Notes under the pieces: generated by a model
The model's input: only the letters and a program-made list of their open reading frames with translations
Database searches by the model: none
What the model was told of the DNA's origin: nothing
Assembly: GCA_004193545.1 (NCBI GenBank)
Contig: RPGO01000033.1
Span: forward strand, 3,841 to 67,840
Origin: Candidatus Argoarchaeum ethanivorans
Lineage (GTDB): Archaea; Halobacteriota; Methanosarcinia; Methanosarcinales; EX4572-44
DNA length: 64,000 nt
Reading direction: 5' to 3'
Translations under genes and position numbers: made by a program
Shown: one piece after another, positions 1 through 64,000 of the stretch
Position numbering within the stretch: the stretch's first letter is position 1
Layout of the letters: every line of letters begins with the position of its first letter

Positions 1-1
1 G

Positions 2-1270
2 ACATTCGGTGATGGTGGCGAAGGTACTGGAGTAACCACAACCCACACATACACAACTGCTGGAGCTAAGAACGTAATACTCAAGGTAACTGACAACGAC
101 AGCGCAACCAACAACACGACCGTAACAATCAATGTACTTAATACTGGAGATGTTCCACCAACCTGCACAGTATCTGTAACGAACTCAACAATCACACCAC
201 CACAGACTACAGACATCACTGCAACATTCTCTGAGCATGTGGACTACACACTCAACATCGAAACCAATGATGGTGCAGTGGTCTACGATTGGGATGGTAC
301 TAGGCATAACGATCGTACCGTGACATGGGATGGCAAAAACGAAACAACTGGCATACAAGTTCCAGATGGCACGTACACAGTGAATCTAACCGTTACAAAT
401 ACTACAACAGGACTTACAGACTATAACAGAACAGAAGCCGTTATTGTATCATCTGTCGTATCCAACCAACCCCCAACTGCATTCATCACAGCCCCAACCG
501 CAAGCGGTACATATCACGTGGGCGATGAAGTATCCTTCCATGCAACGGATTCTTCGGATCCTGATGGATACATTGTCTCGTATAACTGGACATTCGGTGA
601 TGGCAACACAAGTGAGGTAGCAAACACAACCCACACATACGCAACTGCTAACACATACACCGTAATACTCACGGTAACCGACAACGACAGCGCAACCAAC
701 ACCACGACCGTAACAATCGTCGTATCCAACCAACCCCCAACTGCATTCATCACAGCCCCAACCGCAAGCGGTACATATCACGTGGGCGATGAAGTATCCT
801 TCCATGCAACGGATTCTTCGGATCCTGATGGATACATTGTCTCGTATAACTGGACATTCGGTGATGGCAACACAAGTGAGGTAGCAAACACAACCCACAC
901 ATACGCAACTGCTAACACATACACCGTAATACTCACGGTAACCGACAACGACAGCGCAACCAACACCACGACAGTAACAATCAATGTACTTGAGACTGAA
1001 GCAGTTAGTGTCACCCTCTACACTGGATGGAATCTGATAGCGGTTCCTGTGAATGATTCAACTGCCAACACAGCAGAAGAATTGGCATTGAAGATCAACG
1101 GATGCAAAGAAGTTGTTAAATGGGACGCATTAACACAGATGTACATCACCTACAGTAAGATCAGTGGTGATTGGATAGGAACAGACTTTGCCATTACTGG
1201 CGGCATGGGACTCTTCGTGAATGTAGAAGGCAATACAACTGTCGGCTTCACAGGCGGCGCATGGAGTTAA
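2..1270 (+). CDS. PKD-domain repeat cell-surface protein; 5' end lies outside the window
   Basis: The frame is open from the window edge to the stop at 1270. It has repeated PKD-like units (FTFGDG..THTY...Y.V.L.VTDNDSATN..TVTI). The ORF-track start at 239 is an internal GTG. Confidence 0.8.
   Translation, partial: TFGDGGEGTGVTTTHTYTTAGAKNVILKVTDNDSATNNTTVTINVLNTGDVPPTCTVSVTNSTITPPQTTDITATFSEHVDYTLNIETNDGAVVYDWDGTRHNDRTVTWDGKNETTGIQVPDGTYTVNLTVTNTTTGLTDYNRTEAVIVSSVVSNQPPTAFITAPTASGTYHVGDEVSFHATDSSDPDGYIVSYNWTFGDGNTSEVANTTHTYATANTYTVILTVTDNDSATNTTTVTIVVSNQPPTAFITAPTASGTYHVGDEVSFHATDSSDPDGYIVSYNWTFGDGNTSEVANTTHTYATANTYTVILTVTDNDSATNTTTVTINVLETEAVSVTLYTGWNLIAVPVNDSTANTAEELALKINGCKEVVKWDALTQMYITYSKISGDWIGTDFAITGGMGLFVNVEGNTTVGFTGGAWS
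455..982 (+). repeat. 264-bp tandem duplication (2 copies) inside the PKD gene
   Basis: GTCGTATCCAACCAACCCCC.. recurs at 455 and 719 (period 264 bp = 88 codons). The two copies are essentially identical until about 970. Confidence 0.9.
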
Positions 1271-1275
1271 TCACC

Positions 1276-3147
1276 ATGAGAACAAAAGAAATAGTGGGTG
1301 CGATTTTAGCACTCACGTTTTTTTTAGGACTTGCACCATCTGTATTGACAGATATACCTGACACACCGTTTGAAGTCGGTGGACATGTCTATTCTGATGC
1401 AACATCAGTTTCAGGTGCTGCTGTCACTGTAACCAATCTAAACACAAGTGAATCTCTTACCACAACCACAGACAGCAATGGTGCTTATGTGGTGGCTCTG
1501 GGCAATCTGGCGAGTGGACACATTGCAGGAAATATAATAGAAGTAACTGCAACATACAGCGGAATGTCCGGTATTTCCCGTGCACCAAGGTCTAAAAGTC
1601 TCAGCGACAGTCCGCAGATCATCGATGTGACGATTGTAGAAGCTTTTGCCATAACAAGTGGACCACATGCAACGGACATCACCGCCAACACAGCTACCAT
1701 TGAGTGGACAACAAATATGATAGGCAACAGCAGCACCGTTAAGTATGGACTCAATGCATCTCACATGGATGAGTCAGTGAGCAATCAAACTCCGGTAAGA
1801 AACCACAGCATCAAGCTTTCAGGATTGAATTTGGGGACGGTCTACTACTACAATGTAAGCTCCACCAATGCAGAAGGAACTACAGTCAGCAGTTCAGATA
1901 ACTTTACAACCACACAGATACTTAATGTAAATATAGCAGCAAATAGTACAGAGACCTACAATTCCACATCCAATGAAACCACTGTAAAGATAGCTGCAAA
2001 TATAGATATCAATGGTACGATCAATATCACAGAGTATGACTTCCCTGTCAACGATAGCAACCAGGTCCCGCTAAACAAACCAACATTCAGTGTTTCAACA
2101 GGCGAACGACCGGTTGGAAGATATGTGGTTATCGATAACAGCAGCGAGATAAATGAAACCAGTGTCTCATGGATAATAATCAAGATGTGCTATAATGAAA
2201 CAGCGCTCACAGAAGCAGGGCTTGATAAAGATGAGGTTGGAATCGCATGGTACAATGACTCCCTTGGTAAATGGGAAATGCTTGAAACAGGAACTCCACT
2301 CTGGGTCAATGAAGCTCCGATACACCAAGGTGAAACTTGTGTCGCAGCAAACATAAGCCACTTCAGTATATTTGCAGTAACTGCTGCAATACTATATGTA
2401 CCACCAGGAGACGGTGATGGTGATGATGATGATGACGGCGGCTCCAGTGGCGGCGGCTCCAGTGGCACATCCTCTGGTGAGCCTTATGACAACATCGAAA
2501 AGCGTGAAGGACGTGATCAGTATCTCTATGTAAACAGAGAGGTTACCTACAGTTTTGTCACGCCTGAACTTGCTATCTATGAGATTATTATATCTTCCAA
2601 GAAGAACACTAACTTGATTACTGCAAGAATAGAACTTCTTAAAGGCACATCCACACTTGTAGATATACCACCTGAAGGTACGGTGTACAAGAATACCAAT
2701 ATATGGCTTGGTACCTATGGTTTTGCGACATCCGAGAATATCAAGGATGCTGCAATCAGGTTCAAAGTGAAGAAGTCATGGCTTACTGACAACAAGTTAA
2801 GCAAGAACGACATCTCTCTTGCAAAGTGGGAAAGTGGTAACTGGATCAAGCTTTCAACAACGGTTTTGAAAGACGACAGTGGCTATGTCTACTACGAGGC
2901 ACACACAACAAGCTTCTCACCGTTTGCTATCGTAGGGGAGTTTGTTCCACCAGTTGATGGAGAGAAACCAGATGGAGAGAAACCACCAACAGTGGAAGAG
3001 CCACCAGCAGATGGAGTACCACCAGTTGATGGAGAGAAACCACCAGTTAAGAAACCATGGTGGAAGATTCCTGGCTTCACATCGGCCTTCGCAATCGCTG
3101 GGCTATTTGCAGTTGCTTATGCGATGATGCGGCGCCGCAGGAAGTAG
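1276..3147 (+). CDS. secreted surface glycoprotein with FN3-like and PGF-pre-PGF-like regions and a PGF-CTERM sorting signal
   Basis: ATG at 1276 gives the signal-like N-terminus MRTKEIVGAILALTFFLGLAPSVL. The protein has many N-x-S/T sites and a Pro/Glu linker (PPVDGEKP repeats). Its C-terminus is IPGFTSAFAIAGLFAVAYAMMRRRRK (PGF motif + TM + basic tail). Confidence 0.85.
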   Translation: MRTKEIVGAILALTFFLGLAPSVLTDIPDTPFEVGGHVYSDATSVSGAAVTVTNLNTSESLTTTTDSNGAYVVALGNLASGHIAGNIIEVTATYSGMSGISRAPRSKSLSDSPQIIDVTIVEAFAITSGPHATDITANTATIEWTTNMIGNSSTVKYGLNASHMDESVSNQTPVRNHSIKLSGLNLGTVYYYNVSSTNAEGTTVSSSDNFTTTQILNVNIAANSTETYNSTSNETTVKIAANIDINGTINITEYDFPVNDSNQVPLNKPTFSVSTGERPVGRYVVIDNSSEINETSVSWIIIKMCYNETALTEAGLDKDEVGIAWYNDSLGKWEMLETGTPLWVNEAPIHQGETCVAANISHFSIFAVTAAILYVPPGDGDGDDDDDGGSSGGGSSGTSSGEPYDNIEKREGRDQYLYVNREVTYSFVTPELAIYEIIISSKKNTNLITARIELLKGTSTLVDIPPEGTVYKNTNIWLGTYGFATSENIKDAAIRFKVKKSWLTDNKLSKNDISLAKWESGNWIKLSTTVLKDDSGYVYYEAHTTSFSPFAIVGEFVPPVDGEKPDGEKPPTVEEPPADGVPPVDGEKPPVKKPWWKIPGFTSAFAIAGLFAVAYAMMRRRRK

Positions 3148-3188
3148 ACCAAATACGAATGAAGGGAAATATCCCTTCACCCCTTCTC

Positions 3189-3198
3189 TTTTTTTTTT
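3189..3198 (+). terminator. oligo-T tract after the surface protein gene
   Basis: A T10 run lies 42 nt after the stop. Archaeal terminators are typically oligo-T. Confidence 0.4.
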
Positions 3199-3224
3199 AA
3201 CGTATAGGAAAGTATAAACGCAAC
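3199..3224 (+). repeat. 26-nt motif AACGTATAGGAAAGTATAAACGCAAC (copy 1 of a dispersed family)
   Basis: Near-identical copies occur at 12076-12101 (+) and 22523-22548 (-). It contains a TATA-like GTATAAA about 30 nt before ATG 3252. Confidence 0.6.
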
Positions 3225-3319
3225 CAGATACAAATTAGTTGAAGTGATAATATGAAACAAGAGAGATTACTGCAAAAGGTAATGTCCAGAGGGTTGGGTA
3301 CAGAGATGCTGTAGAACGG

Positions 3320-3691
3320 ATGGCTCAGCAACTGGATATAACTGGTTTTGTCGAGAATCTGAAACCTTACTATGTTAAAATTGTTGCAGAAGGAGAAGAA
3401 GACATTCTCGATGAGTTTATATCTCAGATCCGCATAAAAAAGTTTCCGGTATCTGTCAAGAACCTCGATATCGAGTTCAAAGCTGCAACTGGCAAGTTCG
3501 AGTACTTTGACATTAAGCGAGGTGATTGGAGAGAAGAACTTGGAGAGTGTATGGATGTTGCAGGGACACTGCTTTATAGGTCGGTTGAACTTGGAGTGCT
3601 CAGTGAATCTCGAGTAGAGGTTGGTCGAACTTGGAGAGAATATGCTCGAAAAGCAGGATACTCATACGCACATCCTGGCAGATCTCCGTGA
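3320..3691 (+). CDS. acylphosphatase-like domain protein with a frame-disrupted 5' region
   Basis: The same frame upstream (from 3278) reads GNVQRVGYRDAVERMAQQLDITGFVENL, the acylphosphatase signature. No start codon exists in that frame. ATG 3252 lies in another frame. Confidence 0.55.
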   Translation: MAQQLDITGFVENLKPYYVKIVAEGEEDILDEFISQIRIKKFPVSVKNLDIEFKAATGKFEYFDIKRGDWREELGECMDVAGTLLYRSVELGVLSESRVEVGRTWREYARKAGYSYAHPGRSP

Positions 3692-3854
3692 TCAGACGCA
3701 GCAGAACTTTACCATACTTGATACAAAGTATGGAAGGATTGCAGACACGATGGAGAGACTCATTGATGAGATGAGAAACGAACGTAAAGACTCAAGAGTA
3801 ATGATGGAAAATCTCATAGAAGTGATCATCAGGCTTGCCGAATCTAAAAAATAA
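3642..3854 (+). CDS. hypothetical coiled-coil protein (may be the displaced C-terminal part of the preceding gene)
   Basis: A 70-codon ORF from ATG 3642 overlaps the end of 3320-3691 in another frame. No recognisable domain. Confidence 0.3.
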   Translation: MLEKQDTHTHILADLRDQTQQNFTILDTKYGRIADTMERLIDEMRNERKDSRVMMENLIEVIIRLAESKK

Positions 3855-3960
3855 ATCAGAAGAGTAACAAACGGTAGCAGAGATATACTTGCTCAAATTT
3901 AAGCTGTTTTATATTCCAGGATTTTAGCCACAAGGTTGGTACAGCTTGATTGCTGCAGCA

Positions 3961-4123
3961 CTCGATTGCTTCTCGCAATCGAGAATTGGCCGTTAACCGT
4001 TATCTCTGCAAAAATCAAAGGTTATCGGTTATTTCCACTCACGTTGTGTGCAGTTCTGTGTTAATTTTTGCACAACGAAGTTGTACAGTTACTGGTTATT
4101 TCTGCAAAGCGCAAGCTTTGCAG
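3961..4123. repeat. cluster of three hairpin repeats (9-bp stems)
   Basis: The three hairpins are CTCGATTGC-ttctc-GCAATCGAG (3961-3983), TGCACAAC-gaa-GTTGTACA (4069-4088) and CTGCAAAGC-gca-GCTTTGCAG (4102-4123). The GGTTATTT flank is present. Confidence 0.85.
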
Positions 4124-5481
4124 TGCTTAAGAGTTTCGTCTTCTTTTCCCATCGCCTGCATTACTTCTGCAAGCATTTCCACCTGCACAACAGCAGTTCC
4201 TATATAGTCGTATGGATTCATAATCTGTGCAATCTCCTCTCTACTCAACGATTGACGAATAGTGGAATTTGCAAGAAGTGCATCCTGCATGTGAAGCTTT
4301 TCTTCTCGTGCGAGCATTGCACATTCACGCACAAGTTTGTGTGCTTCCTGCCGTCCAACACCCCTTTTTGCAAGTTCAATCATCACAGCTTCCCCCATAT
4401 TCAAACCATTAAGCAGTTCAAGGTTTTGCTTGATGTTGTCCGGGTAAAAACGAAGATTTTTAATGACCTTTGTTGCAGTTCTGAGGATGTGATCTGTGAG
4501 TATGCACACCTCCGGAAAGATCACCCGTTCAGAGGCTGAGTTGGTAAGATCCCGTTCATCCCATAGTGTATTATTTAGCAACTCTGGTTCAACCATGCCC
4601 CTAATCACTCGTGCAAGCCCGCAGATTTGTTCAGACTTGATTGGATTTCGCTTATGCGGCATCGTGGATGAGCCAACCTGTTTCTTGCCAAAACTTTCCT
4701 GGACTTCTCCAATCTCACTTCTCTGTAAGCTCCGGATCTCGGTGCTGATTTTATCAAGGGTGGTTGCAAGATTTGCCATCCAGAACACAAACTCACTGTG
4801 CCGATCTCTCTGGATGATCTGGTTTGACACGTCAACACTGTTAATTCCAAGATGTTTCATTGCCAATTCCTGCACTTTAAGTCCATGTTTGCCAAAGGCT
4901 GCCTGTGTGCCGGATGCACCACTCATCTTTCCAACCACCACTCTTGGTATCAGCTCTTTAAGACGAGTGATGTGCCTGTCGACTTCTGATGCCCAGATGG
5001 CAAATCTTAAGCCATAGGTTGTAGGTATTCCAATCTGCCCATGAGTGCGGGCAACACAGACAGTATTTTTATGTTCAAGAGCAAGTGCAGTTAGTACACT
5101 TCTAAGCCTTCGAGCCTGCACAAAGAAAATATCAATGGCATCCTTGAACTGTAGGGCGGTTGCAGTATCCAGCATGTCATTGGAAGTAGCACCAAAGTGC
5201 ACCCACTTTCCGTAATCGCCACACTGTTCAGATAATGCCAGTACTATAGCCATCATGTCGTGATTAATCTCGTCTTCAATCTCTTTAACCCGTTCAAGCT
5301 CTACCTTTGAGGCAGCATCTTCAATAGCTATAGCTGCATTTTTTGGAATCATTCCAATTTCCACCTCAGCATTAGCAAGAGCAACCTCGACACTAAGAAC
5401 TTTTTTTAGACGAGATTGTTCGTCCCATACACCCTTCATCTCATAACTGCCGTATCGAAACTCGATCGGATGAATTGCCAT
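4096..5481 (-). CDS. purB: adenylosuccinate lyase
   Basis: The start is taken at MAIHPIEFRYGSYEMKGVWDE. It shows fumarate-lyase family signatures (GSSTMPHKRNP) and is about 461 aa. Confidence 0.9.
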   Translation of the reverse strand: MAIHPIEFRYGSYEMKGVWDEQSRLKKVLSVEVALANAEVEIGMIPKNAAIAIEDAASKVELERVKEIEDEINHDMMAIVLALSEQCGDYGKWVHFGATSNDMLDTATALQFKDAIDIFFVQARRLRSVLTALALEHKNTVCVARTHGQIGIPTTYGLRFAIWASEVDRHITRLKELIPRVVVGKMSGASGTQAAFGKHGLKVQELAMKHLGINSVDVSNQIIQRDRHSEFVFWMANLATTLDKISTEIRSLQRSEIGEVQESFGKKQVGSSTMPHKRNPIKSEQICGLARVIRGMVEPELLNNTLWDERDLTNSASERVIFPEVCILTDHILRTATKVIKNLRFYPDNIKQNLELLNGLNMGEAVMIELAKRGVGRQEAHKLVRECAMLAREEKLHMQDALLANSTIRQSLSREEIAQIMNPYDYIGTAVVQVEMLAEVMQAMGKEDETLKHCKACALQK

Positions 5482-5576
5482 GTAAATATCACACACGTGG
5501 TAAAATTTAAAGATTGGGCTGGTTAACAAAACCCAATCTTCATTCTTATATTTATTTTTCCTTTTTATAGTTATTT

Positions 5577-5596
5577 CTGCAAGCGTGAGCTTGCAG
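5577..5596. repeat. hairpin repeat
   Basis: CTGCAAGC-gtga-GCTTGCAG preceded by AGTTATTT. Confidence 0.75.
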
Positions 5597-5607
5597 GTTA
5601 CTTGTAT

Positions 5608-6153
5608 TTATTCGTCTTTTCCTATCATAATTTCTGTTGATTTGACTATAGCAGTCACATCATCGCCGTTCTGGATGTTCAGTGCTTCTGCTGCTTCTTC
5701 AGTAATTATTGCAGTTACTGTTGCAGGTTTAATGTCTATTTTGATCTTTGCTATAATCTCATTTTTCTCAATACTGGTTACTGTTCCTTTTATCTGGTTT
5801 CTTGCGGTTATCTTCAAACTTATCACCTCCCAAAACGTTTTATCATAGAGTGTCTGGCTAAGCAGGTTTTGATAGGAGTCATATTCTTTGAGGAGCTGTT
5901 TTGTTTTTGCAGTGAGTTTACTCCCCTGCATTTTTCCTCCACATTTTGTGGTAAGTACTTTCTCTCCGATAGCATGTTCTATTTCTTTTATCTGAAGCCA
6001 TGCATGCTTGTAGGATATATTCAGTTTTCCACAGGCTTTATTAAGAGAGCCTTCCACGTCTATGGTTTTAAGCAGTTTTACTTTGCCCTCACCAACGATT
6101 GGTATCTCTTTGTTTGTTAGCCAGAGTTTTGTTTTTGCCTGTGTTCTTACCAT
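5608..6153 (-). CDS. modE: ModE-like molybdate-responsive regulator (HTH + TOBE/Mop domain)
   Basis: The start is taken at MVRTQAKTKLW. The ModE-type HTH reads ISYKHAWLQIKEIEHAIGEKVLTTKCGG..GSKLT. The C-terminal TOBE-like part reads ITARNQIKGTVTSIE... Confidence 0.7.
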   Translation of the reverse strand: MVRTQAKTKLWLTNKEIPIVGEGKVKLLKTIDVEGSLNKACGKLNISYKHAWLQIKEIEHAIGEKVLTTKCGGKMQGSKLTAKTKQLLKEYDSYQNLLSQTLYDKTFWEVISLKITARNQIKGTVTSIEKNEIIAKIKIDIKPATVTAIITEEAAEALNIQNGDDVTAIVKSTEIMIGKDE

Positions 6154-6251
6154 TATTAAGTTTGCATGTTGTTTATTATTTATAACCTTAACTCCGCACC
6201 AGATTCGCAACAGTTTAATACCATTACATTCCATATATGACATGCATCTCA

Positions 6252-6902
6252 ATGATGGATATTGAAACACTAAAACACATTGCAGCACTCGGTGCTATGC
6301 AAAAAGCAGTGAAAATCGTCTCTTCACAACTGGCAGAGCTGATGCTCACAAGTCCACAGACTGCTGCAAGACGTCTTCAAATTCTTGAAAAGGAGGGCAT
6401 GATAGAGCGGCAGACAACTACTAACGGACAATGGATAAAACTTACTCCAGGTGGTATTAAACGACTTGAAGAAGAATATCGATTCTACAAGCAGTTATTC
6501 AATGTCAAAAGCACGATAGAACTGGTAGGAACAGTTCTGACAGGACTTGGTGAAGGACAGTACTACCTATCAAGCGAAGGATATAAAAAACAAATAGAGC
6601 AAAAACTTGGGTTTACACCATATCCCGGCACGTTAAATATAAAACTCGATTCTGAAAGTGTAAGACTACGCGGGAATTTAGATGCCAAAGCAGGAATCAA
6701 GATCAATGGGTTCACCAGTGAAAAAAGAACCTTTGGAGGAGGGATATGTTTTCCAGTTACTATCAAGGATGTCAAATGTGCCATAATACAGCCGGAGAGA
6801 ACTCATTACTCACCGGAAATACTTGAAATCATAGCACCGGTAAACCTTCGAAAGCACCTGAATCTCCACGACAGTTCGATTGTGAAAATAAATATCAACT
6901 GA
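6252..6902 (+). CDS. ribK: CTP-dependent riboflavin kinase with an N-terminal winged-helix domain
   Basis: It carries the archaeal RibK motifs GTVLTGLGEGQYY, PYPGTLN and TFGGG..P. The start is ATG 6252 or 6237. Confidence 0.8.
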   Translation: MMDIETLKHIAALGAMQKAVKIVSSQLAELMLTSPQTAARRLQILEKEGMIERQTTTNGQWIKLTPGGIKRLEEEYRFYKQLFNVKSTIELVGTVLTGLGEGQYYLSSEGYKKQIEQKLGFTPYPGTLNIKLDSESVRLRGNLDAKAGIKINGFTSEKRTFGGGICFPVTIKDVKCAIIQPERTHYSPEILEIIAPVNLRKHLNLHDSSIVKININ

Positions 6903-6921
6903 AAAGTAAGAGGTAAAAAAT

Positions 6922-7617
6922 ATGAAAGAACTAAGTAAAGCAATAGATTCCCTGAAAAATGGCAAAATGATACTATTATATGATGCAGATAACAGGGAGG
7001 GGGAAACAGACTTTGTTATCCCTGCACAAAGCATGACACCACGCGATGTCGCACAGATGCGAAAAGATGGTGGGGGACTTATATGTGTTGCAATCTCCGC
7101 ACCAGTTGCAAAGAAACTTGGACTTCCTTTTATGTCAGACCTGCTCAAACATGCAGGAAATAATGGAAATAAAGAATTAAAAACGATCGTTGAAAAAGAT
7201 GGAGATATAAAATATGACCACAGGTCATCCTTTTCAATATGGGTCAACCACCGAGATACCTGCACAGGCATACCTGACAATGACAGAGCACTGACTATAA
7301 ACAGGATTGCAGAGGTAACAAAACTGGTTGAAGATGGGGGTTATATCGATTTTGGCTCAGAGTTCCGCTGCCCGGGTCATGTGGCAATACTGAGAGCAGC
7401 AGACAAACTCCTTGAAGAGCGAGCAGGTCAAACAGAACTTTCGATAGCTCTTGCACAATTAGCAGGGATAACATCTGCAATGGTGGTCTGCGAAATGCTT
7501 GATGAAGAAGATGGCAGAGCACTCTCAAAACAAAAAGCAAGACAGTATGCAAAGAAGCACAATTTTCCATTCATAGAGGGAAAAGACGTTAACCACTCTC
7601 AGGAGTTGTGCAACTGA
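6922..7617 (+). CDS. ribB: 3,4-dihydroxy-2-butanone 4-phosphate synthase
   Basis: It reads LYDADNREGETDFVIPA...GGLICVA...RCPGHV, which is typical of archaeal RibB. Confidence 0.85.
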   Translation: MKELSKAIDSLKNGKMILLYDADNREGETDFVIPAQSMTPRDVAQMRKDGGGLICVAISAPVAKKLGLPFMSDLLKHAGNNGNKELKTIVEKDGDIKYDHRSSFSIWVNHRDTCTGIPDNDRALTINRIAEVTKLVEDGGYIDFGSEFRCPGHVAILRAADKLLEERAGQTELSIALAQLAGITSAMVVCEMLDEEDGRALSKQKARQYAKKHNFPFIEGKDVNHSQELCN

Positions 7618-7742
7618 CATTTCGCACTTGCTGCGCAATCAAGAGTTACTGGCGATCTCTACTCATGTTGTGTCGTACCGGTCACAGATAGAAAGCTGTT
7701 GAGAAATATATTGGGACGTAAGAATTACAGAGAGAGTGACTG

Positions 7743-7805
7743 AAATGTTTATAAAAAGAAAATCACTAACAAGCCTTGTACCTATAAGTACGGGGTCGGT
7801 GACTT
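7743..7805 (+). repeat. 63-bp conserved element (copy a) ending GGGGTCGGTGACTT
   Basis: It is about 85% identical to the reverse complement of 33303-33365. It contains a TATA-like TTTATAAA and an imperfect hairpin CCTTGTAC-ctataa-GTACGGGG. Confidence 0.8.
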
Positions 7806-7893
7806 ACGACACATTAAAGAACTTCTTGAACGTAATAAGTAAAGCTGTAAGATATATACTCATGTGGATAAATACGGATTCTAAGGTAGAAGA

Positions 7894-8742
7894 ATGGATA
7901 AATCTAAGATAGGTTCTGCAACTGCTAAAGGTGGATTTGCAAACGAGAGAGTAGTTTGCGAAAAGTTTAACAATTGGAAGAAGGATAAAGAAGCTCAAAT
8001 TTGGCTTAAAATTATGGGATACAATATAAAAAAGATTGATTTTGTAAATGCAATCCATATTCCAACCAGAATTAAGAGAAGTGATCTAGAGAAATTCGGA
8101 ATAAGTGAAGAAGATTATGAAGATCTGATGCGATTTAAGAAAGCAGATGCTCAAATCAAGATAATAATTGCAATCGGAAATATATTGAAAATAGAGAATC
8201 TATCTTTAAAAAAGGCCAATTCTGATGCCAATTATAATCAGGTAGACAAGAGACGGGTCGATTCGTATCAAGAGATGTGGGGTTTTGATGAGGATATAGC
8301 CCTTGGACTAAAGCTTTTTACAGGAGAGTTAAATCCTGAATTGTATCCCGAACTTATAGGAAAAAGAGAACTGCGAGATAAGAGAAGGTTGTTTTTGGAC
8401 GAATTGCCAGAATATATTAGAGCCAAAATTTTGAGTTTTTTTAAAGATAACAGGATAATTGTTGTAAATGATATTCTAAAAGGTAGAGGTGGGCTTTCAG
8501 CAGATTGGATGCTTGTTACCAGATACAATAAACAAGACCAGACTACTACATGGATATTTAAGGACATTAACACTGCTATGAATCTCTTTGGCGGTGGTGA
8601 TGTAAGAATTTCTCCCAAACGGAGTTTATATATCGGTAAAATCACAATGCAAAGGAAAGGTGGAACTCCTGATCCAACAAAGTTACAATTCAAGATTAAA
8701 CCGTGTGAACTATTTAAATTGGAGTGTAGGGATGGAAGTTGA
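7894..8742 (+). CDS. type II restriction endonuclease (HinP1I/MspI-like by recollection)
   Basis: It overlaps the downstream DNA methyltransferase by 11 nt. The N-terminal GSATAKGGFANE..FNNWKKDKEAQIWL and C-terminal ITMQRKGG..LQFKI segments resemble that REase family from memory; this is unverified. Confidence 0.6.
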   Translation: MDKSKIGSATAKGGFANERVVCEKFNNWKKDKEAQIWLKIMGYNIKKIDFVNAIHIPTRIKRSDLEKFGISEEDYEDLMRFKKADAQIKIIIAIGNILKIENLSLKKANSDANYNQVDKRRVDSYQEMWGFDEDIALGLKLFTGELNPELYPELIGKRELRDKRRLFLDELPEYIRAKILSFFKDNRIIVVNDILKGRGGLSADWMLVTRYNKQDQTTTWIFKDINTAMNLFGGGDVRISPKRSLYIGKITMQRKGGTPDPTKLQFKIKPCELFKLECRDGS

Positions 8743-9526
8743 CAAAGTATATTTAGGCGACTGCATTGAAATTATGAAAAAACTTCCTGGAAAGTCCATA
8801 GATTTGATCTTCGCAGATCCACCATTTAATATCGGGGTAAAGTATGATAAATACAATGACAATCTATCTTATGAAGAATATTATGATTGGTCAAAAGAAT
8901 GGATATTAGAGACATGCAGATTATTAAAAAAACATGGGTCGATATATATTGCGATTGGAGATGAATTTGCAGCTGAAATAAACATAATTTTGAAACAGAC
9001 CGGATATTACTTTAGAAACTGGATAATATGGTATTACACCTTTGGTCAAAATCAGCGAAAAAAATTTAATCGATCGCATACACATATCTTGTATTTTACT
9101 AAAGACAAAGAGAAGTCTGTATTTAACTCCGATGATATTCGAGTTCCTTCAGCAAGACAACTTGTTTATAAAGATAAAAGGGCAAATCCCAAGGGAAAAA
9201 TTCCAGATGATGTGTGGCAATTCTCAAGGGTATGTGGGACATTTAAAGAACGGTTAGGAACTCATCCGTGTCAGATGCCTGAATCTTTGCTAGAACGGAT
9301 AATCCAGGTAAGTTCTAATGAATGGGATAAAGTTCTGGATCCTTTTGGTGGGACAGGAACAACATCAGCAGTTGCTAAACGATTAAAAAGACATTTTATA
9401 ACGATGGAAATATCAGAAGAATACTATAATCTTATATTAAAAAGGTTGGATGGTAAAGTTGCAGAGATAAAAAGAGATGTGAAGGTTGAATCGGAAAAGC
9501 AGATGACATTACTTGATATGGCGTGA
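8732..9526 (+). CDS. beta-class N6-adenine/N4-cytosine DNA methyltransferase
   Basis: Motif IV DPPFN sits near the N-terminus and motif I LDPFGGTGTT near the C-terminus. The start ATG 8732 gives MEVDKVYLGDC. Confidence 0.85.
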   Translation: MEVDKVYLGDCIEIMKKLPGKSIDLIFADPPFNIGVKYDKYNDNLSYEEYYDWSKEWILETCRLLKKHGSIYIAIGDEFAAEINIILKQTGYYFRNWIIWYYTFGQNQRKKFNRSHTHILYFTKDKEKSVFNSDDIRVPSARQLVYKDKRANPKGKIPDDVWQFSRVCGTFKERLGTHPCQMPESLLERIIQVSSNEWDKVLDPFGGTGTTSAVAKRLKRHFITMEISEEYYNLILKRLDGKVAEIKRDVKVESEKQMTLLDMA

Positions 9527-9687
9527 TAAGAAGAATGCCCAACTAACGGTCCACTGGATGCCCTGTATTTTAATTGAGAGTGGCACGGCTTGGGCTTATG
9601 CACAAAGAAGTTATGCAGGGCTGCAACATAAAAACCGTCTAATTTATGTAATATGTTTTCCATTGAAGCGTGACTTAAGGAGTTATT

Positions 9688-11007
9688 ATGGTGCTTGATA
9701 AACTTGGCGGGTCTTTGCAGAATGTACTAAAAAGGATTGCCGGTGCCGGTCGAATCGATGAGCGTACAGTCAGTGAACTGGTCAAGGATATTCAGCGGGC
9801 ACTCTTGCAGGCTGATGTGAATGTGAAGCTTGTGATGAAGCTTTCAAAGCGAATAAAAGAGCGTTCATTGAAGGAGAAGCCGCCTGCTGGAATAAACCCG
9901 CGTGAGCACGTGGTTCACATCGTGTACCAGGAATTAATTGATATTATAGGTCGAAGCAGCGATATTAAGCTTGGTAAGCAGACCATTATGATGGTTGGTT
10001 TGCAGGGTGGAGGTAAGACAACTACTACAGTCAAGCTTGCGCGCTATTTTCAACGTAAAGGACTCAAGCCAGCAGTTATATGTGTGGATACATTTCGTCC
10101 CGGTGCTTATGAGCAACTTAAAACGCTCTGTGAACGCATCCATGTTGCTTTTTATGGTGAAGCTGGTAATTCAAATGCAGTAGAGATCTTAAAGCACGGA
10201 CTCCCACAGATAGAAAAATATGATGTCAAGATTATAGATACTGCCGGGAGGCACGCACTTGAATCAGAGTTAATTCAAGAAATGGAGGATATTTACGAAA
10301 TAGTAAAGCCTGATCACAAGTTTCTTGTGCTTGATGCTGCAATGGGTCAGCAGGCAAGTGAACAGGCAAAGGCATTCAATAACTCTATTGGCATCACAGG
10401 CATTATCATATCAAAACTTGATGGTACTGCCAAAGGTGGTGGAGCGCTTTCAGCGGTCTCGGAGACTGACTCGTCAATTGCGTTTATTGGTGCCGGGGAG
10501 ACGCCAGAAGATCTTGAGAAGTTCGAGCCAGACCGATTCATATCACGCCTGCTTGGTATGGGAGATATCAAGACTCTGATTGAAAAAGCAGAAGAATCCA
10601 TCGATGAAGAAGAGTTTAATATTGAAGACATGATGCAGGGCAAGTTTACACTAAAGGACATGTACAAACAGCTTAAAGCTATTAACAAGCTTGGACCACT
10701 TAAAAACGTGATGCAGATGCTGCCTATGGGGAAACTCGGACTTAAAGTCTCAGACGATATGTACAAGGTAACAACAGACCGTCTTGACAAATACAAAGTG
10801 GTCATGGATTCTATGAACGACAGAGAGCTTGAAGATCCACGAATCATCAACAGCTCACGAATGTTTCGCATTGCACACGGTTCTGGAAACGATATTGATG
10901 TGGTGCGTGAGCTAATAAAATACCACCGCACCATGCAGAAAGCTATGAAAGGTTTGCGTGGTGGTAATTTTAATGTCCAAAAAATGATGAAAAAACTTGG
11001 AATGTAA
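9688..11007 (+). CDS. srp54: signal recognition particle protein SRP54
   Basis: It has N, G and M domains: [15 protein letters not shown], and a Met-rich C-terminus. Confidence 0.95.
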
Positions 11008-11015
11008 AAAAGAAT

Positions 11016-11552
11016 ATGTCGTCAGCAGAACATAAAAAACACACACCAATGCATCTAAAATTTGCAATAATAACAGTCAGCACTTCAAGGTATGAAAAAA
11101 ACACGAGAGCTTTAAATCCCGGTGACACCGAAGACGGCTCAGGCAAACTTATGATAAAGATGGCTAAAGAGGCAGGGCATGCGGTTTGGTCTTATCTTCT
11201 TGTGCCTGACCAGGTAAACAAAATCATAGATGCAGTTGAAAAGGTTCAAAAGCAGGTTGATGCAATAATTATCAGTGGTGGGACTGGCATATCGCCAACA
11301 GATGTTACAATAGAAGCAGTATCCCCGCTTTTTATTCGTGAAATACCAGGATTTGGCGAGTTTTTTAGAGAATTGAGCAGAGAGGATATAGGCACTGCTG
11401 CAATGTTAAGCCGTGCAGCAGCAGGCATAATCAACAAGGATGTTATCGTATTCTGCCTGCCAGGCTCACCTGATGGAGTGCGTATTGCCTTAACAAGGCT
11501 CATTCTTCCAGAAATCGGGCATCTGGTCAAACATGCTCGAATGCTTGCGTAG
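11016..11552 (+). CDS. moaB: molybdenum cofactor biosynthesis protein B (MoaB/MogA family)
   Basis: It reads ITVSTSR...DAIIISGGTGISPTDVT...PGFGE...LPGSP. Confidence 0.85.
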   Translation: MSSAEHKKHTPMHLKFAIITVSTSRYEKNTRALNPGDTEDGSGKLMIKMAKEAGHAVWSYLLVPDQVNKIIDAVEKVQKQVDAIIISGGTGISPTDVTIEAVSPLFIREIPGFGEFFRELSREDIGTAAMLSRAAAGIINKDVIVFCLPGSPDGVRIALTRLILPEIGHLVKHARMLA

Positions 11553-11828
11553 AAAGGTATTCGAGTGCATTATCCATGCTTTATTGCCAAGAGTGGTTAA
11601 AATTCCTGAATCTTTCAACAACTCGTTTTTTCTTTTTCTGTACTGTTCTACCTTTTCCTTAACAGCGCCCACCAGGGAAAGTTCGTCTTTATCAAGAGTA
11701 ACTTCAATACCTTTACTGATCGTTCCCACGATTTCAGGCACACACATTTCAAGACACTTGCTTACTTTAGCCAGAGTTTCAGCTTCACTGAACTTCTGAC
11801 ATGTGTTTCGTTGATGTTTATTGTACAA
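11490..11828 (-). CDS. hypothetical protein (weak call)
   Basis: A 112-codon ORF converges on moaB and overlaps its end by 63 nt. No recognisable motif. Confidence 0.25.
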   Translation of the reverse strand: MYNKHQRNTCQKFSEAETLAKVSKCLEMCVPEIVGTISKGIEVTLDKDELSLVGAVKEKVEQYRKRKNELLKDSGILTTLGNKAWIMHSNTFLRKHSSMFDQMPDFWKNEPC

Positions 11829-12075
11829 TTTGTAAGGTCTATATTTGAGGCACCAGTACCAGTCTGGGAGGGGGTTAATTTTCGGTAGTGTCCCAATTTA
11901 CGATAGTTTATTATAGTATGCAAGAGAACCATTCTTCTGGTGAACACCATGGTGCGACAGTCTCGCTGCACCGAAAGCCTAATATAGTTACTCAACAGAG
12001 GTATTTGAACGTTATAAAAACAATCACATCCTGTGAACTAAAACAAAACTCTAAAAAATTTCCTAACAATTATTT

Positions 12076-12373
12076 AACGTATAGGAAAGTATAAATGCAA
12101 CAACATTTTCCTGCTATTGAAATCCGATACATAACTCTGCACAACGAAGTTGTGCAGTTTTTAAAAAAGATAGGAAGCTAAGAGAAATGCAGACGGTGTA
12201 TAAATACAGACTGTGTCCAGCATCCAAACAAGAGCAGTCTCTGTTATTTGTTATGAATGTCTATCGGTGGATTTACAAACAGCATTACCGGAACTGAAAA
12301 ATAATCATCCCAATCTGAAAAAAGTCAACTCAAAAATCCTTCAGATGGCATTATTCATGCTTTCCTATACGTT
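12076..12373 (+). mobile_element. MITE-like about 300-bp element with 14-bp perfect terminal inverted repeats, carrying a TnpB-like remnant
   Basis: AACGTATAGGAAAG at 12076 pairs with CTTTCCTATACGTT at 12360-12373. The internal ORF (12213-) reads TALPELKNNHPNLKKVNSKILQMA, like the N-terminal segment of IS605/IS1341 TnpB. It also contains hairpin 12137-12157. Confidence 0.5.
12137..12157. repeat. hairpin repeat
   Basis: CTGCACAAC-gaa-GTTGTGCAG is a perfect 9-bp stem followed by T5. Confidence 0.85.
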
Positions 12374-12451
12374 AAAAAAGAATGGTAAAACCTCCTTTCC
12401 ATTGGGGGCAGTTCATAACAAATGTGTGATCATAAATAAAAGGAATTACTG

Positions 12452-13654
12452 ATGAAAGCGATTATTCTTGCTGCAGGAGAAGGAATCAGATGCAGGCCAC
12501 TAACATTTACAAGATCAAAGGTGATGCTGCCAATCGCAAACAAACCAGTGATTGAGTATGCGGTTCGTGCACTTTATGACAATGGAATTGTCGATATTAT
12601 CATCGTTGTAGGGTATGCAAAAGAGCGCATCATGAACTATTTTGGTAATGGGAAAGATTTTGATCTGAATATTGAATATGTAGAGCAAAAACAACAACTT
12701 GGTACAGCCCATGCAATAGATCAGGTAAAAGATTTAGTCGATGATGAATTTCTTGTGTTAAACGGGGATAATCTTGTCAGTGCAAAGACAATCACAGACC
12801 TCATTAAAAGACATGAAGGCGGCATATCGATCCTGACAGTAGCAAGTGCCAATACCACCGAATATGCAATCGTTGAAGAAACGAATACAAAGGTGAAAAG
12901 AGTCGTCGAGGGGCAGAAACTAAAAAAGGTTAGCAATATCAATACTGGAATTTATATACTAAACCCAGATATTTTTGGTGCAATCAGGGAGACGCTTCAG
13001 TCAAATCTTGGTGAGTTCGGGATCACAGACTCGATACAGAACATGGTTGATGAAGGCTACAATGTGCATGCATACAAAACAAATCACACATGGATGGATG
13101 TTGCACATTCATGGGACTTGCTTGATGTAAATGCACGAATTCTTGAGGATGTTTCAAGGTCGGTACATGGAACAATACACGGCACAACCAAAGGCCAGGT
13201 AAAGGTCGGCAGTAATTCAATCATTAGAGAAGGTTCCTATATTACAGGTCCTGTCGTCATAGGAAAAAACTGTGACATCGGTGCAAACGTGGTCATTGCT
13301 CCATCCACATCCATTGGAGATAATGTCACAATCGAGCCGTTTACATATATTAGAAACAGCGTAATCTTTGATAATGTCTACATCGGTTCACAGAGCACCA
13401 TAAAGAATTCTATCATCGCAGAAAACAATATCATTGGCAGTCATTTCACTACAGATACCGGGAAGAACCTGTTGATAGAACTTGGTGGAAACCTGTATCG
13501 TGCAGACGAGTTTGGTACCATACTTGGAGATAGTAACATTATAGGAGGCAATGTTTCTATGATGGCAGGAACGCTGGTTGGAACAGAGTGCAGGATTGAA
13601 ACAGGTACTGTCATCAGGAAGCAGATACCAAACCACTCACTGGTGATGCAGTAG
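12452..13654 (+). CDS. glmU: bifunctional sugar-1-phosphate nucleotidylyltransferase/acetyltransferase (archaeal GlmU type)
   Basis: The N-terminus is LAAGEG.R..PLT..R.K. The C-terminus has hexapeptide (left-handed beta-helix) repeats. The gene is adjacent to glmS. Confidence 0.8.
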   Translation: MKAIILAAGEGIRCRPLTFTRSKVMLPIANKPVIEYAVRALYDNGIVDIIIVVGYAKERIMNYFGNGKDFDLNIEYVEQKQQLGTAHAIDQVKDLVDDEFLVLNGDNLVSAKTITDLIKRHEGGISILTVASANTTEYAIVEETNTKVKRVVEGQKLKKVSNINTGIYILNPDIFGAIRETLQSNLGEFGITDSIQNMVDEGYNVHAYKTNHTWMDVAHSWDLLDVNARILEDVSRSVHGTIHGTTKGQVKVGSNSIIREGSYITGPVVIGKNCDIGANVVIAPSTSIGDNVTIEPFTYIRNSVIFDNVYIGSQSTIKNSIIAENNIIGSHFTTDTGKNLLIELGGNLYRADEFGTILGDSNIIGGNVSMMAGTLVGTECRIETGTVIRKQIPNHSLVMQ

Positions 13655-15454
13655 ATGTGTGGCATTGTAGGCTATCTTGGCGGCTCCAGTGCTGCTGCAC
13701 AACCAGTTCTTTTTGATCTTCTAAAGAGACTTGAGTATCGTGGATATGATTCTGCAGGTATTGCTGTTATGAACGGGAGCATCCAGGTACTCAAGACAAA
13801 GGGAAGTGTTAATAATCTGATGTCGGAAACTCCCATTCTTAGAGGATGCTGCGGCATCGGTCATACCAGATGGGCAACACATGGAAAGCCGTCATCTAAA
13901 AATGCGCATCCACACTGTTGCGATACCAACAAGATCGCTGTTGTCCATAATGGAATCATTGAAAACTATATAGAAATCAGGGACAAGCTGATTGATTTAG
14001 GACACAAGTTCAGATCTGAAACAGACACAGAGGTGCTTCCACACTTAATCGAGGAAAATTATAATAATGACCTTGAATCATCGGTGAGACAGGCACTATC
14101 AATGGTTCGTGGATCGTATGCACTTGCTGCGATAAGCTCGAACGATCCCGATAAAATCGTAGTAGCAAGAAAAGATAGTCCTCTTGTTCTTGGACTTGGT
14201 GAGACTGGTTTTTTTATTGCATCTGATGTTTCTGGCATCCTGAAATATACAAAAGATGTAATTTTTTTGAATGACCGTGAGCTTGCAGTAATCAGTCATA
14301 ATGGAATAGAAATTACAACACTGGATGGAAAAAAGGTTGACAAAAAAATCGAAACGATTAAATGGAACGCCGAATCCGCAGAAAAAAGCGGGTATCCACA
14401 CTTCATGCTAAAAGAGATCTTTGAACAACCAGACGTTATCCGTGAAACATTTTCAGGAAGAATGTCCGCTGAAGGAGTTGATCTTGAGGTAGTGATGCCA
14501 GATGCACGACGAATTATTATCACAGCATGCGGAACCTCATACCATGCAGGACTGTTCGGAAGATATGTGATCGAGCGATTTGCTCGTATCCCTGTGAATG
14601 TTGAGATTGCATCTGAATTCAGATACATCAATCCGATTGTTAATTCCAGTGATCTGGTGATAGGGATAACCCAGTCAGGAGAGACCGCAGACACCCTTGC
14701 AGCAGTGAGAGAAGTTAACCTTGAAAAAAGCCAGAAATTTGGTATCGTCAATGTACCAGGAAGCAGCATCACAAGGGAGTCTCAATGTTTATTCACAAGA
14801 GCAGGACCTGAAATTGGGGTTGCTGCTACCAAATCATTTACCTCTCAGCTTGCTGTACTGCTTCTATTAGCAGTGCAACTTGGAAGGGCAAGAAAAGAGA
14901 TGTCAACAGCAGATGCAAATGACTTTGTTTATGACTTAAAGCAGATGAGCGGTAATATCCAGCGGGTATTAAACGAAGCAGATAATATCAAAAAATGCGC
15001 TCTGGTCTTTGCCGATGCCGACCAGTTTTTATTTATGGGAAGGGGCGCAAACTATCCGATTGCTCTTGAAGGTGCACTGAAATTAAAAGAGATCTCATAC
15101 ATTAAAGCAGAGGGCTTTCCTGCAGGCGAATTGAAGCATGGGCCGCTTGCATTAATCTACGATGGAGTTCCAGTAGTAGCGATCGCAACAGAAGGTGTGA
15201 CATACGAGAAGATGCTTGGTAACATCAAGGAAATAAAAGCAAGAGGCGCTACTGTTATTGGTATTGCAAATGAAAGCGATACCAAGATAGAAAAGTATGT
15301 GGATCGTGTGCTTCGTATACCTGATTCTAACCCCTGGATTTCACCTGTACTTTCCTCGGTTGTACTTCAGTTATTTGCATACTATGTTGCAGACTACAAA
15401 GGATGCGAAATTGATAAGCCGAGAAATCTTGCAAAGAGTGTTACTGTTGAATAA
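13655..15454 (+). CDS. glmS: glutamine--fructose-6-phosphate aminotransferase
   Basis: It has the MCGIVGY N-terminal nucleophile, two SIS domains and the C-terminal KSVTVE. Confidence 0.95.
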   Translation: MCGIVGYLGGSSAAAQPVLFDLLKRLEYRGYDSAGIAVMNGSIQVLKTKGSVNNLMSETPILRGCCGIGHTRWATHGKPSSKNAHPHCCDTNKIAVVHNGIIENYIEIRDKLIDLGHKFRSETDTEVLPHLIEENYNNDLESSVRQALSMVRGSYALAAISSNDPDKIVVARKDSPLVLGLGETGFFIASDVSGILKYTKDVIFLNDRELAVISHNGIEITTLDGKKVDKKIETIKWNAESAEKSGYPHFMLKEIFEQPDVIRETFSGRMSAEGVDLEVVMPDARRIIITACGTSYHAGLFGRYVIERFARIPVNVEIASEFRYINPIVNSSDLVIGITQSGETADTLAAVREVNLEKSQKFGIVNVPGSSITRESQCLFTRAGPEIGVAATKSFTSQLAVLLLLAVQLGRARKEMSTADANDFVYDLKQMSGNIQRVLNEADNIKKCALVFADADQFLFMGRGANYPIALEGALKLKEISYIKAEGFPAGELKHGPLALIYDGVPVVAIATEGVTYEKMLGNIKEIKARGATVIGIANESDTKIEKYVDRVLRIPDSNPWISPVLSSVVLQLFAYYVADYKGCEIDKPRNLAKSVTVE

Positions 15455-15459
15455 CTGCA

Positions 15460-15548
15460 CTGCACAACTTCGTTGTGCAGAAAATAACTCTCGATTGCGC
15501 TAGCAATCGAGTGCATAGAAAATAACTCTCGACTACGAAGTAGTCGAG
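15460..15548. repeat. array of three hairpin repeats separated by the constant linker GAAAATAACT
   Basis: The hairpins are CTGCACAAC-ttc-GTTGTGCAG (15460-15480), CTCGATTGC-gcta-GCAATCGAG (15490-15511) and CTCGACTAC-gaa-GTAGTCGAG (15528-15548). Confidence 0.9.
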
Positions 15549-15551
15549 TTC

Positions 15552-16118
15552 CTATACGTTCAAAAAATTAAAAACAATCTTGAGACCTGCTGGTGTGAGC
15601 ACAGATTCCGGATGAAATTGCACCCCCTCTATGGGATACTTGTTGTGGCGAATTCCCATGATCAAGCCACTTTCAGTCTTTGCAGTAACTACAAACTCTG
15701 CTGGAAGAAGTGTAATGGCAAGTGAGTGATAGCGTGCGGCCTCAAACGGATTCTCAATTCCTTTATAGATGCGTCTACCATCATGGTATATGTTGGCAGT
15801 TTTGCCATGAATCGGACCATCTGGTGAATGGCTAACTTTGCCGCCAAAAGCTACTGCAATTGCCTGGTGACCAAGACAAACTCCAAGCTGCGGAGTATCA
15901 GTGAAATGCCTGATTATTTCGATACAATTTCCAATATCTCGATTGTTGGAAGGATTGCCAGGTCCCGGTGAGATAACAATTGCATCAGGCGATATTTCCC
16001 TTACTTTTTCTATAGTGATTGTATTAGGAGCTACTATCGTATCTGGCTCGAATTTTGATACGTAATCCACTAGGTTCCATACAAAAGAATCTTTATTGTT
16101 GATAAACAGCACCTTCAT
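15552..16118 (-). CDS. trpG: anthranilate synthase component II (glutamine amidotransferase; TrpG/PabA family)
   Basis: It is a class I GATase (GVCLGHQ, HPES). It overlaps the component I gene by 4 nt. Confidence 0.85.
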   Translation of the reverse strand: MKVLFINNKDSFVWNLVDYVSKFEPDTIVAPNTITIEKVREISPDAIVISPGPGNPSNNRDIGNCIEIIRHFTDTPQLGVCLGHQAIAVAFGGKVSHSPDGPIHGKTANIYHDGRRIYKGIENPFEAARYHSLAITLLPAEFVVTAKTESGLIMGIRHNKYPIEGVQFHPESVLTPAGLKIVFNFLNV

Positions 16119-17680
16119 GTAGAATCGCCTTTAAGTACTGTTTGCATCATTGCAGCCATCTTGCGTTCAGTCTCATTGTATTCGTAGAGAGGGTCAGAAT
16201 CAGCCACAATTCCAGCACCAGCCTGCACATATATCTTGCTGCCCTGTTGTATCATCGTTCGGATTACAATAGCAAAATCTGCATCACCATTAAAACAGTA
16301 ATAGCCAGCGCCGCCGCCATAGATTCCACGCGGAGCCATCTCCAGATCATGGATAATTTCCATTGCCCGAATCTTTGGAGCACCACTCAGTGTTCCGGCT
16401 GGAAAAATCTCCCGCGTGGCATCAAACGCATCGCACTCTTCCCGAAGCTCTCCTGTAACGGTGCTTTCGATATGCTGCACATGAGAGTATTTGAGAACTG
16501 ACATAAAATCTTCCACTATTACACTATTAGACTTGCATACAGCACGCACATCATTACGTCCAAGATCAACCAGCATCACGTGTTCAGCCCTCTCTTTTTC
16601 ACTCGAGAGCATCTGCTCAGCAAAAACACTGTCTTCCTCGGGCGTGCTGCCTCTTGGACATGTGCCAGCAATGGGGTTTGTGACAACCTTTCGATTATGT
16701 ACTGAAAGAAGAGTCTCGGGACTTGCACCGATAATAGCTGTGTCTTTAAACTCAAACAGGTACATGTACGGGCTTGGATTCACCTTTCGGAGTTGTTGAT
16801 ACAACTGATAAGCACTCTGTTGTGTTTCAAGTTCACAGCGCCGTGATGGTACAACCTGTAGAATATCGCCGTCAATAATGTGCTGCTTTGCACGCTCTAC
16901 CATCTGTTCAAAATCCATCTTATCAGCAGTGCAGCCAACAACATGAACATTGTGCTGTGAAACAGACTCTGGAATGGTTTGAGTCTGGGAGAGTAAATGC
17001 TCAATGTTTGATACTTCAAAGACTATATTTTCATATATTGCTTTTAGATTTGAATCTTCTGTGATGTGTTCGGTGAATATCAGATGTGTTTTTTTTGTCA
17101 GGTGGTCAAAAAGTATTGTTTTTGTTGTAAGCACAAACTGGGCATCTGGAGTTTCGGAATAAAATGGCTGAAGGTCTATGTGGGAATCGTACACACAGTC
17201 GTAAGCAACAAAACCAATAGCTCCGCCAGAAAATACCTGGCGAGAAAAAACCATATCCTCGTGTACTATCTTGTCTATCAATATTGCTGCACGAAGAGCA
17301 TCAAACACGTCATATCCATCAGCAATATCACCTACAATCGCATTATTTGAGTAAGTAATTTTTTCACATACCTGTCCCACATTCGCTTTGACATCGTCAA
17401 TTACAGCAGTCTTGATGAAAAAATTGATCACAATCTTCCGATTTTTGATTGTGATTACTGCAAGAGGGCTCGCTCCAACAAAAGAAAATCTTGCATGCCT
17501 TTTCTCCTTTTCAACCGACTCAAGCAAATATGAATAGCCAGTTGAGTCATGCGATTTTAAAATGGCATAAACCTCTGAGGGGACAAGCTTTGTGTCAAGA
17601 AGAGTTGCAACCTGCACGAGACCATTTTTTTTATTCATCTTATTCAAAAATTCATTTTTAGATAATGTGATCATTTTCAA
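16115..17680 (-). CDS. trpE: anthranilate synthase component I (TrpE/PabB family)
   Basis: It has chorismate-binding signatures (GAPK..AMEII..LE...RG.YGG..GY, GAGIVADS). Confidence 0.8.
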   Translation of the reverse strand: MKMITLSKNEFLNKMNKKNGLVQVATLLDTKLVPSEVYAILKSHDSTGYSYLLESVEKEKRHARFSFVGASPLAVITIKNRKIVINFFIKTAVIDDVKANVGQVCEKITYSNNAIVGDIADGYDVFDALRAAILIDKIVHEDMVFSRQVFSGGAIGFVAYDCVYDSHIDLQPFYSETPDAQFVLTTKTILFDHLTKKTHLIFTEHITEDSNLKAIYENIVFEVSNIEHLLSQTQTIPESVSQHNVHVVGCTADKMDFEQMVERAKQHIIDGDILQVVPSRRCELETQQSAYQLYQQLRKVNPSPYMYLFEFKDTAIIGASPETLLSVHNRKVVTNPIAGTCPRGSTPEEDSVFAEQMLSSEKERAEHVMLVDLGRNDVRAVCKSNSVIVEDFMSVLKYSHVQHIESTVTGELREECDAFDATREIFPAGTLSGAPKIRAMEIIHDLEMAPRGIYGGGAGYYCFNGDADFAIVIRTMIQQGSKIYVQAGAGIVADSDPLYEYNETERKMAAMMQTVLKGDST

Positions 17681-17727
17681 GCCTCTTGACTATAAGTTTG
17701 TAGTTTAATATTTAAACATTGTTGCAT

Positions 17728-17776
17728 TTGATTGTTACGCAATCAAAAGTTAATTTCTGCACAACGAAGCTGTGTA
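17728..17776. repeat. two degenerate hairpin repeats
   Basis: The pair is TTGATTG-ttacg-CAATCAA (17728-17746) and CTGCACAAC-gaa-GCTGTGTAA (17757-17776, decayed right arm). Confidence 0.6.
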
Positions 17777-17870
17777 ATTAGGTTTTTCGTGCTTCATGTA
17801 TGAGACAACGACTCGTGGAGGTTTAATTAATATACAGTGAGACTTTATACATTGTAATTTGTAAAGAATA

Positions 17871-19653
<1,783 letters not shown>

Positions 19654-19667
19654 TTTCCTTTATCTTC

Positions 19668-19676
19668 TTTTTTTTT
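19668..19676 (+). terminator. oligo-T tract after glnK
   Basis: A T9 run lies about 15 nt after the stop. Confidence 0.4.
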
Positions 19677-19856
19677 GCACGTGTTTCGAGCTGATTCAAA
19701 AAAACCACGAGAGTTTACAAGATTAACACAGAGGGGAAAAATGGAAAATACGAATAAAAAGTGGCTCCATATGGGAGACTGCCATGTCATCTGGTGTTGA
19801 CACTGTTTTGAAGTTTTTGAAAATCATTATAGATACATATCTTGATTGCTGACGCA

Positions 19857-19921
19857 CTCGACTACTTCGTAGTCGAGAGTTGAAAGCTACCGGTTATTTT
19901 CTGCACAACGAAGTTGTACAG
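19857..19921. repeat. two hairpin repeats
   Basis: The pair is CTCGACTAC-ttc-GTAGTCGAG (19857-19877) and CTGCACAAC-gaa-GTTGTACAG (19901-19921), preceded by CGGTTATTTT. Confidence 0.85.
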
Positions 19922-20016
19922 TTCAGGAAAATCATCATTTGTGAGTTTCCCAATGTGGCAGCCCGGTGTTTCGATGAATTCATATAGTGTTATTCATGTT
20001 GTAGCTATTAGTATAT

Positions 20017-22329
20017 ATGGAATACATTGTACACCAATTAGTGAAACCAAGTACTGTGGAAAAGCGTGTATATCAACTCAACCTTGCAGCAGCAGCTTTG
20101 AAAGAGTCAAGTCTGGTGGTGCTTCCAACAGGGCTCGGTAAGACCATCGTAGCGCTTTTGGTTATAGTACAGCGTCTTAGAAAAGGTAAAATACTGGTGC
20201 TGTCTCCAACAAAGCCACTGGTGGAACAGCACGCAGCTTTCTTTAAAAGTGTGCTGAAACTATCAGAAGAACAGATCGTTACTTTTACCGGGAGTATCCC
20301 ACCAGCAAAGAGGATGGAGATGTGGAACGGTGCAAAAATTATTGTATCAACCCCGCAGGTGATTGAAAATGACCTGCTATCGCGACGCATAAACATCGAT
20401 AATGTAGCTCACATCACTTTTGATGAGGCACATCGAGCGGTTGGCAACTACGCTTATGTATATATTGCAGAGCGTTATTTCAAAGAGGCAGCAGATCCAC
20501 TCGTACTTGGTATTACTGCAAGTCCTGGAAGCACTGTTGAGAAGATAACTGATGTGTGCAGCAATCTCAATCTTACTAATATTGAACTGCGTGACGAGTA
20601 TGATGCCGATATCCAGCCATACGTATTCGAGAGAGAAATACAATGGAAAATCGTGAACATTCCAGTGGAACTAAAGGGGTTAAATAAACTGCTCACTGCT
20701 GTGATGGATGAAAAAGTAAAAAAGCTTGCAGAGCTTGGAACAATCATGCCACGACAAAAGAGACTTACTAAAACTGAACTGCTTGAACTACAAAAACGAC
20801 TTCAGGGGCAAATTCGAAGCTTTCCAAACCAGCAAATCTATCAATCAGTATCCCTGGTTGCAGAGGTCTTCAAGATCAGCCATGCAATCGAACTCGCTGA
20901 GACACAAGGACCGGATGCACTCTTGAAATACTTCAAACGCCTGGAGCACGAAGCAAACTCAAGAGGTGGCAGCAAAGCCTCCAAGCGATTGATGGAGGAT
21001 GTTCGTGTGCTAAAGGCGATACATGAACTGAAAAATATAGATATATCGTATCCAAAAATAAAAATGGTAGAGGAAGTCGTACAGGAAGAACTATTCCATA
21101 ACCCTGACTCACGTATTATTGTGTTTACCAATTATCGAGACACTTCAGAACTGGTAACAAACGCATTAAATGAAATCGAAGGAATAAAAGCAGTAAGATT
21201 TGTTGGACAAGCGAATAAATACAAAGATAACGGGCTAACCCAGAAACAGCAAGTAGCAATCATCAAGGACTTTAAAAAAGGAGAGTATAACACGCTTGTA
21301 GCAACATCTGTTGCAGAAGAGGGGCTTGACATACCTGCAACAGACCTTGTAGTATTCTACGAGCCAGTGCCATCAGAGATTCGAAGCATCCAGCGAAAGG
21401 GACGCACAGGCAGAAAACACGAGGGACGCATCACGGTCCTTGCTGCACGTGGCAGTCGAGACGAGGCTTACTACTGGAGCAGCGTTCACAAAGAGAAACA
21501 GATGCGGAAGATGATAGAAGAATTCAGACGCGATCTTAAAAATATCAGTATCAAACCACAATCACTGGATGCAGAAGCAATCGTTCTTCAGCAAGACAAT
21601 TTACCTGCCATAAACATGGTAGATATGAAAAACCCACCACAGAGACAACTTCTTGATTTTACCGCCTCCAAAGACCTGATAGTACCGCAGATATACATTG
21701 ACCAGCGGGAAATCCGTTCTACTGTCGCAAGAGAGCTTGAAAAACTCGGTGCTTGCATAATACTGCACACACTCGAAGTTGGAGACTATGTTCTAAGCGA
21801 TCGAGTGTGTGTCGAGAGAAAAACCACTGCAGACCTTCTATCAACCTTTATAGAAGAAGGACGCGACCTGTTTGCACAGCTTGGCGATTTATCCAGAAAC
21901 TATGAGCGTCCAATCATCATACTTGAAGGAAGAGACCTCTACACACAAAGACGCATTCACCCAAACGCTATTCGAGGTATCCTTGCAAGCATTGTCGTGG
22001 ACTTTAACATATCAATTATTCCAACAGATAATGAAGAAGAAACCGCAGCTATTATTTATACGATAGCAAGAAGAGAACAGGAAAATAAGAAGCGAATCCC
22101 AAAGCTGCACGGCAAAAAAACAAGCCAGAATTTGAAAGAACAGCAGGAATACGTGATAGCAGCTATTTCTAATATAGGACCAGTCGCAGCAGCGAAACTT
22201 CTTAATCACTTCAAACAGATCAAAGCTATTACAACAGCCAGTGAAGAAGAACTTATTGGGGTTGAGGGAATTGGCAGAAAAACCGCTAAGCGAATCATAG
22301 AAACTACCCAGAGCCAGTACAAAGGATAA
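20017..22329 (+). CDS. hef: Hef helicase/nuclease (long archaeal XPF/FANCM-type)
   Basis: It has SF2 helicase motifs (PTGLGKT, DEAH, TSVAEEGLD, QRKGRTGR). It also has an ERCC4 nuclease motif (GDYVLSDRVCVERK) and a C-terminal HhH2. Confidence 0.9.
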   Translation: MEYIVHQLVKPSTVEKRVYQLNLAAAALKESSLVVLPTGLGKTIVALLVIVQRLRKGKILVLSPTKPLVEQHAAFFKSVLKLSEEQIVTFTGSIPPAKRMEMWNGAKIIVSTPQVIENDLLSRRINIDNVAHITFDEAHRAVGNYAYVYIAERYFKEAADPLVLGITASPGSTVEKITDVCSNLNLTNIELRDEYDADIQPYVFEREIQWKIVNIPVELKGLNKLLTAVMDEKVKKLAELGTIMPRQKRLTKTELLELQKRLQGQIRSFPNQQIYQSVSLVAEVFKISHAIELAETQGPDALLKYFKRLEHEANSRGGSKASKRLMEDVRVLKAIHELKNIDISYPKIKMVEEVVQEELFHNPDSRIIVFTNYRDTSELVTNALNEIEGIKAVRFVGQANKYKDNGLTQKQQVAIIKDFKKGEYNTLVATSVAEEGLDIPATDLVVFYEPVPSEIRSIQRKGRTGRKHEGRITVLAARGSRDEAYYWSSVHKEKQMRKMIEEFRRDLKNISIKPQSLDAEAIVLQQDNLPAINMVDMKNPPQRQLLDFTASKDLIVPQIYIDQREIRSTVARELEKLGACIILHTLEVGDYVLSDRVCVERKTTADLLSTFIEEGRDLFAQLGDLSRNYERPIIILEGRDLYTQRRIHPNAIRGILASIVVDFNISIIPTDNEEETAAIIYTIARREQENKKRIPKLHGKKTSQNLKEQQEYVIAAISNIGPVAAAKLLNHFKQIKAITTASEEELIGVEGIGRKTAKRIIETTQSQYKG

Positions 22330-22412
22330 TAGATAATAGCTACAATACTACTTTCCAGTTCTGTGTCTGAAATATATTTTTAAGACACTGATTAACAAGA
22401 GATTTAAATAAA

Positions 22413-22431
22413 CTGCACACCCCGTGTGCAG
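22413..22431. repeat. hairpin repeat
   Basis: CTGCACAC-ccc-GTGTGCAG followed by AAATAAC. Confidence 0.75.
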
Positions 22432-22522
22432 AAATAACAAATTCTGATTGTAACTCTTGATTGTGCAAGTGCACACTTCGTATGTAGAATTCTGTATCGA
22501 ATTTCAGTAGCAAGAGAACTGG

Positions 22523-22548
22523 GTGCGTTTATACTTTCCTATGCGTTT
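22523..22548 (-). repeat. 26-nt motif family copy (AAACGCATAGGAAAGTATAAACGCAC on the minus strand)
   Basis: It matches 3199-3224 and 12076-12101 with 2-3 mismatches. Confidence 0.6.
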
Positions 22549-22616
22549 AAAATAAGCCGGACGCTCCCATGATTTATTGTTTCAAAACCATCCTTCTTCC
22601 GTATTTCTTCAGTGAG

Positions 22617-22943
22617 TATAGTCAAACACCCAACATTTAGGACTTTTGAATGTGTGGCGCAAATTTATTATAGTTACGAACCTAATATTTCTAACTTATG
22701 TTCCTCATCAATAAATTTTTCAATCCACCCTTTCGCAAAGCTAATCTGTGATGAATATTTCCGAAACTTATCAATGATTATCTCTTTCATGTGATTTAAA
22801 TCTACAGAATATTTCCGAAACTTATCAATGATTATCTCTTTCATGTGATTTAAATCTACAATAAACTCGCGTGAAATGACTTTCTTGATGCTTTTCCAGA
22901 TGAATTCAATTGGATTCCATGCGTGATCGGTTAAGCTCTCCAC
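22617..22943 (-). pseudogene. 3' fragment of an IS630-family transposase gene plus its terminal repeat region
   Basis: It has a C-terminal ..WNPIEFIWKSIKK.. motif. An in-frame 54-bp tandem duplication spans 22753-22860. The 54-bp end sequence 22617-22670 recurs at 48516-48569. Confidence 0.6.
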
Positions 22944-24372
22944 TCATCCATTAATCTCTTCCGATTTACGTTCGGATCAAGCGCTTGACTTTGATAAACT
23001 TCAAATAGCTCTATAAGGCTTGCATCAATATCTGAATAGTTGAGAATAGCATCAAAGAGTCGGTGTGCTTTTTCAACAAATATGGTTGCCCATCTCAAGT
23101 GGGTATATCTTGGCGCATTTTCGAGATTGGCCGAGAAAACCAAAAGGTATACACGTCTTGATATTATCAGTGCTAATATCCTCACCCATAAGAGTACTTT
23201 TACTATTTGTGGATTTGAAAAGGGCAAGATGTCAATGCCATATCTGCTTTTGAGTTCTTTAAAGATCTGTTCTATTTCCCATCTTGCCGAATATAGAACT
23301 GCTATATACTCAGCATCAAGTCGATCTGTAGGAATGTTTGTGATATAAGTATGATATTTTTTTCTTCTGTGTTATAAATCGCCACCATGCGGAATTTTTT
23401 CACATCTCTTTTTTGCTTTCCCTTATATTTTCTACGATTGAACTCAACTTCTACCTCAGCATCAATAACTTGCCTTTTCAGGTTATCTATAACCTCACTT
23501 ACTTTCTTTCCCATGATATCTATATAACGTCCACGACACGTACGGTTATTTTTTATAATAAGAGGATCGACCTTACCTTTCAGCCTACTGATAAAGAATC
23601 CACCATTTTCATCAATACGAGCGAAGGTATTGTGTTTATAAAATCCAAGATCTGTTAGTAGTATGCGATCTTTTAACCAGGGACCCATTCGAAGTGTCTT
23701 AACTTCACTGGTGCGTTCCCCATGTAATACTACCCTTTTAGGACCTTCTGCTATTGCACTAATAAGAAGACTTATTTTAACACCAGCAGCTGTTTTTCTT
23801 GTTCTTGCAGCAGGCCATTTATCAGCTAATCTCTCATGTAATCGAATGATTGTACTATCCTGAGCAACGATGTCTTTGAAACCGGATAGTTTATCATTCA
23901 GTTTCCGATTAGAGCTTTGCGTAATGTCTTCCGGACCATGTAAGATACAGGCATGAATAAATTTCACAAGTTCTGGTGTGAAACGATCATAAAAACTACT
24001 ACTACTGATGTGTATTTCACCTTTTTCTTCATAAAGGACGTCGCAAACTTGCTAACGTTCTCTGAAGCTGCACTCCAAATCCTAATGATAATGTCCAGAA
24101 CATAAGTACAGGATTTATCTTTCTGTCTCGCTTGATAAATCCCGTTTCTTTGGCTGTTTTTTGAAGAAATTCTGGTGAAAATAATCTACTGAGGTCTTCT
24201 TCTATTACTTTTGCTTTTTGTTTCTTTTTCGCCACTCAGATTCCCTCCGAATGGATGGGATATTCATGTAAATATATTTAAACTTTTACAGACAGCTTTT
24301 AATCAGTTATAGATGTACTCATTTTTCTAAAAACCATAAGCAAGGAGGCTATTAGATTCCTTAACCGATCAC
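22923..24372 (-). mobile_element. IS4-family-like insertion sequence with a frameshifted transposase
   Basis: A 13-bp perfect inverted repeat GTGATCGGTTAAG (22923-22935) pairs with CTTAACCGATCAC (24360-24372). The transposase is split over ORFs 24235-24029, 23967-23302 and 23227-22931. Confidence 0.65.
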
Positions 24373-24458
24373 CAATGGAGTGTGATAATTTCTTGGGACC
24401 AGTTTTTACTATGGCACAGTATTCATTCCCAGGTGATTCGTAACAAGTCTTAATAAAA

Positions 24459-25655
24459 ATGCCGCCAGTTCAATCATACATGTCTGAACGAAAACTAACA
24501 ATCGTTGTTGACATCAACGATGACGCAGTCAACAGCATAGAGGATCTCGAAAGGGAGATTCTTGCCCAAGACATCTGCGGGCAGGCGGCAAGGAAATATC
24601 TCGACAGTTTGCAGGATAATCTGGCACAACAAGTGGAAATAAGGAAGGGAAGCAAAAAAGTACACATCAAAACACCCCATTTTGAATTTGACTTCCATGC
24701 AAAGAGAACACTCGATGAAGCGGGGAAAAAACGTTTATAATACCTTATCTACACAACCGAAATAAAAATCTGCTCGATTCCATACATTATCCTTCATGGA
24801 AATACCTCTGCACAATAGTCTCATTTTCGGAGGCATCTTTTCTGATTGACATCTTACAGGGTATCAAAGTGAGTTCTTTTAAGTTAAAGAAGATATTTTA
24901 CGAAAGCAATGTACTCCCTGCAAGAAATCCAATTTATTCGCAATACAACTACCAAACGATCGGTGCTATAAGCATAGATGACACCAAATCGAAACGAAGG
25001 TCTGGCGGTCGTCCCAGCATCAAAGGAGCGTTGGGGCTCGATTTGGAAAGCGGGGAAGCGTTTCTTCTATACCTGGGTGCGGTCAAGAACTGGTCAGAGG
25101 CCCTATCCCCACATCAGGGATAATTACAACATTTCTGATGAAGTATATGCCATCTGCGACGGTGACGAAAACTTACAGCGGCATCTGGAAGGGTATGGCT
25201 ACAAAGTACAGCAATGCACGAATCATTTTGTCAAAACATCAATGTATTACCTGTGGAAAGAGCAATATCCAAAAGGTGAGCGAATGAAGCTCAAAAAGGA
25301 GATAAGCAGAATAATTTCTACGTTGAAGAATTCGGTGAAAAAGCACAGAATAGATCACGATTTTGCAAGACTCGAGTGGAGGATCGATAAGACCCAAAAA
25401 GAGTTGCTATTAATCGCCAATGAGTTGCTATCAAGGAACAAAGACAGCACTACTGCCAAATTTATTCTCAGGACTGCTGGCAAAGTAACCCTCTTCGCAG
25501 AATTGACAACAAGAGTAATACAGATTCATGACACCAACAATCATGTTGAAAAACTCATGGGGATCGTTGGACAGAGAATAAAGAAGAATCGCCAGTCATG
25601 GGTTGATAAGAACCTGGATATTATGGTGAACACAATCTGGCAGATAATCTCGTAG
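24459..25655 (+). pseudogene. second DDE transposase gene, fragmented (IS256/ISLre2-like motifs)
   Basis: Three overlapping or consecutive ORFs carry ISIDDT, ICDGDE and TNNHVEKLMG..R.KKNRQSW (D, D, E-like motifs). Confidence 0.5.
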
Positions 25656-25990
25656 GCGACGGTTTTGGGCATGTGTTGTTGTGTGTTCCGGATCCGCACC
25701 AGTGTTACTGGATTTTTCGGTCAGATCCCCAGTGCCCCAAATTGATACTGGTCCCAAATTATTTAATATTGAAATTAATAATTGATGGTGCAAAGAGTTT
25801 TTCAACGGGCGCTGGAAACTTTTTCAAGACTATTATGTTTTATAAAAATTTCCATTTCTATTCTTCGGGATCAAATAAAGATAAGAATACAATGCATTCC
25901 ATAGGAGTTAATTCAGATTCGATGTTTGATTTTATCCAATTGCATTAAGAGCGCCAACATGTAATGTAATGTAATACTCAAAAATTCCCC

Positions 25991-26256
25991 GATCCCAACC
26001 AAATAAAAAGGAAATACAAGACATATCAAGGAATACTCGCCTTTCTAACAAGAAAAATGGAATACTGGACATCAAAACATGGGAAGATACAACACCCAAC
26101 AAGTTGACAGCCCCCTTGTAGCAAAGTCTTTGATCCCAACCAAATAAAAAGGAAATACAAGACATATCAAGGAATACTCGCCTTTCTAACAAGAAAAATG
26201 GAATACTGGACATCAAAACATGGGAAGATACAACACCCAACAAGTTGACAGCCCCC
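25991..26256 (+). repeat. 125-bp perfect direct repeat, two copies separated by 16 bp
   Basis: 25991-26115 is identical to 26132-26256. The terminal 24 nt recurs inverted at 60019-60042. Confidence 0.9.
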
Positions 26257-26309
26257 ATTAAAGGGAATCCTTTTATCCTTTCAGTCAGTTCTATGAACTG
26301 TTTCAAAAG

Positions 26310-27266
26310 ATGACGATAAAATTGAATGAACTGCTTGATATTCAGGAGAATATCATATTAATGGAATCTGAATATCAAAACAATACTTACATAACAAAAA
26401 GCTTAAAATTTTTATATAACACTGTATCAGAGCTTTCACGATTTAATGAGCCAGTGGATGCGAAAATAATTATGCTTGAGGAATTGGGTAGCGTCTATGC
26501 TCTTGGGTTGTACAATCCTCCTATCAAGCAACCGGCCTTTTGGACACTACTCACAACAGTACTTGACACAGAACATCAAAACACATTTAACGAATTTGTG
26601 CATGCAATAAAAAGTCACATCGCAGATGAAGGTGTCTTAACACTCCATATTGAAAAAAGTGAGTTTATAGAAGCCATAAGGGAGTATTATTCGATAAAGC
26701 TTATAGAGACTCTAAAAAATTGTCCTGTTAACTCTGAGTTCGTATACAATAAGCCACGAGTGGAGCGGTTAAAAATAATAATAAATCAATTAGAACAATC
26801 CCATAGTCTTGACCTGTCTGGAAGGGTACTTGAAATATGCTGTGGCAACGGCATGGCAACCGCAGCTTTAAGCGAACTTGATATTCGACCGTTGTGTATA
26901 GACAACGATTCATATTCTATCCTCGAAGGACTTGCCAGTGAGGTGTTAAAACCGGAAAAAACGATAGTTGCAAATGTGGCAGAATTAACAGATGTTATAA
27001 AAGGTGAAGAATTTGACGCTTCTATTGGATTCATGCTTGGAGATATTGATGAATTCAACAGACCTTCATGGAAAGAGATACTAATACAAACCATAAAACT
27101 AACAAAAAAAGGCGGGAATCTCCTGTTTACTTTTCGAACAGAACCGGAAGTTGTGTTTGTCAAAGACTTGCTTGAAGAACTTGCAACAGGTGATGTGATT
27201 TGCCAGAGTGAAACAGAATCGCTGTATGATTGCTGGATATATATTGGAAAAAAGAAACCTGTGTAA
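26310..27266 (+). CDS. class I SAM-dependent methyltransferase with an unknown N-terminal domain
   Basis: Motif I-like VLEICCGNGMATAAL lies in the C-terminal half. The N-terminal about 170 aa has no recognisable motif. Confidence 0.6.
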   Translation: MTIKLNELLDIQENIILMESEYQNNTYITKSLKFLYNTVSELSRFNEPVDAKIIMLEELGSVYALGLYNPPIKQPAFWTLLTTVLDTEHQNTFNEFVHAIKSHIADEGVLTLHIEKSEFIEAIREYYSIKLIETLKNCPVNSEFVYNKPRVERLKIIINQLEQSHSLDLSGRVLEICCGNGMATAALSELDIRPLCIDNDSYSILEGLASEVLKPEKTIVANVAELTDVIKGEEFDASIGFMLGDIDEFNRPSWKEILIQTIKLTKKGGNLLFTFRTEPEVVFVKDLLEELATGDVICQSETESLYDCWIYIGKKKPV

Positions 27267-27448
27267 GTTATTGTATTATTCCATAAGTATAATTTGGAAT
27301 TTTTGTGGCATAAACCATAGAGGGATGTGAAGGGTGGTGGTTTTGGGTGGTAAAAGTGCATATCTGTGATAGAGACTGTCACGTCATCTGGCGATAACAC
27401 GGTTTTGAAGTTATGTTGATTTGAGTCTCGCGGACGCCGCTATGAAAT

Positions 27449-28345
27449 TCATCCGGATAATAGTATCTCTGCACTTCCCATCGTGTCAATCTTCGATGGC
27501 AGGATGTCGTTTTTTGCTTGTAATATCAGCTCAGCAATCTCATGTGTGAGAACCTGACTTACTGGTACAATCGAGGCTGTTGCCCTTGGGTTTACATCCA
27601 CTACACAGGGCTGATCGCTGTTGATGATGTCCACACCAGCATACCCACGACAACCAAGTATTTTTATCGCTGTTGATGCGATACCAAGTATTTCCTTTTT
27701 GTTCTCCACTTCAAAAGGTGTCTGATTTCCATGGTATGTGATACTGCCTCTATTATGGCGTATTATCTGGCGGTTAATCGTAAGCGGTAGTATGCTGCTG
27801 TTTGACGCTACAAGGCTCACACTGATGTGCTCTCCTTTGATATACTCTGTTGCAACAGCATCTTTGGGAATCTTCTGCATACCTGTCACATTTATCCTGT
27901 TTATCCCCTCACTGCCACAGCCAAAGCGGGGTTTTACCACCCAGATTCCCTGTGTCACACAATTAATTACTGTGCGGGGCACTGGAAGATTGTGCTGCTT
28001 CAGCATCCTTGTGCAGGCAAGCTTATCAGCACATACATGAACGGCATCAGGAGATGAGCCAAGATTACAGGTATTCTCTTCAAGTATCTCTGTTGCCTTC
28101 TTCAACAGTTCATCAGGTGCTATTACCATGCCCGCATCACAGCTCTTTGAAAATTCAAGAGACTTGAAAAAACTTCTTGAAGGCAAAGCATGCCCGCATG
28201 AAAGCCTGGTTCCTGCTGTTGGATAATACACAGTGTGCTTGCAGCGAGAAAAACTTGCTACAAGTGTATTAAGCATCATCAGCCCCTGTTGAATGAACTT
28301 GGCATCATTATTTGCCACTGCATACTCAGCAACGAAAATGCGCAT
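27449..28345 (-). CDS. ATP-grasp ligase (MfnD-like, tentative)
   Basis: It is about 298 aa with N-terminal MRIFVAEYAV and ATP-grasp-like WVVKPR.G.GS / EYI.G. The specific assignment is from memory of archaeal MfnD-type proteins. Confidence 0.45.
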   Translation of the reverse strand: MRIFVAEYAVANNDAKFIQQGLMMLNTLVASFSRCKHTVYYPTAGTRLSCGHALPSRSFFKSLEFSKSCDAGMVIAPDELLKKATEILEENTCNLGSSPDAVHVCADKLACTRMLKQHNLPVPRTVINCVTQGIWVVKPRFGCGSEGINRINVTGMQKIPKDAVATEYIKGEHISVSLVASNSSILPLTINRQIIRHNRGSITYHGNQTPFEVENKKEILGIASTAIKILGCRGYAGVDIINSDQPCVVDVNPRATASIVPVSQVLTHEIAELILQAKNDILPSKIDTMGSAEILLSG

Positions 28346-28564
28346 GTGAAATTAATAGTCCTTTATTTTATGCCACGTCAATGTCATCCCACAATATACC
28401 ATGATATACAAAAGTATATACATTTTTCTATTAACATCGCCAGAAATCAATTTCGCCTAACCTTCCGAGCATATACGATGTTGCGATCGAAGGGGGCAAT
28501 GTCCCGAAGGGCAAAGGCGTAAGCCCGTAGCGTATATGCGGTGTCATGTACTGTGTCGCCCAAA

Positions 28565-29374
28565 TTATTCTCTTGAAGCAAATCGTATACTATTTTCCCA
28601 TTCCTGATAAGGTTCAAGATCATATCGTTTTGCCACTTCTTTAAGATACTTCTTAGCTGTCCCTTGGGGCAATTCCAATCTTTCATCAAGTTTTTGATAG
28701 TGAACTAATTTGCCCATAAATACGGACGAATCACGATCCTTATAAAGGGTAGAATACTTAGTATAGTTATGATGCTCATTATACAAATACTCCTCATCCA
28801 ATACTTCTTTTAGCTCATCACTTGAATAAACCCCATATGGCCCCGTATATATCGTTCCCGTATCTAGATCTTTGCTATCTAATTTTAATTCCGTATATTT
28901 AGGAAGACGTGATTTTATAGCACTTCCCTTAAAACCTTTCATGTTTCCAAAGCCAAATTGATCGCAAAGGGTTTGAAAAAACAGTTTTATGTGTTCAGCT
29001 TTACCTAACGATAAAGCTTGCAACCGACTAAGTGGTTCAGGAAGTTCAGAAAATTCTATTTCAGGAGCACATAAGGGGTATATCCTACCTTTACCTTCAG
29101 TCATTTTAGACCAAGAAGCTCCTACTTCAAACCATATCCAAGGTCTATTGATAGAAACAGGCGTCATCAATACAACAACAGCCTTTGCTTTATCTAGATT
29201 TTCTTTGACACTATTTAGCCAGTCAGAACCAGGTTTCATAACGCCAGGTACACTTGAAGCAAAGACATGGACACCATTGGCAAACACACGATCAATTTCT
29301 GCTTTCAAGATTTCCGCGATAGGTTTATCTGTTGCAGCATGACTGACGAATATTACTGGCTTTTCGTTTTTCAT
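28565..29374 (-). CDS. TIR-like domain protein with an unknown C-terminal domain
   Basis: The N-terminal about 130 aa reads IFVSHAATDKPIAEILKAEI..VFASS....G..W...V...L..AKAVVVLMTP.S..RPWIWFEVG, a TIR/ThsB-like pattern including a candidate catalytic Glu. Confidence 0.7.
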   Translation of the reverse strand: MKNEKPVIFVSHAATDKPIAEILKAEIDRVFANGVHVFASSVPGVMKPGSDWLNSVKENLDKAKAVVVLMTPVSINRPWIWFEVGASWSKMTEGKGRIYPLCAPEIEFSELPEPLSRLQALSLGKAEHIKLFFQTLCDQFGFGNMKGFKGSAIKSRLPKYTELKLDSKDLDTGTIYTGPYGVYSSDELKEVLDEEYLYNEHHNYTKYSTLYKDRDSSVFMGKLVHYQKLDERLELPQGTAKKYLKEVAKRYDLEPYQEWENSIRFASRE

Positions 29375-29517
29375 ATTTTCCCTCTTTTATGCGGCATTTC
29401 ATATAACGGATTTGGTATATCTGAAGTTTTTGCGGAGCGTAGCGGAGCAAATTTAGGCGAAACGAAGTGAGCCGTATATGCGGTGTTATCTGCCGTCAAG
29501 ATTCCCTTTTTTTCATA

Positions 29518-30543
29518 CTATGCCTTGGTATTTTTTACAAATTTAATTGTCCGTTCCGCGGAGATTATCAAATCATTGTATGTGAGAATTTCTATTGCGG
29601 GATTCAGTCTCTCCTTCGCCCTTACTTTCTTCAGTTCATCATCAGAAATCCCAAATCCAATAATGAGATAACATTTTGGATTATCAAAGTTTAATCCTTT
29701 GCGTCCAAGGTAGTCTTTTTCTTCTCTCGCAAAATTTAGATACCTTTCTATCTGATTCCATGCATCATTGAATTCAGAAGTAAAATTTCTGTCTTTGCGA
29801 AAAATAGGTACAAATGGCTGTTTAATCTCAAAAATATCCCTATTTTTATTATTGACCTTTACTCCAGTAAAATCAGGGATGTTTTCATCATCAAGTTTTC
29901 TATGACCTTGGACTGATTCGTACCGGAGATCCAATACCCAAGAGTGTCTTTGGATCCATTTTTGATATTCAGATTCATTTGTTTCCCGTCTCTCGAGCAA
30001 TTCTTTTAGCTCATGAATAGGTTTGTCTAAATCAGAGATTTCGTTAGGTGGTAATGTCTTCAGCAGTTTTTTAACCTCCGCCCTACCAATAAAGATACAA
30101 TTTTCTGGACCCGGTTGTTCCCCAACTCTTATTTCTCTGGTTGATTTGGCAAATCTTAGTTCTTCTTTGTTACGATACAAAACAAACCCTCCCGCAAAAC
30201 GCTCTTCGCCCAATAAAAAAATAACCCCGTCTTCGACCCACTGATTGTGCTCTGGTGAAAAAAAGACTTCTTGTCCTGCCATATTAATACTTTTGAAGCT
30301 GTAGTTTTGGGTAATAGTATATCGCATTAAAGCGAGGAGAGATGCTCTTGTTTTGTTCGCAAGAAGGAACTCTGCAATACTCGGATACCTTTTGACCTTT
30401 GAAGGGTCAAGAATTGCCCTCAAAAGATCATCCATTGCCCCCGCACCAAGTAACTTACCCACTTCAGAGTCTGAAAGTTCCTGTAATATGTCCGCCAATT
30501 CCTTGGTTATCTGTTTCCCTCTTTTAATTTTTTCTTCGTTCAT
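29518..30543 (-). CDS. Shedu-like nuclease (DUF4263 / PD-(D/E)xK C-terminal domain) with an unknown N-terminal domain
   Basis: The C-terminal half reads ESEYQKWIQRHSWVLD...IPDF...DIFEIKQP...W.QIERYL......PKCYLIIG....TYNDLI. This matches the DUF4263 layout as I remember it. Confidence 0.7.
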   Translation of the reverse strand: MNEEKIKRGKQITKELADILQELSDSEVGKLLGAGAMDDLLRAILDPSKVKRYPSIAEFLLANKTRASLLALMRYTITQNYSFKSINMAGQEVFFSPEHNQWVEDGVIFLLGEERFAGGFVLYRNKEELRFAKSTREIRVGEQPGPENCIFIGRAEVKKLLKTLPPNEISDLDKPIHELKELLERRETNESEYQKWIQRHSWVLDLRYESVQGHRKLDDENIPDFTGVKVNNKNRDIFEIKQPFVPIFRKDRNFTSEFNDAWNQIERYLNFAREEKDYLGRKGLNFDNPKCYLIIGFGISDDELKKVRAKERLNPAIEILTYNDLIISAERTIKFVKNTKA

Positions 30544-30682
30544 TTTCTAACAGTCCATCTTTAACAAGTTGATGGCAGATAACTCATTTATATCTGCATT
30601 GCACATATCATTCCATTTTTGGAGTATATCTGCATTGCGTAGTATACTTATTTTGGATGTGTTGTCCAGCTTTTTCCATATG

Positions 30683-30925
30683 CTACCTCTTTGTTTCTTT
30701 GAAATCCAATGTATCCAGAGGGTTTATAATCTTCCCTATAGTTTTATTGTTTACATGGACATATATCTCTGTTTTTTTGTAGTTCCATACGTGCCCAATT
30801 TCAGTGCCTTGACTGTTATTCAGATTAACTCCCAATTTCTTTGATTTACCACCCATTGAAGTACCTGATGGTGGTTTTGTTTTGTAGCGTGATACAATCC
30901 AGATACATGCAACGAGAATTCTCAA
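30683..30925 (-). CDS. hypothetical small protein upstream of the Shedu-like gene (possibly frameshifted)
   Basis: It is an 80-codon ORF. A further open frame (IWKKLDNTSKISILRNADILQKWNDMCNADINELSAINLLKMDC) continues to 4 nt before the Shedu-like ATG. Confidence 0.25.
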   Translation of the reverse strand: MRILVACIWIVSRYKTKPPSGTSMGGKSKKLGVNLNNSQGTEIGHVWNYKKTEIYVHVNNKTIGKIINPLDTLDFKETKR

Positions 30926-30937
30926 AGGCCCGCAGTT

Positions 30938-31873
30938 TTACCAACGAAGCTGTGTTGCAGCGTCCTCCGGTGATACCGGGTTAATATAAATATTGGTATT
31001 CTCTTCAAAGCCACCAGTAACTGAAAGTTTTGGAAATACTTTCAGATGAAAGTGGTACCTCTTATCAGTGCACTGGAAAAACGCATAGTTATAGGCAAAC
31101 CCCCCAAACAACGCATGCATTCTCGAGAGGACATTACGAAGCATAAAAGCAAGACCGGATACATCAGATAACTTGCTCATGTCTGGGAAATGCTCTTTTG
31201 GCATAATCCACACCTCGAATGGATATTTTGAGAAATAAGGTGCAAAAGCAATCCAGTCGTTCTGCATTAGAATAAGACGCTTCGATATCGACTCTCGCTG
31301 AATAATGTCACAAAATGGACAGGTTTCTGTTTCCATCTCTTTTTTAATGATTGGTGGAATAAGAGGCAGTGCTATCAACTGTGAGTGGCTGTGAGCTATT
31401 GAAGCACCAGCAGAACTTCCATAGTTTTTAAATAATGATACGAATTTTATGCCATCTTTGTTGATGTAGAAGGTGTACCTGTCAGCATATATGCGGATTA
31501 ATCTGGTTATCTCTTCATCCAGGAACATTGAAGGTTCATAATCATGTTCTGGTGTTTCAATGATTACTTCATGAAAACCAAAACCTTCTGCAAGTTGGTC
31601 ACTGCTGCTTTTCTTGGGAGAGAGTGCAGGATACATGTTTGGAATACAGCGCACATTCCAGTCGCGTACCACACCACCTTCATCAGATGTAACTCCCGCG
31701 GGGGTGTACACTGCTGTTGCAGGTGGTGTTTTTTCCTCGTTTCCCTTGCAAAAAATGCACTTCTTGCTATTTGAAGCTTCATCGGTTTTTTTGAAGTCTG
31801 ATGGTCGAAAACCTCGATTTGGCGCAATGATGCAGTACTCATCAAGAAAATAATGCTTTCGTATCTCAGACAT
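30938..31873 (-). CDS. GalT-type HIT-family nucleotidyltransferase (galactose-1-phosphate uridylyltransferase-like)
   Basis: It has a Cys-rich zinc site CIFCKG and the active-site motif HSHSQLIALP. Confidence 0.7.
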   Translation of the reverse strand: MSEIRKHYFLDEYCIIAPNRGFRPSDFKKTDEASNSKKCIFCKGNEEKTPPATAVYTPAGVTSDEGGVVRDWNVRCIPNMYPALSPKKSSSDQLAEGFGFHEVIIETPEHDYEPSMFLDEEITRLIRIYADRYTFYINKDGIKFVSLFKNYGSSAGASIAHSHSQLIALPLIPPIIKKEMETETCPFCDIIQRESISKRLILMQNDWIAFAPYFSKYPFEVWIMPKEHFPDMSKLSDVSGLAFMLRNVLSRMHALFGGFAYNYAFFQCTDKRYHFHLKVFPKLSVTGGFEENTNIYINPVSPEDAATQLRW

Positions 31874-31997
31874 GTCAAATCACATCTTATTCTATTATAA
31901 ATTTATTTGTTTTGCTACACTTGATTGCTGCGCAGCTACAACCTTGCCACACCCGGGATAAATTGCGGGACATCCCTGACAGTTGGACGAGACCTTA

Positions 31998-32291
31998 TTA
32001 TTTCCTTATAGATTCTCTTGCTCTATACTCTGCTTCCGCTTCTTTCTTTTCAAGTGCTTTCTCTATCCAGCGGACAGCATTTAAGTAATGTACTGTTATT
32101 CCAATTCCCCAACCTAAAAGAGGATAAAAAAACCAAATGGCCTCTGGAGAGTATATGAAATTAATAGCTATCAACATAGCGTTAACAAACACATACGCTA
32201 CTAGATGAATTAGAAAGTCCCTTTTCTCCTTCTCTGCATTCATTTCCCTGTATGCTTTTTTGTATTCCTCTAATGATATTTCTTCTGCCAT
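31998..32291 (-). CDS. 2TM-domain small membrane protein
   Basis: It is 97 aa with two adjacent TM helices (FLIHLVAYVFVNAMLIAINFIY / FFYPLLGWGIGITVHYL) flanked by charged helices. Confidence 0.6.
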   Translation of the reverse strand: MAEEISLEEYKKAYREMNAEKEKRDFLIHLVAYVFVNAMLIAINFIYSPEAIWFFYPLLGWGIGITVHYLNAVRWIEKALEKKEAEAEYRARESIRK

Positions 32292-32327
32292 ATTTTTTTA
32301 CCTCTGTACATAAGTCACTATACCCAT

Positions 32328-33287
32328 TCATTCATCTCTTGTAATCATCTTTTCGCTCCCACAGTTTGGGCAAAAAGGAGTTAAAATCGATCTCATTTTA
32401 CCACATTCTTGGCATTTATCAGCTAATTTTTTTCCACAATTTTGACAATAAGGCATATCATATCTGATAGGAAAAGTGCACCTTGGGCATTTATTTTCCT
32501 TTAGTCTAGACATGGAAATACGCTCAAGGCTGAAGAATTGCTTTTTGAGGTATGCAAGCGAGATGGCACATGCAACTACCCCTAAAATGGATATACCGAC
32601 CACATGGACCACTTCCCATACGTTCACGACAATCATGTATATCAATAACAGAGATGCAAATGCCATGAATGCATTAGCGTGGATAGTGTACTTGCTTTTC
32701 ACTTTCTTAGTCTTTAAAAACGTAACAATGGCAACTGCCAATAGGGGCAAAACAAAAGCTAACCTTACTGCCAAAACTTTCAAGCTATATATCTGGTGAG
32801 CAGTATTGTATTCGTCCCGCGCTAAATTACGAGCAGTAGATACTTTCCCCCTCTTTTGATCTAATCTCTCATCGATCTCATCGTAAATAGCTTGTTTCTC
32901 ATTAAGTTTTACTTGAGATTCCTCGTATCTTTCTCTTGCCTCTTCATATTTTCTTTCTTTTACTTCATCCGCCTCTCCTTTATCAAGTATTACCCTGTAT
33001 TCCTCTCTTTTAAACAGGTAGTTTTCTTTAGCACTAAGATATTGATCATTAGCCTTTGCCAAGGCATCACTGGCAATTCTTAACTCTGTATTAATGCTTC
33101 TTTCCACATTTTCCAACTTATAAACACCATATTTTTCATAATAAACGTTTATCTGAGGTATTTTAGGAATATCTTCTAACTCGCTAAGGACATTTATTCC
33201 TCCTATTAGAAGGAAAACAACCATAGCGGAAGCGAGTATTTTTTCGCCCCTTGTAGCCTCCAATTTTTCATCCTCATATTCTGACAT
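32328..33287 (-). CDS. membrane protein with a long coiled-coil and a C-terminal double zinc-ribbon
   Basis: It has an N-terminal TM helix, a charged coiled-coil and three TM helices. The C-terminus is CPRC..(10)..CQNCG...CQECG....CPNCG. AGGAGG precedes the ATG. Confidence 0.6.
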   Translation of the reverse strand: MSEYEDEKLEATRGEKILASAMVVFLLIGGINVLSELEDIPKIPQINVYYEKYGVYKLENVERSINTELRIASDALAKANDQYLSAKENYLFKREEYRVILDKGEADEVKERKYEEARERYEESQVKLNEKQAIYDEIDERLDQKRGKVSTARNLARDEYNTAHQIYSLKVLAVRLAFVLPLLAVAIVTFLKTKKVKSKYTIHANAFMAFASLLLIYMIVVNVWEVVHVVGISILGVVACAISLAYLKKQFFSLERISMSRLKENKCPRCTFPIRYDMPYCQNCGKKLADKCQECGKMRSILTPFCPNCGSEKMITRDE

Positions 33288-33302
33288 TATATTCCTCCTG
33301 AA

Positions 33303-33365
33303 AAGTCACTATACCCCATACTTATAAGTACAGAGCTTGTTAGTGATTTCTTCTTATAAACATTT
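33303..33365 (-). repeat. 63-bp conserved element (copy b)
   Basis: Its reverse complement aligns with 7743-7805 (about 85% identity, two 1-nt indels). It ends GGGGTATAGTGACTT, 15 nt before ATG 33287. Confidence 0.8.
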
Positions 33366-33623
33366 TGGTTTTACAGTTATAAAATATTTTGGTAAATATT
33401 TATATAAATCTGACTCTGTAAGAACCAAAAACAGTGTGTTTATTGTGCTGCATTCTTCCCGCCGCTTCATGCAGAACTAATCCAGTGATTTATCACCGCG
33501 GAGAGTGCAGAGGATGCAGAGTTTTAAAGACCGTTCCAATCCTCGCTCTGGTTTTCTAACGGCTCTCTCGTTCTCAGCGTGCTCTGCGGTAATATTTAAG
33601 GATATAGTGATAACACTCGGATT

Positions 33624-34145
33624 TTACTGTTGTTTCAAGTTTTTATGTTTTCTCTCTAAAAAGTTATACACCGTCCCATGTGGAGAGCCATTAATTAACA
33701 TTTCAATGCCTGTGCGTACTACTCGATTTTGTTCAGGGTAACCGATAATGCTTACTGTTTTGCCATAGATCGAAATGCTGCTTCCAGTCATTACTTCAAG
33801 ATACTCCCGCATTTTTCCGCCGGCACCGATGATACGACCATTGACACGCTTTATGTCTTTTTCACTGGATGCATACTCAGATATATCGATTATCTCAAAG
33901 ACCAGTGCTTCATCATTAGAAAGACGCATGGCTTTTTCCGGATTAAAACCCCTGCCTATTGCAAGCACAATTTCCCTTGTACGCAAAGCCATCAATGGGT
34001 CTGCATGACTAATCTCCACCGTGCCGGTGCTGCTGCTTATCTGAAGCTCACATCCTGTTTTCTCTTCGATCGCTCTTTTAACTGCTGCCTGTGGTCCAAT
34101 GAGAACTCCAATTCTCTCGTGCGGTATCATAACATATTGCATCAT
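33624..34145 (-). CDS. KH-domain RNA-binding protein (archaeal Dim2/Pno1-like)
   Basis: It has two KH modules (IGVLIGPQAAVKRAIE; GRIIGAGGKMREYLE). It sits in the conserved aIF1A-Rio1-KH neighbourhood. Confidence 0.8.
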   Translation of the reverse strand: MMQYVMIPHERIGVLIGPQAAVKRAIEEKTGCELQISSSTGTVEISHADPLMALRTREIVLAIGRGFNPEKAMRLSNDEALVFEIIDISEYASSEKDIKRVNGRIIGAGGKMREYLEVMTGSSISIYGKTVSIIGYPEQNRVVRTGIEMLINGSPHGTVYNFLERKHKNLKQQ

Positions 34146-34205
34146 TATATTATCCCTGTGTCGTTATTGTCTCTGCAAAGACTGCGTAATCGAGATTTAT
34201 TGTCT

Positions 34206-34226
34206 CTGTAAAGCGCAGCTTTACAG
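34206..34226. repeat. hairpin repeat
   Basis: CTGTAAAGC-gca-GCTTTACAG preceded by ATTTATTGTCT. Confidence 0.8.
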
Positions 34227-34243
34227 GTGTATAGATGATCATA

Positions 34244-35020
34244 TTACCCCCGCGTTATAGTCGTCATAATTTGTTCATCAGTAGCATTCACACCACGTTT
34301 TTTAAAAAACCTGGCGATATTACTAACATCGCGTTTTAAAAATTGTTCAGACATTGGATGAGAACGCAGCACTCCCTGTCCAATATCAATAATCACTGGA
34401 GTTGCACCCTCCTCGATAAGTATATTGTATTCACTTAAATCGCTGTGAACCATATCAGCATCACAGTACATGATTCTCATATATTCGACAATTTGCTCAA
34501 ACACGTGCTTTGTATCTTCCAATTCCATTTTCACATTTCGAAGTTGTGGGGATGGAATGCTATTCTGCCCAATAAACTCCATGATCAGCACATTTCTTTC
34601 AATAACAAACGGCTGTGGAACCCTTACCCCGGCATCACGTACTCGCTTAAGGTTCTGAAACTCTTTTTTTGCCAGTGTTAAAACAATATTTTTCCTGTCA
34701 TGTCTTACATTCTCAAATCGGTGATCGCCAAGAATGTACTCCTGCACTGCTTTAAAATTGCTCGAGGATATTCTATATATTTTAATAGCAACATCTTTAT
34801 CGTTTTTTCCTATAGCATCAAACACGTTTGCCTCTTTGCCTGTGCTGATTGACCCACCAAATGCCTTGATATAGCCGCGATTTGAAAGATAATAAAGCGT
34901 TTTTAACGTTGCATCATCAAAAACATTTTCAGCTACCTGGTGATTATCTGAATCCTTGTGCTTAATCCGTAGTTTATCCAGTTTAGCTTCTATTTTCAAA
35001 ATTTTTTTATCGGGGCGCAT
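34244..35020 (-). CDS. rio1: RIO-type serine/threonine protein kinase
   Basis: It has a RIO domain: STGKEANVF, a kinase catalytic loop HSDLSEYNIL, and IDIGQ. Confidence 0.9.
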   Translation of the reverse strand: MRPDKKILKIEAKLDKLRIKHKDSDNHQVAENVFDDATLKTLYYLSNRGYIKAFGGSISTGKEANVFDAIGKNDKDVAIKIYRISSSNFKAVQEYILGDHRFENVRHDRKNIVLTLAKKEFQNLKRVRDAGVRVPQPFVIERNVLIMEFIGQNSIPSPQLRNVKMELEDTKHVFEQIVEYMRIMYCDADMVHSDLSEYNILIEEGATPVIIDIGQGVLRSHPMSEQFLKRDVSNIARFFKKRGVNATDEQIMTTITRG

Positions 35021-35162
35021 AACATTGTGTTTTGTGATTAAATTAATGTATCAAATCAATACAGAAACAGAAATGGTATTTTATCTGTGTTAATCTTCTC
35101 GTAATCTTGTGGCTCTACACAAATACCTGAAGTTATATACATTATTTCTCAACATGCCTTTA

Positions 35163-35378
35163 TCACTCTCTAAGATAGCCGCGTCTTTCGAGCCATTCCG
35201 CATGCATTCTTTCATATCGCCATTTTATGTCTGCTTTTTCATTTTGAAATGGCCATGGTACAAGTATGACTACGTCGCCCACCCTGATCCATGTGCGTTT
35301 TTTCATTTTACCAGGTATTCGTCCAATACGGACAACCCCATCCATGCATCGCACTCTTATTCGATTAGCACCGAGCAT
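35163..35378 (-). CDS. eif1a: translation initiation factor aIF-1A (annotated from the first ATG; homology extends upstream to about 35504)
   Basis: The ORF reads MLGANRIRVRCMDGVVRIGRIPGKMKKRTWIRVGDVVILVPW.FQ..KADI.WRY. The upstream in-frame sequence DEVIRVRTPNEKEREVLGIVET is also aIF-1A-like but has no canonical start. Confidence 0.8.
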   Translation of the reverse strand: MLGANRIRVRCMDGVVRIGRIPGKMKKRTWIRVGDVVILVPWPFQNEKADIKWRYERMHAEWLERRGYLRE

Positions 35379-35541
35379 GGTTTCTACAATGCCAAGAACT
35401 TCCCTCTCTTTTTCGTTGGGTGTTCTTACTCTAATAACTTCATCAGTTGGTTTGTTGTTTTTATTACTTTTTTTATATTTCAGTTTAACACCTCTAAATA
35501 TAAACTACTATTGTTCTGGTGGTTATTTATCTTTTTTTAAT

Positions 35542-35982
35542 CTATTGGAAAGTATAATTTTTCCTGTACTGCCGGTTAGCACTCAACTGAACATTATACT
35601 GCAATCTATCGATGTAACTATCCAGTCCTTCAACATCTTTTATGTCTTTTCTAACAAGACTGCTCAGCAGTCGGTGAAACCGCATATTTGGCACAACCCC
35701 AAAAGACAGCAGATGCTGCATGAGTTTCTTTGCAAGTTTTTCACCTGCTTTGTCCCAGTCTGTCAATATTATAATCTCACTATTCATTTGCGAGAGTTTC
35801 TCTGAGAAACTGAAAACAGGGTCGTACGTTGCAAATACAATCCTTCCAGTAACGCCAAGCTTTCTAAGCGTGTGCTCATCCCTGCGACCTTCAACCACCA
35901 CCACCACTGCACCATCAAGTGAGGATACTCCAAGTTCTTTTATCAGCTCTTTCACTCGCTCGAGTCGTTTCTCTTTATCCAT
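35542..35982 (-). CDS. small Toprim-domain protein
   Basis: It reads VVVVEGRRDE..L..LG and ILTDWDKAGEKL (Toprim E and DxD). It overlaps the upstream gene by 8 nt. Confidence 0.7.
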   Translation of the reverse strand: MDKEKRLERVKELIKELGVSSLDGAVVVVVEGRRDEHTLRKLGVTGRIVFATYDPVFSFSEKLSQMNSEIIILTDWDKAGEKLAKKLMQHLLSFGVVPNMRFHRLLSSLVRKDIKDVEGLDSYIDRLQYNVQLSANRQYRKNYTFQ

Positions 35983-36292
35983 CGTGTAATTTATCCTCTA
36001 CTATTCTTAAAACTTTGTCAATGCTGATATCATCGATTTTAATGCTTTTTTTGCTCGCTGTACTGCCAGAACAAATAGATACTTTTTGCACTGGAACGTT
36101 AAACAAAGTGGAAAACTCGACCATTAGCTCTTTATTTGCCAATCCCTTCTGCGGAACAGAACTAACGCGCACTTCTATTCGCTTTCGCCATTGGTTGTAG
36201 CCCTGTATCTGGAAAAACTTTGCACCAGCATTAACATCCACATCGATGCACACGCCATCAGGAAGTGTGTGAAGAGCATTCGAAAGGCTCAA
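35975..36292 (-). CDS. DUF167 (YggU-like) family protein
   Basis: It is about 105 aa with V.V...A.........R..V.V...P..G.AN.EL..F.. and SGSTASKKSIKI. Confidence 0.6.
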   Translation of the reverse strand: MSLSNALHTLPDGVCIDVDVNAGAKFFQIQGYNQWRKRIEVRVSSVPQKGLANKELMVEFSTLFNVPVQKVSICSGSTASKKSIKIDDISIDKVLRIVEDKLHDG

Positions 36293-36294
36293 TC

Positions 36295-36504
36295 TTAACC
36301 ACCTGATGCAATCACAAGGATTGTTATCTCACCATCAGGTAAGACAATTTTATCAAATGGCTGTGGAGCATCGTTCTGGAGCACCACAACGGTTTCGGGA
36401 TTGATATCAAATCTTTCTAAAACATCATCATACGTGCTGGATTCATCCACTGTAATGCATTCTCGCTGGACCACATTTGTACATATACTAACAGTTATTT
36501 CCAA
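36295..36504 (-). CDS. ubiquitin-like small modifier / sulfur carrier (MoaD/ThiS/SAMP family)
   Basis: It is 69 aa ending in the diglycine ..VIASGG. The beta-grasp-sized size fits. Confidence 0.65.
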   Translation of the reverse strand: MEITVSICTNVVQRECITVDESSTYDDVLERFDINPETVVVLQNDAPQPFDKIVLPDGEITILVIASGG

Positions 36505-36510
36505 TGTATT

Positions 36511-36651
36511 TCAATCCTCTTCCGGGAGTTCTTCTAATTCACCTGTTGGAGCAACAAGGTCATCAAGGTTTTCCTCAATCAGTTTATCTTCGATGCCTTG
36601 CTGTTTTTTTACACCTTTTCTTTCCACGTCTCTTCGTTTGAAATTCGACAT
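36511..36651 (-). CDS. hypothetical 46-aa acidic protein (not in the ORF track)
   Basis: ATG at 36651 gives MSNFKRRDVERKGVKKQQGIEDKLIEENLDDLVAPTGELEELPEED. It ends 6 nt before the SAMP-like gene start. Confidence 0.3.
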   Translation of the reverse strand: MSNFKRRDVERKGVKKQQGIEDKLIEENLDDLVAPTGELEELPEED

Positions 36652-36807
36652 AATTATTCCCACTCCACACATCAGTCTTATATGCTATAAACATTAGTGT
36701 CTGAAGATTGGTTTATAACCAGTAATAAAAGTTTTATATGTTAAGTATAATCAGTTCACAAAGAAAAGTTTTATATTAAATGTATAAATAAGTTGTAAAG
36801 AAATGAT

Positions 36808-37224
36808 ATGGTGATAAAAATGAAAATTAGAGTTGTAAGTTCAAAAGATGAAATAGCATCCCTTAACCCGGGAGAGTCCATAATCCACCTGACATTCAGG
36901 CCATCAAACAAGGATATATTCAACCTGGTTAAAAACTGTGCAGACCTTAAAGCAATTCATATACCCAGTTCCTACAAAAAAACAATCTCAGAAGCCACTG
37001 AAATATTTTTATCAATGCAAGGAATCGAATTGTTGGAAGGGGATGTTTGGGGGCATCGAAAAGACATAAACGAGTATTCAGAAATAGGATCGGGAATACA
37101 CGACAGAATTGATGCACTAAAAAGCGATGGGCTTTCAGATGAAGCTATAGCAGAACGAATAAACAAAGAATCCAGAATCAGTAAAGACCTTGTAAAATAT
37201 ATTCTTGAAGAACAAAAGAAGTAG
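36808..37224 (+). CDS. conserved hypothetical protein (possibly DUF1699-like)
   Basis: It is a 138-codon ORF with good coding character. The family assignment is from memory only. Confidence 0.5.
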   Translation: MVIKMKIRVVSSKDEIASLNPGESIIHLTFRPSNKDIFNLVKNCADLKAIHIPSSYKKTISEATEIFLSMQGIELLEGDVWGHRKDINEYSEIGSGIHDRIDALKSDGLSDEAIAERINKESRISKDLVKYILEEQKK

Positions 37225-37327
37225 CCAAGGAGCCGCACACAAATTCTAAGTCCCTAAGCATCACAAGGTTACACAGGGCTAATAATAATTTATCAAAAAA
37301 TTAAGTTTAAGACAGGAGTTGACTACT

Positions 37328-37594
37328 CTATCCGATTAGTATCTCCATTGATGAGACATTGGATTCGCCTCTATCAGATTCTATTTTTTCTGTAGAAATG
37401 CGTATGTCTTTAACTTCTACATTTGGCAAAAATCTATTTCTTGAAACCTCTGCAACATCAACAGCTCTTGATATTGCACGTCCTCTTGCTTTAATCGTTA
37501 CTTCGCTTGCACCGTTGTTAAACTGTGTAACAACTGCCAAGACATAGTTCATTACTGGTTTATTTCCGATATATACTACGTCATCATCTGTCAT
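37328..37594 (-). CDS. albA: DNA/RNA-binding protein Alba
   Basis: The start is taken at [25 protein letters not shown]. It contains [15 protein letters not shown]. Confidence 0.9.
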
Positions 37595-38092
37595 GTTTGT
37601 TACCTCTATTGTGTTAAAGATCAACAGTAACTTACACAACGATGGTACATATATCTTTTTATCGTTTTTACATTTCATTATGAGGCTGTCAAATTACCCC
37701 GTGAATTTCGTGTTTCTAATTTGATGGTTATCTGTTCTGTTAGGGTTTCTTTGCTTTTGTCTCCTGTTTAGTTTGATTAAGAGCCAACAGGACCAATTTC
37801 ACCTCCGTAATGCTTACACAATAATAATGATTGAGTATCGTGCCAATATCCCATTTATCTGGTGGAAATCTTTCAATTTTGGTAGGGAATTCTTTGACTG
37901 TAGTTAATCTTCGTATCAACTTCGTTGTGCAAAAAAAACAACAAACCCGGTAACCCTTTAATTTAATTATTATAATTTCAGCTCCGCTGCAGTTGGGACA
38001 AAAGGAGTATAGTCAGATGGAACTTTTAGATTTTGAATAAGACCGGATAATGTTTTATTTCCGGCACGGAACATGCCCCGCGGCACTTTGAC

Positions 38093-38113
38093 CTCGATTG
38101 CGAAGCAATCGAG
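38093..38113. repeat. hairpin repeat
   Basis: CTCGATTGC-gaa-GCAATCGAG. Confidence 0.85.
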
Positions 38114-38683
38114 TGCAATAGGTACCATATATTTTGTTTCCAGTAGCAAGAGTGAACACGCTTCCAAACCGAACCATGAAATCATGAAAGAGGGTATTTG
38201 CTATAGTACTGTGTGGCTTTCACAAAAACAACCACAACTTGCCCGGGCGTGTTTGATACTTCCACCTCGTTTTATACACGGTGTACCAGTGGGATGGAAC
38301 CGATTTTCCATTATTACAAACAAGCATTGGATATTCGAGTAGTGAACACACACAACTTCCTGATCTTGCACCACTTCAATTGTTTGTGTATGCCACCAGC
38401 TGAAATACTGATTGTATCGATAGTTTGTTATGGATAGCCTCTTATCCAGATACTTGTGTAGTGTTTTTACAATAGTTATTCACCATCAAAGCTCAATGTT
38501 ATCACAATCTTTATGTATTATAAAGTCAACAATAACTTGCCGTCTTCCTGCTGGAGGACGCGATCTACAGGAGACTTAAGAGATGAATCGAAGCAAAGGA
38601 ATAGTGGCAAGTGTCTCACACACTTGTAATGATGCTGGTTCAATCAGCGTCTGCAGGCGATATGGGCAGAACATAAGAATTAA

Positions 38684-39517
<834 letters not shown>

Positions 39518-39525
39518 GTGATCTC

Positions 39526-39843
39526 ATGCAGATGATAAGAGCAATCATACGACCTGAAAAAGTGGACGAAGTAGTGGATGAACTGGATTCCAAAGGATTT
39601 CCAGCATTCACGAAAATCGATGTTTTCGGCAGGGGCAAGCAGAAAGGGATACAAATCGGACCGGTTGTTTATGATGAACTGGCAAAGGTGATGTTGATGA
39701 TAGCTGTCGATGACGAGGATGTTGGTACTGTCATCAAAATCATCGAAGACTCTGCGCGGACAGGAAGTTTCGGCGATGGCAAAATCTTTGTAAGCCCGAT
39801 CGATGAAGCCTACACCATCCGTACCGGGGAGCAGGGATTATGA
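39526..39843 (+). CDS. nifI1: nitrogenase-associated P-II protein NifI1
   Basis: It is a 105-aa P-II fold lying between nifH and nifD. Confidence 0.85.
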   Translation: MQMIRAIIRPEKVDEVVDELDSKGFPAFTKIDVFGRGKQKGIQIGPVVYDELAKVMLMIAVDDEDVGTVIKIIEDSARTGSFGDGKIFVSPIDEAYTIRTGEQGL

Positions 39844-40196
39844 GAGAAGTAATCGCCCTGATCCGAATGAATAAGATACAGCGAACCAAAGAGGCTCTGG
39901 CAGAGGCTGGATATCCCTGCCTCACTGCCACCCTCGCTTATGGTCGCGGCAAGCAGAGAGGACTCTACATAACCCCTCTTGGAAACGTTAAACCCGATTC
40001 AAAGAGAGCAGCTATACGATTTATCCCAAAGAGGATGCTAAACATTGTGGTTGACAACGAATCTATCCCGGAAGTGGTTGAGACGATCATGCAGGTCAAC
40101 CGGACAGGAATGATCGGCGATGGAAGGATCTTTGTCTGCCCGATAGAAGATGCAGTCCGTATCCGTACAGGGGAACGAGGCGATGAGGCATTATAA
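39840..40196 (+). CDS. nifI2: nitrogenase-associated P-II protein NifI2
   Basis: It is a 118-aa P-II fold with an extended T-loop. It overlaps nifI1 by 4 nt. Confidence 0.85.
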   Translation: MREVIALIRMNKIQRTKEALAEAGYPCLTATLAYGRGKQRGLYITPLGNVKPDSKRAAIRFIPKRMLNIVVDNESIPEVVETIMQVNRTGMIGDGRIFVCPIEDAVRIRTGERGDEAL

Positions 40197-40267
40197 GCAT
40201 TTGTTCGGTGAACCACACGTCTTGTGTAATCTCGTGATTTTATGCAATGATAGAATAGGAGGAAGCA

Positions 40268-41638
40268 ATGCCACTGACACTACTTGAGTGTGATGTACCA
40301 ATACCTGAACGTGAAAAGCATACCTACATCAAGAAGTCTGGCGAAACGATTATTCCAAGATGCAATGTCCAGACAACGCCAGGAGACCTGACCGAACGCG
40401 GCTGCACGTATGCAGGGTGTATGGGTGTCGTTGGAGGACCTGTCAAGGATGTGATACATCTCGTACACGGTCCGATCGGCTGTGCCTACTACACATGGGG
40501 CGGAGGTCGCAGGCAGAATCTTTCAGATAACACCGGGTTTCACAGAAAGTACTGTTTCTCAACCTCAATGCAGGAAGCAAATATCATCTTCGGCGGTGAG
40601 AAGAAGCTGTACAATGCGATTCTCGAGGCTTATGAGAGGTTTCCTGAAGTAAAAGGCGTATTCGTCTATGCAACATGCGTGATTGGTCTCATCGGAGACG
40701 ACATCGACAAGGTTTGCAAGAATGCATCAAAGGAGATCGGAATCCCAGTCATTGCGTTCAGTTGCGAAGGATTCAGAGGTGTCAGCCAGTCACTCGGGCA
40801 CCACATCGCAAACGATACGATCTTTGAGAAGATCGTTGGCACAAAGGAACCGGATTATCTCACACCGTATGACATCAACATCATTGGAGACTACAACATC
40901 CAGGGCGATCTTTGGGTCATTAATCCACTCTTTGAAGCGATGGGACTCCGGATAATCGGTACGTTCACAGGAAACGCATCGATTGACGATATTGCCATGG
41001 TGCACAGAGCGAAGTTAAATGTGATGCACTGCCAGAGGTCCACCCCGTACATCTGCCAGCTTATGGAAGAGAAATATAATCTTCCGTACATGCCAGTCTC
41101 TCTATTCGGAATCGAGCAGACATCAAAAGCCCTTCGTGATGTAGCAGCCTTCTTTGGTCTCGAAGAAAAAGCAGAAAAGGTAATCGAGGAGGAAGTCTCC
41201 AAGATACTTCCTGAGATGGAGTATTATAAAGAAAAACTCACCGGAAAGCGAGTATTCATCTACCAGGGTGCGCCGCGTGCATGGCACTGGATCAAACTGA
41301 TGGAGGAACTGGGAATGGAGGTAATAGGCGCTGCAACGACATTTGGGCACAGCGATGATTATGAGAAGATCATCGAACGGATTGGTGACGGCGCTCTTGT
41401 AATCGACAACCCGAATTCTGTTGAGCTAAAGGAGATTCTAATCAAATACAAGCCTGATCTCTTTATCTCAGGATTGAAAGAGAAGTTTCTCTCATACAAG
41501 CTCGGAGTGCCGTTTGTAAATGGTCACTCGTACGAGAGAGGACCTTATGCGGCATACAGCGGATTTGTGAAATTTGCACGGGATATGTACACAACGATCA
41601 ATCATCCAGCGTGGAAACTAGTGGAGGGAAGAGCATGA
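40268..41638 (+). CDS. nifD: nitrogenase molybdenum-iron protein alpha chain NifD
   Basis: P-cluster Cys contexts are GCTYAGC, GPIGCAYY and ATCVIGLIGDD. The homocitrate/FeMo-co region is CEGFRGVSQSLGHHIAND. The FeMo-co ligands lie in MHCQRS and NGHSYE. Confidence 0.9.
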   Translation: MPLTLLECDVPIPEREKHTYIKKSGETIIPRCNVQTTPGDLTERGCTYAGCMGVVGGPVKDVIHLVHGPIGCAYYTWGGGRRQNLSDNTGFHRKYCFSTSMQEANIIFGGEKKLYNAILEAYERFPEVKGVFVYATCVIGLIGDDIDKVCKNASKEIGIPVIAFSCEGFRGVSQSLGHHIANDTIFEKIVGTKEPDYLTPYDINIIGDYNIQGDLWVINPLFEAMGLRIIGTFTGNASIDDIAMVHRAKLNVMHCQRSTPYICQLMEEKYNLPYMPVSLFGIEQTSKALRDVAAFFGLEEKAEKVIEEEVSKILPEMEYYKEKLTGKRVFIYQGAPRAWHWIKLMEELGMEVIGAATTFGHSDDYEKIIERIGDGALVIDNPNSVELKEILIKYKPDLFISGLKEKFLSYKLGVPFVNGHSYERGPYAAYSGFVKFARDMYTTINHPAWKLVEGRA

Positions 41639-42942
41639 GCCAAACAAAGACAAAGAGGTCGGTAACGATTAATCCTGGCATGTTGTGCCAGCCAATTGGT
41701 GCGATGCAGGCAGTACTTGGCGTACATGCCGCAATACCGCTCGTGCACGGATCGCAGGGATGCGCTGCCTATCCAATGCGGATGTTCAACCGACACTTCG
41801 CAGAACCAGCAGAGATTGCATTAAGTTCGCTTGGTGAAGATGCTGCAGTCTTCGGGGGAGCAGACAATCTCGTTAAGGGAGTACACGCTCTTGCGGCACG
41901 AAGACATCCCGAATTAATTGCGGTCGTCACGACCTGCCTTTCTGAAACAATCGGAGATGATGTTGATGGCATCCTTAGGAAGGTCGATCTGCCAGTGAAA
42001 CTGGTACCGATGCACACGCCGAGTTATGTCGGTTCGCATGTTACAGGATACGACAACGCGGTAAAAGCACTTGTAACACACCTTGCAGAGCAGACAGGAC
42101 CTAACAGTAAGATCAATGTCACTGTCGGGCTCCTTGATCCCGGGGATATCAAGGAACTCAAGAGCATGCTTGGAATGATGCGGGTCAAAGCGATTATCTT
42201 AACCGATATCACAGGTGCCTTTGATGCACCGTTGATACTGCCAAGACCGCCATTCCCGGATGGCGGAACCACGGTTGGAGAAATCAGGGATACAGCAAAC
42301 TCGATCGGCTCAATAGCCCTCTCTAAACACGCAGGCGGAGCGGCTGTAAAATATCTTGAAATGAAGCACAAGGTGCCGATGATTGCAGGTGCATGTCCAA
42401 TCGGTGTTGAAAATACTGATGCGTTCCTTGATAACGTGAGTCAGCTCACAGGAAGACCAGTTCCGGATGAACTGCGAAAGGAGCGGGGAAGGCTCATCGA
42501 TGCGATCATAGATGTGCAGTTCAAGGTTGCACAGAAGAAGGTTGCGGTCTTTGCAGACCCTGATGTCGCATCCGGGATGGCACGGTTTGTGCATGAACTC
42601 GGGATGGACCCCGTAATCGTTGCAACCGGTACCGAGAGCAAAGAGTTTGTAAAGGATGTACAGGCGATAGCAAGCCAGACCGGGCACGAGATCGAGATTA
42701 TCCTGGGATGCGACCTCTATGAGTTGCACGAGGCGATAAAAAGGGTTGGTGTTGATCTGTTGATGGGAAACACGCACGGGAAGAGTATTGCAGATGATGA
42801 AAAAATCGCTTTTGCAAGACTCGGGTTTCCTGTCTATGACCGTGTTGGCTACCAGAGGATACCGATTATCGGATACAACGGCGGGATCAATCTTGTCGAC
42901 CGGATCGCGAACGCGATTCTGGATCACGCGGACGCGGCGTGA
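41635..42942 (+). CDS. nifK: nitrogenase molybdenum-iron protein beta chain NifK
   Basis: The ATGA start overlaps the nifD stop. P-cluster Cys contexts are HGSQGCAAY, TTCLSETIGDD and the P..SY.GSH region. Confidence 0.9.
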   Translation: MSQTKTKRSVTINPGMLCQPIGAMQAVLGVHAAIPLVHGSQGCAAYPMRMFNRHFAEPAEIALSSLGEDAAVFGGADNLVKGVHALAARRHPELIAVVTTCLSETIGDDVDGILRKVDLPVKLVPMHTPSYVGSHVTGYDNAVKALVTHLAEQTGPNSKINVTVGLLDPGDIKELKSMLGMMRVKAIILTDITGAFDAPLILPRPPFPDGGTTVGEIRDTANSIGSIALSKHAGGAAVKYLEMKHKVPMIAGACPIGVENTDAFLDNVSQLTGRPVPDELRKERGRLIDAIIDVQFKVAQKKVAVFADPDVASGMARFVHELGMDPVIVATGTESKEFVKDVQAIASQTGHEIEIILGCDLYELHEAIKRVGVDLLMGNTHGKSIADDEKIAFARLGFPVYDRVGYQRIPIIGYNGGINLVDRIANAILDHADAA

Positions 42943-43223
42943 ATGCATGGCACTGTTTGGGATGATAGATAGGCTCATCCTGGCGGTGCTGTTGCAGTGG
43001 GGGATGTGAGTATTTTTATAGAGAGTCTGTTAGAAGATTCTCGTAAGACTTATGTGGGATGTGTTCTCGATTAGTGTGCATGGAGTGCAGAGAACTGTGC
43101 AAGGCATTAAGGTAGTGCCTTGGTCTGTGGGAACCATCCTGCTTACATGGATCGGTTGGACATGGATGGAAGGTTGTGGAGCGATACATACAGAATCAGG
43201 AGAAGCCAAATGCGAAATCGCTA

Positions 43224-43262
43224 TGTACAGGCTCCGTACTTAAGTCCGGGGTTTGGTGACTT
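43224..43262 (+). repeat. partial copy (3' 39 nt) of the 63-bp element, ending GGGGTTTGGTGACTT
   Basis: It aligns with 7767-7805. It marks the switch from nif-flank sequence to AT-rich sequence. Confidence 0.6.
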
Positions 43263-43617
43263 CGATGGATGAACCCATGCTCCATTAGCGAAATAAATTC
43301 CAAATATCTGTTGTTGAATTCTTTATATGTGTTAAAAAGAATGAAAAAATTCCCAGAGAAACATCAAAAAAATAAAATTTGTGCCTCATTCAAAAAATTG
43401 CTAAATAGCACCAATTTACTAAAGAAAGTGTATTAAAAAAGCTATTTGATCCATCCATTCAACTTTTGCGGAAATTCAGACATCTAAACAATATAATAGA
43501 GAGCTTTCAGAGTTATGATCTTAGAGAGGGGGTACAAGTATATCCATAGTTGGGGAAAGTAATATTTATCTTAATGCAAGTAAGTTACATTATTTGAGAA
43601 TATGGAATAGGGGTAAT

Positions 43618-44370
43618 ATGAGGTTTTTTTTATATGCATCGAAGGCAAAAATAGATATGTTATACTCACAAATAAGTAATAGTCATATTGAAACTACATC
43701 TACGAAGAAGTTGAATACAAAAATCGCTTCAATAGAGAGTAAAAAGATAAGTAAAACTATTAATGATATTTATTTAAAAATTCCATTTATAGAGAGACAA
43801 TTAGAAAAAAATCAACAGGTCATAGATATCGAAAAATTAGATAAACAGAATATAAAACCTTATCTAAATAATACAGGAATTTGGAATGTTTCACCCATTA
43901 AAAAAAAGTATGTTTTGGATGAACAAGTTGAGGAAGTTGCACCCACGGTTTATTGTCTCTTTAGACAATACCAAAATGTTCTCTACTTTTTAATTGGTTC
44001 ACCATTAAACTTAACTGGACAGCATGGTATCACGCCGAATTATACTTATGTATCTCCCACATGGACAGCTGATGAATATATCATGAATCTCGTTGATTCA
44101 GGATATTCAGACAAATTTTATTTTGATAGGATTTTGCCGGCATTGCTTGGGTATTGCTCAAAAGTATGTTCCTTTCTACCGCAAATGCACATTGAGCTTC
44201 TCTTTAAAGTGTATCACGTTTACAGCATTAACGATGAAGTGTTAGATGAAGCAGTTTCACATTATTCTATCGAAAATTTTAAAGATAAGCCAAATTTTCT
44301 TGTTATTGGATCTCCAATATTTGTATGTTTAGCTCAACCAAAAATTCAAGGAAGAAGATTTAATGAGTGA
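43618..44370 (+). CDS. hypothetical protein (island gene A)
   Basis: ATG 43618 gives MRFFLYASKAKIDMLYSQI... It is 250 aa with no motif I can assign. Its stop overlaps the next start (ATGAGTGA). Confidence 0.55.
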   Translation: MRFFLYASKAKIDMLYSQISNSHIETTSTKKLNTKIASIESKKISKTINDIYLKIPFIERQLEKNQQVIDIEKLDKQNIKPYLNNTGIWNVSPIKKKYVLDEQVEEVAPTVYCLFRQYQNVLYFLIGSPLNLTGQHGITPNYTYVSPTWTADEYIMNLVDSGYSDKFYFDRILPALLGYCSKVCSFLPQMHIELLFKVYHVYSINDEVLDEAVSHYSIENFKDKPNFLVIGSPIFVCLAQPKIQGRRFNE

Positions 44371-44815
44371 AGTAGGAAGTGTCTATGCGTGGCAAGGTGA
44401 AATAGATGGTAATCAACTAATCGGAATGCAGTATTTAAGTAAGTCAAGTTTTGGTATTTTCATCGCAAAAGAAGCTAAAAGAATAGTTATTGGTTTTCTG
44501 GATGACGATAAAGTTATTGGATATCATTATTTACTAAAAAAAGATATAAAGAATCTGCAAACATTTTTTGAAGGCAATACTGAAATAAAAGAGTTAACGA
44601 AATTCGAGGAAAAACGGCCTATAGGCATAATGCTGGGATACGAACTTCAGTTAGTGAATACATCAGAAAAGTCTATACGCATGTATGCAAATTTACCAGT
44701 ATTTGATGATCAAGTACTGTTTGCTCTGACAGAATGTAATAAAGAATTCTGCTGTGTAGCATTTAATCTCAATGAATTAATATCGATAAAAGCACTTATA
44801 GATAGTTTTAATTGA
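44363..44815 (+). CDS. hypothetical protein (island gene B), translationally coupled to gene A
   Basis: It is 150 aa with an 8-nt overlap with gene A. No recognisable motif. Confidence 0.55.
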   Translation: MSEVGSVYAWQGEIDGNQLIGMQYLSKSSFGIFIAKEAKRIVIGFLDDDKVIGYHYLLKKDIKNLQTFFEGNTEIKELTKFEEKRPIGIMLGYELQLVNTSEKSIRMYANLPVFDDQVLFALTECNKEFCCVAFNLNELISIKALIDSFN

Positions 44816-44922
44816 AATACAACATTAAAGCTTATAACTTTCCTAATAAAAATCCCACGCATGATTTGAAAATAAAAAGCAGACAAACTTACAAAATATA
44901 AAATTTGAGCATCCTCTTGATG

Positions 44923-44953
44923 CCTCCCGTTTCTAGCGGGAGGTCGTGACTTA
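44923..44953 (+). repeat. hairpin plus TCGTGACTTA junction motif
   Basis: CCTCCCG-tttctag-CGGGAGG is followed by TCGTGACTTA. Compare GGGGTCGGTGACTTA at 7792-7806. Confidence 0.65.
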
Positions 44954-45131
44954 TATTATGGTAAAATTATATATAGGAAAAATAAGTAGAAATGAAACGA
45001 CGAAAAGAAAAATTGTGGAAGGAATCACAGTCAAAAGCGTTCGCCTATAGGGATGTGTATACAAACAATGTTCAGATATAAGTTGTTATATAACATTTTG
45101 GATTTGAGACAAAATTGATAGAGGAGAAAAA

Positions 45132-46964
45132 ATGGAAAATCTAACCAATAAGATAATTATTGAAAGGATAGAAATGGCTTTTGGTAAAAGAATCGTCTTT
45201 TTCGTCGGCGCTGGGATATCAGTTCCCTCAGGAGTTCGAGACTTTAAGAAATTGACTGAAGAGGTTATACAAACGCTTGCAGACGATGAACTTGAAGAGC
45301 TTGAGGAGAAAGATCTTGAAAAGAAAAAGAAGGATTATGAATTACTCACTGAGAACATTCGGCCTGAGGTCATGTACCAGATGGCGATGGACGAACTAGA
45401 CTCGAAAGTACTTTATTCTTTGGAAATGTTGGAGGGATACGAGCCGAATTATTACCATTATTTCTTGGCAGAGGTTATCAGGCGAGGTAATTGGGTATTT
45501 ACTACAAATCAAGACAATTTGATAGAGGAAGCTTGCAAGAGAAGGGGAATGAAACCGGAGGTAGATTTCAAAACATATTATGGCCGCGGCAATGACGAGG
45601 ATTTCAGAGAATACCTTCGATATATAAATTCTGGGGATATATATAGAGGGTGTATATTCAAGTTGCATGGTAGCATCGAGGAGGATGCAAGGGGAGAAGA
45701 AAAATATAAGACAGTTCGATTTTCACTCCGACAGGTTGGGGAAGGGTTATTTGGACCTAGAAAGGAAGTTCTCGAATATTTCCTTAAGGAATTCGATTTC
45801 TGCTTCATAGGCTACAGATGTAGGGATGACTTTAGCGTGTTCCCTGTGCTTTCAAGTACGAAAAGTGACAAGAATATATTTTGGTCTCGTTTTGATGAAG
45901 GACCCCTTAGTTTATACATTCCAAAAGAAGACAGGCTTCTGTGGGAAACGGAAAAAGAAGAAAATAAACCATTAGATGAGAAGAGGAATTTAGATCTGCT
46001 CAATATAAATGAGGTTCTCTTGCAAAGAGGCAAAAAGTTCGTATTCAGTGGTAACTTAGGCGAATTCATAAACGTTAAGCTGCCCACTCTATTAGGAGTT
46101 AAAAACCTTTCTTTTGATGAAGAAAAAGCAAGGGAAAAAGGAAAGGCGAAGGAAAGTGGGGCTTTCTTCAGATGGGCTAAGAGTAAAGAGAAGTTTGAGC
46201 GGTATCTATTCCTGGGACGTTTATTTGAGCACGCGGGTAAGTTGAATAATGGAATTGAGTCCTGTAGCAAAGCATTAGGCGAGGCAAAGAATGATTTCCA
46301 ACTTATAAGGGCAAAACAGAAACTGGCTGATCTTTACTACAGAAGACAAGAAGGGGATGATGAAGGGGAGGCGAGCAAGCTTTATGAGCAATGTATTAAT
46401 TCCTCTAAGGATCCACTTGAAAGGGCAAGTCTGAAGGCCAGCCTCTCCAATATTCTACGCAGGCGAGGGAAAGATTTTTACTCTGAAGCATATGTGACGG
46501 CAGAAAAAGCAAAAGAAGAATTTGAAACGTATATTATTGAGGGGAAGGGTAAGGGGTTGGATTATGCTAGGTGCTTAAATATTCATGGATTGGCCCTTTA
46601 TAGTATAGGCAAGTTTGAGGAGGCAAGGAAATCCTGTTCAGATAGCATAAATGTAAAGCAAGATTTGGGCGACGTTGATGGGATAGCAGAATCAGAAAAT
46701 GGAATAAGCTTAGCCTTTACCCAGGAGGGTAGAAGGCTTAAAGATCAAGGAAATAAGGAAGAAGCCAAAGATAAATTTTTTAAAGCTATTGAGCATGCAA
46801 GAAGAGCTCTTGATTGTAGGCGAAAGATAGGAAATTTTAGAGGGTATGCTCAGAACAGCCGTAACTTGGCTTGGCCGAATAGCGAGCTGATGAAACTTGC
46901 CTCGAAAGAAGATGAAGACAAGAATACTTCAAAAAAGCAAGAGATGGTTACAAAGCCGGGATAA
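45132..46964 (+). CDS. SIR2-family (sirtuin-like NADase) domain fused to TPR-like repeats; zero-frame product
   Basis: It reads VFFVGAGISVPSG, TTNQDNLIEE and KLHGS. The C-terminal half is helical-repeat-like. No Walker A is seen. Confidence 0.75.
   Translation: MENLTNKIIIERIEMAFGKRIVFFVGAGISVPSGVRDFKKLTEEVIQTLADDELEELEEKDLEKKKKDYELLTENIRPEVMYQMAMDELDSKVLYSLEMLEGYEPNYYHYFLAEVIRRGNWVFTTNQDNLIEEACKRRGMKPEVDFKTYYGRGNDEDFREYLRYINSGDIYRGCIFKLHGSIEEDARGEEKYKTVRFSLRQVGEGLFGPRKEVLEYFLKEFDFCFIGYRCRDDFSVFPVLSSTKSDKNIFWSRFDEGPLSLYIPKEDRLLWETEKEENKPLDEKRNLDLLNINEVLLQRGKKFVFSGNLGEFINVKLPTLLGVKNLSFDEEKAREKGKAKESGAFFRWAKSKEKFERYLFLGRLFEHAGKLNNGIESCSKALGEAKNDFQLIRAKQKLADLYYRRQEGDDEGEASKLYEQCINSSKDPLERASLKASLSNILRRRGKDFYSEAYVTAEKAKEEFETYIIEGKGKGLDYARCLNIHGLALYSIGKFEEARKSCSDSINVKQDLGDVDGIAESENGISLAFTQEGRRLKDQGNKEEAKDKFFKAIEHARRALDCRRKIGNFRGYAQNSRNLAWPNSELMKLASKEDEDKNTSKKQEMVTKPG
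46931..46937 (+). promoter_or_regulatory. candidate -1 frameshift heptamer A AAA AAG, in phase with the SIR2-TPR zero frame
   Basis: The zero-frame codons are tcA AAA AAG. The -1 frame is open from 46916 through 47284. Confidence 0.4.
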
Positions 46965-47284
46965 GCTATTGGGATCGTTTCTATCCTGCACCTGCTACCG
47001 AAAGTGTACTTTTTAGAAATCTTTTAGCTAGGTTGTATATTGATTTTTGCTCTCTGACAGAAGATCAAGAGCAAAAGAAAAGGTGGGCTCAAGAGGTCAT
47101 TCTCATTCCCATGTATGGGGTGATACTTGGAGACTCAAAGAGAAGGCAAAAAGCCAAAGAGGATAAGCGTACGCCTACTGCCGAGCAAAATCTAGAAAAT
47201 ATTAAAGAGATGCTCAAAGAGGTTAATTTAGACTCAGAACAAAAGGAAGCGGAGAGAATGCTCAAGGAGCTAAGAGAGGAGTAA
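46937..47284 (+). CDS. -1 frame continuation of the SIR2-TPR gene (ORF track lists only 47033-47284 from a TTG)
   Basis: It reads ARDGYKAGISYWDRFYPAPATESVLFRNLLARLYIDFCSLTEDQEQKKRWAQEV..., which is helical and repeat-like. Confidence 0.5.
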   Translation, partial: ARDGYKAGISYWDRFYPAPATESVLFRNLLARLYIDFCSLTEDQEQKKRWAQEVILIPMYGVILGDSKRRQKAKEDKRTPTAEQNLENIKEMLKEVNLDSEQKEAERMLKELREE

Positions 47285-47359
47285 GGAATTTCGAAAGTTG
47301 TCTCAAAGCCAAAACTCGAAGAGAATAATAAAACACTTAAACATTATTTGGAAGAGCTT

Positions 47360-47668
47360 ATGTTAAAAATGTTGCCTGAAATTTCAGGGGAATTAATTGC
47401 ACAAGAATCAAAGAGGCTTGAGGAAGTTAAGCAGCTTTCAACACTTGAGAATACAGATATGTTTGAATATCTCAAAAGTATGTTTCTTTTTTCAATATCG
47501 GATTATCGAGAAGCTGTAATAGCAAGTAAATCGGGTGATGAATTTCTTGAAAAGCTGTCCGAATATGTAAAAGATAAATTTTGGAAATTAGAAATTCGCA
47601 ACATGGGAGACGTAATGGTTGATCTTAATCTATCTAGAGAAATACTTGGGCTCAATCCTATTGAATAA
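47360..47668 (+). CDS. hypothetical protein
   Basis: It is a 102-aa ORF from ATG 47360, AT-rich, with no motif. Confidence 0.4.
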   Translation: MLKMLPEISGELIAQESKRLEEVKQLSTLENTDMFEYLKSMFLFSISDYREAVIASKSGDEFLEKLSEYVKDKFWKLEIRNMGDVMVDLNLSREILGLNPIE

Positions 47669-48515
47669 ACATTGGCAATAAGATTTGAAAAAAGTGATAT
47701 TTATGCAAATATTGAAGCCTATGCAATTTTGAGTAGATTACATAGTTACGCATATAGAGAATACTTTATCCCACAAACTAAAAGGAATATAAAAACCTGA
47801 GCATCCATCCGATGCCCTATATTTGAGCGAATCGAAATCCGAGGTCGTTGACGTTAAAAGTCTCTGATAAACCGTATGGAAGAATAACCTGTTCAAAACA
47901 TCCATAGCCAACCAACCCCCATGTAAGCTTATGATCCACATTCCGTATCCCCCCAGATGCCCACAAAAATTTAAGCGACCATCAGACACAACAGGGGGTC
48001 TTGATCATGCATGTTAAAAAAAACCATAACCCTCTCTAAAGAACTGGAGAAGTGAGGTGGAAGACCACTTTATAGGCACATCATATTACTCAAATCTCTC
48101 GGACGCCATAAGAGATGGGCTCAGAAAGATTCTTGCAGAGTACAAGAAAAAAAATGAGGTTGAGATTGCTGCAACCCTCTGCAAAGAGGAAGATAACGCT
48201 GCGGGAAGCTGCTGCCATAATGGACGCCCCTGTGTGAAAAACTTCTGGGGAGCTTGGTTGGGGGGGGCTGTGTACCTGGGATACGGAATAGAAGAAACCG
48301 GAAGAGGATCCTGGATGATCACTGTAAGCGATTCCACCCCCTTTCATCTATTTTGGAACGATCAAGCGACCCCATCTTCTTTGATCCATATACGGTCAGG
48401 TCATAATCACAGAGGTGGTGCACCGGGAAGTATTAACAGAAGGAATCGCTTTTGGTGACGGATGCCAATCTTTTTGGAAAAGGCGATTGAGGACTATTAT
48501 ATTAATTTCTGAGAT

Positions 48516-48569
48516 TATAGTCAAACATCTAACCTTTAGAACTTTTGAATGTGTGGCGCAAATTTATTA
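48516..48569 (+). repeat. solo IS630-type terminal sequence
   Basis: It is about 90% identical to 22617-22670, which abuts the IS630-family transposase remnant. Confidence 0.6.
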
Positions 48570-48640
48570 ATCCATGATTTAGCGTAACTTAATTTCTTTG
48601 AACATTCAAAGAACATCTTTGATATTACACGATTCAATAC

Positions 48641-49302
48641 AGAGCCTGTCCCATAATTAACATCGTTCCGATACTTTTATCACTCTTCCAGCCATATTAT
48701 GTAATATGGCGTTCATTAGAAGGCTTCACAATCAAAACTGGTTATTTCCCCCAAGTATTTCAGATTTAATCGATGAAGACCATGTTTGCAGACTTGTAGA
48801 TGAAGTAGTGGAGAGCATTGACCTTGGAAATATCGAAGAAAGGTATGATGGCCCTGGCAGTCCAGCGTATCATCCAAAGGTTATGATGAAGCTTCTTATC
48901 CAGGGTACTATCGATGGGATTCGGTCTTCTCGTAGGATTTCCAAGGCAACAAAGGAAAATGTTGTCTATATGTACCTTTCAGACCGATTAAATCCGGATT
49001 TTCGTACGATCTGTAGGTTTAGGAAGGATAATTTAGATGTTATTAAACTTGTTTTTGCCGGGATCATAAAGTTAGCTAGGGGAATGAATATGGTAAACCT
49101 TGGTCATTTGAGCATTGATGGTACGAAAATCAAGGATATTGAAGCGAATACTGTTGAAAATAGATGGTATAATCACACTTCACTCAAGAAACTATGCGAA
49201 AAACTAAGAAAACATGGTCTAATCTCTTGTATTCCATAAGCGAAAGTTTAAGACATAATCCAACTATTCAGCACCATTGAACCCAGTTGTGGGACAGGCT
49301 CT
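48641..49302 (+). mobile_element. internally deleted IS1182/IS5-like element
   Basis: 13-bp perfect TIRs AGAGCCTGTCCCA (48641-48653) and TGGGACAGGCTCT (49290-49302) flank it. ORF 48706-49239 keeps only the N-terminal transposase region (..GSPAYHPKVMMKLLIQG..SSRRI...). Confidence 0.65.
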
Positions 49303-49404
49303 TCATTGCATAGTGGCGCAGACGTGACTTTTCAAAATATAGTGAGGTAAAAAATCACTGGTTTTTTAGATAGTGTCTTACGCAGTAATCAAGATCCTCA
49401 AAAA

Positions 49405-49519
49405 CTGCACAACTTCATTGTGCAAAACCGCACACACTCATATGCGAAAACAATTCTTGATTGTGCTATCAATCAAGTGTAGAAGTAACCGGTAATTCTC
49501 GATTGCGCAAGCAATCGAG
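49405..49519. repeat. cluster of three hairpin repeats
   Basis: The hairpins are CTGCACAAC-ttc-ATTGTGCA (49405-49424), CTTGATTG-tgctat-CAATCAAG (49456-49477) and CTCGATTGC-gcaa-GCAATCGAG (49498-49519). Confidence 0.85.
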
Positions 49520-49549
49520 TGCGACAGCAATCAAGTGGAGCAACAGGTT

Positions 49550-50593
49550 ATGAAAAACTATATTCAAAAAATCATACAACACGAAAACCTCGCGAGGAAC
49601 GAGGCAGAAGATGCAATGCATAAAATATTCACCGAGGCTACTGATGCGCAGATCTCAGCTTTTCTCATTGCCCTTGCAATGAAGGGCGAAACCATCCAGG
49701 AGATAGCAGGACTTGCAAAAGGTATGAGAAAAGCAGCAAGGACTATACACCCACACGTATCAGGAACTCTCGTAGATACCTGTGGTACTGGCGGCGATTC
49801 ACAGGGTACTATTAATATCAGCACTGCTGCTGCCATAATCACTGCTTCGGCAGGTATACCTGTAGCCAAGCATGGCAATTATTCCATCACCTCAAAATCC
49901 GGTAGTGCGGACCTGCTCAAAACAATGGGCGTAACTATTGACCTGCCACCTGAAAGAGTACAGCAGAATATTGAGAAAACAGGCATCGGCTTCATGCTTG
50001 CACCAGTATTTCATCCTTCAATGAAACGGGTAGCGGGGTTACGAAAAGAAATTGGTGTTCGAACCGTGTTCAATATTCTTGGCCCACTGACAAACCCGGC
50101 AGGTGCTAAAGCACAATTGATCGGATGCTTCAGTCAAAAGCAATGTGTTACTCTTGCAGCATCACTTAATATTCTTGGAACAGAGAGAGCCATGGTAGTA
50201 CACGGGGAAAGACTTGATGAAATTACCACTACAGGCACTACAAACATCACAGAACTTAATAACGGAAAGATTGCAAGCTACACACTAACTCCGGAAGAGC
50301 TTGGAATACAGCGAGCTCTAATCAAAGACATCCGGGGTGGTACGCCTCTCGATAACTCAAAGGATATCATCAGGGTGCTTCTTGGGGAACATGGAGCAAA
50401 ACGTGACATTATAGCTTTAAACGCAGCAGCTTCAATTGTGCTGGGTGGAAAAGCAGAAAACTTCAGAGAAGGTCTTGTTATTGCAGAAAACACCATTGAT
50501 AGCGGCAGAGCCTTGAAAAAACTGAAAGATTTTGTCAAAGAGGCTGGAGATCCTGCCGTACTCGAGGTTTTAATTGATGACAGTTCGTGTTAA
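49550..50593 (+). CDS. trpD: anthranilate phosphoribosyltransferase
   Basis: It reads GTGGD, KHGN...SGSAD and NILGPL.NP. Confidence 0.9.
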   Translation: MKNYIQKIIQHENLARNEAEDAMHKIFTEATDAQISAFLIALAMKGETIQEIAGLAKGMRKAARTIHPHVSGTLVDTCGTGGDSQGTINISTAAAIITASAGIPVAKHGNYSITSKSGSADLLKTMGVTIDLPPERVQQNIEKTGIGFMLAPVFHPSMKRVAGLRKEIGVRTVFNILGPLTNPAGAKAQLIGCFSQKQCVTLAASLNILGTERAMVVHGERLDEITTTGTTNITELNNGKIASYTLTPEELGIQRALIKDIRGGTPLDNSKDIIRVLLGEHGAKRDIIALNAAASIVLGGKAENFREGLVIAENTIDSGRALKKLKDFVKEAGDPAVLEVLIDDSSC

Positions 50594-51266
50594 AATCTGC
50601 GGAAACAAAAACATAAGTGAACTAAAACTTGCAATCGATGCTGGTTGTGACGCTGTAGGATTTATTACAGAAGTCCCGGTGAGTACACCTCGTAATATCA
50701 CCCTTAGAGCTGCTTCGGAATTGATAAAAAAGGTTCCACCTTTTATCGACAGCGTGCTTGTTATCATGCCTGAAACCGCGGAAAAGGTCTTTGAAATGGC
50801 ATACACAGCTCACCCAAACGTCATCCAGCTTCACAATTTCACCTCATACAAACTACTTGAGGAGATACAGGACCTCAGAGCACAGAGTATAAACATTATA
50901 CAAACAGTAGCTATTCCGGAGCAAGCAATCGACCAGATCAACAACTTTCACCAGCACATCAAGAATTTATCAAAGTATGTGGACGCTGTGCTCCTGGATA
51001 CCAAGATCAGTAAACGAAGTGGCGGCACAGGCAAAACCCACGACTGGCAGATAAGTAGAGCTATTACAGAAAAGTCGCCCTTGCCAGTAATTCTTGCAGG
51101 AGGGTTAAACCATCAAAACGTGGAAGATGCAGTAAGAATCGTAAAACCTTTTGCAGTTGATACGGCATCCGGTGTTGAAACCGAGGGAACAAAAGATGAG
51201 TATAAGGTTAGAATGTTTATTTACCGTGCAAAATGTAGATTGGAGGAATCAGTAAAAAATGTATGA
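50577..51266 (+). CDS. trpF: phosphoribosylanthranilate isomerase
   Basis: It reads VKICG, ..GFI.. and GGTGKTHDW. It overlaps the trpD end. Confidence 0.85.
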   Translation: MTVRVKICGNKNISELKLAIDAGCDAVGFITEVPVSTPRNITLRAASELIKKVPPFIDSVLVIMPETAEKVFEMAYTAHPNVIQLHNFTSYKLLEEIQDLRAQSINIIQTVAIPEQAIDQINNFHQHIKNLSKYVDAVLLDTKISKRSGGTGKTHDWQISRAITEKSPLPVILAGGLNHQNVEDAVRIVKPFAVDTASGVETEGTKDEYKVRMFIYRAKCRLEESVKNV

Positions 51267-52170
51267 TGTTGTAATTATCGGAGCAGGTCCCGCTGGTATT
51301 ACAGCCGGAATCTATGCAAAACGAGCTATGTTAAACACCGTGCTTGTTGAAAAACTCGGTTACGGCGGGCAGATTGCCCTCACCGATGTGATAGAGAACT
51401 ACCCGGGGTTTTCTAAGATCACCGGACCAGAGTTGATTCAAAAATTTGAAGAGCACGTGGCAGGGCTTGGACTTGAAATAACTTATGCAGAGATAGAAAA
51501 AATTGAAGATTCCGGTGATGTTAAGATACTTCACACAACCGATGGTGAGAAGATCTCGACACGTTCTGTGATTATTGCCACAGGAGCTCATCCAAACAAA
51601 CTTGGTGTCCCTGGCGAGACTGCATACACCGGGCGTGGAGTGTCATATTGTGCCACCTGTGATGGGTTTTTTTTCACAGGCAAGGATGTTGCCTTAGTAG
51701 GTGGCGGCGGCACTGCAATCACAGAAGCGATATTTCTTGCAAAAATGGTAAGCAGGGTGTATGTGATTCATCGCAGAGATGCGCTTCGGGCTGAGAAAAT
51801 ATTGCAGGAACGTGCTTTTAATAATCCAAAGATAGAGTTTGTATGGAACAGTGTGGTTGAAGAAATAAAAGGTAAAAAAACCGTAAACACAGTTGTTGTA
51901 AAGAACGTTAAAACTGAAAAGCTTCAGGAAATTGCAGTTGATGGCGTGTTTGTTTTTGTAGGCTTAAAACCAAACACTGATTTTATTGATTGCCAGAAGG
52001 ACGAGCGCGGTTTTATTAAAACAGATGTAAATCTTGCAACAAGTATGAGTGGTGTGTTTGCAGCAGGGGACTGCCGGGATAAACCACTTCGACAGGTGGT
52101 AACAGCCGCGGGAGATGGCGCCATTGCATCAGCATCTGTTGAAAAATATCTTGAATCAATGCGGCATTGA
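51259..52170 (+). CDS. trxB: thioredoxin-disulfide reductase
   Basis: It has GAGPAG, the redox-active CATCDG and a second Rossmann motif GGGGTA. Confidence 0.9.
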   Translation: MYDVVIIGAGPAGITAGIYAKRAMLNTVLVEKLGYGGQIALTDVIENYPGFSKITGPELIQKFEEHVAGLGLEITYAEIEKIEDSGDVKILHTTDGEKISTRSVIIATGAHPNKLGVPGETAYTGRGVSYCATCDGFFFTGKDVALVGGGGTAITEAIFLAKMVSRVYVIHRRDALRAEKILQERAFNNPKIEFVWNSVVEEIKGKKTVNTVVVKNVKTEKLQEIAVDGVFVFVGLKPNTDFIDCQKDERGFIKTDVNLATSMSGVFAAGDCRDKPLRQVVTAAGDGAIASASVEKYLESMRH

Positions 52171-52172
52171 AT

Positions 52173-53438
52173 TTAGACGTCTCTTGGATCTGTAATTTCT
52201 CCAGTGAGCGCTGTTGCTGCTGCGGTTGCAGGTGACGAGAGATAAACGAAGGACTCAGCACTTCCCTGTCTACCTTTAAAATTGCGATTAGAAGTTGAAA
52301 GTGCCACTTCTCCAGCTCCAAGCAGTCCAAAGGATCCGCCCATGCAGGGCCCACAACATGGTGATTCAACGATTGCTCCTGCCTTGATGAACTGTTTGAT
52401 ATAACCTGCTTTAAGAGCTTTTAAATACTCGGTTCTGGATGCAGGTATTACAAGCAATCTCACTCCTTTTGCAACTGGCTCATGCCCCATAATTCTTGCT
52501 GCAATCTCAAGGTCTTCAAATCTCCCGTTGGTGCACGAGCCAATAAAAATCTGGTCGACCTTTGTGCCTGCAACTTCCTGCACCGGTTTTACATTATCGA
52601 CATTATGGGGGCACGCAACCATTGGCTCAAGATTGCTCACGTCATAATGTTTTATTTTATAATCGGAATCATCATCAGTTCTCCAGTATGAATCAAGTCT
52701 GAAGTCTAAAATCCTCTCCTTGATGTATGCTTCAGTGGTTCTGTCAGCTTCTATGATGCCTGCCTTGCCACCCATCTCAATTGCCATATTTGAGACTGTC
52801 ATTCGTTCAGAGATGTTCATATTTCGAACAGTTGAACCTGCAAACTCGCAAGCCATATACCTACCCCCTTCTGCAGAGACATCCCCGATTATGTGAAGAA
52901 TGACGTCCTTGGAGTACACGTGAGCTTGCAGTGCTCCATCAATTACCAATCGAAGGGTTTCTGGCACTTTAAACCAGAGCTTTCCTGTGGCAAAGACTGC
53001 TGCCATATCGGTACTGCCAATGCCAGTTGAGAATGCCCCGAGTGCCCCATACGTGCAGGTATGAGAGTCGGAACCTACAACAAGTTCCCCTGGCTCTACA
53101 TGCCCCTTTTCAGGGACCACCTGGTGGCACACCCCTTCAAATATGTCGTAGTTGAGTATGTTTTGCTCCTTTGCAAACTTTCGAAGCAGTATCTGGTTTT
53201 CTGCTGCACTCAGGGAATCGGCGGGTGACTGATGGTCAAAGACCATTACAATCTTGCTTGCATCCCACACACGAGGATTCTCTTTATTATGCATGATTTC
53301 ATAAAAACCCTGTAATGCAAGAGGGCCAGTGATATCGTGCGTCATTGCACAATCAATATCTGCAAGTACGAAATCACCAGCTTTAACATTCTTACCAGAA
53401 GCTCTTGAAAAAATTTTCTCAGAAATTGTTGTTTTCAT
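52173..53438 (-). CDS. leuC: 3-isopropylmalate/homoaconitate dehydratase large subunit (aconitase family)
   Basis: It has DSHT, GSCTNGR and CGPCMG cluster ligands and is 421 aa. LeuC versus HacA is not resolvable here. Confidence 0.85.
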
Positions 53439-53690
53439 GTTATATCCTTTTTGTTTATTCCTGTTGATAATACTTTTTTAACTTGAGTTTCAGGGTTCTA
53501 TAGGTTACATCCACTTAAAATTAGCCAACTCTACTCGTCTCACTTGAATTCTGTAGCCTATATATAAACTACAAAAATTCCTTCGCTATAACCAACATCC
53601 AACAACACTGGTGTGTTTTCATAATATTTAAAATTTTGCAGCACTTAAAACCCTGAATGTCAGGGTATGAGTGACAAGACTCAATATGGA

Positions 53691-56600
53691 TCATCGAATC
53701 TTACCACCAAACAGAGGACTAACTTCAGCCTGTAAAATCATTAGAGCATCAACAGAACTTACCTTGCCATCTTGGTTTATGTCTGCTTCTGCACTCCATT
53801 TGCCACGTACTGCCATCTCAAGCACACTCGCAGCATCTATACATTTTACTGGTGGTCGTGCTTGTGTATAAACTACAGAAGTCCCCGCTCCCTGTGTATT
53901 TGTATAATAAAGAATACTGTTACTTATTCCAGCACCGACACTATATGGAATATTGTTCAAATAGTTATAATTGAATCTGATTGTTCCATTTTCATATAAT
54001 ATTACTTCAAAAAGGTCCTTGTTGAGACATCCTCCACCACAAGTCCCGGTGTACCAGACTACAACTACTCTGTCTCCTTTATCCTGAACCGATATATTTG
54101 TTTCTTCACCACACGACTGAGACAGATCGCCCCAGAAGGGAGCTATTGCCTCGGTATTTTCTAAATGCGGCGAGCAACAATGGCTCGAAGTATCAGGCAG
54201 GAATGTAATCAATCCATTTGTGCTAATCTGTATGGAACTATGATTTTCACAGAAGAACGTGAAATTCCAGGGAAGGACATAATTATAGGAGCAGTCATCA
54301 CAGCCGGTCCAATTTTGGTCTGGCGTGCTAATCCCATCCCAATCATAAGTAACGTATTCTTTAGTATAAGTATAGCATGGAGGAATTGTCTGGAAATCGG
54401 TGTAGTTGTAATACGAAGTTATGTATGCATCTTCTATGTAATCAAATTGAACACCGGTTGAGGAATTATATAAATACAAATACTTCAGATTGTACGGTCC
54501 ATTGACCCCATTCTGTCGGATTTTAATTCCTTCGAAATTGAGTTGCACGGTTTGACTGCCAGTACTTAAGTAGGTGGTATTGGATTCGTAATCTATTTGA
54601 TATCCAGTAATATCATACAAGTATCCATATACTCTATAACTTCCAGCAGTGGTCACATTCACACCTATATCTAAGGTTAAATTATTATACAATCCACCAC
54701 CATCGGTATCTGTTCCATTATCTGAATAAAACTCGTTGAACTCAGCAGGCAGTCTCTGGAAGTCGGTGTAGTTGTAATATGGGGTGGTGTAAGCATCGTA
54801 TATGTAGTCAAGTTGTGTCCAATCAGTTGTATTGTATAGATATAAATACTTCAAATCAAATGTTCCATTGACCTTATTTTGCCTGATCTTTATACCCTCA
54901 AAGTCAAGTTTAACGGTTTGGTTTCCCGTGTTTAGGTAAGTATAGTTATTTCTCCATTCTATATAGCCTCCATGACAATCATTCAGTCTTCCCTCTACTA
55001 TGTAGTTACCTGCCTTTGTCACATTCACGCCGACATCTATTGTTAAGTAGTTATACAACCCATCGCCATCGATATCGATTCCGTGATCTGAGTAAACATC
55101 ATTAAACTCCGCCGGTGGCTTCTGGAAGTCAGTCCAATCGTAGTCGTTGGTAAAGTACTCCATTTTATCTATATGTTTCCATTCTTCAGTCTCATAAAGG
55201 CTTAACCATGTTCTGAAGCTTCCGTTATGCTCTGTGTTATATATCCTGATTCCGTCAAACTGTAATGTGATATTATGAATGCCAGCATCGAGATATGTTC
55301 TGTTCCAATCACTGTCAATTCCCCACCAGTAACCCTCTTCTTCATCGTAATACTGCAAATTTCCACTTAATTCATATTCTCCCGCCTTTGTGACGTTTAT
55401 CTCTGCTTCTATCACAAGATGGTTGTATAAAGTATCATTATTTGTGTCTAATCCATAGTCACTAAAGTTTCCAGTAAATTCTGGTGGTTTATCAAAATCA
55501 GTATAGCTATAATAGAAAGTAGTATCAGTTGCCCGACCTAACCACCTCCCATTATCCCTATCATATAAATCCATGTCCACATCGAAGTTGCCAGAATCTC
55601 CTGATAGATATATGCTTGGTCCATAGAATTTAAGCGTCACATTGTGCAATCCCTCATTTAAATACGTATGATTTGAATCAGAATCAAGCCATTGTCCTGA
55701 AGGTGCTCTAAGCGAACCGTATAGCTTATAATTACCAGCTTCTCTTACTTCTATTCCTTTTTCAATCACCAGATAATCATAGAGCGAGTTATTGGTTGTA
55801 TCCAATCCATAGTCGTTGAATCCTGATGTGAATTCTGCTGGGGGCTTTTGGAACTCGGTGTAATTGTAATGATTTGTGGTACATGCATAGCGTCTATAAT
55901 CAAATTCCTCTCCGTAAAGAACCGTGAAGTTATTTGTATTCCCTGTTGCTTTTGTTTCTGATTTTTCAAGTGGTGGTACTTCTTTAGCGGGTGGATGCCC
56001 TATTGGTTGTGGTACCGGATATGTATAGGTTACATTGTATAGACGAAGATATTTTAAGTCGTAAGTTCCGTTATACTCATTTTGTCTCAGTTTTATTCCA
56101 TCAAATCTTAATTGAACCGTTTGATTCCCTTTGTTTAGATAAGTCATGTTGCTGTCATAATCTACAGAATTATACGTTCCCTTTTCATACAAAGACCCAC
56201 TTATCCGGTAGTCTCCATCATCTCTTACGTTTACACCCACATTTATCACCAAATAATTATACAATTCATCCTCATCTTTATCCTCTCCGTAATCTGAGTA
56301 TATATCGTTGAATTCTGCACCGGGTGGTTGAAAATCAGTGTATTCGTAGTAAGAAGTAACGTATGCATCATGTCTACTATCTTGCTGAACATAATCATCA
56401 CCGTATAGCCTAAGATATTTTAGATAATAGGGACCGTCAGCTTTGTGCTTACGAATCATAAGTCCATCAAAATTGAGCTTGATTATCTGTGTTCCATTCT
56501 CAAGATATGCAGAGTTTCCTTCGTATGCGATGCTGTTACCATAACTATCATATAGCTCAGCATACCAGCGGTAATTGCCTGATTCTGATACATTCACACC

Positions 56601-59600
56601 TATACCAATAGAAAGATAGTTATGAAACGTGTCGTCGTCTGTATCAATACCTGAGTCATTGTAAACATCTGTGAAGACTGCCGTTGGTAGTTGGAACTCT
56701 TTACTATCATAAGATGATGTGTTATATGCTTTCAATCTCCTATCAATAGTGTTCCAATAGTTATCTCTGAGTCTCAGGTTGGTAAGCGTGTAAGGTCCAT
56801 TCAGATCAACCCTGTGAATGTCTATTCCATTAAAGAGCAATGTTATATTCTGTTTGCCAATTGATAAGTAGGTATTATTTCTTGCATCTGTAATGCAAAA
56901 CCCATTTAATGTCTCTATGTCGCCATACAAATAATAAAAATCTGCTTTGGCAACATTTACACCAACATCTATTGCAAGATAATCATACAATCCATCGCTG
57001 TCCAGATCGATGCCATAATCAGCATATATATCGGTCAAAACCGCTTTGGGCACTTCTACATAACGGGTTGCCAGATTATTTACCACATAACCTTCACCAG
57101 GAACAGGTTCTGCATAGACTGAAACATTGTAGTATCCAACTGCAGTAGGCGTCCAATTGAAATTTATCGTTGTATCCGTTCCGTTTTGGATAAGGGGAAT
57201 GGTTTTGCTGCCTAATTTTGTTCCATCTACCAATAAGTCTATGATCACATCTGTTTCGCTGTTCAACCCGGTATTTGCTATTGTCGCATTTATCTGTGCA
57301 GAAACATTGATTCCAACTATACTGGGTGCATCAATTAATACCTCTATATCATGCGCCTGTGGAGGCAATGTAATCCACCTGAAGATGTTTCTCCCAAAGA
57401 TTCCGTTATCAGCATTATAAATATAAGCTAAGACCTCATCTGAAATTACAACGACTTTTCCATTTCCATATCGTCTCACACCAATCATTTTATTCCCAGC
57501 GACATCTCTTGCAACATCTATGGCTGGCGAATACACGTTAAGAGAATTTACCGGACTAAAGTATATACTTGAAACGCCTCTTGTTATACTATGCATTGAT
57601 ATATCGGTTGATTCGCCGTAGTATCCCTGAATGCCACTGTATGACATGTTAAATACATTTACAATTGTTGGATCTCCCAGTTCATCTCCTTCAACAAAAA
57701 GACCGCCTCCATTTTCAACATACGTAGCAAGAGCACTTTTTTCATTAGTGCTCCAACTACCTCCTCGCTCATCAATCCAAATTGCATCATAATTATTTAG
57801 TAGCGAAAGCGAAATCGGTCCGGAAGTGATATCTGATACAATAAAGCCCTCACTCTTTATGTCATCGATTATGTCAATATACCAGGATGACGGTCTTCCT
57901 CCATGTGTTGTATCATATCCTATTATGTAGATATTTGATAAAACATTTATACCTCTTGATGCCAGATTATTTATCGTGACGCTTTCACCTGGCACAGGTA
58001 CTGCATGCACTGACACATTATACGAACCTTCTTCATAATGTGTCCATGTAAAATTTACCGAGCAATTTGTACCGCTATCCAAACTTGTAATTGTTTTTGT
58101 CGCATCGATTGAACCGTTTATAAGTAATTGCACTGTGATATTGGTTTCGTTGTTCAAGCCATTATTAAATATGGTTGAATTTATCGGTATTGACTTATTT
58201 ATTTTTATATACTCTGGAATAAAAAGCAAACTCACCTTAATATCGTGCTCCTGTGGTATTGCCATAGGTAATGCAAACATCGCATCCACAACACCCCAGC
58301 CATAATTGTTATCAGGTCCTATTATACCTCTATCAACGGCAGTATCCATTAGTATCTCCTTTATCTCAAGCGGCGCTAAATTTGGATTGTATTCGAGCAT
58401 CAGTGCAGCGACGCCAGCAACGTGAGGAGTTGACATCGAGGTTCCACCATGAGGTACATAACCATTTCCAGTATCAGCCTCGGCAGACGTAACATCTACA
58501 CCAACGGCACATACCTCTGGTTTTGTCCTTCCATCAGCAGTAGGACCGCGTGATGAGAAATAAGCAATGTCCATGTAATCGTCAATTGCACCCACTGTAA
58601 TAACTTTTTTAGCGCATGCCGGGTCACCAACCGTTTTACCACCCCACATACCAGCATTTCCAGCAGCAACCGAAACAACTATTCCAGCATCTACGGCAGC
58701 ATCACAAGCCAATGCCATCGGAGTGGTTCCATCATTGTTGTAGTCTCTACCCAAACTCATTGAGATTATCTTTATGCCATAATCATCTTTATTTTGAACA
58801 GCCCAATCTATTCCAGCAATGATCGTTGATTCTCTGCCCGAGCCCCATTTATTAAGCACCTTAACCCCAACCAATTTTGCACCTGGTGCAACCCCCTTAT
58901 ATACAGAGGGGCCACCCGTGCCTGCTGCAATACCAGCACAATGAGTTCCATGCCCATGATCGTCATAAGGATCAGGATAAAAATTAACGAAATCCTTAAA
59001 ACCAATTATCTTTGGATCGCTTGTTGCAAGGTTGTCATCCATATCGTCCAGTGACTCGTGTGCATCGTCAATGCCTGTATCAATCACTGCTATGGTCACG
59101 TTAGACCCTGTAACATTGTATGCGATTCTTGCCGTATCTGCCTTGATTACCGGTACACTCGAATCCAAGTATGCTTGCACCTTATGATCCTCGTAAACCA
59201 TTTTAACATCTTGAATTGTTGATAATTCATACAGTCTGTTACAAGGAATGCTTATTACTGTAGCGTTTATAACAGAATAATCATATTTTATTTCTGCGTC
59301 AATTAACGAATAATCGGTTACGGTGAGATCAACACTTTGGTTATACAAGACAATAACATCAATCTTTAATACATTCTCGCCGCTTGCTTTAAACTCTAAC
59401 GAATCTTCAATTTTATTGTTGTTAGCATCAAAAGCTGTCACATCGCTTTTTCCTGTAATAGAGACATCATCATAAGTAATATCTACAACATCAATTTCGT
59501 TTTCGCTTATGTTTATATCAGAATGGATTTCATTGTGAATGCGATCCACCCAACTTAAATTTGTTACTTCATTTGGTTCTGTTATTCCAAATAGCGATCT

Positions 59601-59798
59601 ATTTTGTCCAGTGTAATGGGCTACTTTATATTTCGCCAATTCATTAGAGCTTTTAACATTCACTATTGTTTGAACATCTTCTTCGGAAACACTTTCCATA
59701 AGTTTTTCTGATGTGTCACTGGCCAAAACTATACTGCTAAATACTGACCAGAGAACTATCAACACCACAATCAAACCAAAAATCCTCATGCTTTTCAT
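53691..59798 (-). CDS. 2035-aa secreted S8 (subtilisin-like) peptidase with CARDB-like domains, seven repeat modules and a C-terminal dockerin-like segment
   Basis: The signal peptide is MKSMRIFGLIVVLIVLWSVFSSIVLA. The triad contexts are VIDTGID, HGHGTHCAG and GGTSMSTPH. The C-terminus reads DINQDGKVSSVDALMILQ. Confidence 0.85.
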   Translation of the reverse strand: MKSMRIFGLIVVLIVLWSVFSSIVLASDTSEKLMESVSEEDVQTIVNVKSSNELAKYKVAHYTGQNRSLFGITEPNEVTNLSWVDRIHNEIHSDINISENEIDVVDITYDDVSITGKSDVTAFDANNNKIEDSLEFKASGENVLKIDVIVLYNQSVDLTVTDYSLIDAEIKYDYSVINATVISIPCNRLYELSTIQDVKMVYEDHKVQAYLDSSVPVIKADTARIAYNVTGSNVTIAVIDTGIDDAHESLDDMDDNLATSDPKIIGFKDFVNFYPDPYDDHGHGTHCAGIAAGTGGPSVYKGVAPGAKLVGVKVLNKWGSGRESTIIAGIDWAVQNKDDYGIKIISMSLGRDYNNDGTTPMALACDAAVDAGIVVSVAAGNAGMWGGKTVGDPACAKKVITVGAIDDYMDIAYFSSRGPTADGRTKPEVCAVGVDVTSAEADTGNGYVPHGGTSMSTPHVAGVAALMLEYNPNLAPLEIKEILMDTAVDRGIIGPDNNYGWGVVDAMFALPMAIPQEHDIKVSLLFIPEYIKINKSIPINSTIFNNGLNNETNITVQLLINGSIDATKTITSLDSGTNCSVNFTWTHYEEGSYNVSVHAVPVPGESVTINNLASRGINVLSNIYIIGYDTTHGGRPSSWYIDIIDDIKSEGFIVSDITSGPISLSLLNNYDAIWIDERGGSWSTNEKSALATYVENGGGLFVEGDELGDPTIVNVFNMSYSGIQGYYGESTDISMHSITRGVSSIYFSPVNSLNVYSPAIDVARDVAGNKMIGVRRYGNGKVVVISDEVLAYIYNADNGIFGRNIFRWITLPPQAHDIEVLIDAPSIVGINVSAQINATIANTGLNSETDVIIDLLVDGTKLGSKTIPLIQNGTDTTINFNWTPTAVGYYNVSVYAEPVPGEGYVVNNLATRYVEVPKAVLTDIYADYGIDLDSDGLYDYLAIDVGVNVAKADFYYLYGDIETLNGFCITDARNNTYLSIGKQNITLLFNGIDIHRVDLNGPYTLTNLRLRDNYWNTIDRRLKAYNTSSYDSKEFQLPTAVFTDVYNDSGIDTDDDTFHNYLSIGIGVNVSESGNYRWYAELYDSYGNSIAYEGNSAYLENGTQIIKLNFDGLMIRKHKADGPYYLKYLRLYGDDYVQQDSRHDAYVTSYYEYTDFQPPGAEFNDIYSDYGEDKDEDELYNYLVINVGVNVRDDGDYRISGSLYEKGTYNSVDYDSNMTYLNKGNQTVQLRFDGIKLRQNEYNGTYDLKYLRLYNVTYTYPVPQPIGHPPAKEVPPLEKSETKATGNTNNFTVLYGEEFDYRRYACTTNHYNYTEFQKPPAEFTSGFNDYGLDTTNNSLYDYLVIEKGIEVREAGNYKLYGSLRAPSGQWLDSDSNHTYLNEGLHNVTLKFYGPSIYLSGDSGNFDVDMDLYDRDNGRWLGRATDTTFYYSYTDFDKPPEFTGNFSDYGLDTNNDTLYNHLVIEAEINVTKAGEYELSGNLQYYDEEEGYWWGIDSDWNRTYLDAGIHNITLQFDGIRIYNTEHNGSFRTWLSLYETEEWKHIDKMEYFTNDYDWTDFQKPPAEFNDVYSDHGIDIDGDGLYNYLTIDVGVNVTKAGNYIVEGRLNDCHGGYIEWRNNYTYLNTGNQTVKLDFEGIKIRQNKVNGTFDLKYLYLYNTTDWTQLDYIYDAYTTPYYNYTDFQRLPAEFNEFYSDNGTDTDGGGLYNNLTLDIGVNVTTAGSYRVYGYLYDITGYQIDYESNTTYLSTGSQTVQLNFEGIKIRQNGVNGPYNLKYLYLYNSSTGVQFDYIEDAYITSYYNYTDFQTIPPCYTYTKEYVTYDWDGISTPDQNWTGCDDCSYNYVLPWNFTFFCENHSSIQISTNGLITFLPDTSSHCCSPHLENTEAIAPFWGDLSQSCGEETNISVQDKGDRVVVVWYTGTCGGGCLNKDLFEVILYENGTIRFNYNYLNNIPYSVGAGISNSILYYTNTQGAGTSVVYTQARPPVKCIDAASVLEMAVRGKWSAEADINQDGKVSSVDALMILQAEVSPLFGGKIR
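54390..57044 (-). repeat. seven tandem, diverged 118-160-aa protein modules inside the protease gene
   Basis: Each module starts F(T/N)D.Y.D.G.D.D.D.LY.YL.I.VGVNV..AG.Y. Each ends ..L(K/T)YL.LY........Y.Y(T)DFQ.PPAE. Confidence 0.8.
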
Positions 59799-60358
59799 TT
59801 GTTAATTCTCCTATAGACAAATAATAAACACATATAATTAATAACACATAAGATTTTCGATTCATTTTTTGTATGTGCTTCGAGCTGTCTTGACAAGGAC
59901 AGTACTACGAATTTTGCCCCAAAGCAAGGAGTATGCAAAAGATAAAATACAGGATCAAGTATTGACAGATAATATTTATGACTTTGTTACAGCCAATACT
60001 TGTAACCTGTGGTCTGCCGGGGCTGTCAACTTGTTGGGTGTTATACCAGAACTCTAATTTCTTTCATACGTTCAAACCCAGAACAGTAGACATTATACCT
60101 GAATATACAACCAGGTCGAAACAATACCAACACCCAATAACTTTACAACCACCTTTAATGTAATTACCATGTACATACAATCTAGCATCATTATCTGTAT
60201 ATTCGTTCGATTCTTTGTTTTTGCAGGGGCTAGTATAACGATTCCAAATTAATCTTACAATAATCATACCACAATTCTGCCAGGCATATCATCCATTTTG
60301 TATTTCCACTTAAATATCACTGGAGTTTCGTTTATATCATCAAAATATTGACTTATGC

Positions 60359-61457
60359 GATCAATGGAGTATCTCAACGATTTCGTGAAATGGGGCGTAA
60401 AGTTGCGCGAGAGAACTGACCCGGCACATATTTTGCTTCTGGTCAATGATGGAAAAAGGAAATGGAGATAAAAGATACGCTGCGGATCAGCAGGGCAAAT
60501 CCGTTTCCAAACAATTCAAGAAGAAATACCGCGAAGAAAGTTCCAAAACGCCCCTCGCGGAGAAACCAACATCCGGTCAGCCTAAAAGTATACAGATGAA
60601 ACATGCGGCGGAAGTTATAGAGCTGCAGGCATGCAACTGAATCACCTGATGGGGCGCAAGAGATGGACACACTACACTACTACCAGGAAGAAAATGCGAA
60701 GAAGGATGGGTTTGAAACGATAAAACAAAGAGAGTATCAGGCTTATTTTAAAAAGCAAAACTAAACCCGGTTAAGGCGTGGATGTGGTGCATACAGACGA
60801 TCGATTACCGAATACAGAGCGAGAACGGATGTACGATGTTTCCGATCTGTAATGAAGAACTGTAATGAATTCCGGAAGTCCCATTGTCTGTTTTGACGAG
60901 AAACCAAAGCAACTTGAGATAAAAGGATTTCCATCCCTATGAAGCCTGGAATCCTCGTGAAATATGATTATGAATATATCAGGAACGGTACAGCAAACAT
61001 ATTCATGGCGGTCGAATCAAAGCAGGAAACGGTGACGAGGATCACCAAAAGAAGAACTATGGTGGATTTTGCAATAATTCGTGAAGATGCTTGTCGATGA
61101 AGAATAATTGACGTTGAAAACATCCAACTATCAAGGCGGATAACCCTCAATAATTACAAGGAAAAGTCATTTTACGAGGCATCTAAAGTGAGGAGGAGGC
61201 GGGAAAGGATTTGAGCTAAGATCGAGTTTCCATTACACGCCAAAACATGCAAGCTGGCTTAATGCCGCTGAAATCGAGATCAATGATGGATATCGAATGC
61301 ACTGACAGACGGATTGGAGATATGGAGACACTGGTCCGGGAAGTGGCCGTATTTTGACCAGGAAACGGAATGACGATGAAAAGAAAATCAACTGGGGCTT
61401 CATTGAGGGAAGGCGATAAGAAACTGGTCCAAGCATTATGTCTAAGACTAAATTCAT
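60359..61457 (+). pseudogene. heavily decayed IS630-family transposase gene
   Basis: Fragments in several frames read EYLNDFVKWG..AHILLL, VCFDEKPKQL, KYDYEYIRNGTANIFMAVE, HYTPKHASWLNAAEIEI and KINWGF. Confidence 0.65.
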
Positions 61458-62450
61458 CGGTTAATAATTCAGTGTATCGATTCCAAAATAATATAACAAT
61501 ATTTAACGATGGCTGCTAATTAACTTTGATGCCATTTATACAAAACGTCCAAAATTGACTGATAAAGAACTTGAATACTTAATTTCCTACCGACTCGTTC
61601 AATGACCGAACCAGTGAGAACAGCTGTAAAGGGCAAAAATTCTGGTTTCAGGTTATCAGGAATCGAAATGATTCACAAATAGCTAATGAATTAAACACAA
61701 ATCGTCAAAAGTAATCCGATGTATAAAAGGCTCTCGCCTAAGGATTTATGAAGCGATCGATGATTTATCGAGAAATGGTAGACTAAAAACTCACTCCTGA
61801 AGGACGCGTGGATTATCTCTTTGCCTGTATGAAACCAAAGATTTTGATATCCATGAACTTTGGACAACGACTATTGGCAGAATATAGCTCCCGCGATAAC
61901 TGTATAGATAGCTGATATCCTAGAGGCAGGGAAGATTATCTTCAGGAACAATTTCAAAAAATTCTTAGTGCAAGCAACATAAAACCACATAAAAATCTAC
62001 CGCTATATTAACCAAATCGATCCGAATTTCGAGTCGAAGAGTGCTGTTACTTTGCATACATATGCTGCAGAAAAAATCCCGGAAGTGAGGAAAATTTCGG
62101 CAAAGATGGATGTAGCAATTGGTTTCTGGGTATGATGAAAACCGGTGCATGCAAGCAGTTGGGAACAAATATCCGTGATTTAACGCCAGTAGCGATGTAA
62201 CATCCTACTATTTCGCGTGATTATGAATATATGTATGAACAGAACTCTTCTTTGTTGGTGCGGAATCGACTTGTTAACCGGAACACCATTATCAAGTTTA
62301 TAAGTTCACCGGAGCAGTTGAATTCATTGATTTTGTGCCGATACCTGATTTATACTATCCACAAAACTTAAAAAATCAGTCAACTCTTTAATAATCCAGT
62401 GGGTTCATACGTCAAAGCCGAAACCAAAATATCTGGTAAAGCAAGTTCCT

Positions 62451-62594
62451 TTAATAACTTATCAATTCGTCTTTAATCTTGTTCCGTGCCGAATATTGGC
62501 TTTGAAAGCTCTGGTTCAAAATACGTAAGCGCCCCATTTTCACGAAATCGTTGAGATACTCCACCTCTTTCTCTGTAAGTTTTATTTTTTCCAT
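62451..62594 (-). pseudogene. N-terminal fragment of another IS630-family transposase
   Basis: It reads MEKIKLTEKEVEYLNDFVKMG... The stretch 62530-62563 is an inverted copy of 60364-60396 (one indel). Confidence 0.5.
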
Positions 62595-62641
62595 AGAATA
62601 TGGTTGGACTCACAGGTTTATAAACTTTGTCTAAAAATTAA

Positions 62642-63541
62642 GTTGCTGAGACACTAGTAGATGGAGAACCGATCTATTACTGGATCGACCAACAGAACAA
62701 GGAAGTTCCCATTGATGCAGGCTTTGTTGGACTTGTGAACTCCACAAATATAACGGTTAAAGACCTCACACTGACGAATAACCTACAGGGAGTGTTACTC
62801 GCATACACAAAGAATTCGAGGATAGAACGCATCAATGCATCGAACAACGGCAACGGCATCCGCCTATATTCTTCGAGTGATAACGCGCTCACGAACAACA
62901 ACGACGGCATCTACCTGCATTCTTCGAGTAACAATACACTCACAAACAACACTGCATCGAACAACCACTACGGCATCTGGCTGTATTCTTCGAGCAACAA
63001 CACCGCACCGAACAACCACTACGGCATCTGGCTGTATTCTTCGAGCAACAACACGCTCACAGAGAACACCGCCAACTCGAACAACCACTACGGCATCTGG
63101 CTGTATTCTTCGAGCAACAACAACCTACTCTACCACAACAATCTCATCAACAACACCAAGAACGCTTATGACACAAGCCCCAACCAGTGGAACACCTCAA
63201 CCGTTGGCAACTATTACTCAGACTACACAGGAAGCGACAACGACAGCGACGGTATAGGCGACACTTCGCATCAGATTCCAGGCGGAAGCAGCATTGATTA
63301 TTTCCCTCTGATGCATCCATGGGGAAAACCACCACTGAAAGGCGACCTTGACGGCGATTTCCAAATCACTTCAACAGATGCTGCAATCGCACTTCAAATT
63401 GCAGTCGGCAACCGCCCCTGCAATCCTGAAACCCTCGCTATTGCTGATGTTAGTGGCGACGGCAGGGTTTCATCACTTGATGCTCTTATGATTCTACAGA
63501 ACTGTACAACTTCGTTGTGCAGAGATACCGATAACCTTTGA
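62642..63541 (+). pseudogene. 5'-truncated parallel beta-helix (NosD/PbH1-like) repeat protein with a C-terminal dockerin-like domain
   Basis: The frame is open from 62642 without an ATG. It has repeats NNHYGIWLYSSSNNT and a C-terminal GDLDGDFQITSTDAAIALQ...DVSGDGRVSSLDALMILQ. It abuts the IS630 fragments. Confidence 0.65.
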
Positions 63542-63564
63542 TTCTCGATTGCGGAGCAATCGAG
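63502..63564. repeat. two hairpin repeats
   Basis: The pair is CTGTACAAC-ttc-GTTGTGCAG (63502-63522) and CTCGATTGC-gga-GCAATCGAG (63544-63564). Confidence 0.85.
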
Positions 63565-64000
63565 TGTGGATTAAACTTAAATAAGAAAGCCGATCATTAT
63601 ATTATGTCTGACTACGAATCAGACATCGTGTTATTAGGTCCTCGCGTGAGAGTTTATTGACATACGTCTGTTCTGTGAGCGTGTAGTCAACCACAACACG
63701 GTATATTACCTGATGCATGGGTCACTAAACTGTACAACGGAATTGGAATCCAGTGGATGATGGTTTGGAGTTAGCATCAGGTTATATTTCAAACCTTTAG
63801 CTGTGTAAAAAGTTTTAATTTTATGTGAAAGTCACCCAAGCTTCAGTACAATCCATTTTAGGTACTTCAAGGGGTGATAAATCAAAGAAGTTAAGAGTCG
63901 ATCTGAAAAATTGTGGATTTGGCAAAGAAAAGACTTTTTATAATGTAACTATCCATAAAACGGAAGAATGTGCTATCAATTCGAGTAGACGATCATGTTT

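Follow-up and report, generated by a model that had tools for sequence, protein, structure and literature searches.

An ordered, strain-variable family of palindromic hairpin repeats in the intergenic DNA of GoM-Arc1 archaea

The 64,000-nt stretch of Candidatus Argoarchaeum ethanivorans DNA analysed here (hereafter the window) carries the nifH-nifI1-nifI2-nifD-nifK, amt-glnK, glmU-glmS and trpEG genes, and short hairpins with a similar beginning and end recur in the spacers along its whole length. The question raised by this locus is whether these hairpins form a true family, how such a family would have spread, and whether it is the fold that selection keeps. The original prediction had described a dispersed family of at least 20 intergenic hairpins with co-varying arms and had taken the co-variation as selection on the fold. 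In this paper, we have defined the family and its arrangement in the window, compared it with related genomes, and weighed the possible explanations.

Perfect hairpins with 9-bp stems and 3-5-nt loops occur 11 times in the window, every one of them with CT at its start and AG at its end; in 100 dinucleotide shuffles the average was 1.08 such hairpins whatever their ends, and 0.06 with CT..AG ends. Under a looser definition, which tolerates up to two mismatches provided that the closing pair is C-G and the loop reads G..A or T..C, there are 19 matches, 15 of them family members, versus 4.1 in the shuffles, so that the enrichment over shuffled sequence holds by both measures. The perfect stems start at 3961, 4102, 12137, 15460, 15490, 15528, 19857, 34206, 38093, 49498 and 63544; copies with one mismatch start at 5577, 19901, 22413, 49456 and 63502; and decayed copies lie at 4068, 7620-7690, 17727-17779, 31915-31945, 37915-37940 and 49405. 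A hairpin of the kind described is present at each position listed by the original prediction, and its count is reached, at about 20 copies, once the decayed ones are included. When the arms were sorted into nine classes, 140 of 193 arm pairs were matched, as against 37 expected for independent arms, and all of the mismatched combinations were single-step neighbours; the co-variation of the arms, and with it a dispersed family, is thus confirmed.

The unit of the family is a palindrome of 21-22 nt with a 9-bp stem, CTNNANNNC/GNNNTNNAG, and standard folding gives -9 to -10 kcal/mol per unit, with a z score of about -5. The closing pair is always C-G, and the loop reads G-N1-3-A on one strand, and hence T-N1-3-C on the other, in about 142 of the 151 family hairpins (GAA, GCA, GGA, GTA, GCAA, GTTA, GCTA, GATA and others were seen), a rule that replaces the earlier description of the loops as often GAA or TTC. 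DNA minihairpins of the d(C-GNA-G) and d(C-GNNA-G) kinds are classic cases of extraordinary stability, reportedly established by Hirao in 1994 and Yoshizawa in 1997, and the family loops are presumably of the d(C-GNA-G) type. The arms fall into two super-types with CT--A---C in common, i.e. type I, CTYGAYTRC (CTCGATTGC, CTTGATTGC, CTTGATTAC and CTCGACTAC), and type II, CTGCAnnnC (CTGCACAAC, CTGCAAAGC, CTGCATAC and CTGCACAC), the latter exemplified by CTGCACAAC-GAA-GTTGTGCAG. In the orientation with the G..A loop, AAAATAACT or ..GGTAACCTTYAATT stands before type I and TGC after it, and type II has AGTTATTTT before it and TGC or T after it. AAAATAACT is the reverse complement of the linker GGTTATTT, and the composite element to which this linker belongs reads GCA-[type I, reverse complement]-AGTTATTTT-[type II]-TGC. 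The GTTATTT motif, which had been described as a constant flank, does recur; however, GGTTATTT is the linker between types I and II, (A)GTTATTT(T), and not a flank of every hairpin.

The units are assembled into arrays with a fixed polarity, which on the T-rich strand runs I..I and then II..II. Among neighbouring perfect hairpins on this strand, type I is followed by type II 22 times and the reverse order occurs once; the 22 head-to-head I/II neighbours have a AGTTATTTT-type linker in common, and same-type tandem runs (I,I 13 times; II,II six times) are typically 14 nt apart. Only two violations of orientation were found in about 200 hairpins from 91 arrays, whose compositions include I, II, I II, I I II and I II II, with type I alone in 29 of them. 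On the T-rich strand, arrays begin with a type I arm or a leader and finish with ..GTGCAG, and the linkers, 8-23 nt in length, are themselves conserved. There are also orphan half-sites (52 5' arms and 65 3' arms, e.g. the leader CTTGATTGC-TGNNGCA), which are regularly spaced at about 14-16 nt, as well as hybrid arms between classes, and the hybrids and half-sites show recombination between units. The copies and arrays of the window, and two transposon remnants given as context, are as follows.

3945..4140, plus strand: array 1, overlapping the 3' end of a minus-strand adenylosuccinate lyase (ADSL) ORF; leader half-site CTTGATTGC-TGCAGCA at 3945-3960, type I at 3961-3983, decayed units, and type II at 4068-4088 (two mismatches) and 4102-4123.
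5576..5597, plus strand: solo type II-like hairpin CTGCAAGC-GTGA-GCTTGCAG, after TAGTTATTT, between two minus-strand genes.
7620..7690, plus strand: decayed array ..GCAATCAAG AGTTACTGG..CTACTCATGTTGTGTCG.
12079..12162, plus strand: promoter-like box AACGTATAGGAAAGTATAAATGCA, conserved leader, type II hairpin at 12137-12157, then TTTTT.
12187..12450, plus strand: decayed TnpB (IS605 OrfB) remnant beside the 12137 hairpin (context).
15460..15548, minus strand: three-hairpin array in the convergent glmS/trpG spacer; type II at 15460-15480, type I at 15490-15511 and 15528-15548.
17727..17779, plus strand: decayed pair, one hairpin of type I and one of type II, between the divergent trpE and amt genes.
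19819..19935, plus strand: array with leader at 19841-19856, type I at 19857-19877, linker, and type II at 19901-19921.
22413..22560, minus strand: box (about 22544, minus strand), leader, decayed units, and hairpin CTGCACAC-ccc-GTGTGCAG at 22413-22431.
31915..31945, plus strand: leader fragment CTTGATTGC-TGCGCA, bordering a 1.7-kb insertion.
34170..34226, plus strand: partial unit and type II hairpin CTGTAAAGC-gca-GCTTTACAG at 34206-34226.
37915..37940, minus strand: type II half-hairpin CAACTTCGTTGTGCAA.
38093..38113, minus strand: solo type I hairpin CTCGATTGC-gaa-GCAATCGAG, then TGC, upstream of nifH.
43029..43211, plus strand: decayed IS200-type Y1 tnpA remnant with no family hairpin nearby (context).
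49399..49540, minus strand: array of decayed type II at 49405-49425, type I-like at 49456-49477, type I at 49498-49519 and trailing half-site GCAATCAAG; a DUF772 transposase fragment lies directly upstream.
63502..63564, minus strand: doublet of type II at 63502-63522 (T.G wobble) and type I at 63544-63564.

The family is restricted to the GoM-Arc1 lineage. A scan of 185,579 species genomes with the pattern CTCGATTGC-N3-5-GCAATCGAG returned at least 101 loci, and 40 of the matches listed belong to three GoM-Arc1 MAGs, labelled Ca. Argoarchaeum ethanivorans (CAJHIS01), Ca. Ethanoperedens thermophilum (WNEG01) and GoM-Arc1-GOS (RXIJ01). Given a mutual identity of 87-93% in orthologous DNA and a GC content of about 40-41%, these three MAGs make up a single clade of genus level. 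The window matches CAJHIS01 with 94-97% identity at 9596-17007, 30816-31902 and 33623-37724, and another Argoarchaeum MAG, CAJHIO01, with 92-95% identity across 4154-22333. In 308 kb of loci from the three MAGs there are 122 perfect CT..AG hairpins with the same stem classes as in the window, most of the comparison loci having been chosen for containing a CTCGATTGC hairpin and being a biased sample in that respect. The arm sequences are almost invariant across the three species while the surrounding spacers diverge; this very high constancy could reflect a host function, and runs counter to the reading that we favour below. By contrast, the next related lineages (GlmS 75-79% identical, 48-51% GC) had zero family hairpins in about 55 kb, and in viral contigs type II was absent and type I gave only 23 scattered matches, which form no family. 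A cluster of matches in a Planctomycetaceae MAG was set aside as an unrelated palindrome of at least 70 nt with the same core. An exact-protein lookup found no identical protein on record for the GlmS of the window, and a metagenome scan with GlmS gave a single relative at 48% identity, of no use for synteny.

Between close relatives the copies turn over rapidly, with differing unit numbers and arrays present or absent, so that the variation among strains expected by the original prediction is found. The glmS|trpG spacer holds three hairpins in the window, two in CAJHIS01 (L095) and nine in CAJHIO01 (L109); the trpG-proximal type I hairpin is common to all three, no two of the genomes have a first hairpin of the same class, and the window has an extra 37-nt unit consisting of a linker and a CTCGACTAC hairpin. 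At the 12137 locus, an 88-nt unit of promoter-like box, leader and hairpin is present four times in tandem in CAJHIO01 and once in the window. The 3945-4140 and 7620-7690 arrays are missing in CAJHIO01 (the tail of ADSL differs in the syntenic L109), only ends or remnants of the 19841-19921 array are kept there, and the orthologue of the 5576 hairpin has one mismatch. Furthermore, the 34170 site is 33 nt longer than in L094, and in the comparison of Argoarchaeum with WNEG01 an array stands in place of 180 nt of spacer. Two assemblies with the same GlmS (L109 and L110) differ in the tandem 66-nt units after hef, perhaps partly as an assembly artefact, since MAG assemblies may mis-assemble repeats; the arrays do break such assemblies, as N-gaps adjoin them, and they can serve as strain-typing markers for uncultured ethane oxidisers. 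The 17727-17779 pair is decayed in both the window and CAJHIO01 (L109), with different stem-breaking changes, which indicates that individual copies are not maintained. Because orthologous copies decay in this way, the co-variation of the arms also fits a set of subfamilies each propagating from intact masters, and selection on the fold is no more than one way to read it.

Many arrays are bounded by direct repeats. Of 98 arrays, 18 have exact direct repeats of at least 12 nt of non-family flank around them and 23 have repeats of at least 9 nt, where control positions give 1.3% and 4.3%, respectively, although about half of the flanking repeats sit within larger tandem duplications and are thus not independent insertion footprints. 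In the unique-flank cases the repeats are 9-30 nt long. Individual direct repeats, by comparison locus, are listed here.

L079: TGTATAGGAA, 10 nt, directly abutting a 177-nt array.
L017: TACAGAAGCCAG, 12 nt.
L024: 12 nt, around a 351-nt array.
L047: ATATGGGATTTAG, 13 nt.
L053: TTTCATAAATTTCAT, 15 nt.
L003: GGCAGAGGCAATCAAATGGTG, 21 nt, exact.
L094: CAGGGATAATATAATGATGCAATATGTTA, 29 nt.
Window: GAAAATCAT, 9 nt, at 19819-19827 and 19927-19935, bounding the 19819 array.

Transposition by HUH Y1 enzymes makes no target duplication, and DDE transposases make one of fixed length; the variable length of the duplications found here is therefore unlike the product of either, and would fit copy-choice or template switching, or the repair of staggered breaks.

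The intergenic placement claimed at the outset is upheld. Only 19 of 212 copies with at most one mismatch (9%) lie inside ORFs of at least 150 aa, though such ORFs make up 67% of the bases; three of the in-gene copies in the window are chance look-alikes, and the fourth is the ADSL case. The ADSL ORF (4096-5529, minus strand) matches its CAJHIO01 orthologue until ..EVMQA and then continues for 18 further codons, of which the last eight, together with the TAA stop, derive from hairpin 4102-4123 and the linker. Likewise, the final codons and the stop of a NosD/dockerin ORF (62735-63541) are supplied by the 63502 array. The arrays thus rewrite the 3' ends of genes, with two ORFs of the window affected. 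With respect to the T-rich strand, the flanking genes (from approximate, ORF-based calls) are in tandem and opposite in 25 cases, in tandem and in the same direction in 11, convergent in 14 and divergent in eight. A terminator role, as once suggested for these hairpins, is not sustained by these counts, because 25 of the tandem cases run against the T-run strand and 11 with it, a bias expected if T-runs on the sense strand of operons are selected against.

The reading that we favour, and hold to be slightly more probable than all else together, is that the hairpins are lineage-specific, non-autonomous, selfish palindromic repeats, in organisation an archaeal counterpart of REP/BIME or BOX, which spread as blocks and are then reshaped by slippage and recombination. 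Whole arrays or blocks of units would be copied into new intergenic sites, and the insertion would often leave a target duplication of 9-30 nt. Slippage or template switching between near-identical arms would then let the arrays grow, shrink and swap units, and old copies would decay. Selection would hold copies out of coding DNA and, between tandem genes, seems to disfavour T-runs in the sense strand. The active form is probably the single-stranded DNA hairpin, and we infer that the insertions arise via copy-choice or break repair rather than through a dedicated transposase. Copies arising as 5'-truncated retro-copies were also considered and rejected, given that solo type I is common (29 arrays) and that the 5' ends are defined and not ragged.

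A bolder proposal, which we consider unlikely, is that this would be a hairpin-driven copy-and-insert process independent of both RAYT and DDE enzymes and new for prokaryotic short repeats, working by fork-stall template switching or by some other nuclease or polymerase and leaving the variable target duplications of 9-30 nt. The masters would perhaps be units of promoter, leader, array and T-run, expressed as small RNAs. If true, Archaea would gain their first defined REP-like mobile repeat system, one with its own machinery.

It is improbable, in our judgement, that the family is a true REP/RAYT system or is mobilised in trans by an IS200/IS605 element, in which a Y1 HUH transposase would recognise single-stranded hairpins and cut and paste them. 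The likeness to REP elements drawn by the original prediction is real in style, as the strand-asymmetric loops are of the DNA-stable type, the feet and flanks are conserved, and types I and II face each other like the REPs of a BIME. Y1 transposases are also present in the clade: tblastn with the TnpA of IS608 (PDB 2A6M) and a Sulfolobus TnpA gave two relevant matches, an intact IS608-like tnpA-tnpB pair in L079, with near-identical copies in a virus-like contig of about 126 kb, and the decayed remnant at 43029-43211. However, the LE/RE hairpins of the resident IS608-like element (L079, L140: CCCAYGA..TCGTGGG, CCCAGGTGC..GCCCTGGG) are unrelated to the family, so the element was rejected as the source. 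No RAYT-like gene with flanking copies, nor any other mobilising enzyme, was found in about 0.45 Mb of the clade, mostly CTCGATTGC-selected loci, and six candidate ORFs with copies on both sides were neither recurrent nor transposase-like.

The TnpB-like remnant that had been noted at 12.1-12.4 kb is real (MQTVYKYRLCP.. at 12187, with PF12323 relatives), and adjoins one family copy; in addition, the RE hairpin of a related TnpB remnant has an inner TTGC-GATA-GCAA motif, as in type I. A link between the remnant and the hairpin does not follow, since its closest relatives (P0001; L102-L107) are likewise remnants, from a lineage without hairpins, and have ACATAACT|TTTTAA at the position of the hairpin of the window, with no CT..AG hairpin in L102. 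Judged from this comparison, the 12137 hairpin may with moderate confidence be called a clean 21-nt insertion beside the remnant, and with no more than that because it ends a repeated promoter-leader unit. A REP/RAYT origin also sits poorly with target duplications of 9-30 nt, where HUH Y1 enzymes leave none, and with the absence of a GTAG/CGTC tag. Moreover, REPs with this tag have been described from bacterial phyla (Di Nocera et al. 2013, PMC3733652), and only IS200-type Y1 transposases, with no REP-associated subclasses, have been reported from Archaea (Quentin et al. 2018, PMC6006769).

We give similarly little credence to the view that the copies act at the RNA level, as terminators, as protection of mRNA 3' ends, or as small RNAs from dedicated promoters. 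Most copies do lie after the 3' ends of genes, T-runs follow some of the hairpins, and several loops are GNRA-like (GCAA, GTGA, GGAA). More specifically, a 25-30-nt box made of a T-run and AACGTATAGGAAAGTATAAACGCA, which resembles a BRE/TATA promoter and also precedes ordinary genes, occurs 31 times in the clade loci (in the window at 3202, 12079, 12370 on the minus strand, 22544 on the minus strand and, more weakly, 35542). After 13 of the 31 boxes come, in one constant orientation, the leader (TCTCTTGCTACTGAAATTCGATACATAAT..), a hairpin array and a T-run, an order which suggests that some arrays may be transcribed from their own promoter and which keeps an RNA-level reading alive; this single orientation is a hint that runs counter to the selfish reading. 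The mismatches of one-mismatch copies are also mostly of the transition type (G.T or A.C, 62 of 66), but the strand bias is weak, with the would-be G.T on the G..A-loop strand in 38 cases and on the other strand in 24, counts that are not independent because many are tandem copies. Further against an RNA-level role are the mixed orientation already described, including the eight arrays in divergent spacers, the decay of orthologous copies, and the gain, loss and multiplication of arrays between genomes that are 92-95% identical. Most of the loops are GNA triloops, which are more typical of stable DNA hairpins. Rfam gave no match to the window at the gathering score and, in an E-value search with a nine-hairpin array, only sub-threshold miRNA-hairpin noise, and a three-way-junction RNA with an outer stem from the orphan arms fits only about 12 arrays and was discarded.

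Finally, it is very doubtful that the hairpins are binding sites for a host protein of chromatin, topology, replication or segregation, selected at many places in double-stranded or cruciform DNA, for although the arms are almost invariant in three species with diverged spacers, the half-sites keep a regular spacing of about 14-16 nt, and in E. coli gyrase, IHF and Pol I are known to bind REPs, single sites here are dispensable and unstable between strains, decayed copies persist, the flanking duplications indicate insertion events, and no candidate protein was found.

Among known systems, the family is close in organisation to the REP/BIME/REPIN-RAYT elements of enterobacteria and pseudomonads, which are likewise short extragenic palindromes of several classes and high copy number, arranged in mosaic arrays with conserved linkers and opposed orientations, lineage-specific and strain-variable. 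The size and placement usual for REPs (20-40 nt, extragenic, many copies) are found here as well, at about 20 copies in 64 kb, and the archaeal arrays, like BIMEs, combine alternating clusters with linker motifs, in addition to having same-orientation runs. On the other hand, REPs are imperfect palindromes of 30-40 nt, whereas the archaeal stems are perfect over 9 bp with G..A loops, and where REPs carry a conserved GTAG or CGTC tag at one end (PMC3733652), the archaeal hairpins, read with the G..A loop, have ..AAYT or ..TTATTTT before them and TGC or T after them. No REPINs are formed, as the partners in a doublet are not mutually complementary, and the archaeal host, the fixed polarity of I..I then II..II and the variable flanking duplications (18 of 98 arrays) also differ from REPs, which insert without target duplication. 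Since the tag and duplication-free insertion are wanting, and no associated RAYT was found in the roughly 0.45 Mb searched, the family should not be filed as a member of REP/RAYT, despite several working likenesses.

The BOX elements of pneumococcus, bacterial repeats of the form boxA-boxB(n)-boxC with modules of 45-60 nt, offer a further analogy, being modular, polar, intergenic and structured arrays of variable module number with no known dedicated transposase, although the sequences are unrelated. The SDRs of Nostoc punctiforme (small dispersed repeats, 21-27 nt), reportedly described by Elhai and colleagues in 2008 in a study listed as reference 43 of PMC3116915, resemble the family as hairpin repeats of about 21-24 nt seemingly inserted into similar sequence, with no mobilising enzyme identified, but differ in their cyanobacterial hosts and their sequences; we know of no ordered two-type array grammar or flanking duplications in SDRs. 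The ends of IS200/IS605 elements and of PATEs, their derivatives without genes, share with the family subterminal hairpins recognised as single strands, and one archaeal copy adjoins a TnpB remnant; however, the hairpins of the resident IS608-like element differ, and IS200/IS605 elements make no target duplication. MITEs of the DDE type have terminal inverted repeats and a duplication of fixed length, whereas the archaeal ends share only CTNNA and the duplications range over 9-30 nt. CRISPR arrays consist of identical repeats with unique spacers of similar length, in contrast to the conserved 8-23-nt linkers and the several repeat classes seen here. Surveys of REP-like repeats and their Y1 transposases record them from bacterial phyla only and list only ordinary IS200-type Y1 enzymes for Archaea (PMC3733652, PMC6006769). 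The literature searched does not describe repeats of this kind from genomes of GoM-Arc1 or Methanosarcinales, so that, to our knowledge and within the literature that can be searched, the family is undescribed in Archaea. A dense, ordered and fast-changing hairpin family in an archaeal lineage means that the shaping of genomes by REP-like repeats is not limited to bacteria, and its grammar, together with its variable duplications, provides a concrete handle on how such repeats might spread without a RAYT.

The intergenic arrays of CT...AG hairpins also contribute coding sequence, as two ORFs of the window take their stop and last codons from them. The stretches concerned are as follows:

4096-4153: end of the adenylosuccinate lyase (ADSL) ORF
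63502-63541: end of the ORF of a NosD/dockerin surface protein

The tail of the window ADSL is unlike that of its orthologue in CAJHIO01, a second Argoarchaeum MAG. We also found a promoter-like box of 25-30 nt, consisting of a T-run plus AACGTATAGGAAAGTATAAACGCA, with copies in the window at

3202 (plus strand)
12079 (plus strand)
12370 (minus strand)
22544 (minus strand)
35542 (plus strand)

The sequence of the box is almost invariant, it has 31 matches in the loci of the GoM-Arc1 clade, and both hairpin arrays and ordinary genes are found downstream of its copies; possible readings are a dispersed 'mobile promoter' and a promoter consensus of unusual rigidity.

Relative to locus L094 of an Argoarchaeum MAG, the window carries an insertion of ~1.7 kb (31902-33623), the left edge of which bears a hairpin leader fragment, and which contains

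32328-33287 (minus strand): zinc-ribbon ORF

Furthermore, a NosD/beta-helix gene of 1.65 kb separates trpE and amt in CAJHIO01 (L109 14446-15837), while the window lacks the gene (17900). A non-coding stretch at 11835-12079 shares ~99% identity with the Argoarchaeum MAG locus L095, versus ~94% for the flanking genes, and a search of Rfam gave no match for it.

Three traces of transposase genes were identified in the window:

12187-12450: decayed TnpB (IS605 OrfB) remnant that has lost an internal segment and is cut off by the start of the glmU-like gene
43029-43211: decayed IS200-type Y1 transposase remnant, directly after nifK
48706-49239: fragment of a DUF772 (IS5/IS1182-type) transposase

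The remnant after nifK shows 34% identity to the C-terminal part of the IS608 TnpA (E = 0.023). TnpB remnants resembling that at 12187-12450 also occur in other Methanosarcinales-like contigs (L102-L107), of a lineage without the family hairpins. A 63-nt repeat at 48507-48569 has further copies at 22608-22670 and in comparison locus L050; it probably represents the terminus of a DDE insertion sequence.

Other repeats bear no relation to the hairpin family, i.e. a tandem pair of a 134-nt repeat (25982-26256), with counterparts in the GoM-Arc1 loci L018 and L048, as well as a repeat of 130 nt (60019-60148), present also in L037 (GoM-Arc1). Likewise unrelated is a repeated palindrome, 70 nt or longer, with the sequence CCGACGTACGCACG-CTCGATTGCC-TTCG-GGCAATCGAG-CGTGCGTACGTCGG; copies of it are present on at least nine contigs from the Planctomycetaceae MAG JAYVSE01 (L008, L010, L015, L031, L036, L043, L071, L085 and L097).

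Finally, an IS608-like tnpA-tnpB element sits in a virus-like contig (ENA contigs L140-L143; ~126 kb, GC 35-36%, with a terminase and numerous small ORFs). Since its TnpA is 95% identical to the copy in the GoM-Arc1 MAG WNEG01, the sequences suggest that the element has been exchanged between virus and host.

Follow-up and report, generated by a model that had tools for sequence, protein, structure and literature searches.

The window (the entire stretch of DNA analysed, 64 kb in length) carries a 63-bp element twice, at 7743-7805 on the plus strand and at 33303-33365 on the minus strand. Both copies are identical in 55 out of 64 alignment columns (85.9%), which agrees with the value of about 85% given by an earlier sequence-only reading of this DNA. 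Each copy stands at the head of a group of genes, designated arrays A and B, and a relative of the element heads a third group, array C. As set out below, the element is interpreted as the right end (RE) of an insertion sequence (IS), and the genes behind it as cassettes that end at their 3' side in a site composed of A.GC, a covarying 8-bp hairpin and a terminal ...GTGACTT (S type) or ...GGGGCTT (L type). The features are listed here with the evidence for each. R1 is a covariance model built from related sites with the window sites left out of training, and R2 is a further model.

7699-7742, plus strand: decayed 3' end of tnpA and spacer, 5' of copy 1 (sequence match to related locus L009)
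7743-7805, plus strand: copy 1 of the 63-bp element, head of array A (R1 28.7 bits, E 6e-6 at 7767-7805)
7806-9597, plus strand: cassette A1, R.HinP1I-like restriction endonuclease (7894-8742) and N4/N6 DNA methylase (8660-9526) (Pfam)
9553-9597, plus strand: L-type site terminating A1, with GGATGC, a decayed hairpin and GTGGCACGGCTTGGGCTT (R2 34 bits, E 1.4e-8)
33303-33365, minus strand: copy 2 of the 63-bp element, head of array B (R1 37.1 bits, E 2e-8)
32312-33302, minus strand: cassette B1, double zinc-ribbon membrane protein (33287-32328) (Pfam DZR)
32325-32312, minus strand: hairpin-less RE-type remnant terminating B1, GGGTATAGTGACTT (exact 14-mer of the copy 2 tail)
31934-32311, minus strand: cassette B2, 2TM-domain protein (32291-31998) (Pfam 2TM)
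31978-31934, minus strand: L-type site terminating B2 (R2 24.7 bits, E 1.2e-5)
43056-43262, plus strand: frameshifted 3' remnant of tnpA and RE core, head of array C (tblastn, R1)
43263-44952, plus strand: cassette C1, DUF7019 protein (43594-44370; Pfam) and a 150-aa ORF (44363-44815)
44916-44952, plus strand: S-type site terminating C1, with GATGC, CCTCCCG/CGGGAGG and TCGTGACTT (R1 22 bits)
44953-47855, plus strand: cassette C2, SIR2-TPR protein (45132-46964) and two small ORFs (Pfam SIR2_2, TPR)
47811-47855, plus strand: decayed S-type site terminating C2, GATGCC...GGTCGTTGACGTT (read directly; neither model significant)

All three arrays conform to one pattern, i.e., co-oriented cassettes each followed by an RE-like site at the 3' end. 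The suggestion of the sequence-only reading that the DNA behind the element consists of gene cassettes can thereby be made more precise, as each cassette has a site of the same architecture as the element itself. Cassette A1 begins at 7806 with ACGACACATT and ends in ...GGGCTT (9597), while the ribosome-binding site of B1 begins 5 nt past the RE end. Array B is taken to end after B2 because the next gene, encoding a DUF4921 protein (31873-30938), is conserved in the distant relative L239. An exact-protein look-up returned no record for two of the window proteins, and a tRNA/tmRNA scan of the window found none.

In copy 1, the RE core (7767-7805) is made up of AAGC, the hairpin arms CCTTGTAC/GTACGGGG and TCGGTGACTT, preceded by a TATA-like box at 7748-7755 (TTTATAAA). 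The stretch 5' of it is kept in the syntenic locus L100, and 22 nt within it (TGTTGAGAAATATATTGGGACG) recur unchanged in L009, in the region of the tnpA 3' end. Positions 7699-7730 encode ...GHR*KAVEKYIGT*, of which VEKYIGT* is the C-terminal motif of TnpA; a tblastn search of the window with the TnpA C-terminus from L112 gave a weak match at 7680-7718 (E 0.6). Copy 2 has its TATA-like box at 33360-33353 and its RE core at 33342-33303, and is matched over 72 nt by L100 (E 6e-18); no tnpA remnant was found upstream of it. Array C is headed by a copy from another RE subfamily, characterised by an overlap between the RE and the stop codon of tnpA (...KSLCTGSVLKSGVW*); this copy aligns with full IS copies. 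Its positions 43056-43253 are 82% identical to residues 112-155 of intact TnpA (tblastn, E 3e-20), and its RE core is recognized by R1 at 43225-43262 (56.9 bits, E 3.5e-14). The absence of a recombinase from the window, as noted by the sequence-only reading, therefore only holds for an intact gene: no intact tnpA is present, but two copies are immediately preceded by decayed remnants of the gene.

The same reading had reported that the 3' part of the element recurs, once with a different hairpin, and that a 14-nt tail occurs on its own. R1 recovers the former both at the head of array C and at 44916-44952 on the plus strand, the copy with the different hairpin (22.0 bits, E 5.5e-4). The tail at 32312-32325 on the minus strand is an exact 14-mer copy of the end of copy 2, for which the chance expectation is approximately 5e-4 per 128 kb, though it lacks the hairpin and reaches only E 0.23 with R1. 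As the bare heptamer GTGACTT is not enriched in the window (nine found versus 8.6 expected), weak copies had to be judged with models. Across the 64 kb, R1 and R2 match significantly only at the three heads and at three cassette ends, the latter always on the same strand as the respective head. An apparent inverted repeat at 2742/5146 flagged by R2 was dismissed as chance.

All three heads are decayed, with tnpA remnants or nothing left, so that any activity would need a TnpA from elsewhere in the genome. The hairpins are likewise decayed at both L sites and at the 47811 site, and those of the two 63-nt copies are, as free single strands, no more stable than shuffled sequence (z ~0). For these reasons, the window arrays may be fossils. 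The hairpin of the S site of C1 folds at -8.7 kcal/mol (z -4).

Identity of the repeat and readings as promoter or RNA

Comparison with related genomes identifies the 63-bp repeat as the right end of an IS200-type (tnpA-only) insertion sequence of the IS200/IS605 family. In its functional core of about 38 nt, A.GC is followed by an imperfect 8-bp hairpin (loop of 4-6 nt) and then by 10-11 nt ending in ...GTGACTT. In independent copies, both the element and the homology between copies stop after the final T of GTGACTT. A search with the pattern TAAGTNYGGGGT(N2-3)GTGACTT returned more than 117 genome matches, of which 117 loci were used for counts. The matches are almost all located in metagenome-assembled genomes of ANME or Methanosarcinales archaea, and the IS family is frequently encountered in ANME-1, ANME-2, GoM-Arc1, Methanoperedens and Methanothrix. 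Viral contigs yielded no match to the core pattern, hence there is no sign of a virus origin. A metagenome scan with the pattern of the window subfamily (AAATCACTAACAAGCYYTGTAC) gave no matches and thus no further alleles of the window heads.

The transposase gene itself is found 5' of the core, in near-full form in 15 of the 117 loci, as fragments in 25 and not adjacent in 77. The sequence-only reading had recommended looking outside the window for a linked recombinase, and the near-full genes, which end at or just before the core, provide one in related genomes. Their products are assigned to Pfam Y1_Tnp (E 1e-25 to 3e-32) and to transpos_IS200, the IS200 equivalog of NCBIfam (120-128 bits versus a cutoff of 55), and the adjacent TnpA counts about 150 aa with a Y...Q motif (YIQNQ or YIETQ). 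Intact elements carry tnpA only and measure about 0.5-0.65 kb, of which the part from the beginning of tnpA through the end of the RE takes up approximately 470 nt. The distance from the hairpin foot to the element end is 10-11 nt; in IS608, cleavage takes place 10 nt 3' of the hairpin foot (PMC3201880). By analogy, the RE core would act on one DNA strand. Pairing between a guide and the cleavage site could not be reliably derived by analogy with IS608.

Besides intact copies, MITE-like derivatives with internal deletions exist, in which a hairpin at the left end (GGGACTGTCACG...CTGACAGTCCC) is preserved 5' of the tnpA promoter, along with this promoter, the beginning of tnpA and the RE. For the intact IS, the left boundary and the target rule are defined in part, as independent intact copies are few. 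The 25 additional nucleotides that distinguish the 63-bp version from the core lie between the tnpA stop codon and the hairpin and are confined to one subfamily, from GoM-Arc1. Many REs are followed by a conserved module (CGGGAG...GGAGGTCGGG, then ...GTGATGATTGAAGTTCG...). A gene directly after the RE was rejected as its explanation since the reading frames comprise only 17-62 codons; the module may be better read as a left-end or promoter-like sequence.

The sequence-only reading had also proposed that the element might be a portable promoter or 5' leader, or function as RNA. In eight members of the GoM-Arc1 subfamily, a TATA-like box (TTTATAAA or TTTATAAG) is kept at a fixed position, and in this subfamily it may act as an outward-reading promoter. 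Other variants have a strong BRE/TATA-like sequence (GAAAAGCTTTTATATA) 40-90 nt upstream, and the downstream genes are co-oriented with a possible start 17-90 nt past the element. Nevertheless, a portable archaeal promoter or 5' leader with a hairpin acting in RNA is very unlikely as the sole explanation. The core is found within the coding sequence of tnpA, where no TATA box accompanies it (43225-43262 in the window; RE family A1), as well as at the 3' ends of cassettes, and a promoter does not account for synteny breaking exactly at GTGACTT. Moreover, the usual archaeal spacing from the box at 7748-7755 predicts transcription to start at about 7778, inside the 5' arm of the hairpin, so that the RNA would lack the hairpin. 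Scanning the window against Rfam at gathering thresholds gave no match either, and function as RNA accordingly finds no support. What stands of the promoter proposal is a possible secondary property of one subfamily, which leaves the shared core unexplained. A promoter added to the head of an array, analogous to the Pc promoter of integrons, is plausible, though we rate it as slightly less likely than not.

In tnpB-carrying IS200/IS605 elements, the RE boundary marks the end of an omega RNA that reads on into the flanking DNA. The element could by the same token provide a TnpB-type nuclease with its guide-RNA scaffold (an omega RNA or right-end RNA), the guide being the sequence past GTGACTT, and the BRE/TATA-like promoter upstream of some variants would fit such a role. 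Yet, no tnpB-like ORF is adjacent to the element in the window or in the intact elements examined, no tnpB/iscB-type ORF occurs among the window ORFs scanned, and both the missing Rfam match and the sites at cassette ends speak against it. We consider this scaffold extremely improbable.

Variable DNA behind the right end and polarity of the arrays

Alignment of related loci demonstrates that the RE end is a precise junction followed by variable DNA. Locus pairs were compared that share 0.5-5.3 kb of upstream sequence, including host genes in the longer cases. In 15 such pairs, the alignment stops at coordinate 0, the last base of the RE, in 12 (+1 in one), and runs 2-10 nt past it in three. 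The window itself provides two examples. Synteny with L100 (92% over 4.8 kb) stops exactly at 7805, where L100 carries 599 bp of unrelated DNA at the position of cassette A1, and is back at 9614. Synteny with L023 and L072 stops exactly at 43262; L072 has 1.8 kb of other DNA with a DUF262-like gene at the position of array C, and synteny is back at 47954. Comparison with related genomes had been put forward by the sequence-only reading as a way to examine the element, and its idea of an att-like junction for gene cassettes is supported by these breaks at the 3' end of the element. Elsewhere, a 1032-bp insertion is bounded precisely by the RE end on one side and by the end of an L site on the other (L062 versus L044), and a 1731-bp insertion has an S site as its 3' end (L031 versus L017). 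Both flanks are syntenic in only three or four comparisons, and the comparators are nearly all metagenome-assembled genomes, in which repeats invite misassembly. For instance, a 97.5% identical relative (L238) is rearranged at array B, probably by misassembly, and gave no comparison. Past the last site that can be recognised, 16 nt in array A (9598-9613) and 98 nt in array C (47856-47953) precede the point at which synteny returns and are not accounted for. Alignments starting right after a site are only weakly enriched (19 of 2438 alignment starts).

The same cassette can also be encountered in different contexts. In L066, one cassette follows an L site, and in L089 it follows an RE (85-93% identity), with a junction offset of 4 nt. 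An 86%-identical cassette is common to ANME-1 (L057) and Methanosarcinales (L017, L031). Cassettes have a median length of 1.3 kb and contain HicAB, Fic (SoFic), PIN, GNAT, Macro, Schlafen and surface proteins as well as many proteins without a match. Their genes can begin 5-17 nt past the RE end, too close to it for a left end to fit in between.

Sites are distributed with a clear polarity. With an equal amount of DNA searched on each side, secondary sites at the 117 loci occur 40 times downstream on the same strand, never upstream on the same strand and three times on the opposite strand. A genome-wide motif or covariance-model search, with attention to what lies downstream of each copy, had been suggested by the sequence-only reading. 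In an independent sample of 120 metagenome loci drawn by the L/S hairpin, a canonical RE is located upstream on the same strand 24 times and nowhere else. R1 was run on 100 of these 120 loci and recovered 36 other RE-type sites, every one of them on the query site's strand. The coding capacity is similarly skewed, with 13,125 aa on the array strand versus 2,467 aa on the other. A generic scan for any hairpin followed by [GA]CTT displayed no overall strand bias (48 versus 40), and the strand signal appeared only when the conserved GATGC flank was included.

RE and S sites can be aligned column for column. Overall, the sequence of a site is A.GC, hairpin and T N2-3 GTGACTT, or else ...GTGGCGNGGNTGGGGCTT. 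Covariation is testable only in the S and L sites, as the RE search pattern fixed the 3' arm. Across 34 S and L sites, 85% of the hairpin cells are paired compared to 63% in shuffles, and 63 cells show double changes compared to 25; the observed covariation was reached in none of 500 shuffles. The covarying hairpins and the location of S and L sites 70-100 nt past the stop codons of co-oriented genes might suggest a transcription terminator or an RNA-stability element, i.e., that the S, L and RE hairpins are 3'-UTR structures like bacterial REP/BIME sequences. Some sites are also followed by T-rich sequence. However, T-richness after ...CTT is inconsistent, the 5' flank GATGC and the 3' flank GTGACTT/GGGGCTT match the transposon end column for column, and indels stop exactly at the last T. 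In addition, the sites in the window are confined to the arrays behind REs, with two significant L-site matches in 64 kb. Such an RNA-level role is thus highly improbable. The tRNA-like sequence seen after some L hairpins was rejected as a tRNA by ARAGORN.

Another scenario is that these are ordinary decayed IS200 copies, with solo REs and IS or MITE remnants left behind in dispensable, fast-changing regions. The link to accessory genes would then be passive and the S and L sites would be separate insertions. The numerous REs without adjacent tnpA (77 of 117) or with fragments only (25 of 117), the decay of the window copies and the existence of MITE-like derivatives all agree with this scenario. 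Furthermore, a left-end-like motif directly follows ...CTT at 24 or more of the 312 site ends (a lower bound, from a small nhmmer profile), indicating that IS copies do insert beside one another. Insertion of IS200/IS605 elements with a strand bias is also described (PMC5027513). Co-orientation could partly reflect such a lagging-strand bias, but the bias would not explain the upstream/downstream asymmetry of the sites. Decay would likewise not lead one to expect synteny to break on the final base of the RE (exact in 12 of 15 pairs), nor 40 same-strand secondary sites downstream against none upstream. It does not predict either that a gene and its site are gained or lost as one CTT-bounded unit, or that a cassette found behind an RE in one genome follows an L site elsewhere. 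Finally, no tnpA or left-end remnants were found 5' of the S and L sites. We therefore regard decay by itself as unlikely. It appears probable that an IS200-type RE heads one-directional arrays of cassettes with their own 3' RE-type sites, and that a TnpA mechanism underlies them.

A possible TnpA-driven cassette exchange and its relation to known systems

The nature of the element as an IS200-type RE, its exact junctions, the polarity of the arrays, the covarying hairpins, the cassette indels and the recurrence of a cassette in different contexts are direct observations, and beyond these we infer TnpA catalysis at the S and L sites, a single-stranded circle and promoter activity. By analogy with IS608, TnpA (a Y1 HUH enzyme) would bind the hairpin in single-stranded DNA and cut after the terminal CTT. 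Acting in trans, it would synapse two RE-type sites of the same strand and cut after each CTT. The upstream RE would then be joined to the downstream flank and the 3' site of the cassette to its own 5' end, releasing the cassette with its site as a single-stranded circle. In the reverse reaction, the circle would be pasted behind the CTT of any RE-type site. Under such an RE-to-RE scheme, a cassette would need no left end. IS608 TnpA forms synaptic complexes containing two REs in vitro (PMC3201880). Strand-specific cleavage and a single-stranded circular intermediate would fit both the strict polarity of the strands and the G-T positions of the stems.

The broader proposal is an integron-like cassette system run by an HUH (Y1) IS200 transposase. 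In it, the RE would serve as the docking site (with a promoter in some subfamilies), hairpin sites would replace attC and cassettes would travel as single-stranded circles. Common to ANME-1, ANME-2, GoM-Arc1, Methanoperedens and Methanothrix, the system would move defence, toxin-antitoxin and surface-protein genes within genomes and between orders. To us, the arguments for and against this full proposal are evenly balanced. Arrays of cassettes with an IS200 right end at their head were not found described in the literature covered, which includes only a minority of subscription-journal papers. Should the mechanism prove right, a 150-aa HUH enzyme, the simplest transposase known and one so far credited only with moving its own IS, would be a general cassette exchanger, and the integron principle would have a second, independent origin, in archaea. 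It would also explain the exchange of defence and toxin-antitoxin genes among uncultured methane- and alkane-oxidising archaea. The signature of A.GC, hairpin and ...CTT locates variable gene pools in such genomes, and the minimal sites of 38-45 nt with their small enzyme could serve as tools for single-strand DNA insertion. Even without the mechanism, an unexplained repeat has become a defined IS end, and three accessory islands in the window have become cassette arrays with exact boundaries.

The parallels with integrons are manifold: one-directional arrays of co-oriented cassettes of about 1 kb, each with a 3' hairpin site, a recombinase gene and possibly a promoter at the head, cargo rich in toxin-antitoxin, defence and unknown-function genes, and site recognition expected on single-stranded DNA. 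One could accordingly take the arrays for genuine integrons with attC cassette arrays and intI, as the cassettes are co-oriented and mostly promoterless and each ends in an imperfect hairpin of which the sequence varies while the structure is kept. This reading is barely conceivable. The sites have neither the R''/L''...L'/R' organisation of attC nor the GTTRRRY core, and the array-head gene, when present, encodes a Y1 HUH transposase instead of an integrase. The Pfam-scanned window ORFs include no tyrosine recombinase, and no integrase was detected among those flanking and between the three arrays. The present arrays further differ from integrons in that the head is a transposon end, the enzyme gene is mostly lost, the hosts are archaea and the mechanism is inferred. 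The polar arrays hence resemble integrons in their working and do not belong to them.

Within the IS200/IS605 family, the element resembles the RE of IS608 in its subterminal imperfect hairpin on one strand, the end at a fixed short distance 3' of it, the adjacent Y1 HUH transposase of about 150 aa and the miniature derivatives. It differs in that the terminal ACTT/GCTT is apparently reused as an insertion point with DNA accumulating behind the RE, and in the many RE-type sites (S and L) that occur alone at the 3' ends of unrelated genes. Two subfamily traits are also unlike the IS608 end, namely the overlap of the RE with the tnpA stop codon in one subfamily and the TATA-like box in the RE of another, which is present in the window. 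REP/BIME sequences with their RAYTs share Y1 HUH enzymes, short hairpin repeats with a conserved 5' tetranucleotide and a frequent location after genes. Yet, the TnpA described here scores only 20-24 bits on NCBIfam REP_Tyr_transpos (cutoff 80), RAYT systems are reported from bacteria only (PMC6006769), and REPs are dispersed over the genome rather than organised in polar arrays headed by a transposon end. In ISCR/IS91 elements, variable foreign genes also abut one specific end of an element with an HUH transposase, but these have Y2 enzymes that operate by rolling-circle replication past the terminator end, with neither hairpin sites per cassette nor cassette-sized indels bounded by sites. 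Lastly, several upstream families recall PATEs and other MITE-like elements, as they are internally deleted IS copies; the window copies, on the contrary, have no left end, and each S or L site is a lone site of the right-end type on a cargo gene instead of a miniature with both a left and a right end.

The repeated element as an IS200-type right end

The sequence-only reading had described a 63-bp element that recurs in whole or in part, and its copies are found again here. The two long copies, at 7743-7805(+) and 33303-33365(-), are identical in 55 of 64 alignment columns (85.9%). The 3' part is again present at 43224-43262(+), the same flanks surround a different hairpin at 44916-44952(+), and the tail recurs as an exact 14-nt copy at 32312-32325(-). 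A covariance model trained solely on sites of other genomes recognizes the copies at 43225-43262, 33303-33342, 7767-7805 and 44916-44952 with E values of 3.5e-14, 2e-8, 6e-6 and 5.5e-4, respectively, and the tail-only copy at 32312-32325(-) with 0.23. The GTGACTT heptamer by itself is not enriched in the window. The hairpins of both 63-nt copies are thermodynamically weak, and several window sites are decayed.

In the genome collection, the pattern TAAGTNYGGGGT(N2-3)GTGACTT matches at least 117 loci. Among the matches listed, the hosts are almost all MAGs of ANME-1, ANME-2, GoM-Arc1, Methanoperedens, Methanothrix or ANME-3, nearly all comparators being MAGs, and the core pattern has zero matches in the viral contigs searched. 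The conserved core comprises about 40-48 nt; the sequences joined to its upstream side are many and unrelated. One set has the core overlapping the 3' end of a ~150-aa ORF reading ...LWAPSCFHGSVGHGWEVVERYIQNQEKPNAKSLCTGSVLKSGVW*. Such ORFs are IS200-type Y1 transposases (Pfam Y1_Tnp, E down to 3e-32; 120-128 bits against the NCBIfam IS200 equivalog). At the 117 loci listed, the tnpA before the core is near-full in 15, fragmentary in 25 and absent in 77; further upstream families are internally deleted copies retaining the left-end hairpin, tnpA promoter, start codon and right end. When full copies from different contexts are aligned, similarity is lost exactly after GTGACTT, and 10-11 nt separate the hairpin foot from the end of GTGACTT. 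In IS608, cleavage at the right end falls 10 nt 3' of the hairpin (PMC3201880). Given the Y1 tnpA at the core, the loss of similarity after GTGACTT and the IS608-like spacing, the element is almost certainly the right end (RE) of an IS200-type insertion sequence (IS), and hence of a known kind, the IS200/IS605 right end. Of the features defining such ends, the adjacent Y1 tnpA and the subterminal hairpin at a short, fixed distance from the boundary were found; the left end with its target rule is only partly defined, and strand-specific transposition through a single-stranded circle would fit the G-T stem positions and the strict strand polarity. A REP/RAYT system was ruled out by a RAYT model score far under the cutoff, and a TnpB guide RNA by the lack of tnpB in the window and in the intact elements examined.

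The difference between 63 and 38 nt stems from 25 nt peculiar to a GoM-Arc1 subfamily, in which they separate the tnpA stop codon from the hairpin; eight members conserve a TATA-like box within them. The earlier statement that the window holds no recombinase stands as far as intact tnpA is concerned, but it misses tnpA remnants at two of the copies.

Remnants of the insertion sequence in the window
7699-7730, +, tnpA C-terminal trace ...VEKYIGT*, still readable
33303-33365, -, RE copy reduced to the 63 nt alone
43056-43262, +, frameshifted tnpA 3' remnant and RE (82% identity to TnpA residues 112-155, E 3e-20)

Junctions and cassette-end sites

An att-like cassette junction had been offered as one reading of the element, and comparison with relatives supports it: synteny stops at the element's 3' end, with different DNA beyond. 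The window and L100 (L numbers denote related genome or metagenome loci) are syntenic over 4.8 kb up to base 7805. Past this base, the window carries 1,808 bp with a restriction-modification pair versus 599 bp with a small ORF in L100, and synteny returns at 9614. Of 15 locus pairs with 0.5-5.3 kb of common upstream DNA (host genes among it where the stretch is longer), 11 stop aligning at coordinate 0, one at +1 and three 2-10 nt beyond. Clean on both sides are a 1,032-bp insert (one MBL-fold gene) directly behind GTGACTT in L062 versus L044, a 1,731-bp insert (one Fic gene) in L031 versus L017, and 4.7 kb in the window versus 1.8 kb in L072 at one site, with synteny back at 47954. Comparisons with both flanks syntenic are few, two right boundaries leave 16 nt and 98 nt unexplained, and one junction (L066/L089) is offset by 4 nt. 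L031 and L017 also differ by a 1,038-bp indel (L031 +2929..3968 versus L017 +1048) in the region common downstream of the array; it has no recognised site at its bounds and thus represents a different kind of insertion.

The L062 and L031 inserts both terminate in a hairpin followed by ...CTT, and searching around this clue yielded a family of cassette-end sites that start with GATGC, followed by a 7-9-bp hairpin of variable sequence. The S type ends with T N2-3 GTGACTT and the L type with GTGGCGNGGNTGGGGCTT. Column for column, S sites correspond to the canonical RE (A.GC, 8-bp stem, 4-nt loop, stem, T N2-3 GTGACTT). The stems covary: 85% of hairpin cells are paired versus 63% in shuffles, with 63 versus 25 double changes; the observed score is reached by 0 of 500 shuffles, and slid registers attain at most 56%. 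At nine metagenome loci (L125, L128, L135, L161, L171, L174, L191, L208 and L210), the L-site hairpin is followed by GTGGACTGTGCCTCGTAGCTTAATCAGCCAGAGGGTTA, which replaces GTGGCG..GGGGCTT. This sequence looks like a tRNA start, yet ARAGORN finds no tRNA gene there.

Polar arrays and their cargo

The unrelated modules noted downstream of the element read, in a wider motif and covariance search, as co-oriented cassettes with RE-type end sites. At the 117 loci listed, 40 secondary sites lie downstream on the same strand, 0 upstream on the same strand (strict criteria) and three on the opposite strand, with 377 kb searched on one side versus 384 kb on the other. In a second sample of 120 metagenome loci, drawn via the L/S hairpin and independent of the RE, the RE pattern occurs 24 times, in every case upstream on the same strand. 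Model R1, which matches RE and S sites, gives 36 other matches on 100 of these 120 loci, all sharing the strand of the query site. The longest arrays have five sites (L213). Co-orientation could partly be attributable to the strand bias of IS200/IS605 insertion. That the RE end heads polar cassette arrays with RE-type sites is probable. Together with model R2, which matches L sites, R1 gives six significant matches in the 64 kb: three heads, the S site at 44916-44952 and two L sites.

Cassette arrays in the window
7767-7805, +, array A head (RE)
9553-9597, +, array A, L site of the cassette with the R-M pair
33342-33303, -, array B head (RE)
32325-32312, -, array B, tail closing cassette 1 (Zn-ribbon membrane protein)
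31978-31934, -, array B, L site of cassette 2 (2TM protein)
43225-43262, +, array C head (RE)
44916-44952, +, array C, S site of cassette 1 (DUF7019 protein and an ORF)
47811-47855, +, array C, decayed S site of cassette 2 (SIR2-TPR protein and two small ORFs), read by eye

Beyond array B lies DUF4921, conserved in L239, and beyond array C synteny resumes from 47954.

Site-bounded segments (n = 40) have a median length of 1.3 kb, and their ORFs favor the array strand (13,125 aa versus 2,467 aa on the other). Sites lie 70-100 nt past the stop codon, and the following ORF begins ~30 nt further. The first gene may start 5-17 nt past the RE end, leaving no space for a left end. Cargo in relatives includes HicA/HicB (three times), Fic/SoFic (three times), PIN, GNAT, Macro, Schlafen-AlbA2, NosD-like surface proteins, peptidases and many proteins without a match. 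One cassette recurs in two contexts, following an L site in L066 and an RE in L089 (85-93% identity). Another of ~600 bp, 86% identical, is found in L057 (+1972..2573), an ANME-1 (Methanophagaceae) MAG, and in the Methanosarcinales MAGs L017 (+48..632) and L031 (+1799..2394, encoding an unannotated 82-aa ORF), a level of sequence identity that points to recent transfer between archaeal orders.

Two conserved sequences also follow RE-type sites. A non-coding module (CGGGAGRCT..CAYGA..GGAGGTCGGG..GGGTTTTRTGGGGTGAG) stands directly after ...CTT in at least 24 of 312 sites, both in the first 50-230 nt after the RE (L006, L010, L016, L020, L041, L082, L097) and after L sites (L156, L169, L202, L205, L221). 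It resembles the left end and promoter region of the IS, suggesting insertion of the IS itself behind such sites. The second, ...GAGAGGTAAGAAAAGTAAGTGATGATTGAAGTTCGWYCAGAAGG..., begins precisely where the RE ends, and does so behind different RE-bearing elements (L023, L052, L071 and L096, from +1 to +300..1900; L006, L016, L082, L084) and is probably non-coding, as its reading frame spans just 17-62 codons.

A polar array, a hairpin site per cassette and a recombinase at the head recall integrons; an integron as such was ruled out, since Pfam scans of ORFs flanking and between the window arrays show no IntI and the sites lack attC boxes. Our full-text literature search, of incomplete coverage, returned no account of an IS200 right end at the head of cassette arrays. 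By analogy, IS608 chemistry with one change would accommodate these facts. TnpA on an RE-type hairpin would cut after CTT, so that the site would keep a 3'-OH and the DNA behind it would be bound through a 5'-phosphotyrosine. If the dimer's second active site held another same-strand RE-type site, strand exchange would join the upstream site to the distal flank and close the cassette with its 3' site as a single-stranded circle; in reverse, the circle would enter behind any RE-type site. No left end would be needed. In vitro, IS608 TnpA is known to bring two REs together in a synaptic complex (PMC3201880). We regard TnpA-mediated exchange between two RE-type sites as an evenly balanced proposal. 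On this proposal, the counterpart of the integron Pc promoter would be the TATA-like box in GoM-Arc1 heads and, in other head variants, the BRE/TATA-like boxes.

Gene content and related contigs

The window is nearest to the GoM-Arc1 clade of ethane oxidisers: its DNA is 92-95% identical to RXIJ01000016, and a contig from the Ca. Argoarchaeum enrichment culture encodes a KH protein 97% identical to that of the window. Its archaeal genes include CTP-dependent riboflavin kinase, SRP54, RIO1, a KH/Dim2-like protein and a PGF-CTERM-motif protein. L238 (RPGP01000011.1, GCA_004193555.1) was deposited under a Desulfobacteraceae (Eth-SRB1) bin; since it matches window 33842-37722 at 97.5% identity and encodes archaeal core genes, it is probably mis-binned. 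At position 10303 the contig continues as its own inverted copy, suggestive of misassembly. Matches in MAGs other than ANME or methanogens (L022, Nitrosotalea; L025, Desulfobacteria; L082, Atribacteria; L106, Actinomycetota; L116, 'uncultured bacterium') have full RE or tnpA contexts and may reflect binning contamination or real transfer. Those in L061 and L080 (Clostridia) lack the hairpin 5' arm and look like chance.

A TIR_2-domain protein and a Shedu-like (SduA_C) protein adjoin the DUF4921/GalT-like gene (28565-29374(-), 29518-30543(-), 30938-31873(-)). DUF4921 and the following ~340-aa gene are also neighbours in the distant relative L239, which makes at least these two conserved neighbours rather than a cassette. 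The AT-rich 22-26 kb region holds a DDE_Tnp_1 transposase fragment (23302-23967(-)) of another IS family, unrelated to the arrays. Finally, a direct repeat of ~65 nt with a 264-nt period (480-545 and 744-810), within ORF 239-1270, probably reflects tandem domain repeats of a surface protein.

Follow-up and report, generated by a model that had tools for sequence, protein, structure and literature searches.

The window analyzed in this work, a 64-kb stretch (64,000 nucleotides) of Candidatus Argoarchaeum ethanivorans DNA, contains a gene that lies between two identical 14-nt sequences, which raises the question of whether this repeat delimits a mobile gene cassette or has a different origin. 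Two perfect matches to the 14-mer GGGTATAGTGACTT lie on the minus strand, at 33316-33303 and at 32325-32312. The left copy is followed by the 15-nt TTCAGGAGGAATATA and the ATG of the minus-strand ORF 32328-33287, which encodes a 319-aa double zinc ribbon protein (DZR; Pfam PF12773, 5e-09), whereas the right copy begins 2 nt past the TGA of this ORF and is separated by 20 nt from the ATG of the minus-strand ORF 31998-32291, encoding a 97-aa 2TM protein (Pfam PF13239, 7e-19). The perfect repeat and the spacings of 15, 2 and 20 nt of the original prediction were found to be exact, and its zinc-ribbon and 2TM gene calls are supported by Pfam. No third copy with at most one mismatch exists within the window, and a version with two mismatches is present at 43249-43262 on the plus strand. 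An insertion sequence (IS) of the IS200/IS605 family terminates with this 14-mer, which makes up the final 14 nt of its right end (RE). The account that we consider likely as a whole is that both 14-mers are tips of such REs, that DZR moved in between an RE and 2TM via microhomology, and that the two genes form a bicistron read from the RE.

Full copies of this IS measure ~950 nt and consist of a left end, a Y1 (HUH) transposase gene, a BRE/TATA-like box and the structured RE. The transposase matches PF01797 (Y1_Tnp) with an E value of 4.7e-33, and Y1 transposase ORFs were found upstream of the RE at loci L163, L070, L080, L123, L122, L140, L143, L152 and L132, among others. The conserved "type 1" sequence upstream of the RE consists of the tnpA 3' end and then the BRE/TATA-like box. 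Left ends were recovered at nine loci; the left end begins with ATCTCTTTTCTCC, and the right end closes with GTGACTT. Neither terminal inverted repeats nor target duplications were found at these nine loci, and no direct repeat is common to both flanks in L070, L080 and L051. The 5' flanks of the nine left ends finish with TCA, GTA, TCG, CCA or ATG, at a boundary that is uncertain by 1 to 2 nt, and show no clear consensus of the kind expected for a conserved 4-5 nt target abutting the left end. Since none of them ends with GTGACTT, the IS does not target its own tip, and a tandem insertion as the source of the repeat was rejected.

The RE ends with a hairpin, CYYYGTAC..GTACGGGG, and then TAT(A)GTGACTT, with 11 nt from the hairpin to the end. 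Column conservation drops from ~100% to background directly past GTGACTT, and the sequence beyond is unrelated from copy to copy. At least 120 metagenomic contigs match an RE pattern of 19 specified bases, a pattern that fixes the 3' hairpin arm and hence biases the sample toward conserved copies. Most copies of the IS are RE remnants without a transposase. Among the matches listed, 87 of 108 RE copies (81%) have a co-oriented ORF start within 120 nt, as compared to 43% of random positions, with a median RE-to-ORF distance of 37 nt. A TATA-like box was seen ahead of 61 of 109 copies, against 13% at random, and its resemblance to the archaeal BRE/TATA consensus makes the RE a putative outward promoter. 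The pairing of the hairpin, as read from the individual sequences of this biased sample, is retained via C/T changes opposite G, and the variant in L135 has a wholly different stem, CCCCGTTTT/AAAACGGGG, in which pairing is also retained. Folding the attC-like and RE segments as DNA gave no significant z-scores; the calls of both rest on homology. A tRNA-like cloverleaf, drawn by eye for the 67-nt type-1 RE, was rejected because it has no T arm and no U33.

Clear links emerge to the IS200 group of the IS200/IS605 family, which carries tnpA only and for which IS608 and IS200 are the models: a Y1/HUH transposase of PF01797, a subterminal imperfect hairpin, here 11 nt from a sharp right end, the lack of terminal inverted repeats and of a target-site duplication, and many transposase-less derivatives. 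Unlike these models, the element described here is archaeal (GoM-Arc1/ANME-type), has neither tnpB nor an omega-RNA gene, and possesses an RE with an outward BRE/TATA-like box that lies in sense orientation near start codons. The remnants also resemble the IS200/IS605-derived PATEs and MITEs, for example of Haloquadratum walsbyi (PMC3119063), and the REP/BIME sequences with their RAYT Y1 transposases (PMC3333891, PMC2817692): all are short hairpin repeats that occur between genes in very high numbers, are kin to the ends of Y1 elements and have no transposase of their own. However, PATEs are two-ended, whereas most copies here look like RE-only remnants with a variable 5' extent, and the transposase here belongs to an IS present in many copies rather than being a single domesticated RAYT between inverted REPs. 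The IS is extremely abundant in GoM-Arc1/ANME-type archaea and apparently new, no description of it having been encountered in the literature as far as searched.

Three hairpin-bearing RE copies and a single orphan tip are present in the window. The RE ahead of DZR (33303..33373, minus strand) is a complete solo copy from the IS200/IS605 family, with no transposase attached. It comprises a TATA-like box, TTTATAAG, at 33360-33353, a hairpin, CTCTGTACTTA/TAAGTATGGGG, at 33335-33314, and the terminus GGGGTATAGTGACTT at 33317-33303. It was matched by the RE profile (nhmmer, 33348-33303, E 8e-09) and shares 79% identity (blastn) with the final 72 nt of the IS in L181; no tnpA relic was found upstream of it. 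A 63-nt block of this RE is found again at 7743-7805 on the plus strand, as a second solo RE of the same subtype located 89 nt upstream of a gene pair for an R.HinP1I-like restriction endonuclease and a methylase; the GTGACTG immediately 5' of this copy sits in seemingly degenerate tnpA-distal sequence. The third RE (43217-43262, plus strand; nhmmer E 1.2e-07) forms part of the segment 43116..43262 and is preceded by a relic of a Y1 transposase 3' end at 43116-43202 (plus strand; tblastn with TnpA, 70% over 30 aa, E 5.5e-09).

The left 14-mer (33303..33316, minus strand) is the final 14 nt of the solo RE, and conservation across the RE copies ends right after its GTGACTT. The right 14-mer (32312..32325, minus strand) is an orphan RE terminus without a hairpin. 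It is the sole hairpin-less copy among ~185 loci, a count in which the metagenome pattern required 21 nt and hence reached remnants of at least that length. As the orphan tip stands alone in this respect, 5' truncation to 14 nt is no documented recurrent outcome. The right copy is probably a hybrid of a DZR tail relic (ATGGGTAT) and an RE tip (AGTGACTT). The original prediction had also allowed for a duplicated leader, but the 14-mer is no duplicated private leader; it is an RE terminus that stands before many unrelated genes. It had further named, as an outcome that would count against a cassette, a generic ribosome-binding or leader sequence of many genes. Generic the sequence is: among the matches listed, 83 ORFs in 64 clusters lie downstream of an RE. 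It is not ribosome binding, as the Shine-Dalgarno sequences are distinct from it and vary by gene. A general enrichment of GTGACTT before start codons was rejected as well, with 9 occurrences in the window against roughly 8 expected under uniform base frequencies. Outside the RE copies of the window, only one GTGACTT adjoins a Shine-Dalgarno sequence, before SRP54, which may be chance.

Relatives of the 2TM gene were found at 50 loci in archaeal and bacterial MAGs, with identities of 40-96% (most 57-86%). At four of these loci (L032, L049, L051 and L035) an RE lies directly before 2TM without DZR; in L032 the sequence reads gctaacaaaCCCTGTACCTATTAAGTACGGGGTATAGTGACTT-aggtggtgag-ATG(2TM), and in L051 the whole IS is directly before 2TM. 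The native Shine-Dalgarno leader of the 2TM subfamily, ATGTACAGAGGTAAAAAAAT (32292..32311, minus strand), is also present in L013 and L014 behind unrelated upstream sequence, and the 14-mer is absent from these two loci, the closest 2TM relatives with the same leader. Downstream of the window's 2TM gene lies a second repeat family, termed hairpin B (CCCGCAATTTATCCCGGG + TGTGGCAAGGTTGTAGCT; 31935..31975, minus strand), members of which precede DZR in L007 and 2TM in L013. No 2TM relatives were found on viral contigs, and there was no sign of a viral origin.

Elsewhere, 2TM is a recurrent integron gene cassette: attC-like sites (R'' GTATAAC ... R' GTTATAC) flank it at many loci and follow 2TM in L013, L014, L015, L022, L044 and others, comparable to archaeal integron cassettes (PMC9668308). 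The 14-mer was nevertheless rejected as an attC or attI site on the basis of structure: attC sites are palindromes of 55-140 nt with an R''-L''-L'-R' organization, whereas the 14-mer has 14 nt and none of these features, and the DZR-2TM spacer, unlike that of an integron cassette, is 40 nt long and contains no palindrome. DZR was found as an integron cassette gene in no locus examined. As a separate observation, the window of Ca. Argoarchaeum shows evidence of a chromosomal integron in decay beside a RIO-KH operon: its cassettes carry Shedu and TIR, these two genes are surrounded by attC-like sites, and a relic of an integrase is also present. This integron apparently occupies the same site as one in a Methanoperedens MAG.

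As read from its translation, DZR begins at the N-terminus with a hydrophobic segment, continues with a long, charged stretch of helical character and three more hydrophobic segments, and ends in the double zinc ribbon. An exact-protein look-up of the window's DZR returned no record. The family occurs in GoM-Arc1 archaea and Thermococcales, and outside this locus DZR is a vertically conserved chromosomal gene. Orthologues with 72-77% identity, and those of Thermococcus, sit elsewhere, often beside arginase: relatives with a 75%-identical DZR have the order TrxR<>DZR-tRNA-arginase, and the order in Thermococcus is arginase-S8e-DZR. The leader TTCAGGAGGAATATA (33288..33302, minus strand) is the native Shine-Dalgarno leader of DZR, as it also precedes the 88%-identical DZR of L007 in a different context; L184 and L006 have leaders of the CTTTCAGGAG type. 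The tail relic has counterparts at other loci: GATGGGGATGCTGAATAA is coding sequence in L185, ATGGGTATGCTGAATAA lies past a premature stop in L010, and L007 has GGTATG. The bracketed segment contains the DZR ORF and its leader alone, its neighbors being a KH-domain gene and 2TM. With the window and the sister contig set aside, DZR was found within the flanks of 0 of 48 2TM loci and 2TM at none of the DZR loci examined. DZR and 2TM are no functional pair, and the suggestion that they form a membrane-disrupting effector module was not borne out by this co-occurrence check.

The DZR-2TM arrangement is common to one sister genome only, which retains the gene order but not the perfect repeat. At this sister locus (L001), a 22-nt deletion took the distal half of the left 14-mer together with the DZR Shine-Dalgarno sequence, and the right copy reads GGGTATAGCGATTT, with 2 of its 14 bases changed, while the coding flanks are ~95% identical. 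As the left copy was half lost and the right copy mutated, there is no constraint on the 14-mer pair. The sister genome shows that the ancestral right copy was the 15-mer GGGGTATAG.GA.TT.

Because relatives have the RE-2TM order without DZR, and because DZR is normally found beside arginase, DZR was relocated between the RE and 2TM in this lineage only. This part of the original prediction, that the zinc-ribbon gene inserted between the element and the 2TM gene, thus stands, the 14-mers marking the junctions; its second part, the 14-mer as a recombination core, does not, the sequence being a generic IS RE terminus. In the proposed history, the ancestral state would have been an RE directly before 2TM, as still seen in L032, L049 and L051. 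The chromosomal DZR would have moved in between in the ancestor that Ca. Argoarchaeum and GoM-Arc1-GOS share, carrying along its own Shine-Dalgarno leader and 3' tail relic. The left junction may have formed at CTT, found both in the RE tip and in the DZR leader (CTTTCAGG), and the right junction at (AT)GGGTAT, which the tail relic of DZR has in common with the RE tip. These microhomologies are short (3 nt left, 8-9 nt right), and the likeness of the tail relic to the RE tip could be coincidental. The replication machinery may have switched template and come back at a position 14-15 nt upstream of where it had left, or a second RE may have been lost, all but its tip, through a microhomology-mediated deletion. 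Both routes fit, and with an arrangement known from one sister genome only the order of events is not fixed. Template switching and deletion mediated by microhomology are the processes referred to as MMBIR/FoSTeS and MMEJ. Their products resemble the arrangement seen here, an inserted segment delimited by a short stretch of duplicated recipient sequence, with what appears to be donor/recipient microhomology of 3-9 nt at each junction. We infer from these junctions a template-switch insertion or a microhomology deletion, and not transposition or att recombination. Transcription from the TATA-like box in the solo RE would now cover DZR and 2TM as one bicistronic unit, and the repeat itself would have no present function.

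Among the other explanations, the 14-mer might be a cis element that each gene needs, such as an RNA processing site, a 5'-end stabilizer, a translation enhancer or a regulator site, and that is kept by selection. It is near-invariant in at least 100 copies; 81% of the RE copies listed have a co-oriented ORF start within 120 nt, at a median distance of 37 nt; both 14-mers of the window are 15-20 nt ahead of a start codon, and the hairpin keeps its pairing through C/T changes and in the variant stem. However, this conservation is explained by transposase recognition and the recent spread of the IS, the right copy lacks the hairpin found with every other copy of the motif, the 2TM genes of L013 and L014 with the same Shine-Dalgarno leader do without the 14-mer, and the sister locus tolerates damage to both copies. 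Rfam returned no families for the whole window at the gathering threshold and none for 31900-33650 at E values up to 1, and the tRNA/tmRNA scan found none, so that the leader is no known riboswitch or noncoding RNA. A selected cis element is hence considered improbable.

The RE has also been considered as a portable promoter with a structured 5' leader that ends at the transposon boundary, co-opted for accessory genes or serving a trans-encoded RNA-guided nuclease, with the tip as a possible landing pad for the capture of genes such as DZR. In this reading, which we regard as quite unlikely, the RE of a tnpA-only element would resemble a right-end guide-RNA scaffold (omega-RNA) in miniature.

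Still less favored is DZR as the passenger of a mobile unit, moved by site-specific recombination or by a TnpA-type "peel and paste" reaction at the 14-bp core. The left 14-mer would then be the target and the right one the unit's right end, with GTGACTT joined to TTCAGG at the circle junction. A circle that integrates at a common core is expected to leave the order core-leader-gene-core-leader-gene, the inserted segment starts exactly 3' of one RE tip and closes exactly with another, and DZR of L007 likewise has a member of the same repeat family, hairpin B, on either side. However, IS200/IS605 transposases need a subterminal hairpin (e.g., PMC3597680), which the right 14-mer does not have; the start of the DZR segment shows neither a hairpin nor left-end homology, and neither was found elsewhere in the segment; no recombinase or transposase gene is present in or beside it; and the IS does not target its own tip, as judged from the nine left-end flanks. 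The vertical conservation of DZR elsewhere, the loss of the repeat pair in L001 and the failure to find DZR bounded by the 14-mer at any other locus also argue against mobility, which is therefore considered very unlikely. A chance coincidence of 14 nt in AT-rich intergenic DNA, in line with the weakness of the pair as bare statistics (0.61 exact direct repeats of 14 nt or longer inside 1.5 kb expected per 64-kb window, and at least one in 44% of Markov-2 shuffles), is effectively refuted, since both copies belong by homology to a repeat family present on at least 120 contigs elsewhere, the right copy being the invariant tip of a family with three further copies in the window, since the boundaries coincide exactly, and since the sister genome shows a 15-mer to be the ancestral right copy.

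The 14-mers are genome scarring, neither a new cassette system nor a toxin module, and the value of the finding is mainly negative: a repeat that brackets a gene in a cassette-like manner consists of two insertion-sequence tips. Furthermore, the analysis has brought to light a very abundant IS200-family element of alkane- and methane-oxidizing archaea that is undescribed as far as searched. Its REs could shape gene expression in these uncultured lineages and break the assembly of their metagenomes, and the locus provides a worked example of how IS ends may seed local rearrangements that build new operons.

The 14-bp perfect direct repeat around the double zinc ribbon gene (DZR, 32328-33287, minus strand; Pfam PF12773, 5e-09) is real, is not due to chance, and consists of two copies of the tip of an insertion sequence. 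GGGTATAGTGACTT is present without mismatches on the minus strand of the window at 33316-33303 and at 32325-32312, and its geometry is as originally predicted: TTCAGGAGGAATATA lies between the left copy and the ATG of DZR, 2 nt separate the TGA of DZR from the right copy, and the latter is followed by ATGTACAGAGGTAAAAAAAT and the ATG of the 2TM-domain gene (2TM, 31998-32291, minus strand; PF13239, 7e-19). By statistics alone the repeat is unremarkable, since a window is expected to contain 0.61 exact direct repeats of 14 nt or longer with copies no more than 1.5 kb apart, and at least one was obtained in 44% of shuffles. The DZR protein shares 100% identity with a protein from Candidatus Argoarchaeum ethanivorans. 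The upstream neighbors in the window are archaeal RIO kinase and KH-domain genes, and a GalT/HIT-like gene followed by Shedu-like (SduA_C) and TIR genes is found downstream.

When metagenomes were scanned for the reverse complement of TAAGYAYGGGGTAT(N)GTGACTT, comprising 19 specified bases, at least 120 contigs gave matches. Past GTGACTT every copy differs, and column conservation equals background from exactly that point. A co-oriented ORF of at least 60 aa starts within 120 nt downstream in 87 of 108 non-redundant copies (median, 37 nt; random positions, 43%), and the 83 such downstream ORFs form 64 clusters, so that the 14-mer is a generic sequence ahead of many genes, the outcome that the original prediction had named as speaking against its cassette. 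Upstream similarity reaches 700 to 960 nt in some pairs of copies, and the protein encoded there carries the HUH and Y motifs of IS200 transposases and matches PF01797 Y1_Tnp (E 4.7e-33). The upstream sequence of 'type 1' copies corresponds to the 3' end of the Y1 transposase gene tnpA (..AHKTWYTSLYNKLFGGxHQK*) and a BRE/TATA-like box (AAATCGAAAAGCTTTTATATA); ~23 nt further on is a structured stretch of ~67 nt that terminates in GTGACTT. Left ends were found in nine loci; no inverted terminal repeats or target duplication were detected at these loci, and the flanks end in TCA, GTA, CCA, TCG or ATG. The 5' arm of the right-end (RE) hairpin varies mostly by C versus T opposite G, and one hairpin variant has a wholly different stem, CCCCGTTTT/AAAACGGGG, followed by TATAGTGACTT. 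As transposase, left ends, boundary and hairpin match the defining features of the IS200/IS605 family, the element is an IS200-group member and the 14-mer is the tip of its RE. Such features have been reported to define the family (PMC3597680, PMC3333891). Literature searches returned no published description of this element. In 61 of 109 copies, as compared to 13% of random positions, a TATA-like box precedes the tip by 40 to 125 nt, and its resemblance to the archaeal BRE/TATA consensus points to a putative outward promoter in the RE. The 14-mer is neither an attC site nor a cassette boundary served by a recombination system of its own, its copies being an insertion-sequence tip.

Three RE copies were identified in a profile search of the window. 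The copy ahead of DZR (33348-33303, minus strand) is 79% identical to the final 72 nt of a complete element. No tnpA relic precedes it, and it is a solo RE, namely, one lacking a transposase. The right 14-mer is devoid of the hairpin and is the sole such orphan tip among all sequences collected; a few element copies cut down to ~21 nt exist, which is also the shortest length covered by the search pattern. The copy at 43217-43262 (plus strand) has a tnpA relic upstream and DUF7019 and SIR2-like genes downstream. A further hairpin with the same tip, CCTCCCGtttctagCGGGAGGtcGTGACTT at 44921-44952 (plus strand), between a 150-aa ORF and a SIR2-like gene (45132-46964), may be another RE variant. The third copy (7762-7805, plus strand, within a shared block at 7743-7805) is a solo RE located 89 nt upstream of an R.HinP1I-like endonuclease and N6/N4 methylase pair, itself found between ribB and SRP54. 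A lone GTGACTT at 9670-9676 (plus strand) abuts the SRP54 Shine-Dalgarno sequence (gcGTGACTTaaggagttattATG); it would mirror the DZR case, although this 7-mer, with 9 occurrences in the window against ~8 expected, may be due to chance. Solo REs resemble the PATE/MITE and REP-like derivatives of Y1-transposase elements (PMC3119063, PMC3333891, PMC2817692).

Other repeats were also noted. A second family, 'hairpin B' (GGATGCC-TCGGAATTTATTCCGAGG-GTGGAGAGGTTGGGGCTT), is present in the window at 31935-31975 (minus strand), in the related loci L007 (185-228 and 1245-1290), L013 (~4935-4980) and L146, and ~100 nt downstream of 2TM in L051 and L050. Its 3' boundary, at GGGGCTT, is sharp and abuts the leader of DZR in L007 and that of 2TM in L013; hairpin B may represent the end of a further Y1-type element. 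Insertion-sequence debris at 22750-26310, below the cassette region, includes a DDE_Tnp_1 transposase fragment (23302-23967), a 54-nt tandem duplication (22753/22807) and a 125-nt direct repeat (25991/26132).

The empty-site search in related genomes revealed the element directly in front of 2TM, without DZR. The GoM-Arc1 relative L032 reads gctaacaaaCCCTGTACCTATTAAGTACGGGGTATAGTGACTT-aggtggtgagaaaat-ATG(2TM), the window reads cactaacaagCTCTGTACTTATAAGTATGGGGTATAGTGACTT-ttcaggaggaatata-ATG(DZR), and the ANME-1 loci L049, L051 and L035 carry the same hairpin and GGGGTATGTGACTT ahead of 2TM; as judged from these sequences, the leader ahead of DZR is that found ahead of 2TM in other genomes. The 15 nt between the left copy and the DZR ATG form the leader of DZR itself, since they recur in L007, where an 88% identical DZR is in a different context. 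The 20 nt between the right copy and the 2TM ATG form the leader of the 2TM subfamily concerned, since they are also present behind unrelated sequences in L013 and L014. DZR and its leader therefore sit between the element and the 2TM gene that it normally abuts, and DZR was relocated here once, in this lineage. The predicted insertion of DZR is thereby upheld, but recombination at the 14-mer core is not. At 4840-5060 of L032, aggcgaaaagcgctaacaaaccctgt is present twice ahead of the RE hairpin and a 57-nt stretch is doubled inside the 2TM ORF, breaking its frame; these duplications could be genuine or assembly artifacts.

The gene order RIO-KH-DZR-2TM-GalT is shared by the sister contig L001 (= L012, GoM-Arc1-GOS) at ~94% DNA identity, but the perfect 14-mer repeat is absent there. 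A 22-nt deletion between two TATA tetranucleotides (L001 5964-6000 versus window 33288-33325) took out TATAGTGACTTTTCAGGAGGAA, namely, the distal half of the left copy and the DZR Shine-Dalgarno sequence, leaving DZR without the latter (ACGGGGTATAATG), and the right copy reads GGGTATAGCGATTT. These changes imply that the 14-mer pair is not under constraint. The KH-DZR spacer (33420-33600, minus strand) contains an inverted repeat, ACCGCAGAG ... CTCTCCGCGGT, and ~51 nt (CACTGGATTAGTTCTGCATGAAGCGGCGGGAAGAATGCAGCACAATAAACA) missing from L001; it had no match in Rfam.

DZR orthologs at 72 to 77% identity occur in other contexts, never adjacent to 2TM. Several show the order thioredoxin-reductase<>DZR-tRNA-arginase (tRNA read from sequence), and that of Thermococcus is arginase-S8e-DZR. 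This arginase linkage in two distant orders argues that the arginase-linked site is the old position of DZR and KH-DZR-2TM is derived. In the non-relocated lineages L002-L011 and L185, a tRNA gene (read by eye) lies within ~100 nt downstream of DZR; in L003 it is followed by a phage-integrase gene, suggesting that the DZR-tRNA position is itself an integration hotspot. 2TM was found at 50 genomic loci (40 to 96% identity, most 57 to 86%) from very diverse archaea and some bacterial MAGs, several copies being present in some MAGs, and within the flanks searched DZR is near none of them except in the sister contig. The translated DZR begins with a hydrophobic N-terminal segment, which is followed by a long, charged helical region and three further hydrophobic segments; four CxxC pairs are located at the C terminus. 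The proposal of a membrane effector module was not borne out, as DZR and 2TM share no locus among those examined outside the window and the sister contig and nothing ties their functions; they do not form a module.

A probable origin of the orphan tip was traced in the DZR C-terminal region, which encodes ..ACAAGACAAAGCGATGGGGATGCTGAATAA (QSDGDAE*) in L185, has a premature stop followed by atcaATGGGTATGCTGAATAA in L010, and reads TGAtgcGGTATGaaa in L007 and TGAATGGGTATAGTGACTT in the window. This comparison would explain why the orphan tip starts 2 nt past the stop codon and assigns the relic ATGGGTAT to the DZR 3' flank. The relic happens to match the RE tip, A(C/T)GGGGTAT, and native DZR leaders (CTTTCAGGAG in L184 and L006) overlap the CTT at the RE end, so that each of the two junctions shows microhomology to one and the same 15-nt RE tip. 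The known processes that this rearrangement recalls are microhomology-mediated template switching and end joining. In a template switch, replication would leave the RE at ..GACTT, copy DZR and rejoin at GGGTAT, the return point lying 14 to 15 nt upstream of the departure point, which would duplicate the tip. Alternatively, DZR would initially have been upstream of a full RE-2TM unit, and the RE body would have been lost through a microhomology deletion joining the tail relic to the RE tip. Both would fit the sequences, with one sister genome compared. Insertion of DZR by a transposase or at an att site is unlikely, given that the hairpin is missing from the right copy, there is no left end in the DZR segment, DZR is not flanked by a recombinase, and the left-end flanks indicate that the element does not target its own tip. 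As the 40-nt DZR-2TM spacer has no TATA-like box, both genes are probably transcribed from the solo RE.

A second gene-bracketing 14-bp repeat in the window, ACACCGCATATACG at 29473-29486 and 28531-28544, makes up the R''/L'' arm in the two attC-like sites that surround the TIR gene (28565-29374, minus strand). These palindromes, of which one ends in the canonical GTTAGGC, follow the Shedu-like gene (29518-30543) and the TIR gene at 29491-29401 and 28549-28455, respectively, all on the minus strand. Upstream of the Shedu-like gene are an attI-like site (~30640-30575, minus strand; two GCAATGCAGATATA repeats, then GTTATCT) and, just before it, an integrase relic (30799-30698, minus strand), a 34-aa tyrosine-recombinase C terminus (TEIYVHV..GKIINPLD) 62% identical to that of the Methanoperedens MAG locus L015. 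At 3538-5801 of L015, its integrase C-terminal relic (PF00589, 5e-18) comes directly after the RIO-KH operon; next are a C_GCAxxG_C_C cassette and two 2TM cassettes in tandem, each carrying attC. Based on the integrase relic, the attI- and attC-like sites and the match to L015, window 28455-30799 (minus strand) appears to be a decayed chromosomal integron with defense cassettes, in the same neighborhood as in Methanoperedens. 2TM, here a 97-aa gene, is bounded by attC-like sites, GTATAACAGCGGATAAAAG...CTTTTATCCGC..AACGTTATAC, in many loci (L013, L014, L015, L018, L019, L022, L025, L026, L028, L029, L031, L039-L042 and L044), with the layout GTATAAC-AGCGGATAAAAG ... CTTTTATCCGC-AAAAC-GTTATAC and a conserved cassette 5' region (TTATACGCAATCGGCTTCGGGACGC) in common. 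Integron cassettes are known to spread across domains (PMC9668308), and these loci fit such a spread, 2TM appearing to be a recurrent cross-domain integron cassette.

Follow-up and report, generated by a model that had tools for sequence, protein, structure and literature searches.

A candidate conflict module of two overlapping genes, one encoding a DUF7019-family protein, in Candidatus Argoarchaeum ethanivorans

Two overlapping genes, here called A and B (locus tags AEth_01536 and AEth_01537), were analysed in a MAG of the ethane-oxidising archaeon Candidatus Argoarchaeum ethanivorans, and the pair is best explained as a horizontally acquired, bicistronic two-gene conflict module of anti-virus or abortive-infection type, a reading that draws on sequence comparison and to which a probability of about one half is given. 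Pointing toward such a module are a constant DUF7019 core, interchangeable partner genes, effector-type N-terminal fusions, and conflict-type neighbours that recur across the family; pointing away from it are solo members on rhizobial megaplasmids, housekeeping flanks at two of the homologous loci (L005 and L006), and the lack of a PADLOC model. A and B are real genes, and it is credible, as judged by the searches described below, that they constitute an undescribed candidate module, in which a fold with no match so far is joined to a new partner family.

Layout and surroundings of the gene pair

Positions are counted from the first letter of the window, the whole 64,000-nt stretch of DNA that was analysed (GCA_004193545.1 RPGO01000033.1:3841-67840). 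The features used below, and their strand, are as follows.

43354-43387, + strand: 34-nt imperfect direct repeat, copy 1 (CAGAGAAACATCAAAAAAATAAAATTTGTGCCTC), 231 nt 5' of A
43609-43614, + strand: Shine-Dalgarno-like AGGGGT, 3 nt 5' of the ATG of A, read from the sequence, with a presumed role
43618-44370, + strand: gene A, 250 aa, pI 8.2, encoding a divergent member of the DUF7019 family
44348-44354, + strand: Shine-Dalgarno-like purine tract AAGGAAG within the 3' end of A, 8 nt 5' of the ATG of B, with a presumed role
44363-44815, + strand: gene B, 150 aa, pI 4.9, on which the unclassified partner family 'B1' is founded
44363-44370, + strand: 8-nt overlap of A and B (ATGAGTGA), with the ATG of B at 44363-44365 and the TGA of A at 44368-44370
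44880-44913, + strand: 34-nt direct repeat, copy 2, 65 nt 3' of the stop codon of B and 219 nt 5' of the start of the SIR2-TPR gene
44923-44943, + strand: 8-bp perfect GC-rich hairpin (CCTCCCGt ttc tAGCGGGAGG region), 3' of B and 5' of the SIR2 gene
45132-46964, + strand: SIR2_2 + TPR gene, 610 aa, the downstream neighbour of A-B

Both reading frames and their overlap, as described in the initial annotation, were confirmed in coordinates and in sequence. A mechanical ORF call starts A at TTG 43594; ATG 43618 is the likely start, since all homologues begin there (M-K/R-Y/F-Y/F-x-Y-x-S). The overlap had been taken to imply co-translation, which is suggested by geometry only, and the genes of homologous pairs are separated by 9-56 nt, against the 8-nt overlap in the window. 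Neither protein has a TM-grade hydrophobic segment (KD19 maximum about 1.3), and Walker A, HExxH, Rx4-6H, and GxSxG motifs were sought in both and were absent, so that the motif and hydrophobicity scan agrees with the earlier statement that the pair lacks TM helices, nucleotide-binding loops, and nuclease or protease motifs.

A and B lie in an AT-rich, low-GC island directly 3' of nitrogenase-like genes, with a GC content of 0.28-0.34 against 0.47-0.52 for those upstream genes, and the island is shared with the SIR2-TPR gene and an IS remnant. The ORF immediately upstream of the pair encodes a homologue of the nitrogenase alpha chain (9spz_A, E 3e-171), and the ORF beyond it (41611-42942) presumably encodes the beta chain. 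On the other side, a 316-nt gap with a strong hairpin inside separates B from the SIR2 gene (GC 0.37-0.42), which is followed by small orphan ORFs and then by a DUF772 transposase fragment, the IS remnant. The SIR2-type neighbour reported in the initial annotation is present, but no SIR2 gene was found beside any of the homologous A-B1 or A-B2 pairs checked (the B1 and B2 partner families are described below), and, rather than being a conserved partner of the pair, this neighbour is probably a defence gene of NADase type in its own right.

The pair had also been placed between two copies of a hairpin-GTGACTT junction, a claim that did not survive: the heptamer is found 9 times in the window, where 8.6 occurrences are expected, it is common to the two proposed sites, whose flanks share no sequence, and the 31-nt second site has no further copy in the window at ≤3 mismatches, and a repeated cassette junction of integron/attC-like type was therefore rejected. 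Both proposed hairpins are foldable (z -1.7 and -2.35). The one at 44923-44943, which may mark the end of a transcript or be a 5' element, has GTGACTT directly 3' of it, and this placement is not significant. What does bracket A-B is the 34-nt direct repeat, present in two copies only in the whole window, which match at 27 of 34 positions (79% identity), more than in any of 60 local shuffles (60/60 lower, maximum 26). Both copies are AT-rich with a TATA-like core, each lies about 220-230 nt 5' of the next start codon (that of A and that of the SIR2 gene), and the similarity ends at the repeat edges; the element may be a duplicated or shared promoter element, or a cassette boundary. A search of the intergenic DNA for Rfam families, tRNAs, and an unusually stable leader found none, which makes a type III toxin-antitoxin (TA) RNA, a retron ncRNA, or a tRNA integration site unlikely.

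Family and predicted fold of the two proteins

A matches Pfam DUF7019 (PF22880) at 49.3 bits (gathering cut-off 22, E 7e-13), with residues 2-136 aligned to positions 1-123 of the 212-position profile, where the profile match ends; beyond it, the C-terminal GSPxYxA motif and F196 still align family-wide (MAFFT). The match to NCBIfam SAVMC3_10250 (NF040893) covers the N-terminal 72 residues only and, at 18.5 bits, is below the cut-off of 50. A resembles these two families in its N-terminal YYxYISxxKVxMLxxQ, central LLxGSPxN, and C-terminal GSPxYxA motifs, and differs from them in the 123 of 212 profile positions that align and in belonging to a divergent subclade that bears B1 or B2 partners. 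The initial annotation could assign neither gene to a family: this no longer applies to A, and is still true of B, which had no match in Pfam, NCBIfam, PADLOC, PHROGs, or the PDB. DUF7019 is a family without a known function, and literature searches for DUF7019, PF22880, and SAVMC3_10250 found no paper mentioning them, in agreement with the earlier view of the pair as a candidate for something undescribed.

Homologues of A were collected by an exhaustive HMMER scan of 1.84 billion representative proteins (E up to 1e-3), which gave 20 (21 proteins with A itself), and by a profile search of a 5.8-billion-protein index, which gave 25 proteins, 22 of them new; in word-index homology searches with A and with B, each query matched only itself. 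The DUF7019 cut-off is passed by 41 of 43 aligned relatives of A. Conserved in A are the N-terminal YYxY(I/V)SxxK(V/I)xMLxxQ, W89, Y112, LLxGSPxN (125-131), G134, C180, F196, and a C-terminal GSPx(Y/F)V (231-236), which has the form GSPx(Y/F)xA across the family. The family alignments contain no conserved acidic, basic, or His residue, which argues against a hydrolase, a nuclease, or an NTPase.

The AlphaFold (AF2) model of A is confident (pLDDT 84, pTM 0.81), and Foldseek returned no accepted match for it in the PDB (best E 0.028) and nothing in BFVD; the MCM N-terminal domains found in the PDB at that E-value (TM 0.25) were judged to be noise. Profile searches of PDB sequences with the alignments of A and of B gave nothing at E up to 10, and from the model we infer that A may have a new alpha/beta fold. 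A PADLOC match of A to GajB (E 0.0028) was set aside as spurious.

B is predicted to be beta-rich with two helices, in the approximate order bbbb(b)a, twice. Its single-sequence AF2 model is poor (pLDDT 52), and on that pLDDT-52 model the top Foldseek matches in the PDB were to PUR-alpha repeat I-II (E 0.016, probability 0.94, TM 0.36-0.41). The predicted twofold bbbb(b)a order of B is compatible with a PUR-alpha/Whirly-like fold, but neither sequence nor profile searches support such a fold, and hhalign, comparing the N-terminal half of B with its C-terminal half, found no internal repeat. The structural matches are thus a weak hint that B might have a PUR/Whirly-like nucleic-acid-binding fold. 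A pattern scan for B in JGI metagenomes found none. The profile and structure searches that had been proposed for the pair placed A in DUF7019, and yielded no accepted Foldseek match for A in the PDB or BFVD and a weak PUR-alpha-like lead for B.

Partners, fusions, and neighbours in the DUF7019 family

Homologues of B were found directly downstream of two of the closest relatives of A.

L003: P0003, the closest relative of A and a TIR-DUF7019 fusion; 15 nt to the partner, 169 aa (1699-2208), 39% identical to B, E 1e-37
L005: P0005; 9 nt to the partner, 148 aa (876-1322), 30% identical to B, E 2e-22

Since B homologues lie just 3' of both, the pair is conserved, and the identities run in parallel (37% and 34% to A for P0003 and P0005, 39% and 30% to B for their partners). 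A-B1 pairing is therefore seen in three unrelated contigs, that of the window, L003, and L005, and the description of A and B as a discrete, tightly coupled two-gene module was borne out. In the position of B, an unrelated partner of 210-218 aa, B2, follows three other close relatives of A: P0004 (L001), P0006 (L010), and P0009 (L007/L008), which is a TIR fusion. Among themselves the B2 proteins share 42-48% identity; they are encoded 15-56 nt 3' of their DUF7019 genes, and hhalign found no relationship between B1 and B2. Downstream of P0007 (L006) come an orphan of 105 aa and an ORF that is weakly HEPN-like, and P0020 has no co-oriented partner. Counted over the eight close-clade contigs with sufficient downstream sequence, the partner is B1 in 3, B2 in 3, another small gene in 1, and none in 1, a small sample of pairs (3 B1, 3 B2). 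Within DUF7019, A is part of a small divergent subclade, P0003-P0009, in which the partner is B1 or B2. The homologous pairs are on contigs of 55-60% GC, against about 30% for the window copy, a contrast consistent with wide horizontal spread.

An N-terminal TIR domain is fused to 4 of 43 members (P0003, P0009, P0038, P0040). These TIR parts match ThsB, SAVED_TIR, and other TIR models in PADLOC, and keep an SxWxxxE-like motif that, by reading of the alignment, appears to hold the catalytic Glu. One further member of the 43 has an alpha/beta-hydrolase fusion, which explains a PADLOC match to DUF626_VIII, a model of the serine esterase of type VIII retrons (Mestre et al. 2020, PMC7736814); a link of DUF7019 to retrons was rejected, as that match belongs to the fused esterase domain of this one member. 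At L016, a DUF676-DUF7019 fusion is followed by another alpha/beta hydrolase, and an alpha/beta hydrolase also adjoins the DUF7019 gene at L022; a DUF676 serine esterase is carried by at least one member and probably by two. In L017-L019, there appears by eye to be an extra N-terminal TM helix.

Most of the homologous contigs are 1-8 kb long, and defence-island context could be assessed in only a handful. Neighbours of conflict type include a DUF4145 (HEPN-like) gene at L014, TIR-WD40 and TIR-Metallophos genes downstream on the P0038 contig, CAP12-PCTIR_TIR and PDDEXK_5 genes on the P0040 contig, an IS200 transposase with a DUF433/DUF5615 TA pair at L021, and a DUF559 endonuclease-like gene at L023. 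Elsewhere the settings are those of ordinary genes: L005 is flanked by Oxidored_q6, and L006 by deoxyhypusine synthase and arginine decarboxylase. The canonical member of Streptomyces aureoverticillatus, the sole locus from a narrower genome-collection scan and a strong match to both the DUF7019 and the SAVMC3_10250 models, adjoins a 694-aa HEAT-repeat gene, with GH92 and GNAT also nearby. The DUF7019 members on rhizobial megaplasmids are apparently solo genes.

No system or candidate (PDC) model in PADLOC-DB v2 covers DUF7019, B1, or B2, and family-wide PADLOC matches arise only from the fused TIR or esterase domains; B and the B1 and B2 families likewise matched nothing in PADLOC, NCBIfam, or PHROGs. 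IMG/VR, a phage collection, and a plasmid collection contained no relatives of A or B, and these negative searches, together with PHROGs, speak for genes that are neither housekeeping nor viral-structural. The anti-virus or TA context proposed for the pair gains from the TIR and esterase fusions and from the TIR, HEPN-like, PD-(D/E)XK, and TA neighbours of relatives, but function is read from them by guilt by association; on these comparisons, an anti-virus or TA-like module is plausible.

Among known systems, Thoeris (ThsB-like TIR proteins), TIR-SAVED, and TIR-STING resemble the relatives of A that have an N-terminal TIR domain, a C-terminal non-catalytic domain, and a small partner gene. 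The window copy of A differs in having no TIR domain, and neither B1 nor B2 matches a known Thoeris effector. None of seven island ORFs searched with Pfam, among them A, B, and the SIR2-TPR gene, and none of five searched with PADLOC, contains a TIR domain; in a search for signal-binding Thoeris effector domains (SLOG, Macro, etc.), the SIR2-TPR gene showed only SIR2_2 and TPR, and B no domain. As it has no TIR and no known effector, A-B is not a Thoeris system. A survey of TIR systems (bioRxiv 10.64898/2025.12.03.692087) does not mention DUF7019 in the part consulted. With retron types VIII and XII and with CBASS, the family shares a repertoire of DUF676 serine esterase (a retron type VIII accessory; Mestre et al. 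2020, PMC7736814), TIR, and HEPN-like domains around a constant core, but that core is DUF7019, and no reverse transcriptase, cyclase, or ncRNA was detected at the window locus. The pair would thus operate like the many modular defence operons whose constant core is joined by interchangeable TIR, esterase, or HEPN modules. A-B is neither a member of a recognised TA family nor a system covered by PADLOC.

Competing explanations, proposed mechanism, and significance

A classical TA or addiction pair, with A as toxin and B as acidic antitoxin (or the reverse), would stabilise the island and not be a dedicated anti-virus system. Like type II TA systems, A-B consists of two small, overlapping, co-oriented genes in a mobile or island context with IS remnants, its products are one basic (pI 8.2) and one acidic (pI 4.9), as the partner proteins all are (pI 4.7-5.9), and the combination of one core family with the unrelated partners B1 and B2 is that of TA 'mix and match'. 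We consider the explanation unlikely: no toxin, antitoxin, or DNA-binding domain was detected in A or B beyond DUF7019 (Pfam, NCBIfam, PADLOC, PDB), neither a recognised toxin/antitoxin fold nor, in B, a DNA-binding fold is present, A has no catalytic signature and no conserved catalytic-type residues, and A is not consistently basic across its homologues (pI 4.75-8.3). Solo A homologues are a further difference, as a toxin is not expected to survive without its antitoxin and partnerless DUF7019 genes exist. Slightly less likely again is a non-conflict function, in which A and B would form a complex with a structural, regulatory, or stress-related role and the fusions to immune-type domains would be incidental; the ordinary-gene settings of L005, L006, and Streptomyces and the lack of catalytic motifs would fit it, and are to be set against a very patchy and rare distribution, an atypical composition indicating horizontal transfer, variable partners, and TIR, esterase, and HEPN-like associations that are typical of conflict systems.

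As effector domains, TIR and SIR2 both consume NAD+, and A-B could be part of a three-gene system in which the SIR2 NADase of the SIR2-TPR gene does in trans what TIR does in cis in relatives. The two units are adjacent and on the same strand, the 34-nt element is common to the upstream regions of A and the SIR2 gene, about 220-230 nt out, and TIR is fused to A in 4 relatives. This arrangement is also unlikely, as the SIR2 gene is at none of the homologous A-B1 or A-B2 loci, the 316-nt gap with its strong hairpin intervenes between B and the SIR2 gene, and the GC content of 0.28-0.34 for A-B against 0.37-0.42 for SIR2 suggests separate acquisition. That A and B are spurious ORFs or decayed pseudogenes in AT-rich DNA is refuted by the homologues: full-length relatives on 55-60% GC contigs keep both the motifs and the gene order, and the AF2 model of A is confident. 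The very AT-rich region itself weighs little for that explanation, AT-rich DNA being in practice stop-rich.

If A-B is a two-gene conflict module, as preferred here, A would be a non-enzymatic sensor or assembly scaffold, a role suggested by its apparently new fold, the lack of conserved charged or His residues, and the tolerance of N-terminal effector fusions. B would be made in fixed stoichiometry with A and would bind it as its cognate partner, and could either gate A, as an inhibitor or specificity subunit, or execute the response once A is triggered. Bacterial TIR effectors require oligomerisation, and in the TIR-fused relatives a trigger would bring the TIR domains together and lead to NAD+ cleavage; the archaeal version, which lacks TIR, would draw its output from the A-B complex itself. 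TIR-A fusions retain B1 or B2, which fits, and does not prove, a role of B as a regulator or specificity subunit; we lean toward this role over that of sole effector, and with B as a regulator the TIR-less window version would need an output that is not visible so far.

A wider claim is tentative and held at odds well short of even: DUF7019 with B1 or B2 might be a previously unrecognised family of prokaryotic immune modules on a new fold, which would sense infection and assemble. Once assembled, DUF7019 would activate a fused TIR or esterase domain or a partner protein; the archaeal copy would be minimal and effector-less-looking, its killing or blocking activity would reside in a new A-B complex, and B could possibly be a PUR-like nucleic-acid binder.

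Since NAD+ depletion is measurable, the bacterial relatives with a TIR fusion are directly amenable to experiment. As the family is very rare, its impact would lie in mechanistic novelty, not in breadth. If confirmed, the module would bring into the range of prokaryotic immune or addiction modules a new sensor or scaffold fold (DUF7019) and two new partner families (B1 and B2), would provide both a Pfam DUF and an NCBIfam family with the function they now lack, and would be a rare example from an uncultured alkane-oxidising archaeon, in a group whose virus defence is little explored.

Edges of the A-B island

The low-GC accessory island holding the DUF7019-family gene A and its overlapping partner gene B was delimited by the following features of the window.

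40268-42942, +, two overlapping ORFs, the first a nitrogenase alpha-chain homologue (PDB 9spz_A, E 3e-171), the second presumably encoding the beta chain
48628-48656 and 49287-49315, 29-nt inverted repeat, 83% complementary
48706-49239, ORF encoding a DUF772 transposase fragment, between the inverted repeats (within 48628-49315)

The island begins immediately 3' of the two nitrogenase-like genes, and is thus placed directly downstream of them. At its other edge, the transposase fragment and the repeats on either side look like a decayed IS element, just after which lies a 352-aa ORF (49535-50593) that we take, by eye, to resemble anthranilate phosphoribosyltransferase. Elsewhere in the window, the minus strand carries a very long ORF (53691-59798; 2035 aa).

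Repeats and neighbours of A-B

43256, 44946 and 49324, +, GTGACTT heptamers within the ~6-kb island
43354-43387 and 44880-44913, 34-nt imperfect direct repeat (27/34 identical), flanking A-B on both sides
45132-46964, +, 610-aa protein with SIR2_2 and TPR domain matches
47033-47284, 47348-47668 and 48057-48458, +, three short orphan ORFs, all 3' of the SIR2-TPR gene

GTGACTT, which the initial annotation had taken as part of a repeated hairpin junction around A-B, occurs in the window at chance level (9 observed vs 8.6 expected), and the three island sites, when compared, had nothing in common beyond the heptamer itself. The 34-nt repeat was found in just two copies across the whole window, each preceding a start codon (that of A and that of the SIR2 gene) by ~220-230 nt. 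The match between the copies was better than any obtained in 60 local shuffles, and the repeat may represent either a promoter that was duplicated or the boundary of a cassette.

PADLOC matches of the SIR2-TPR protein to SIR2, ThsA, Dsr1 and LmuA were all weak, and its best PDB sequence match was no closer than 7uxt_B ('USG protein', E 3.6e-4); it probably represents a separate defence gene of the NADase type that shares the island with A-B. The small ORFs gave no significant family match, and a weak Csm2-like PADLOC match in one of them (E 0.005) is probably noise.

Partners and architectures of DUF7019 relatives

L001:2741-3376, L007:7186-7842 and L010:1261-1893, B2 proteins, unrelated to B, ~210 aa each
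L013:8001-10766, canonical DUF7019/SAVMC3_10250 gene and 694-aa HEAT-repeat gene, Streptomyces aureoverticillatus

B2 is a second unclassified partner protein family, encoded in every case immediately 3' of a close A relative, with 42-48% identity among its members, conserved WExxYDS, GTYFxAxF and SGEDxHxFxxLxPP motifs, and no match in Pfam, PADLOC or PHROG. In L007, the pair formed by B2 and a relative of A with an N-terminal TIR (TIR-DUF7019) is followed by two overlapping paralogous genes (7985-8482 and 8479-9078; 22% identity, E 3e-8), and the locus may constitute a four-gene system. The HEAT-repeat gene of L013, which abuts its DUF7019 gene with adjacent stop and start codons, is a third kind of coupled partner for the family.

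DUF7019 members on three further contigs (L017-L019, e.g. L018:1424-2425) carry an N-terminal extension (MDARILVAIIGAGATITAALVSAL...) that, judged by eye, looks like a single TM helix, which suggests that some members of the family are putatively membrane-anchored.
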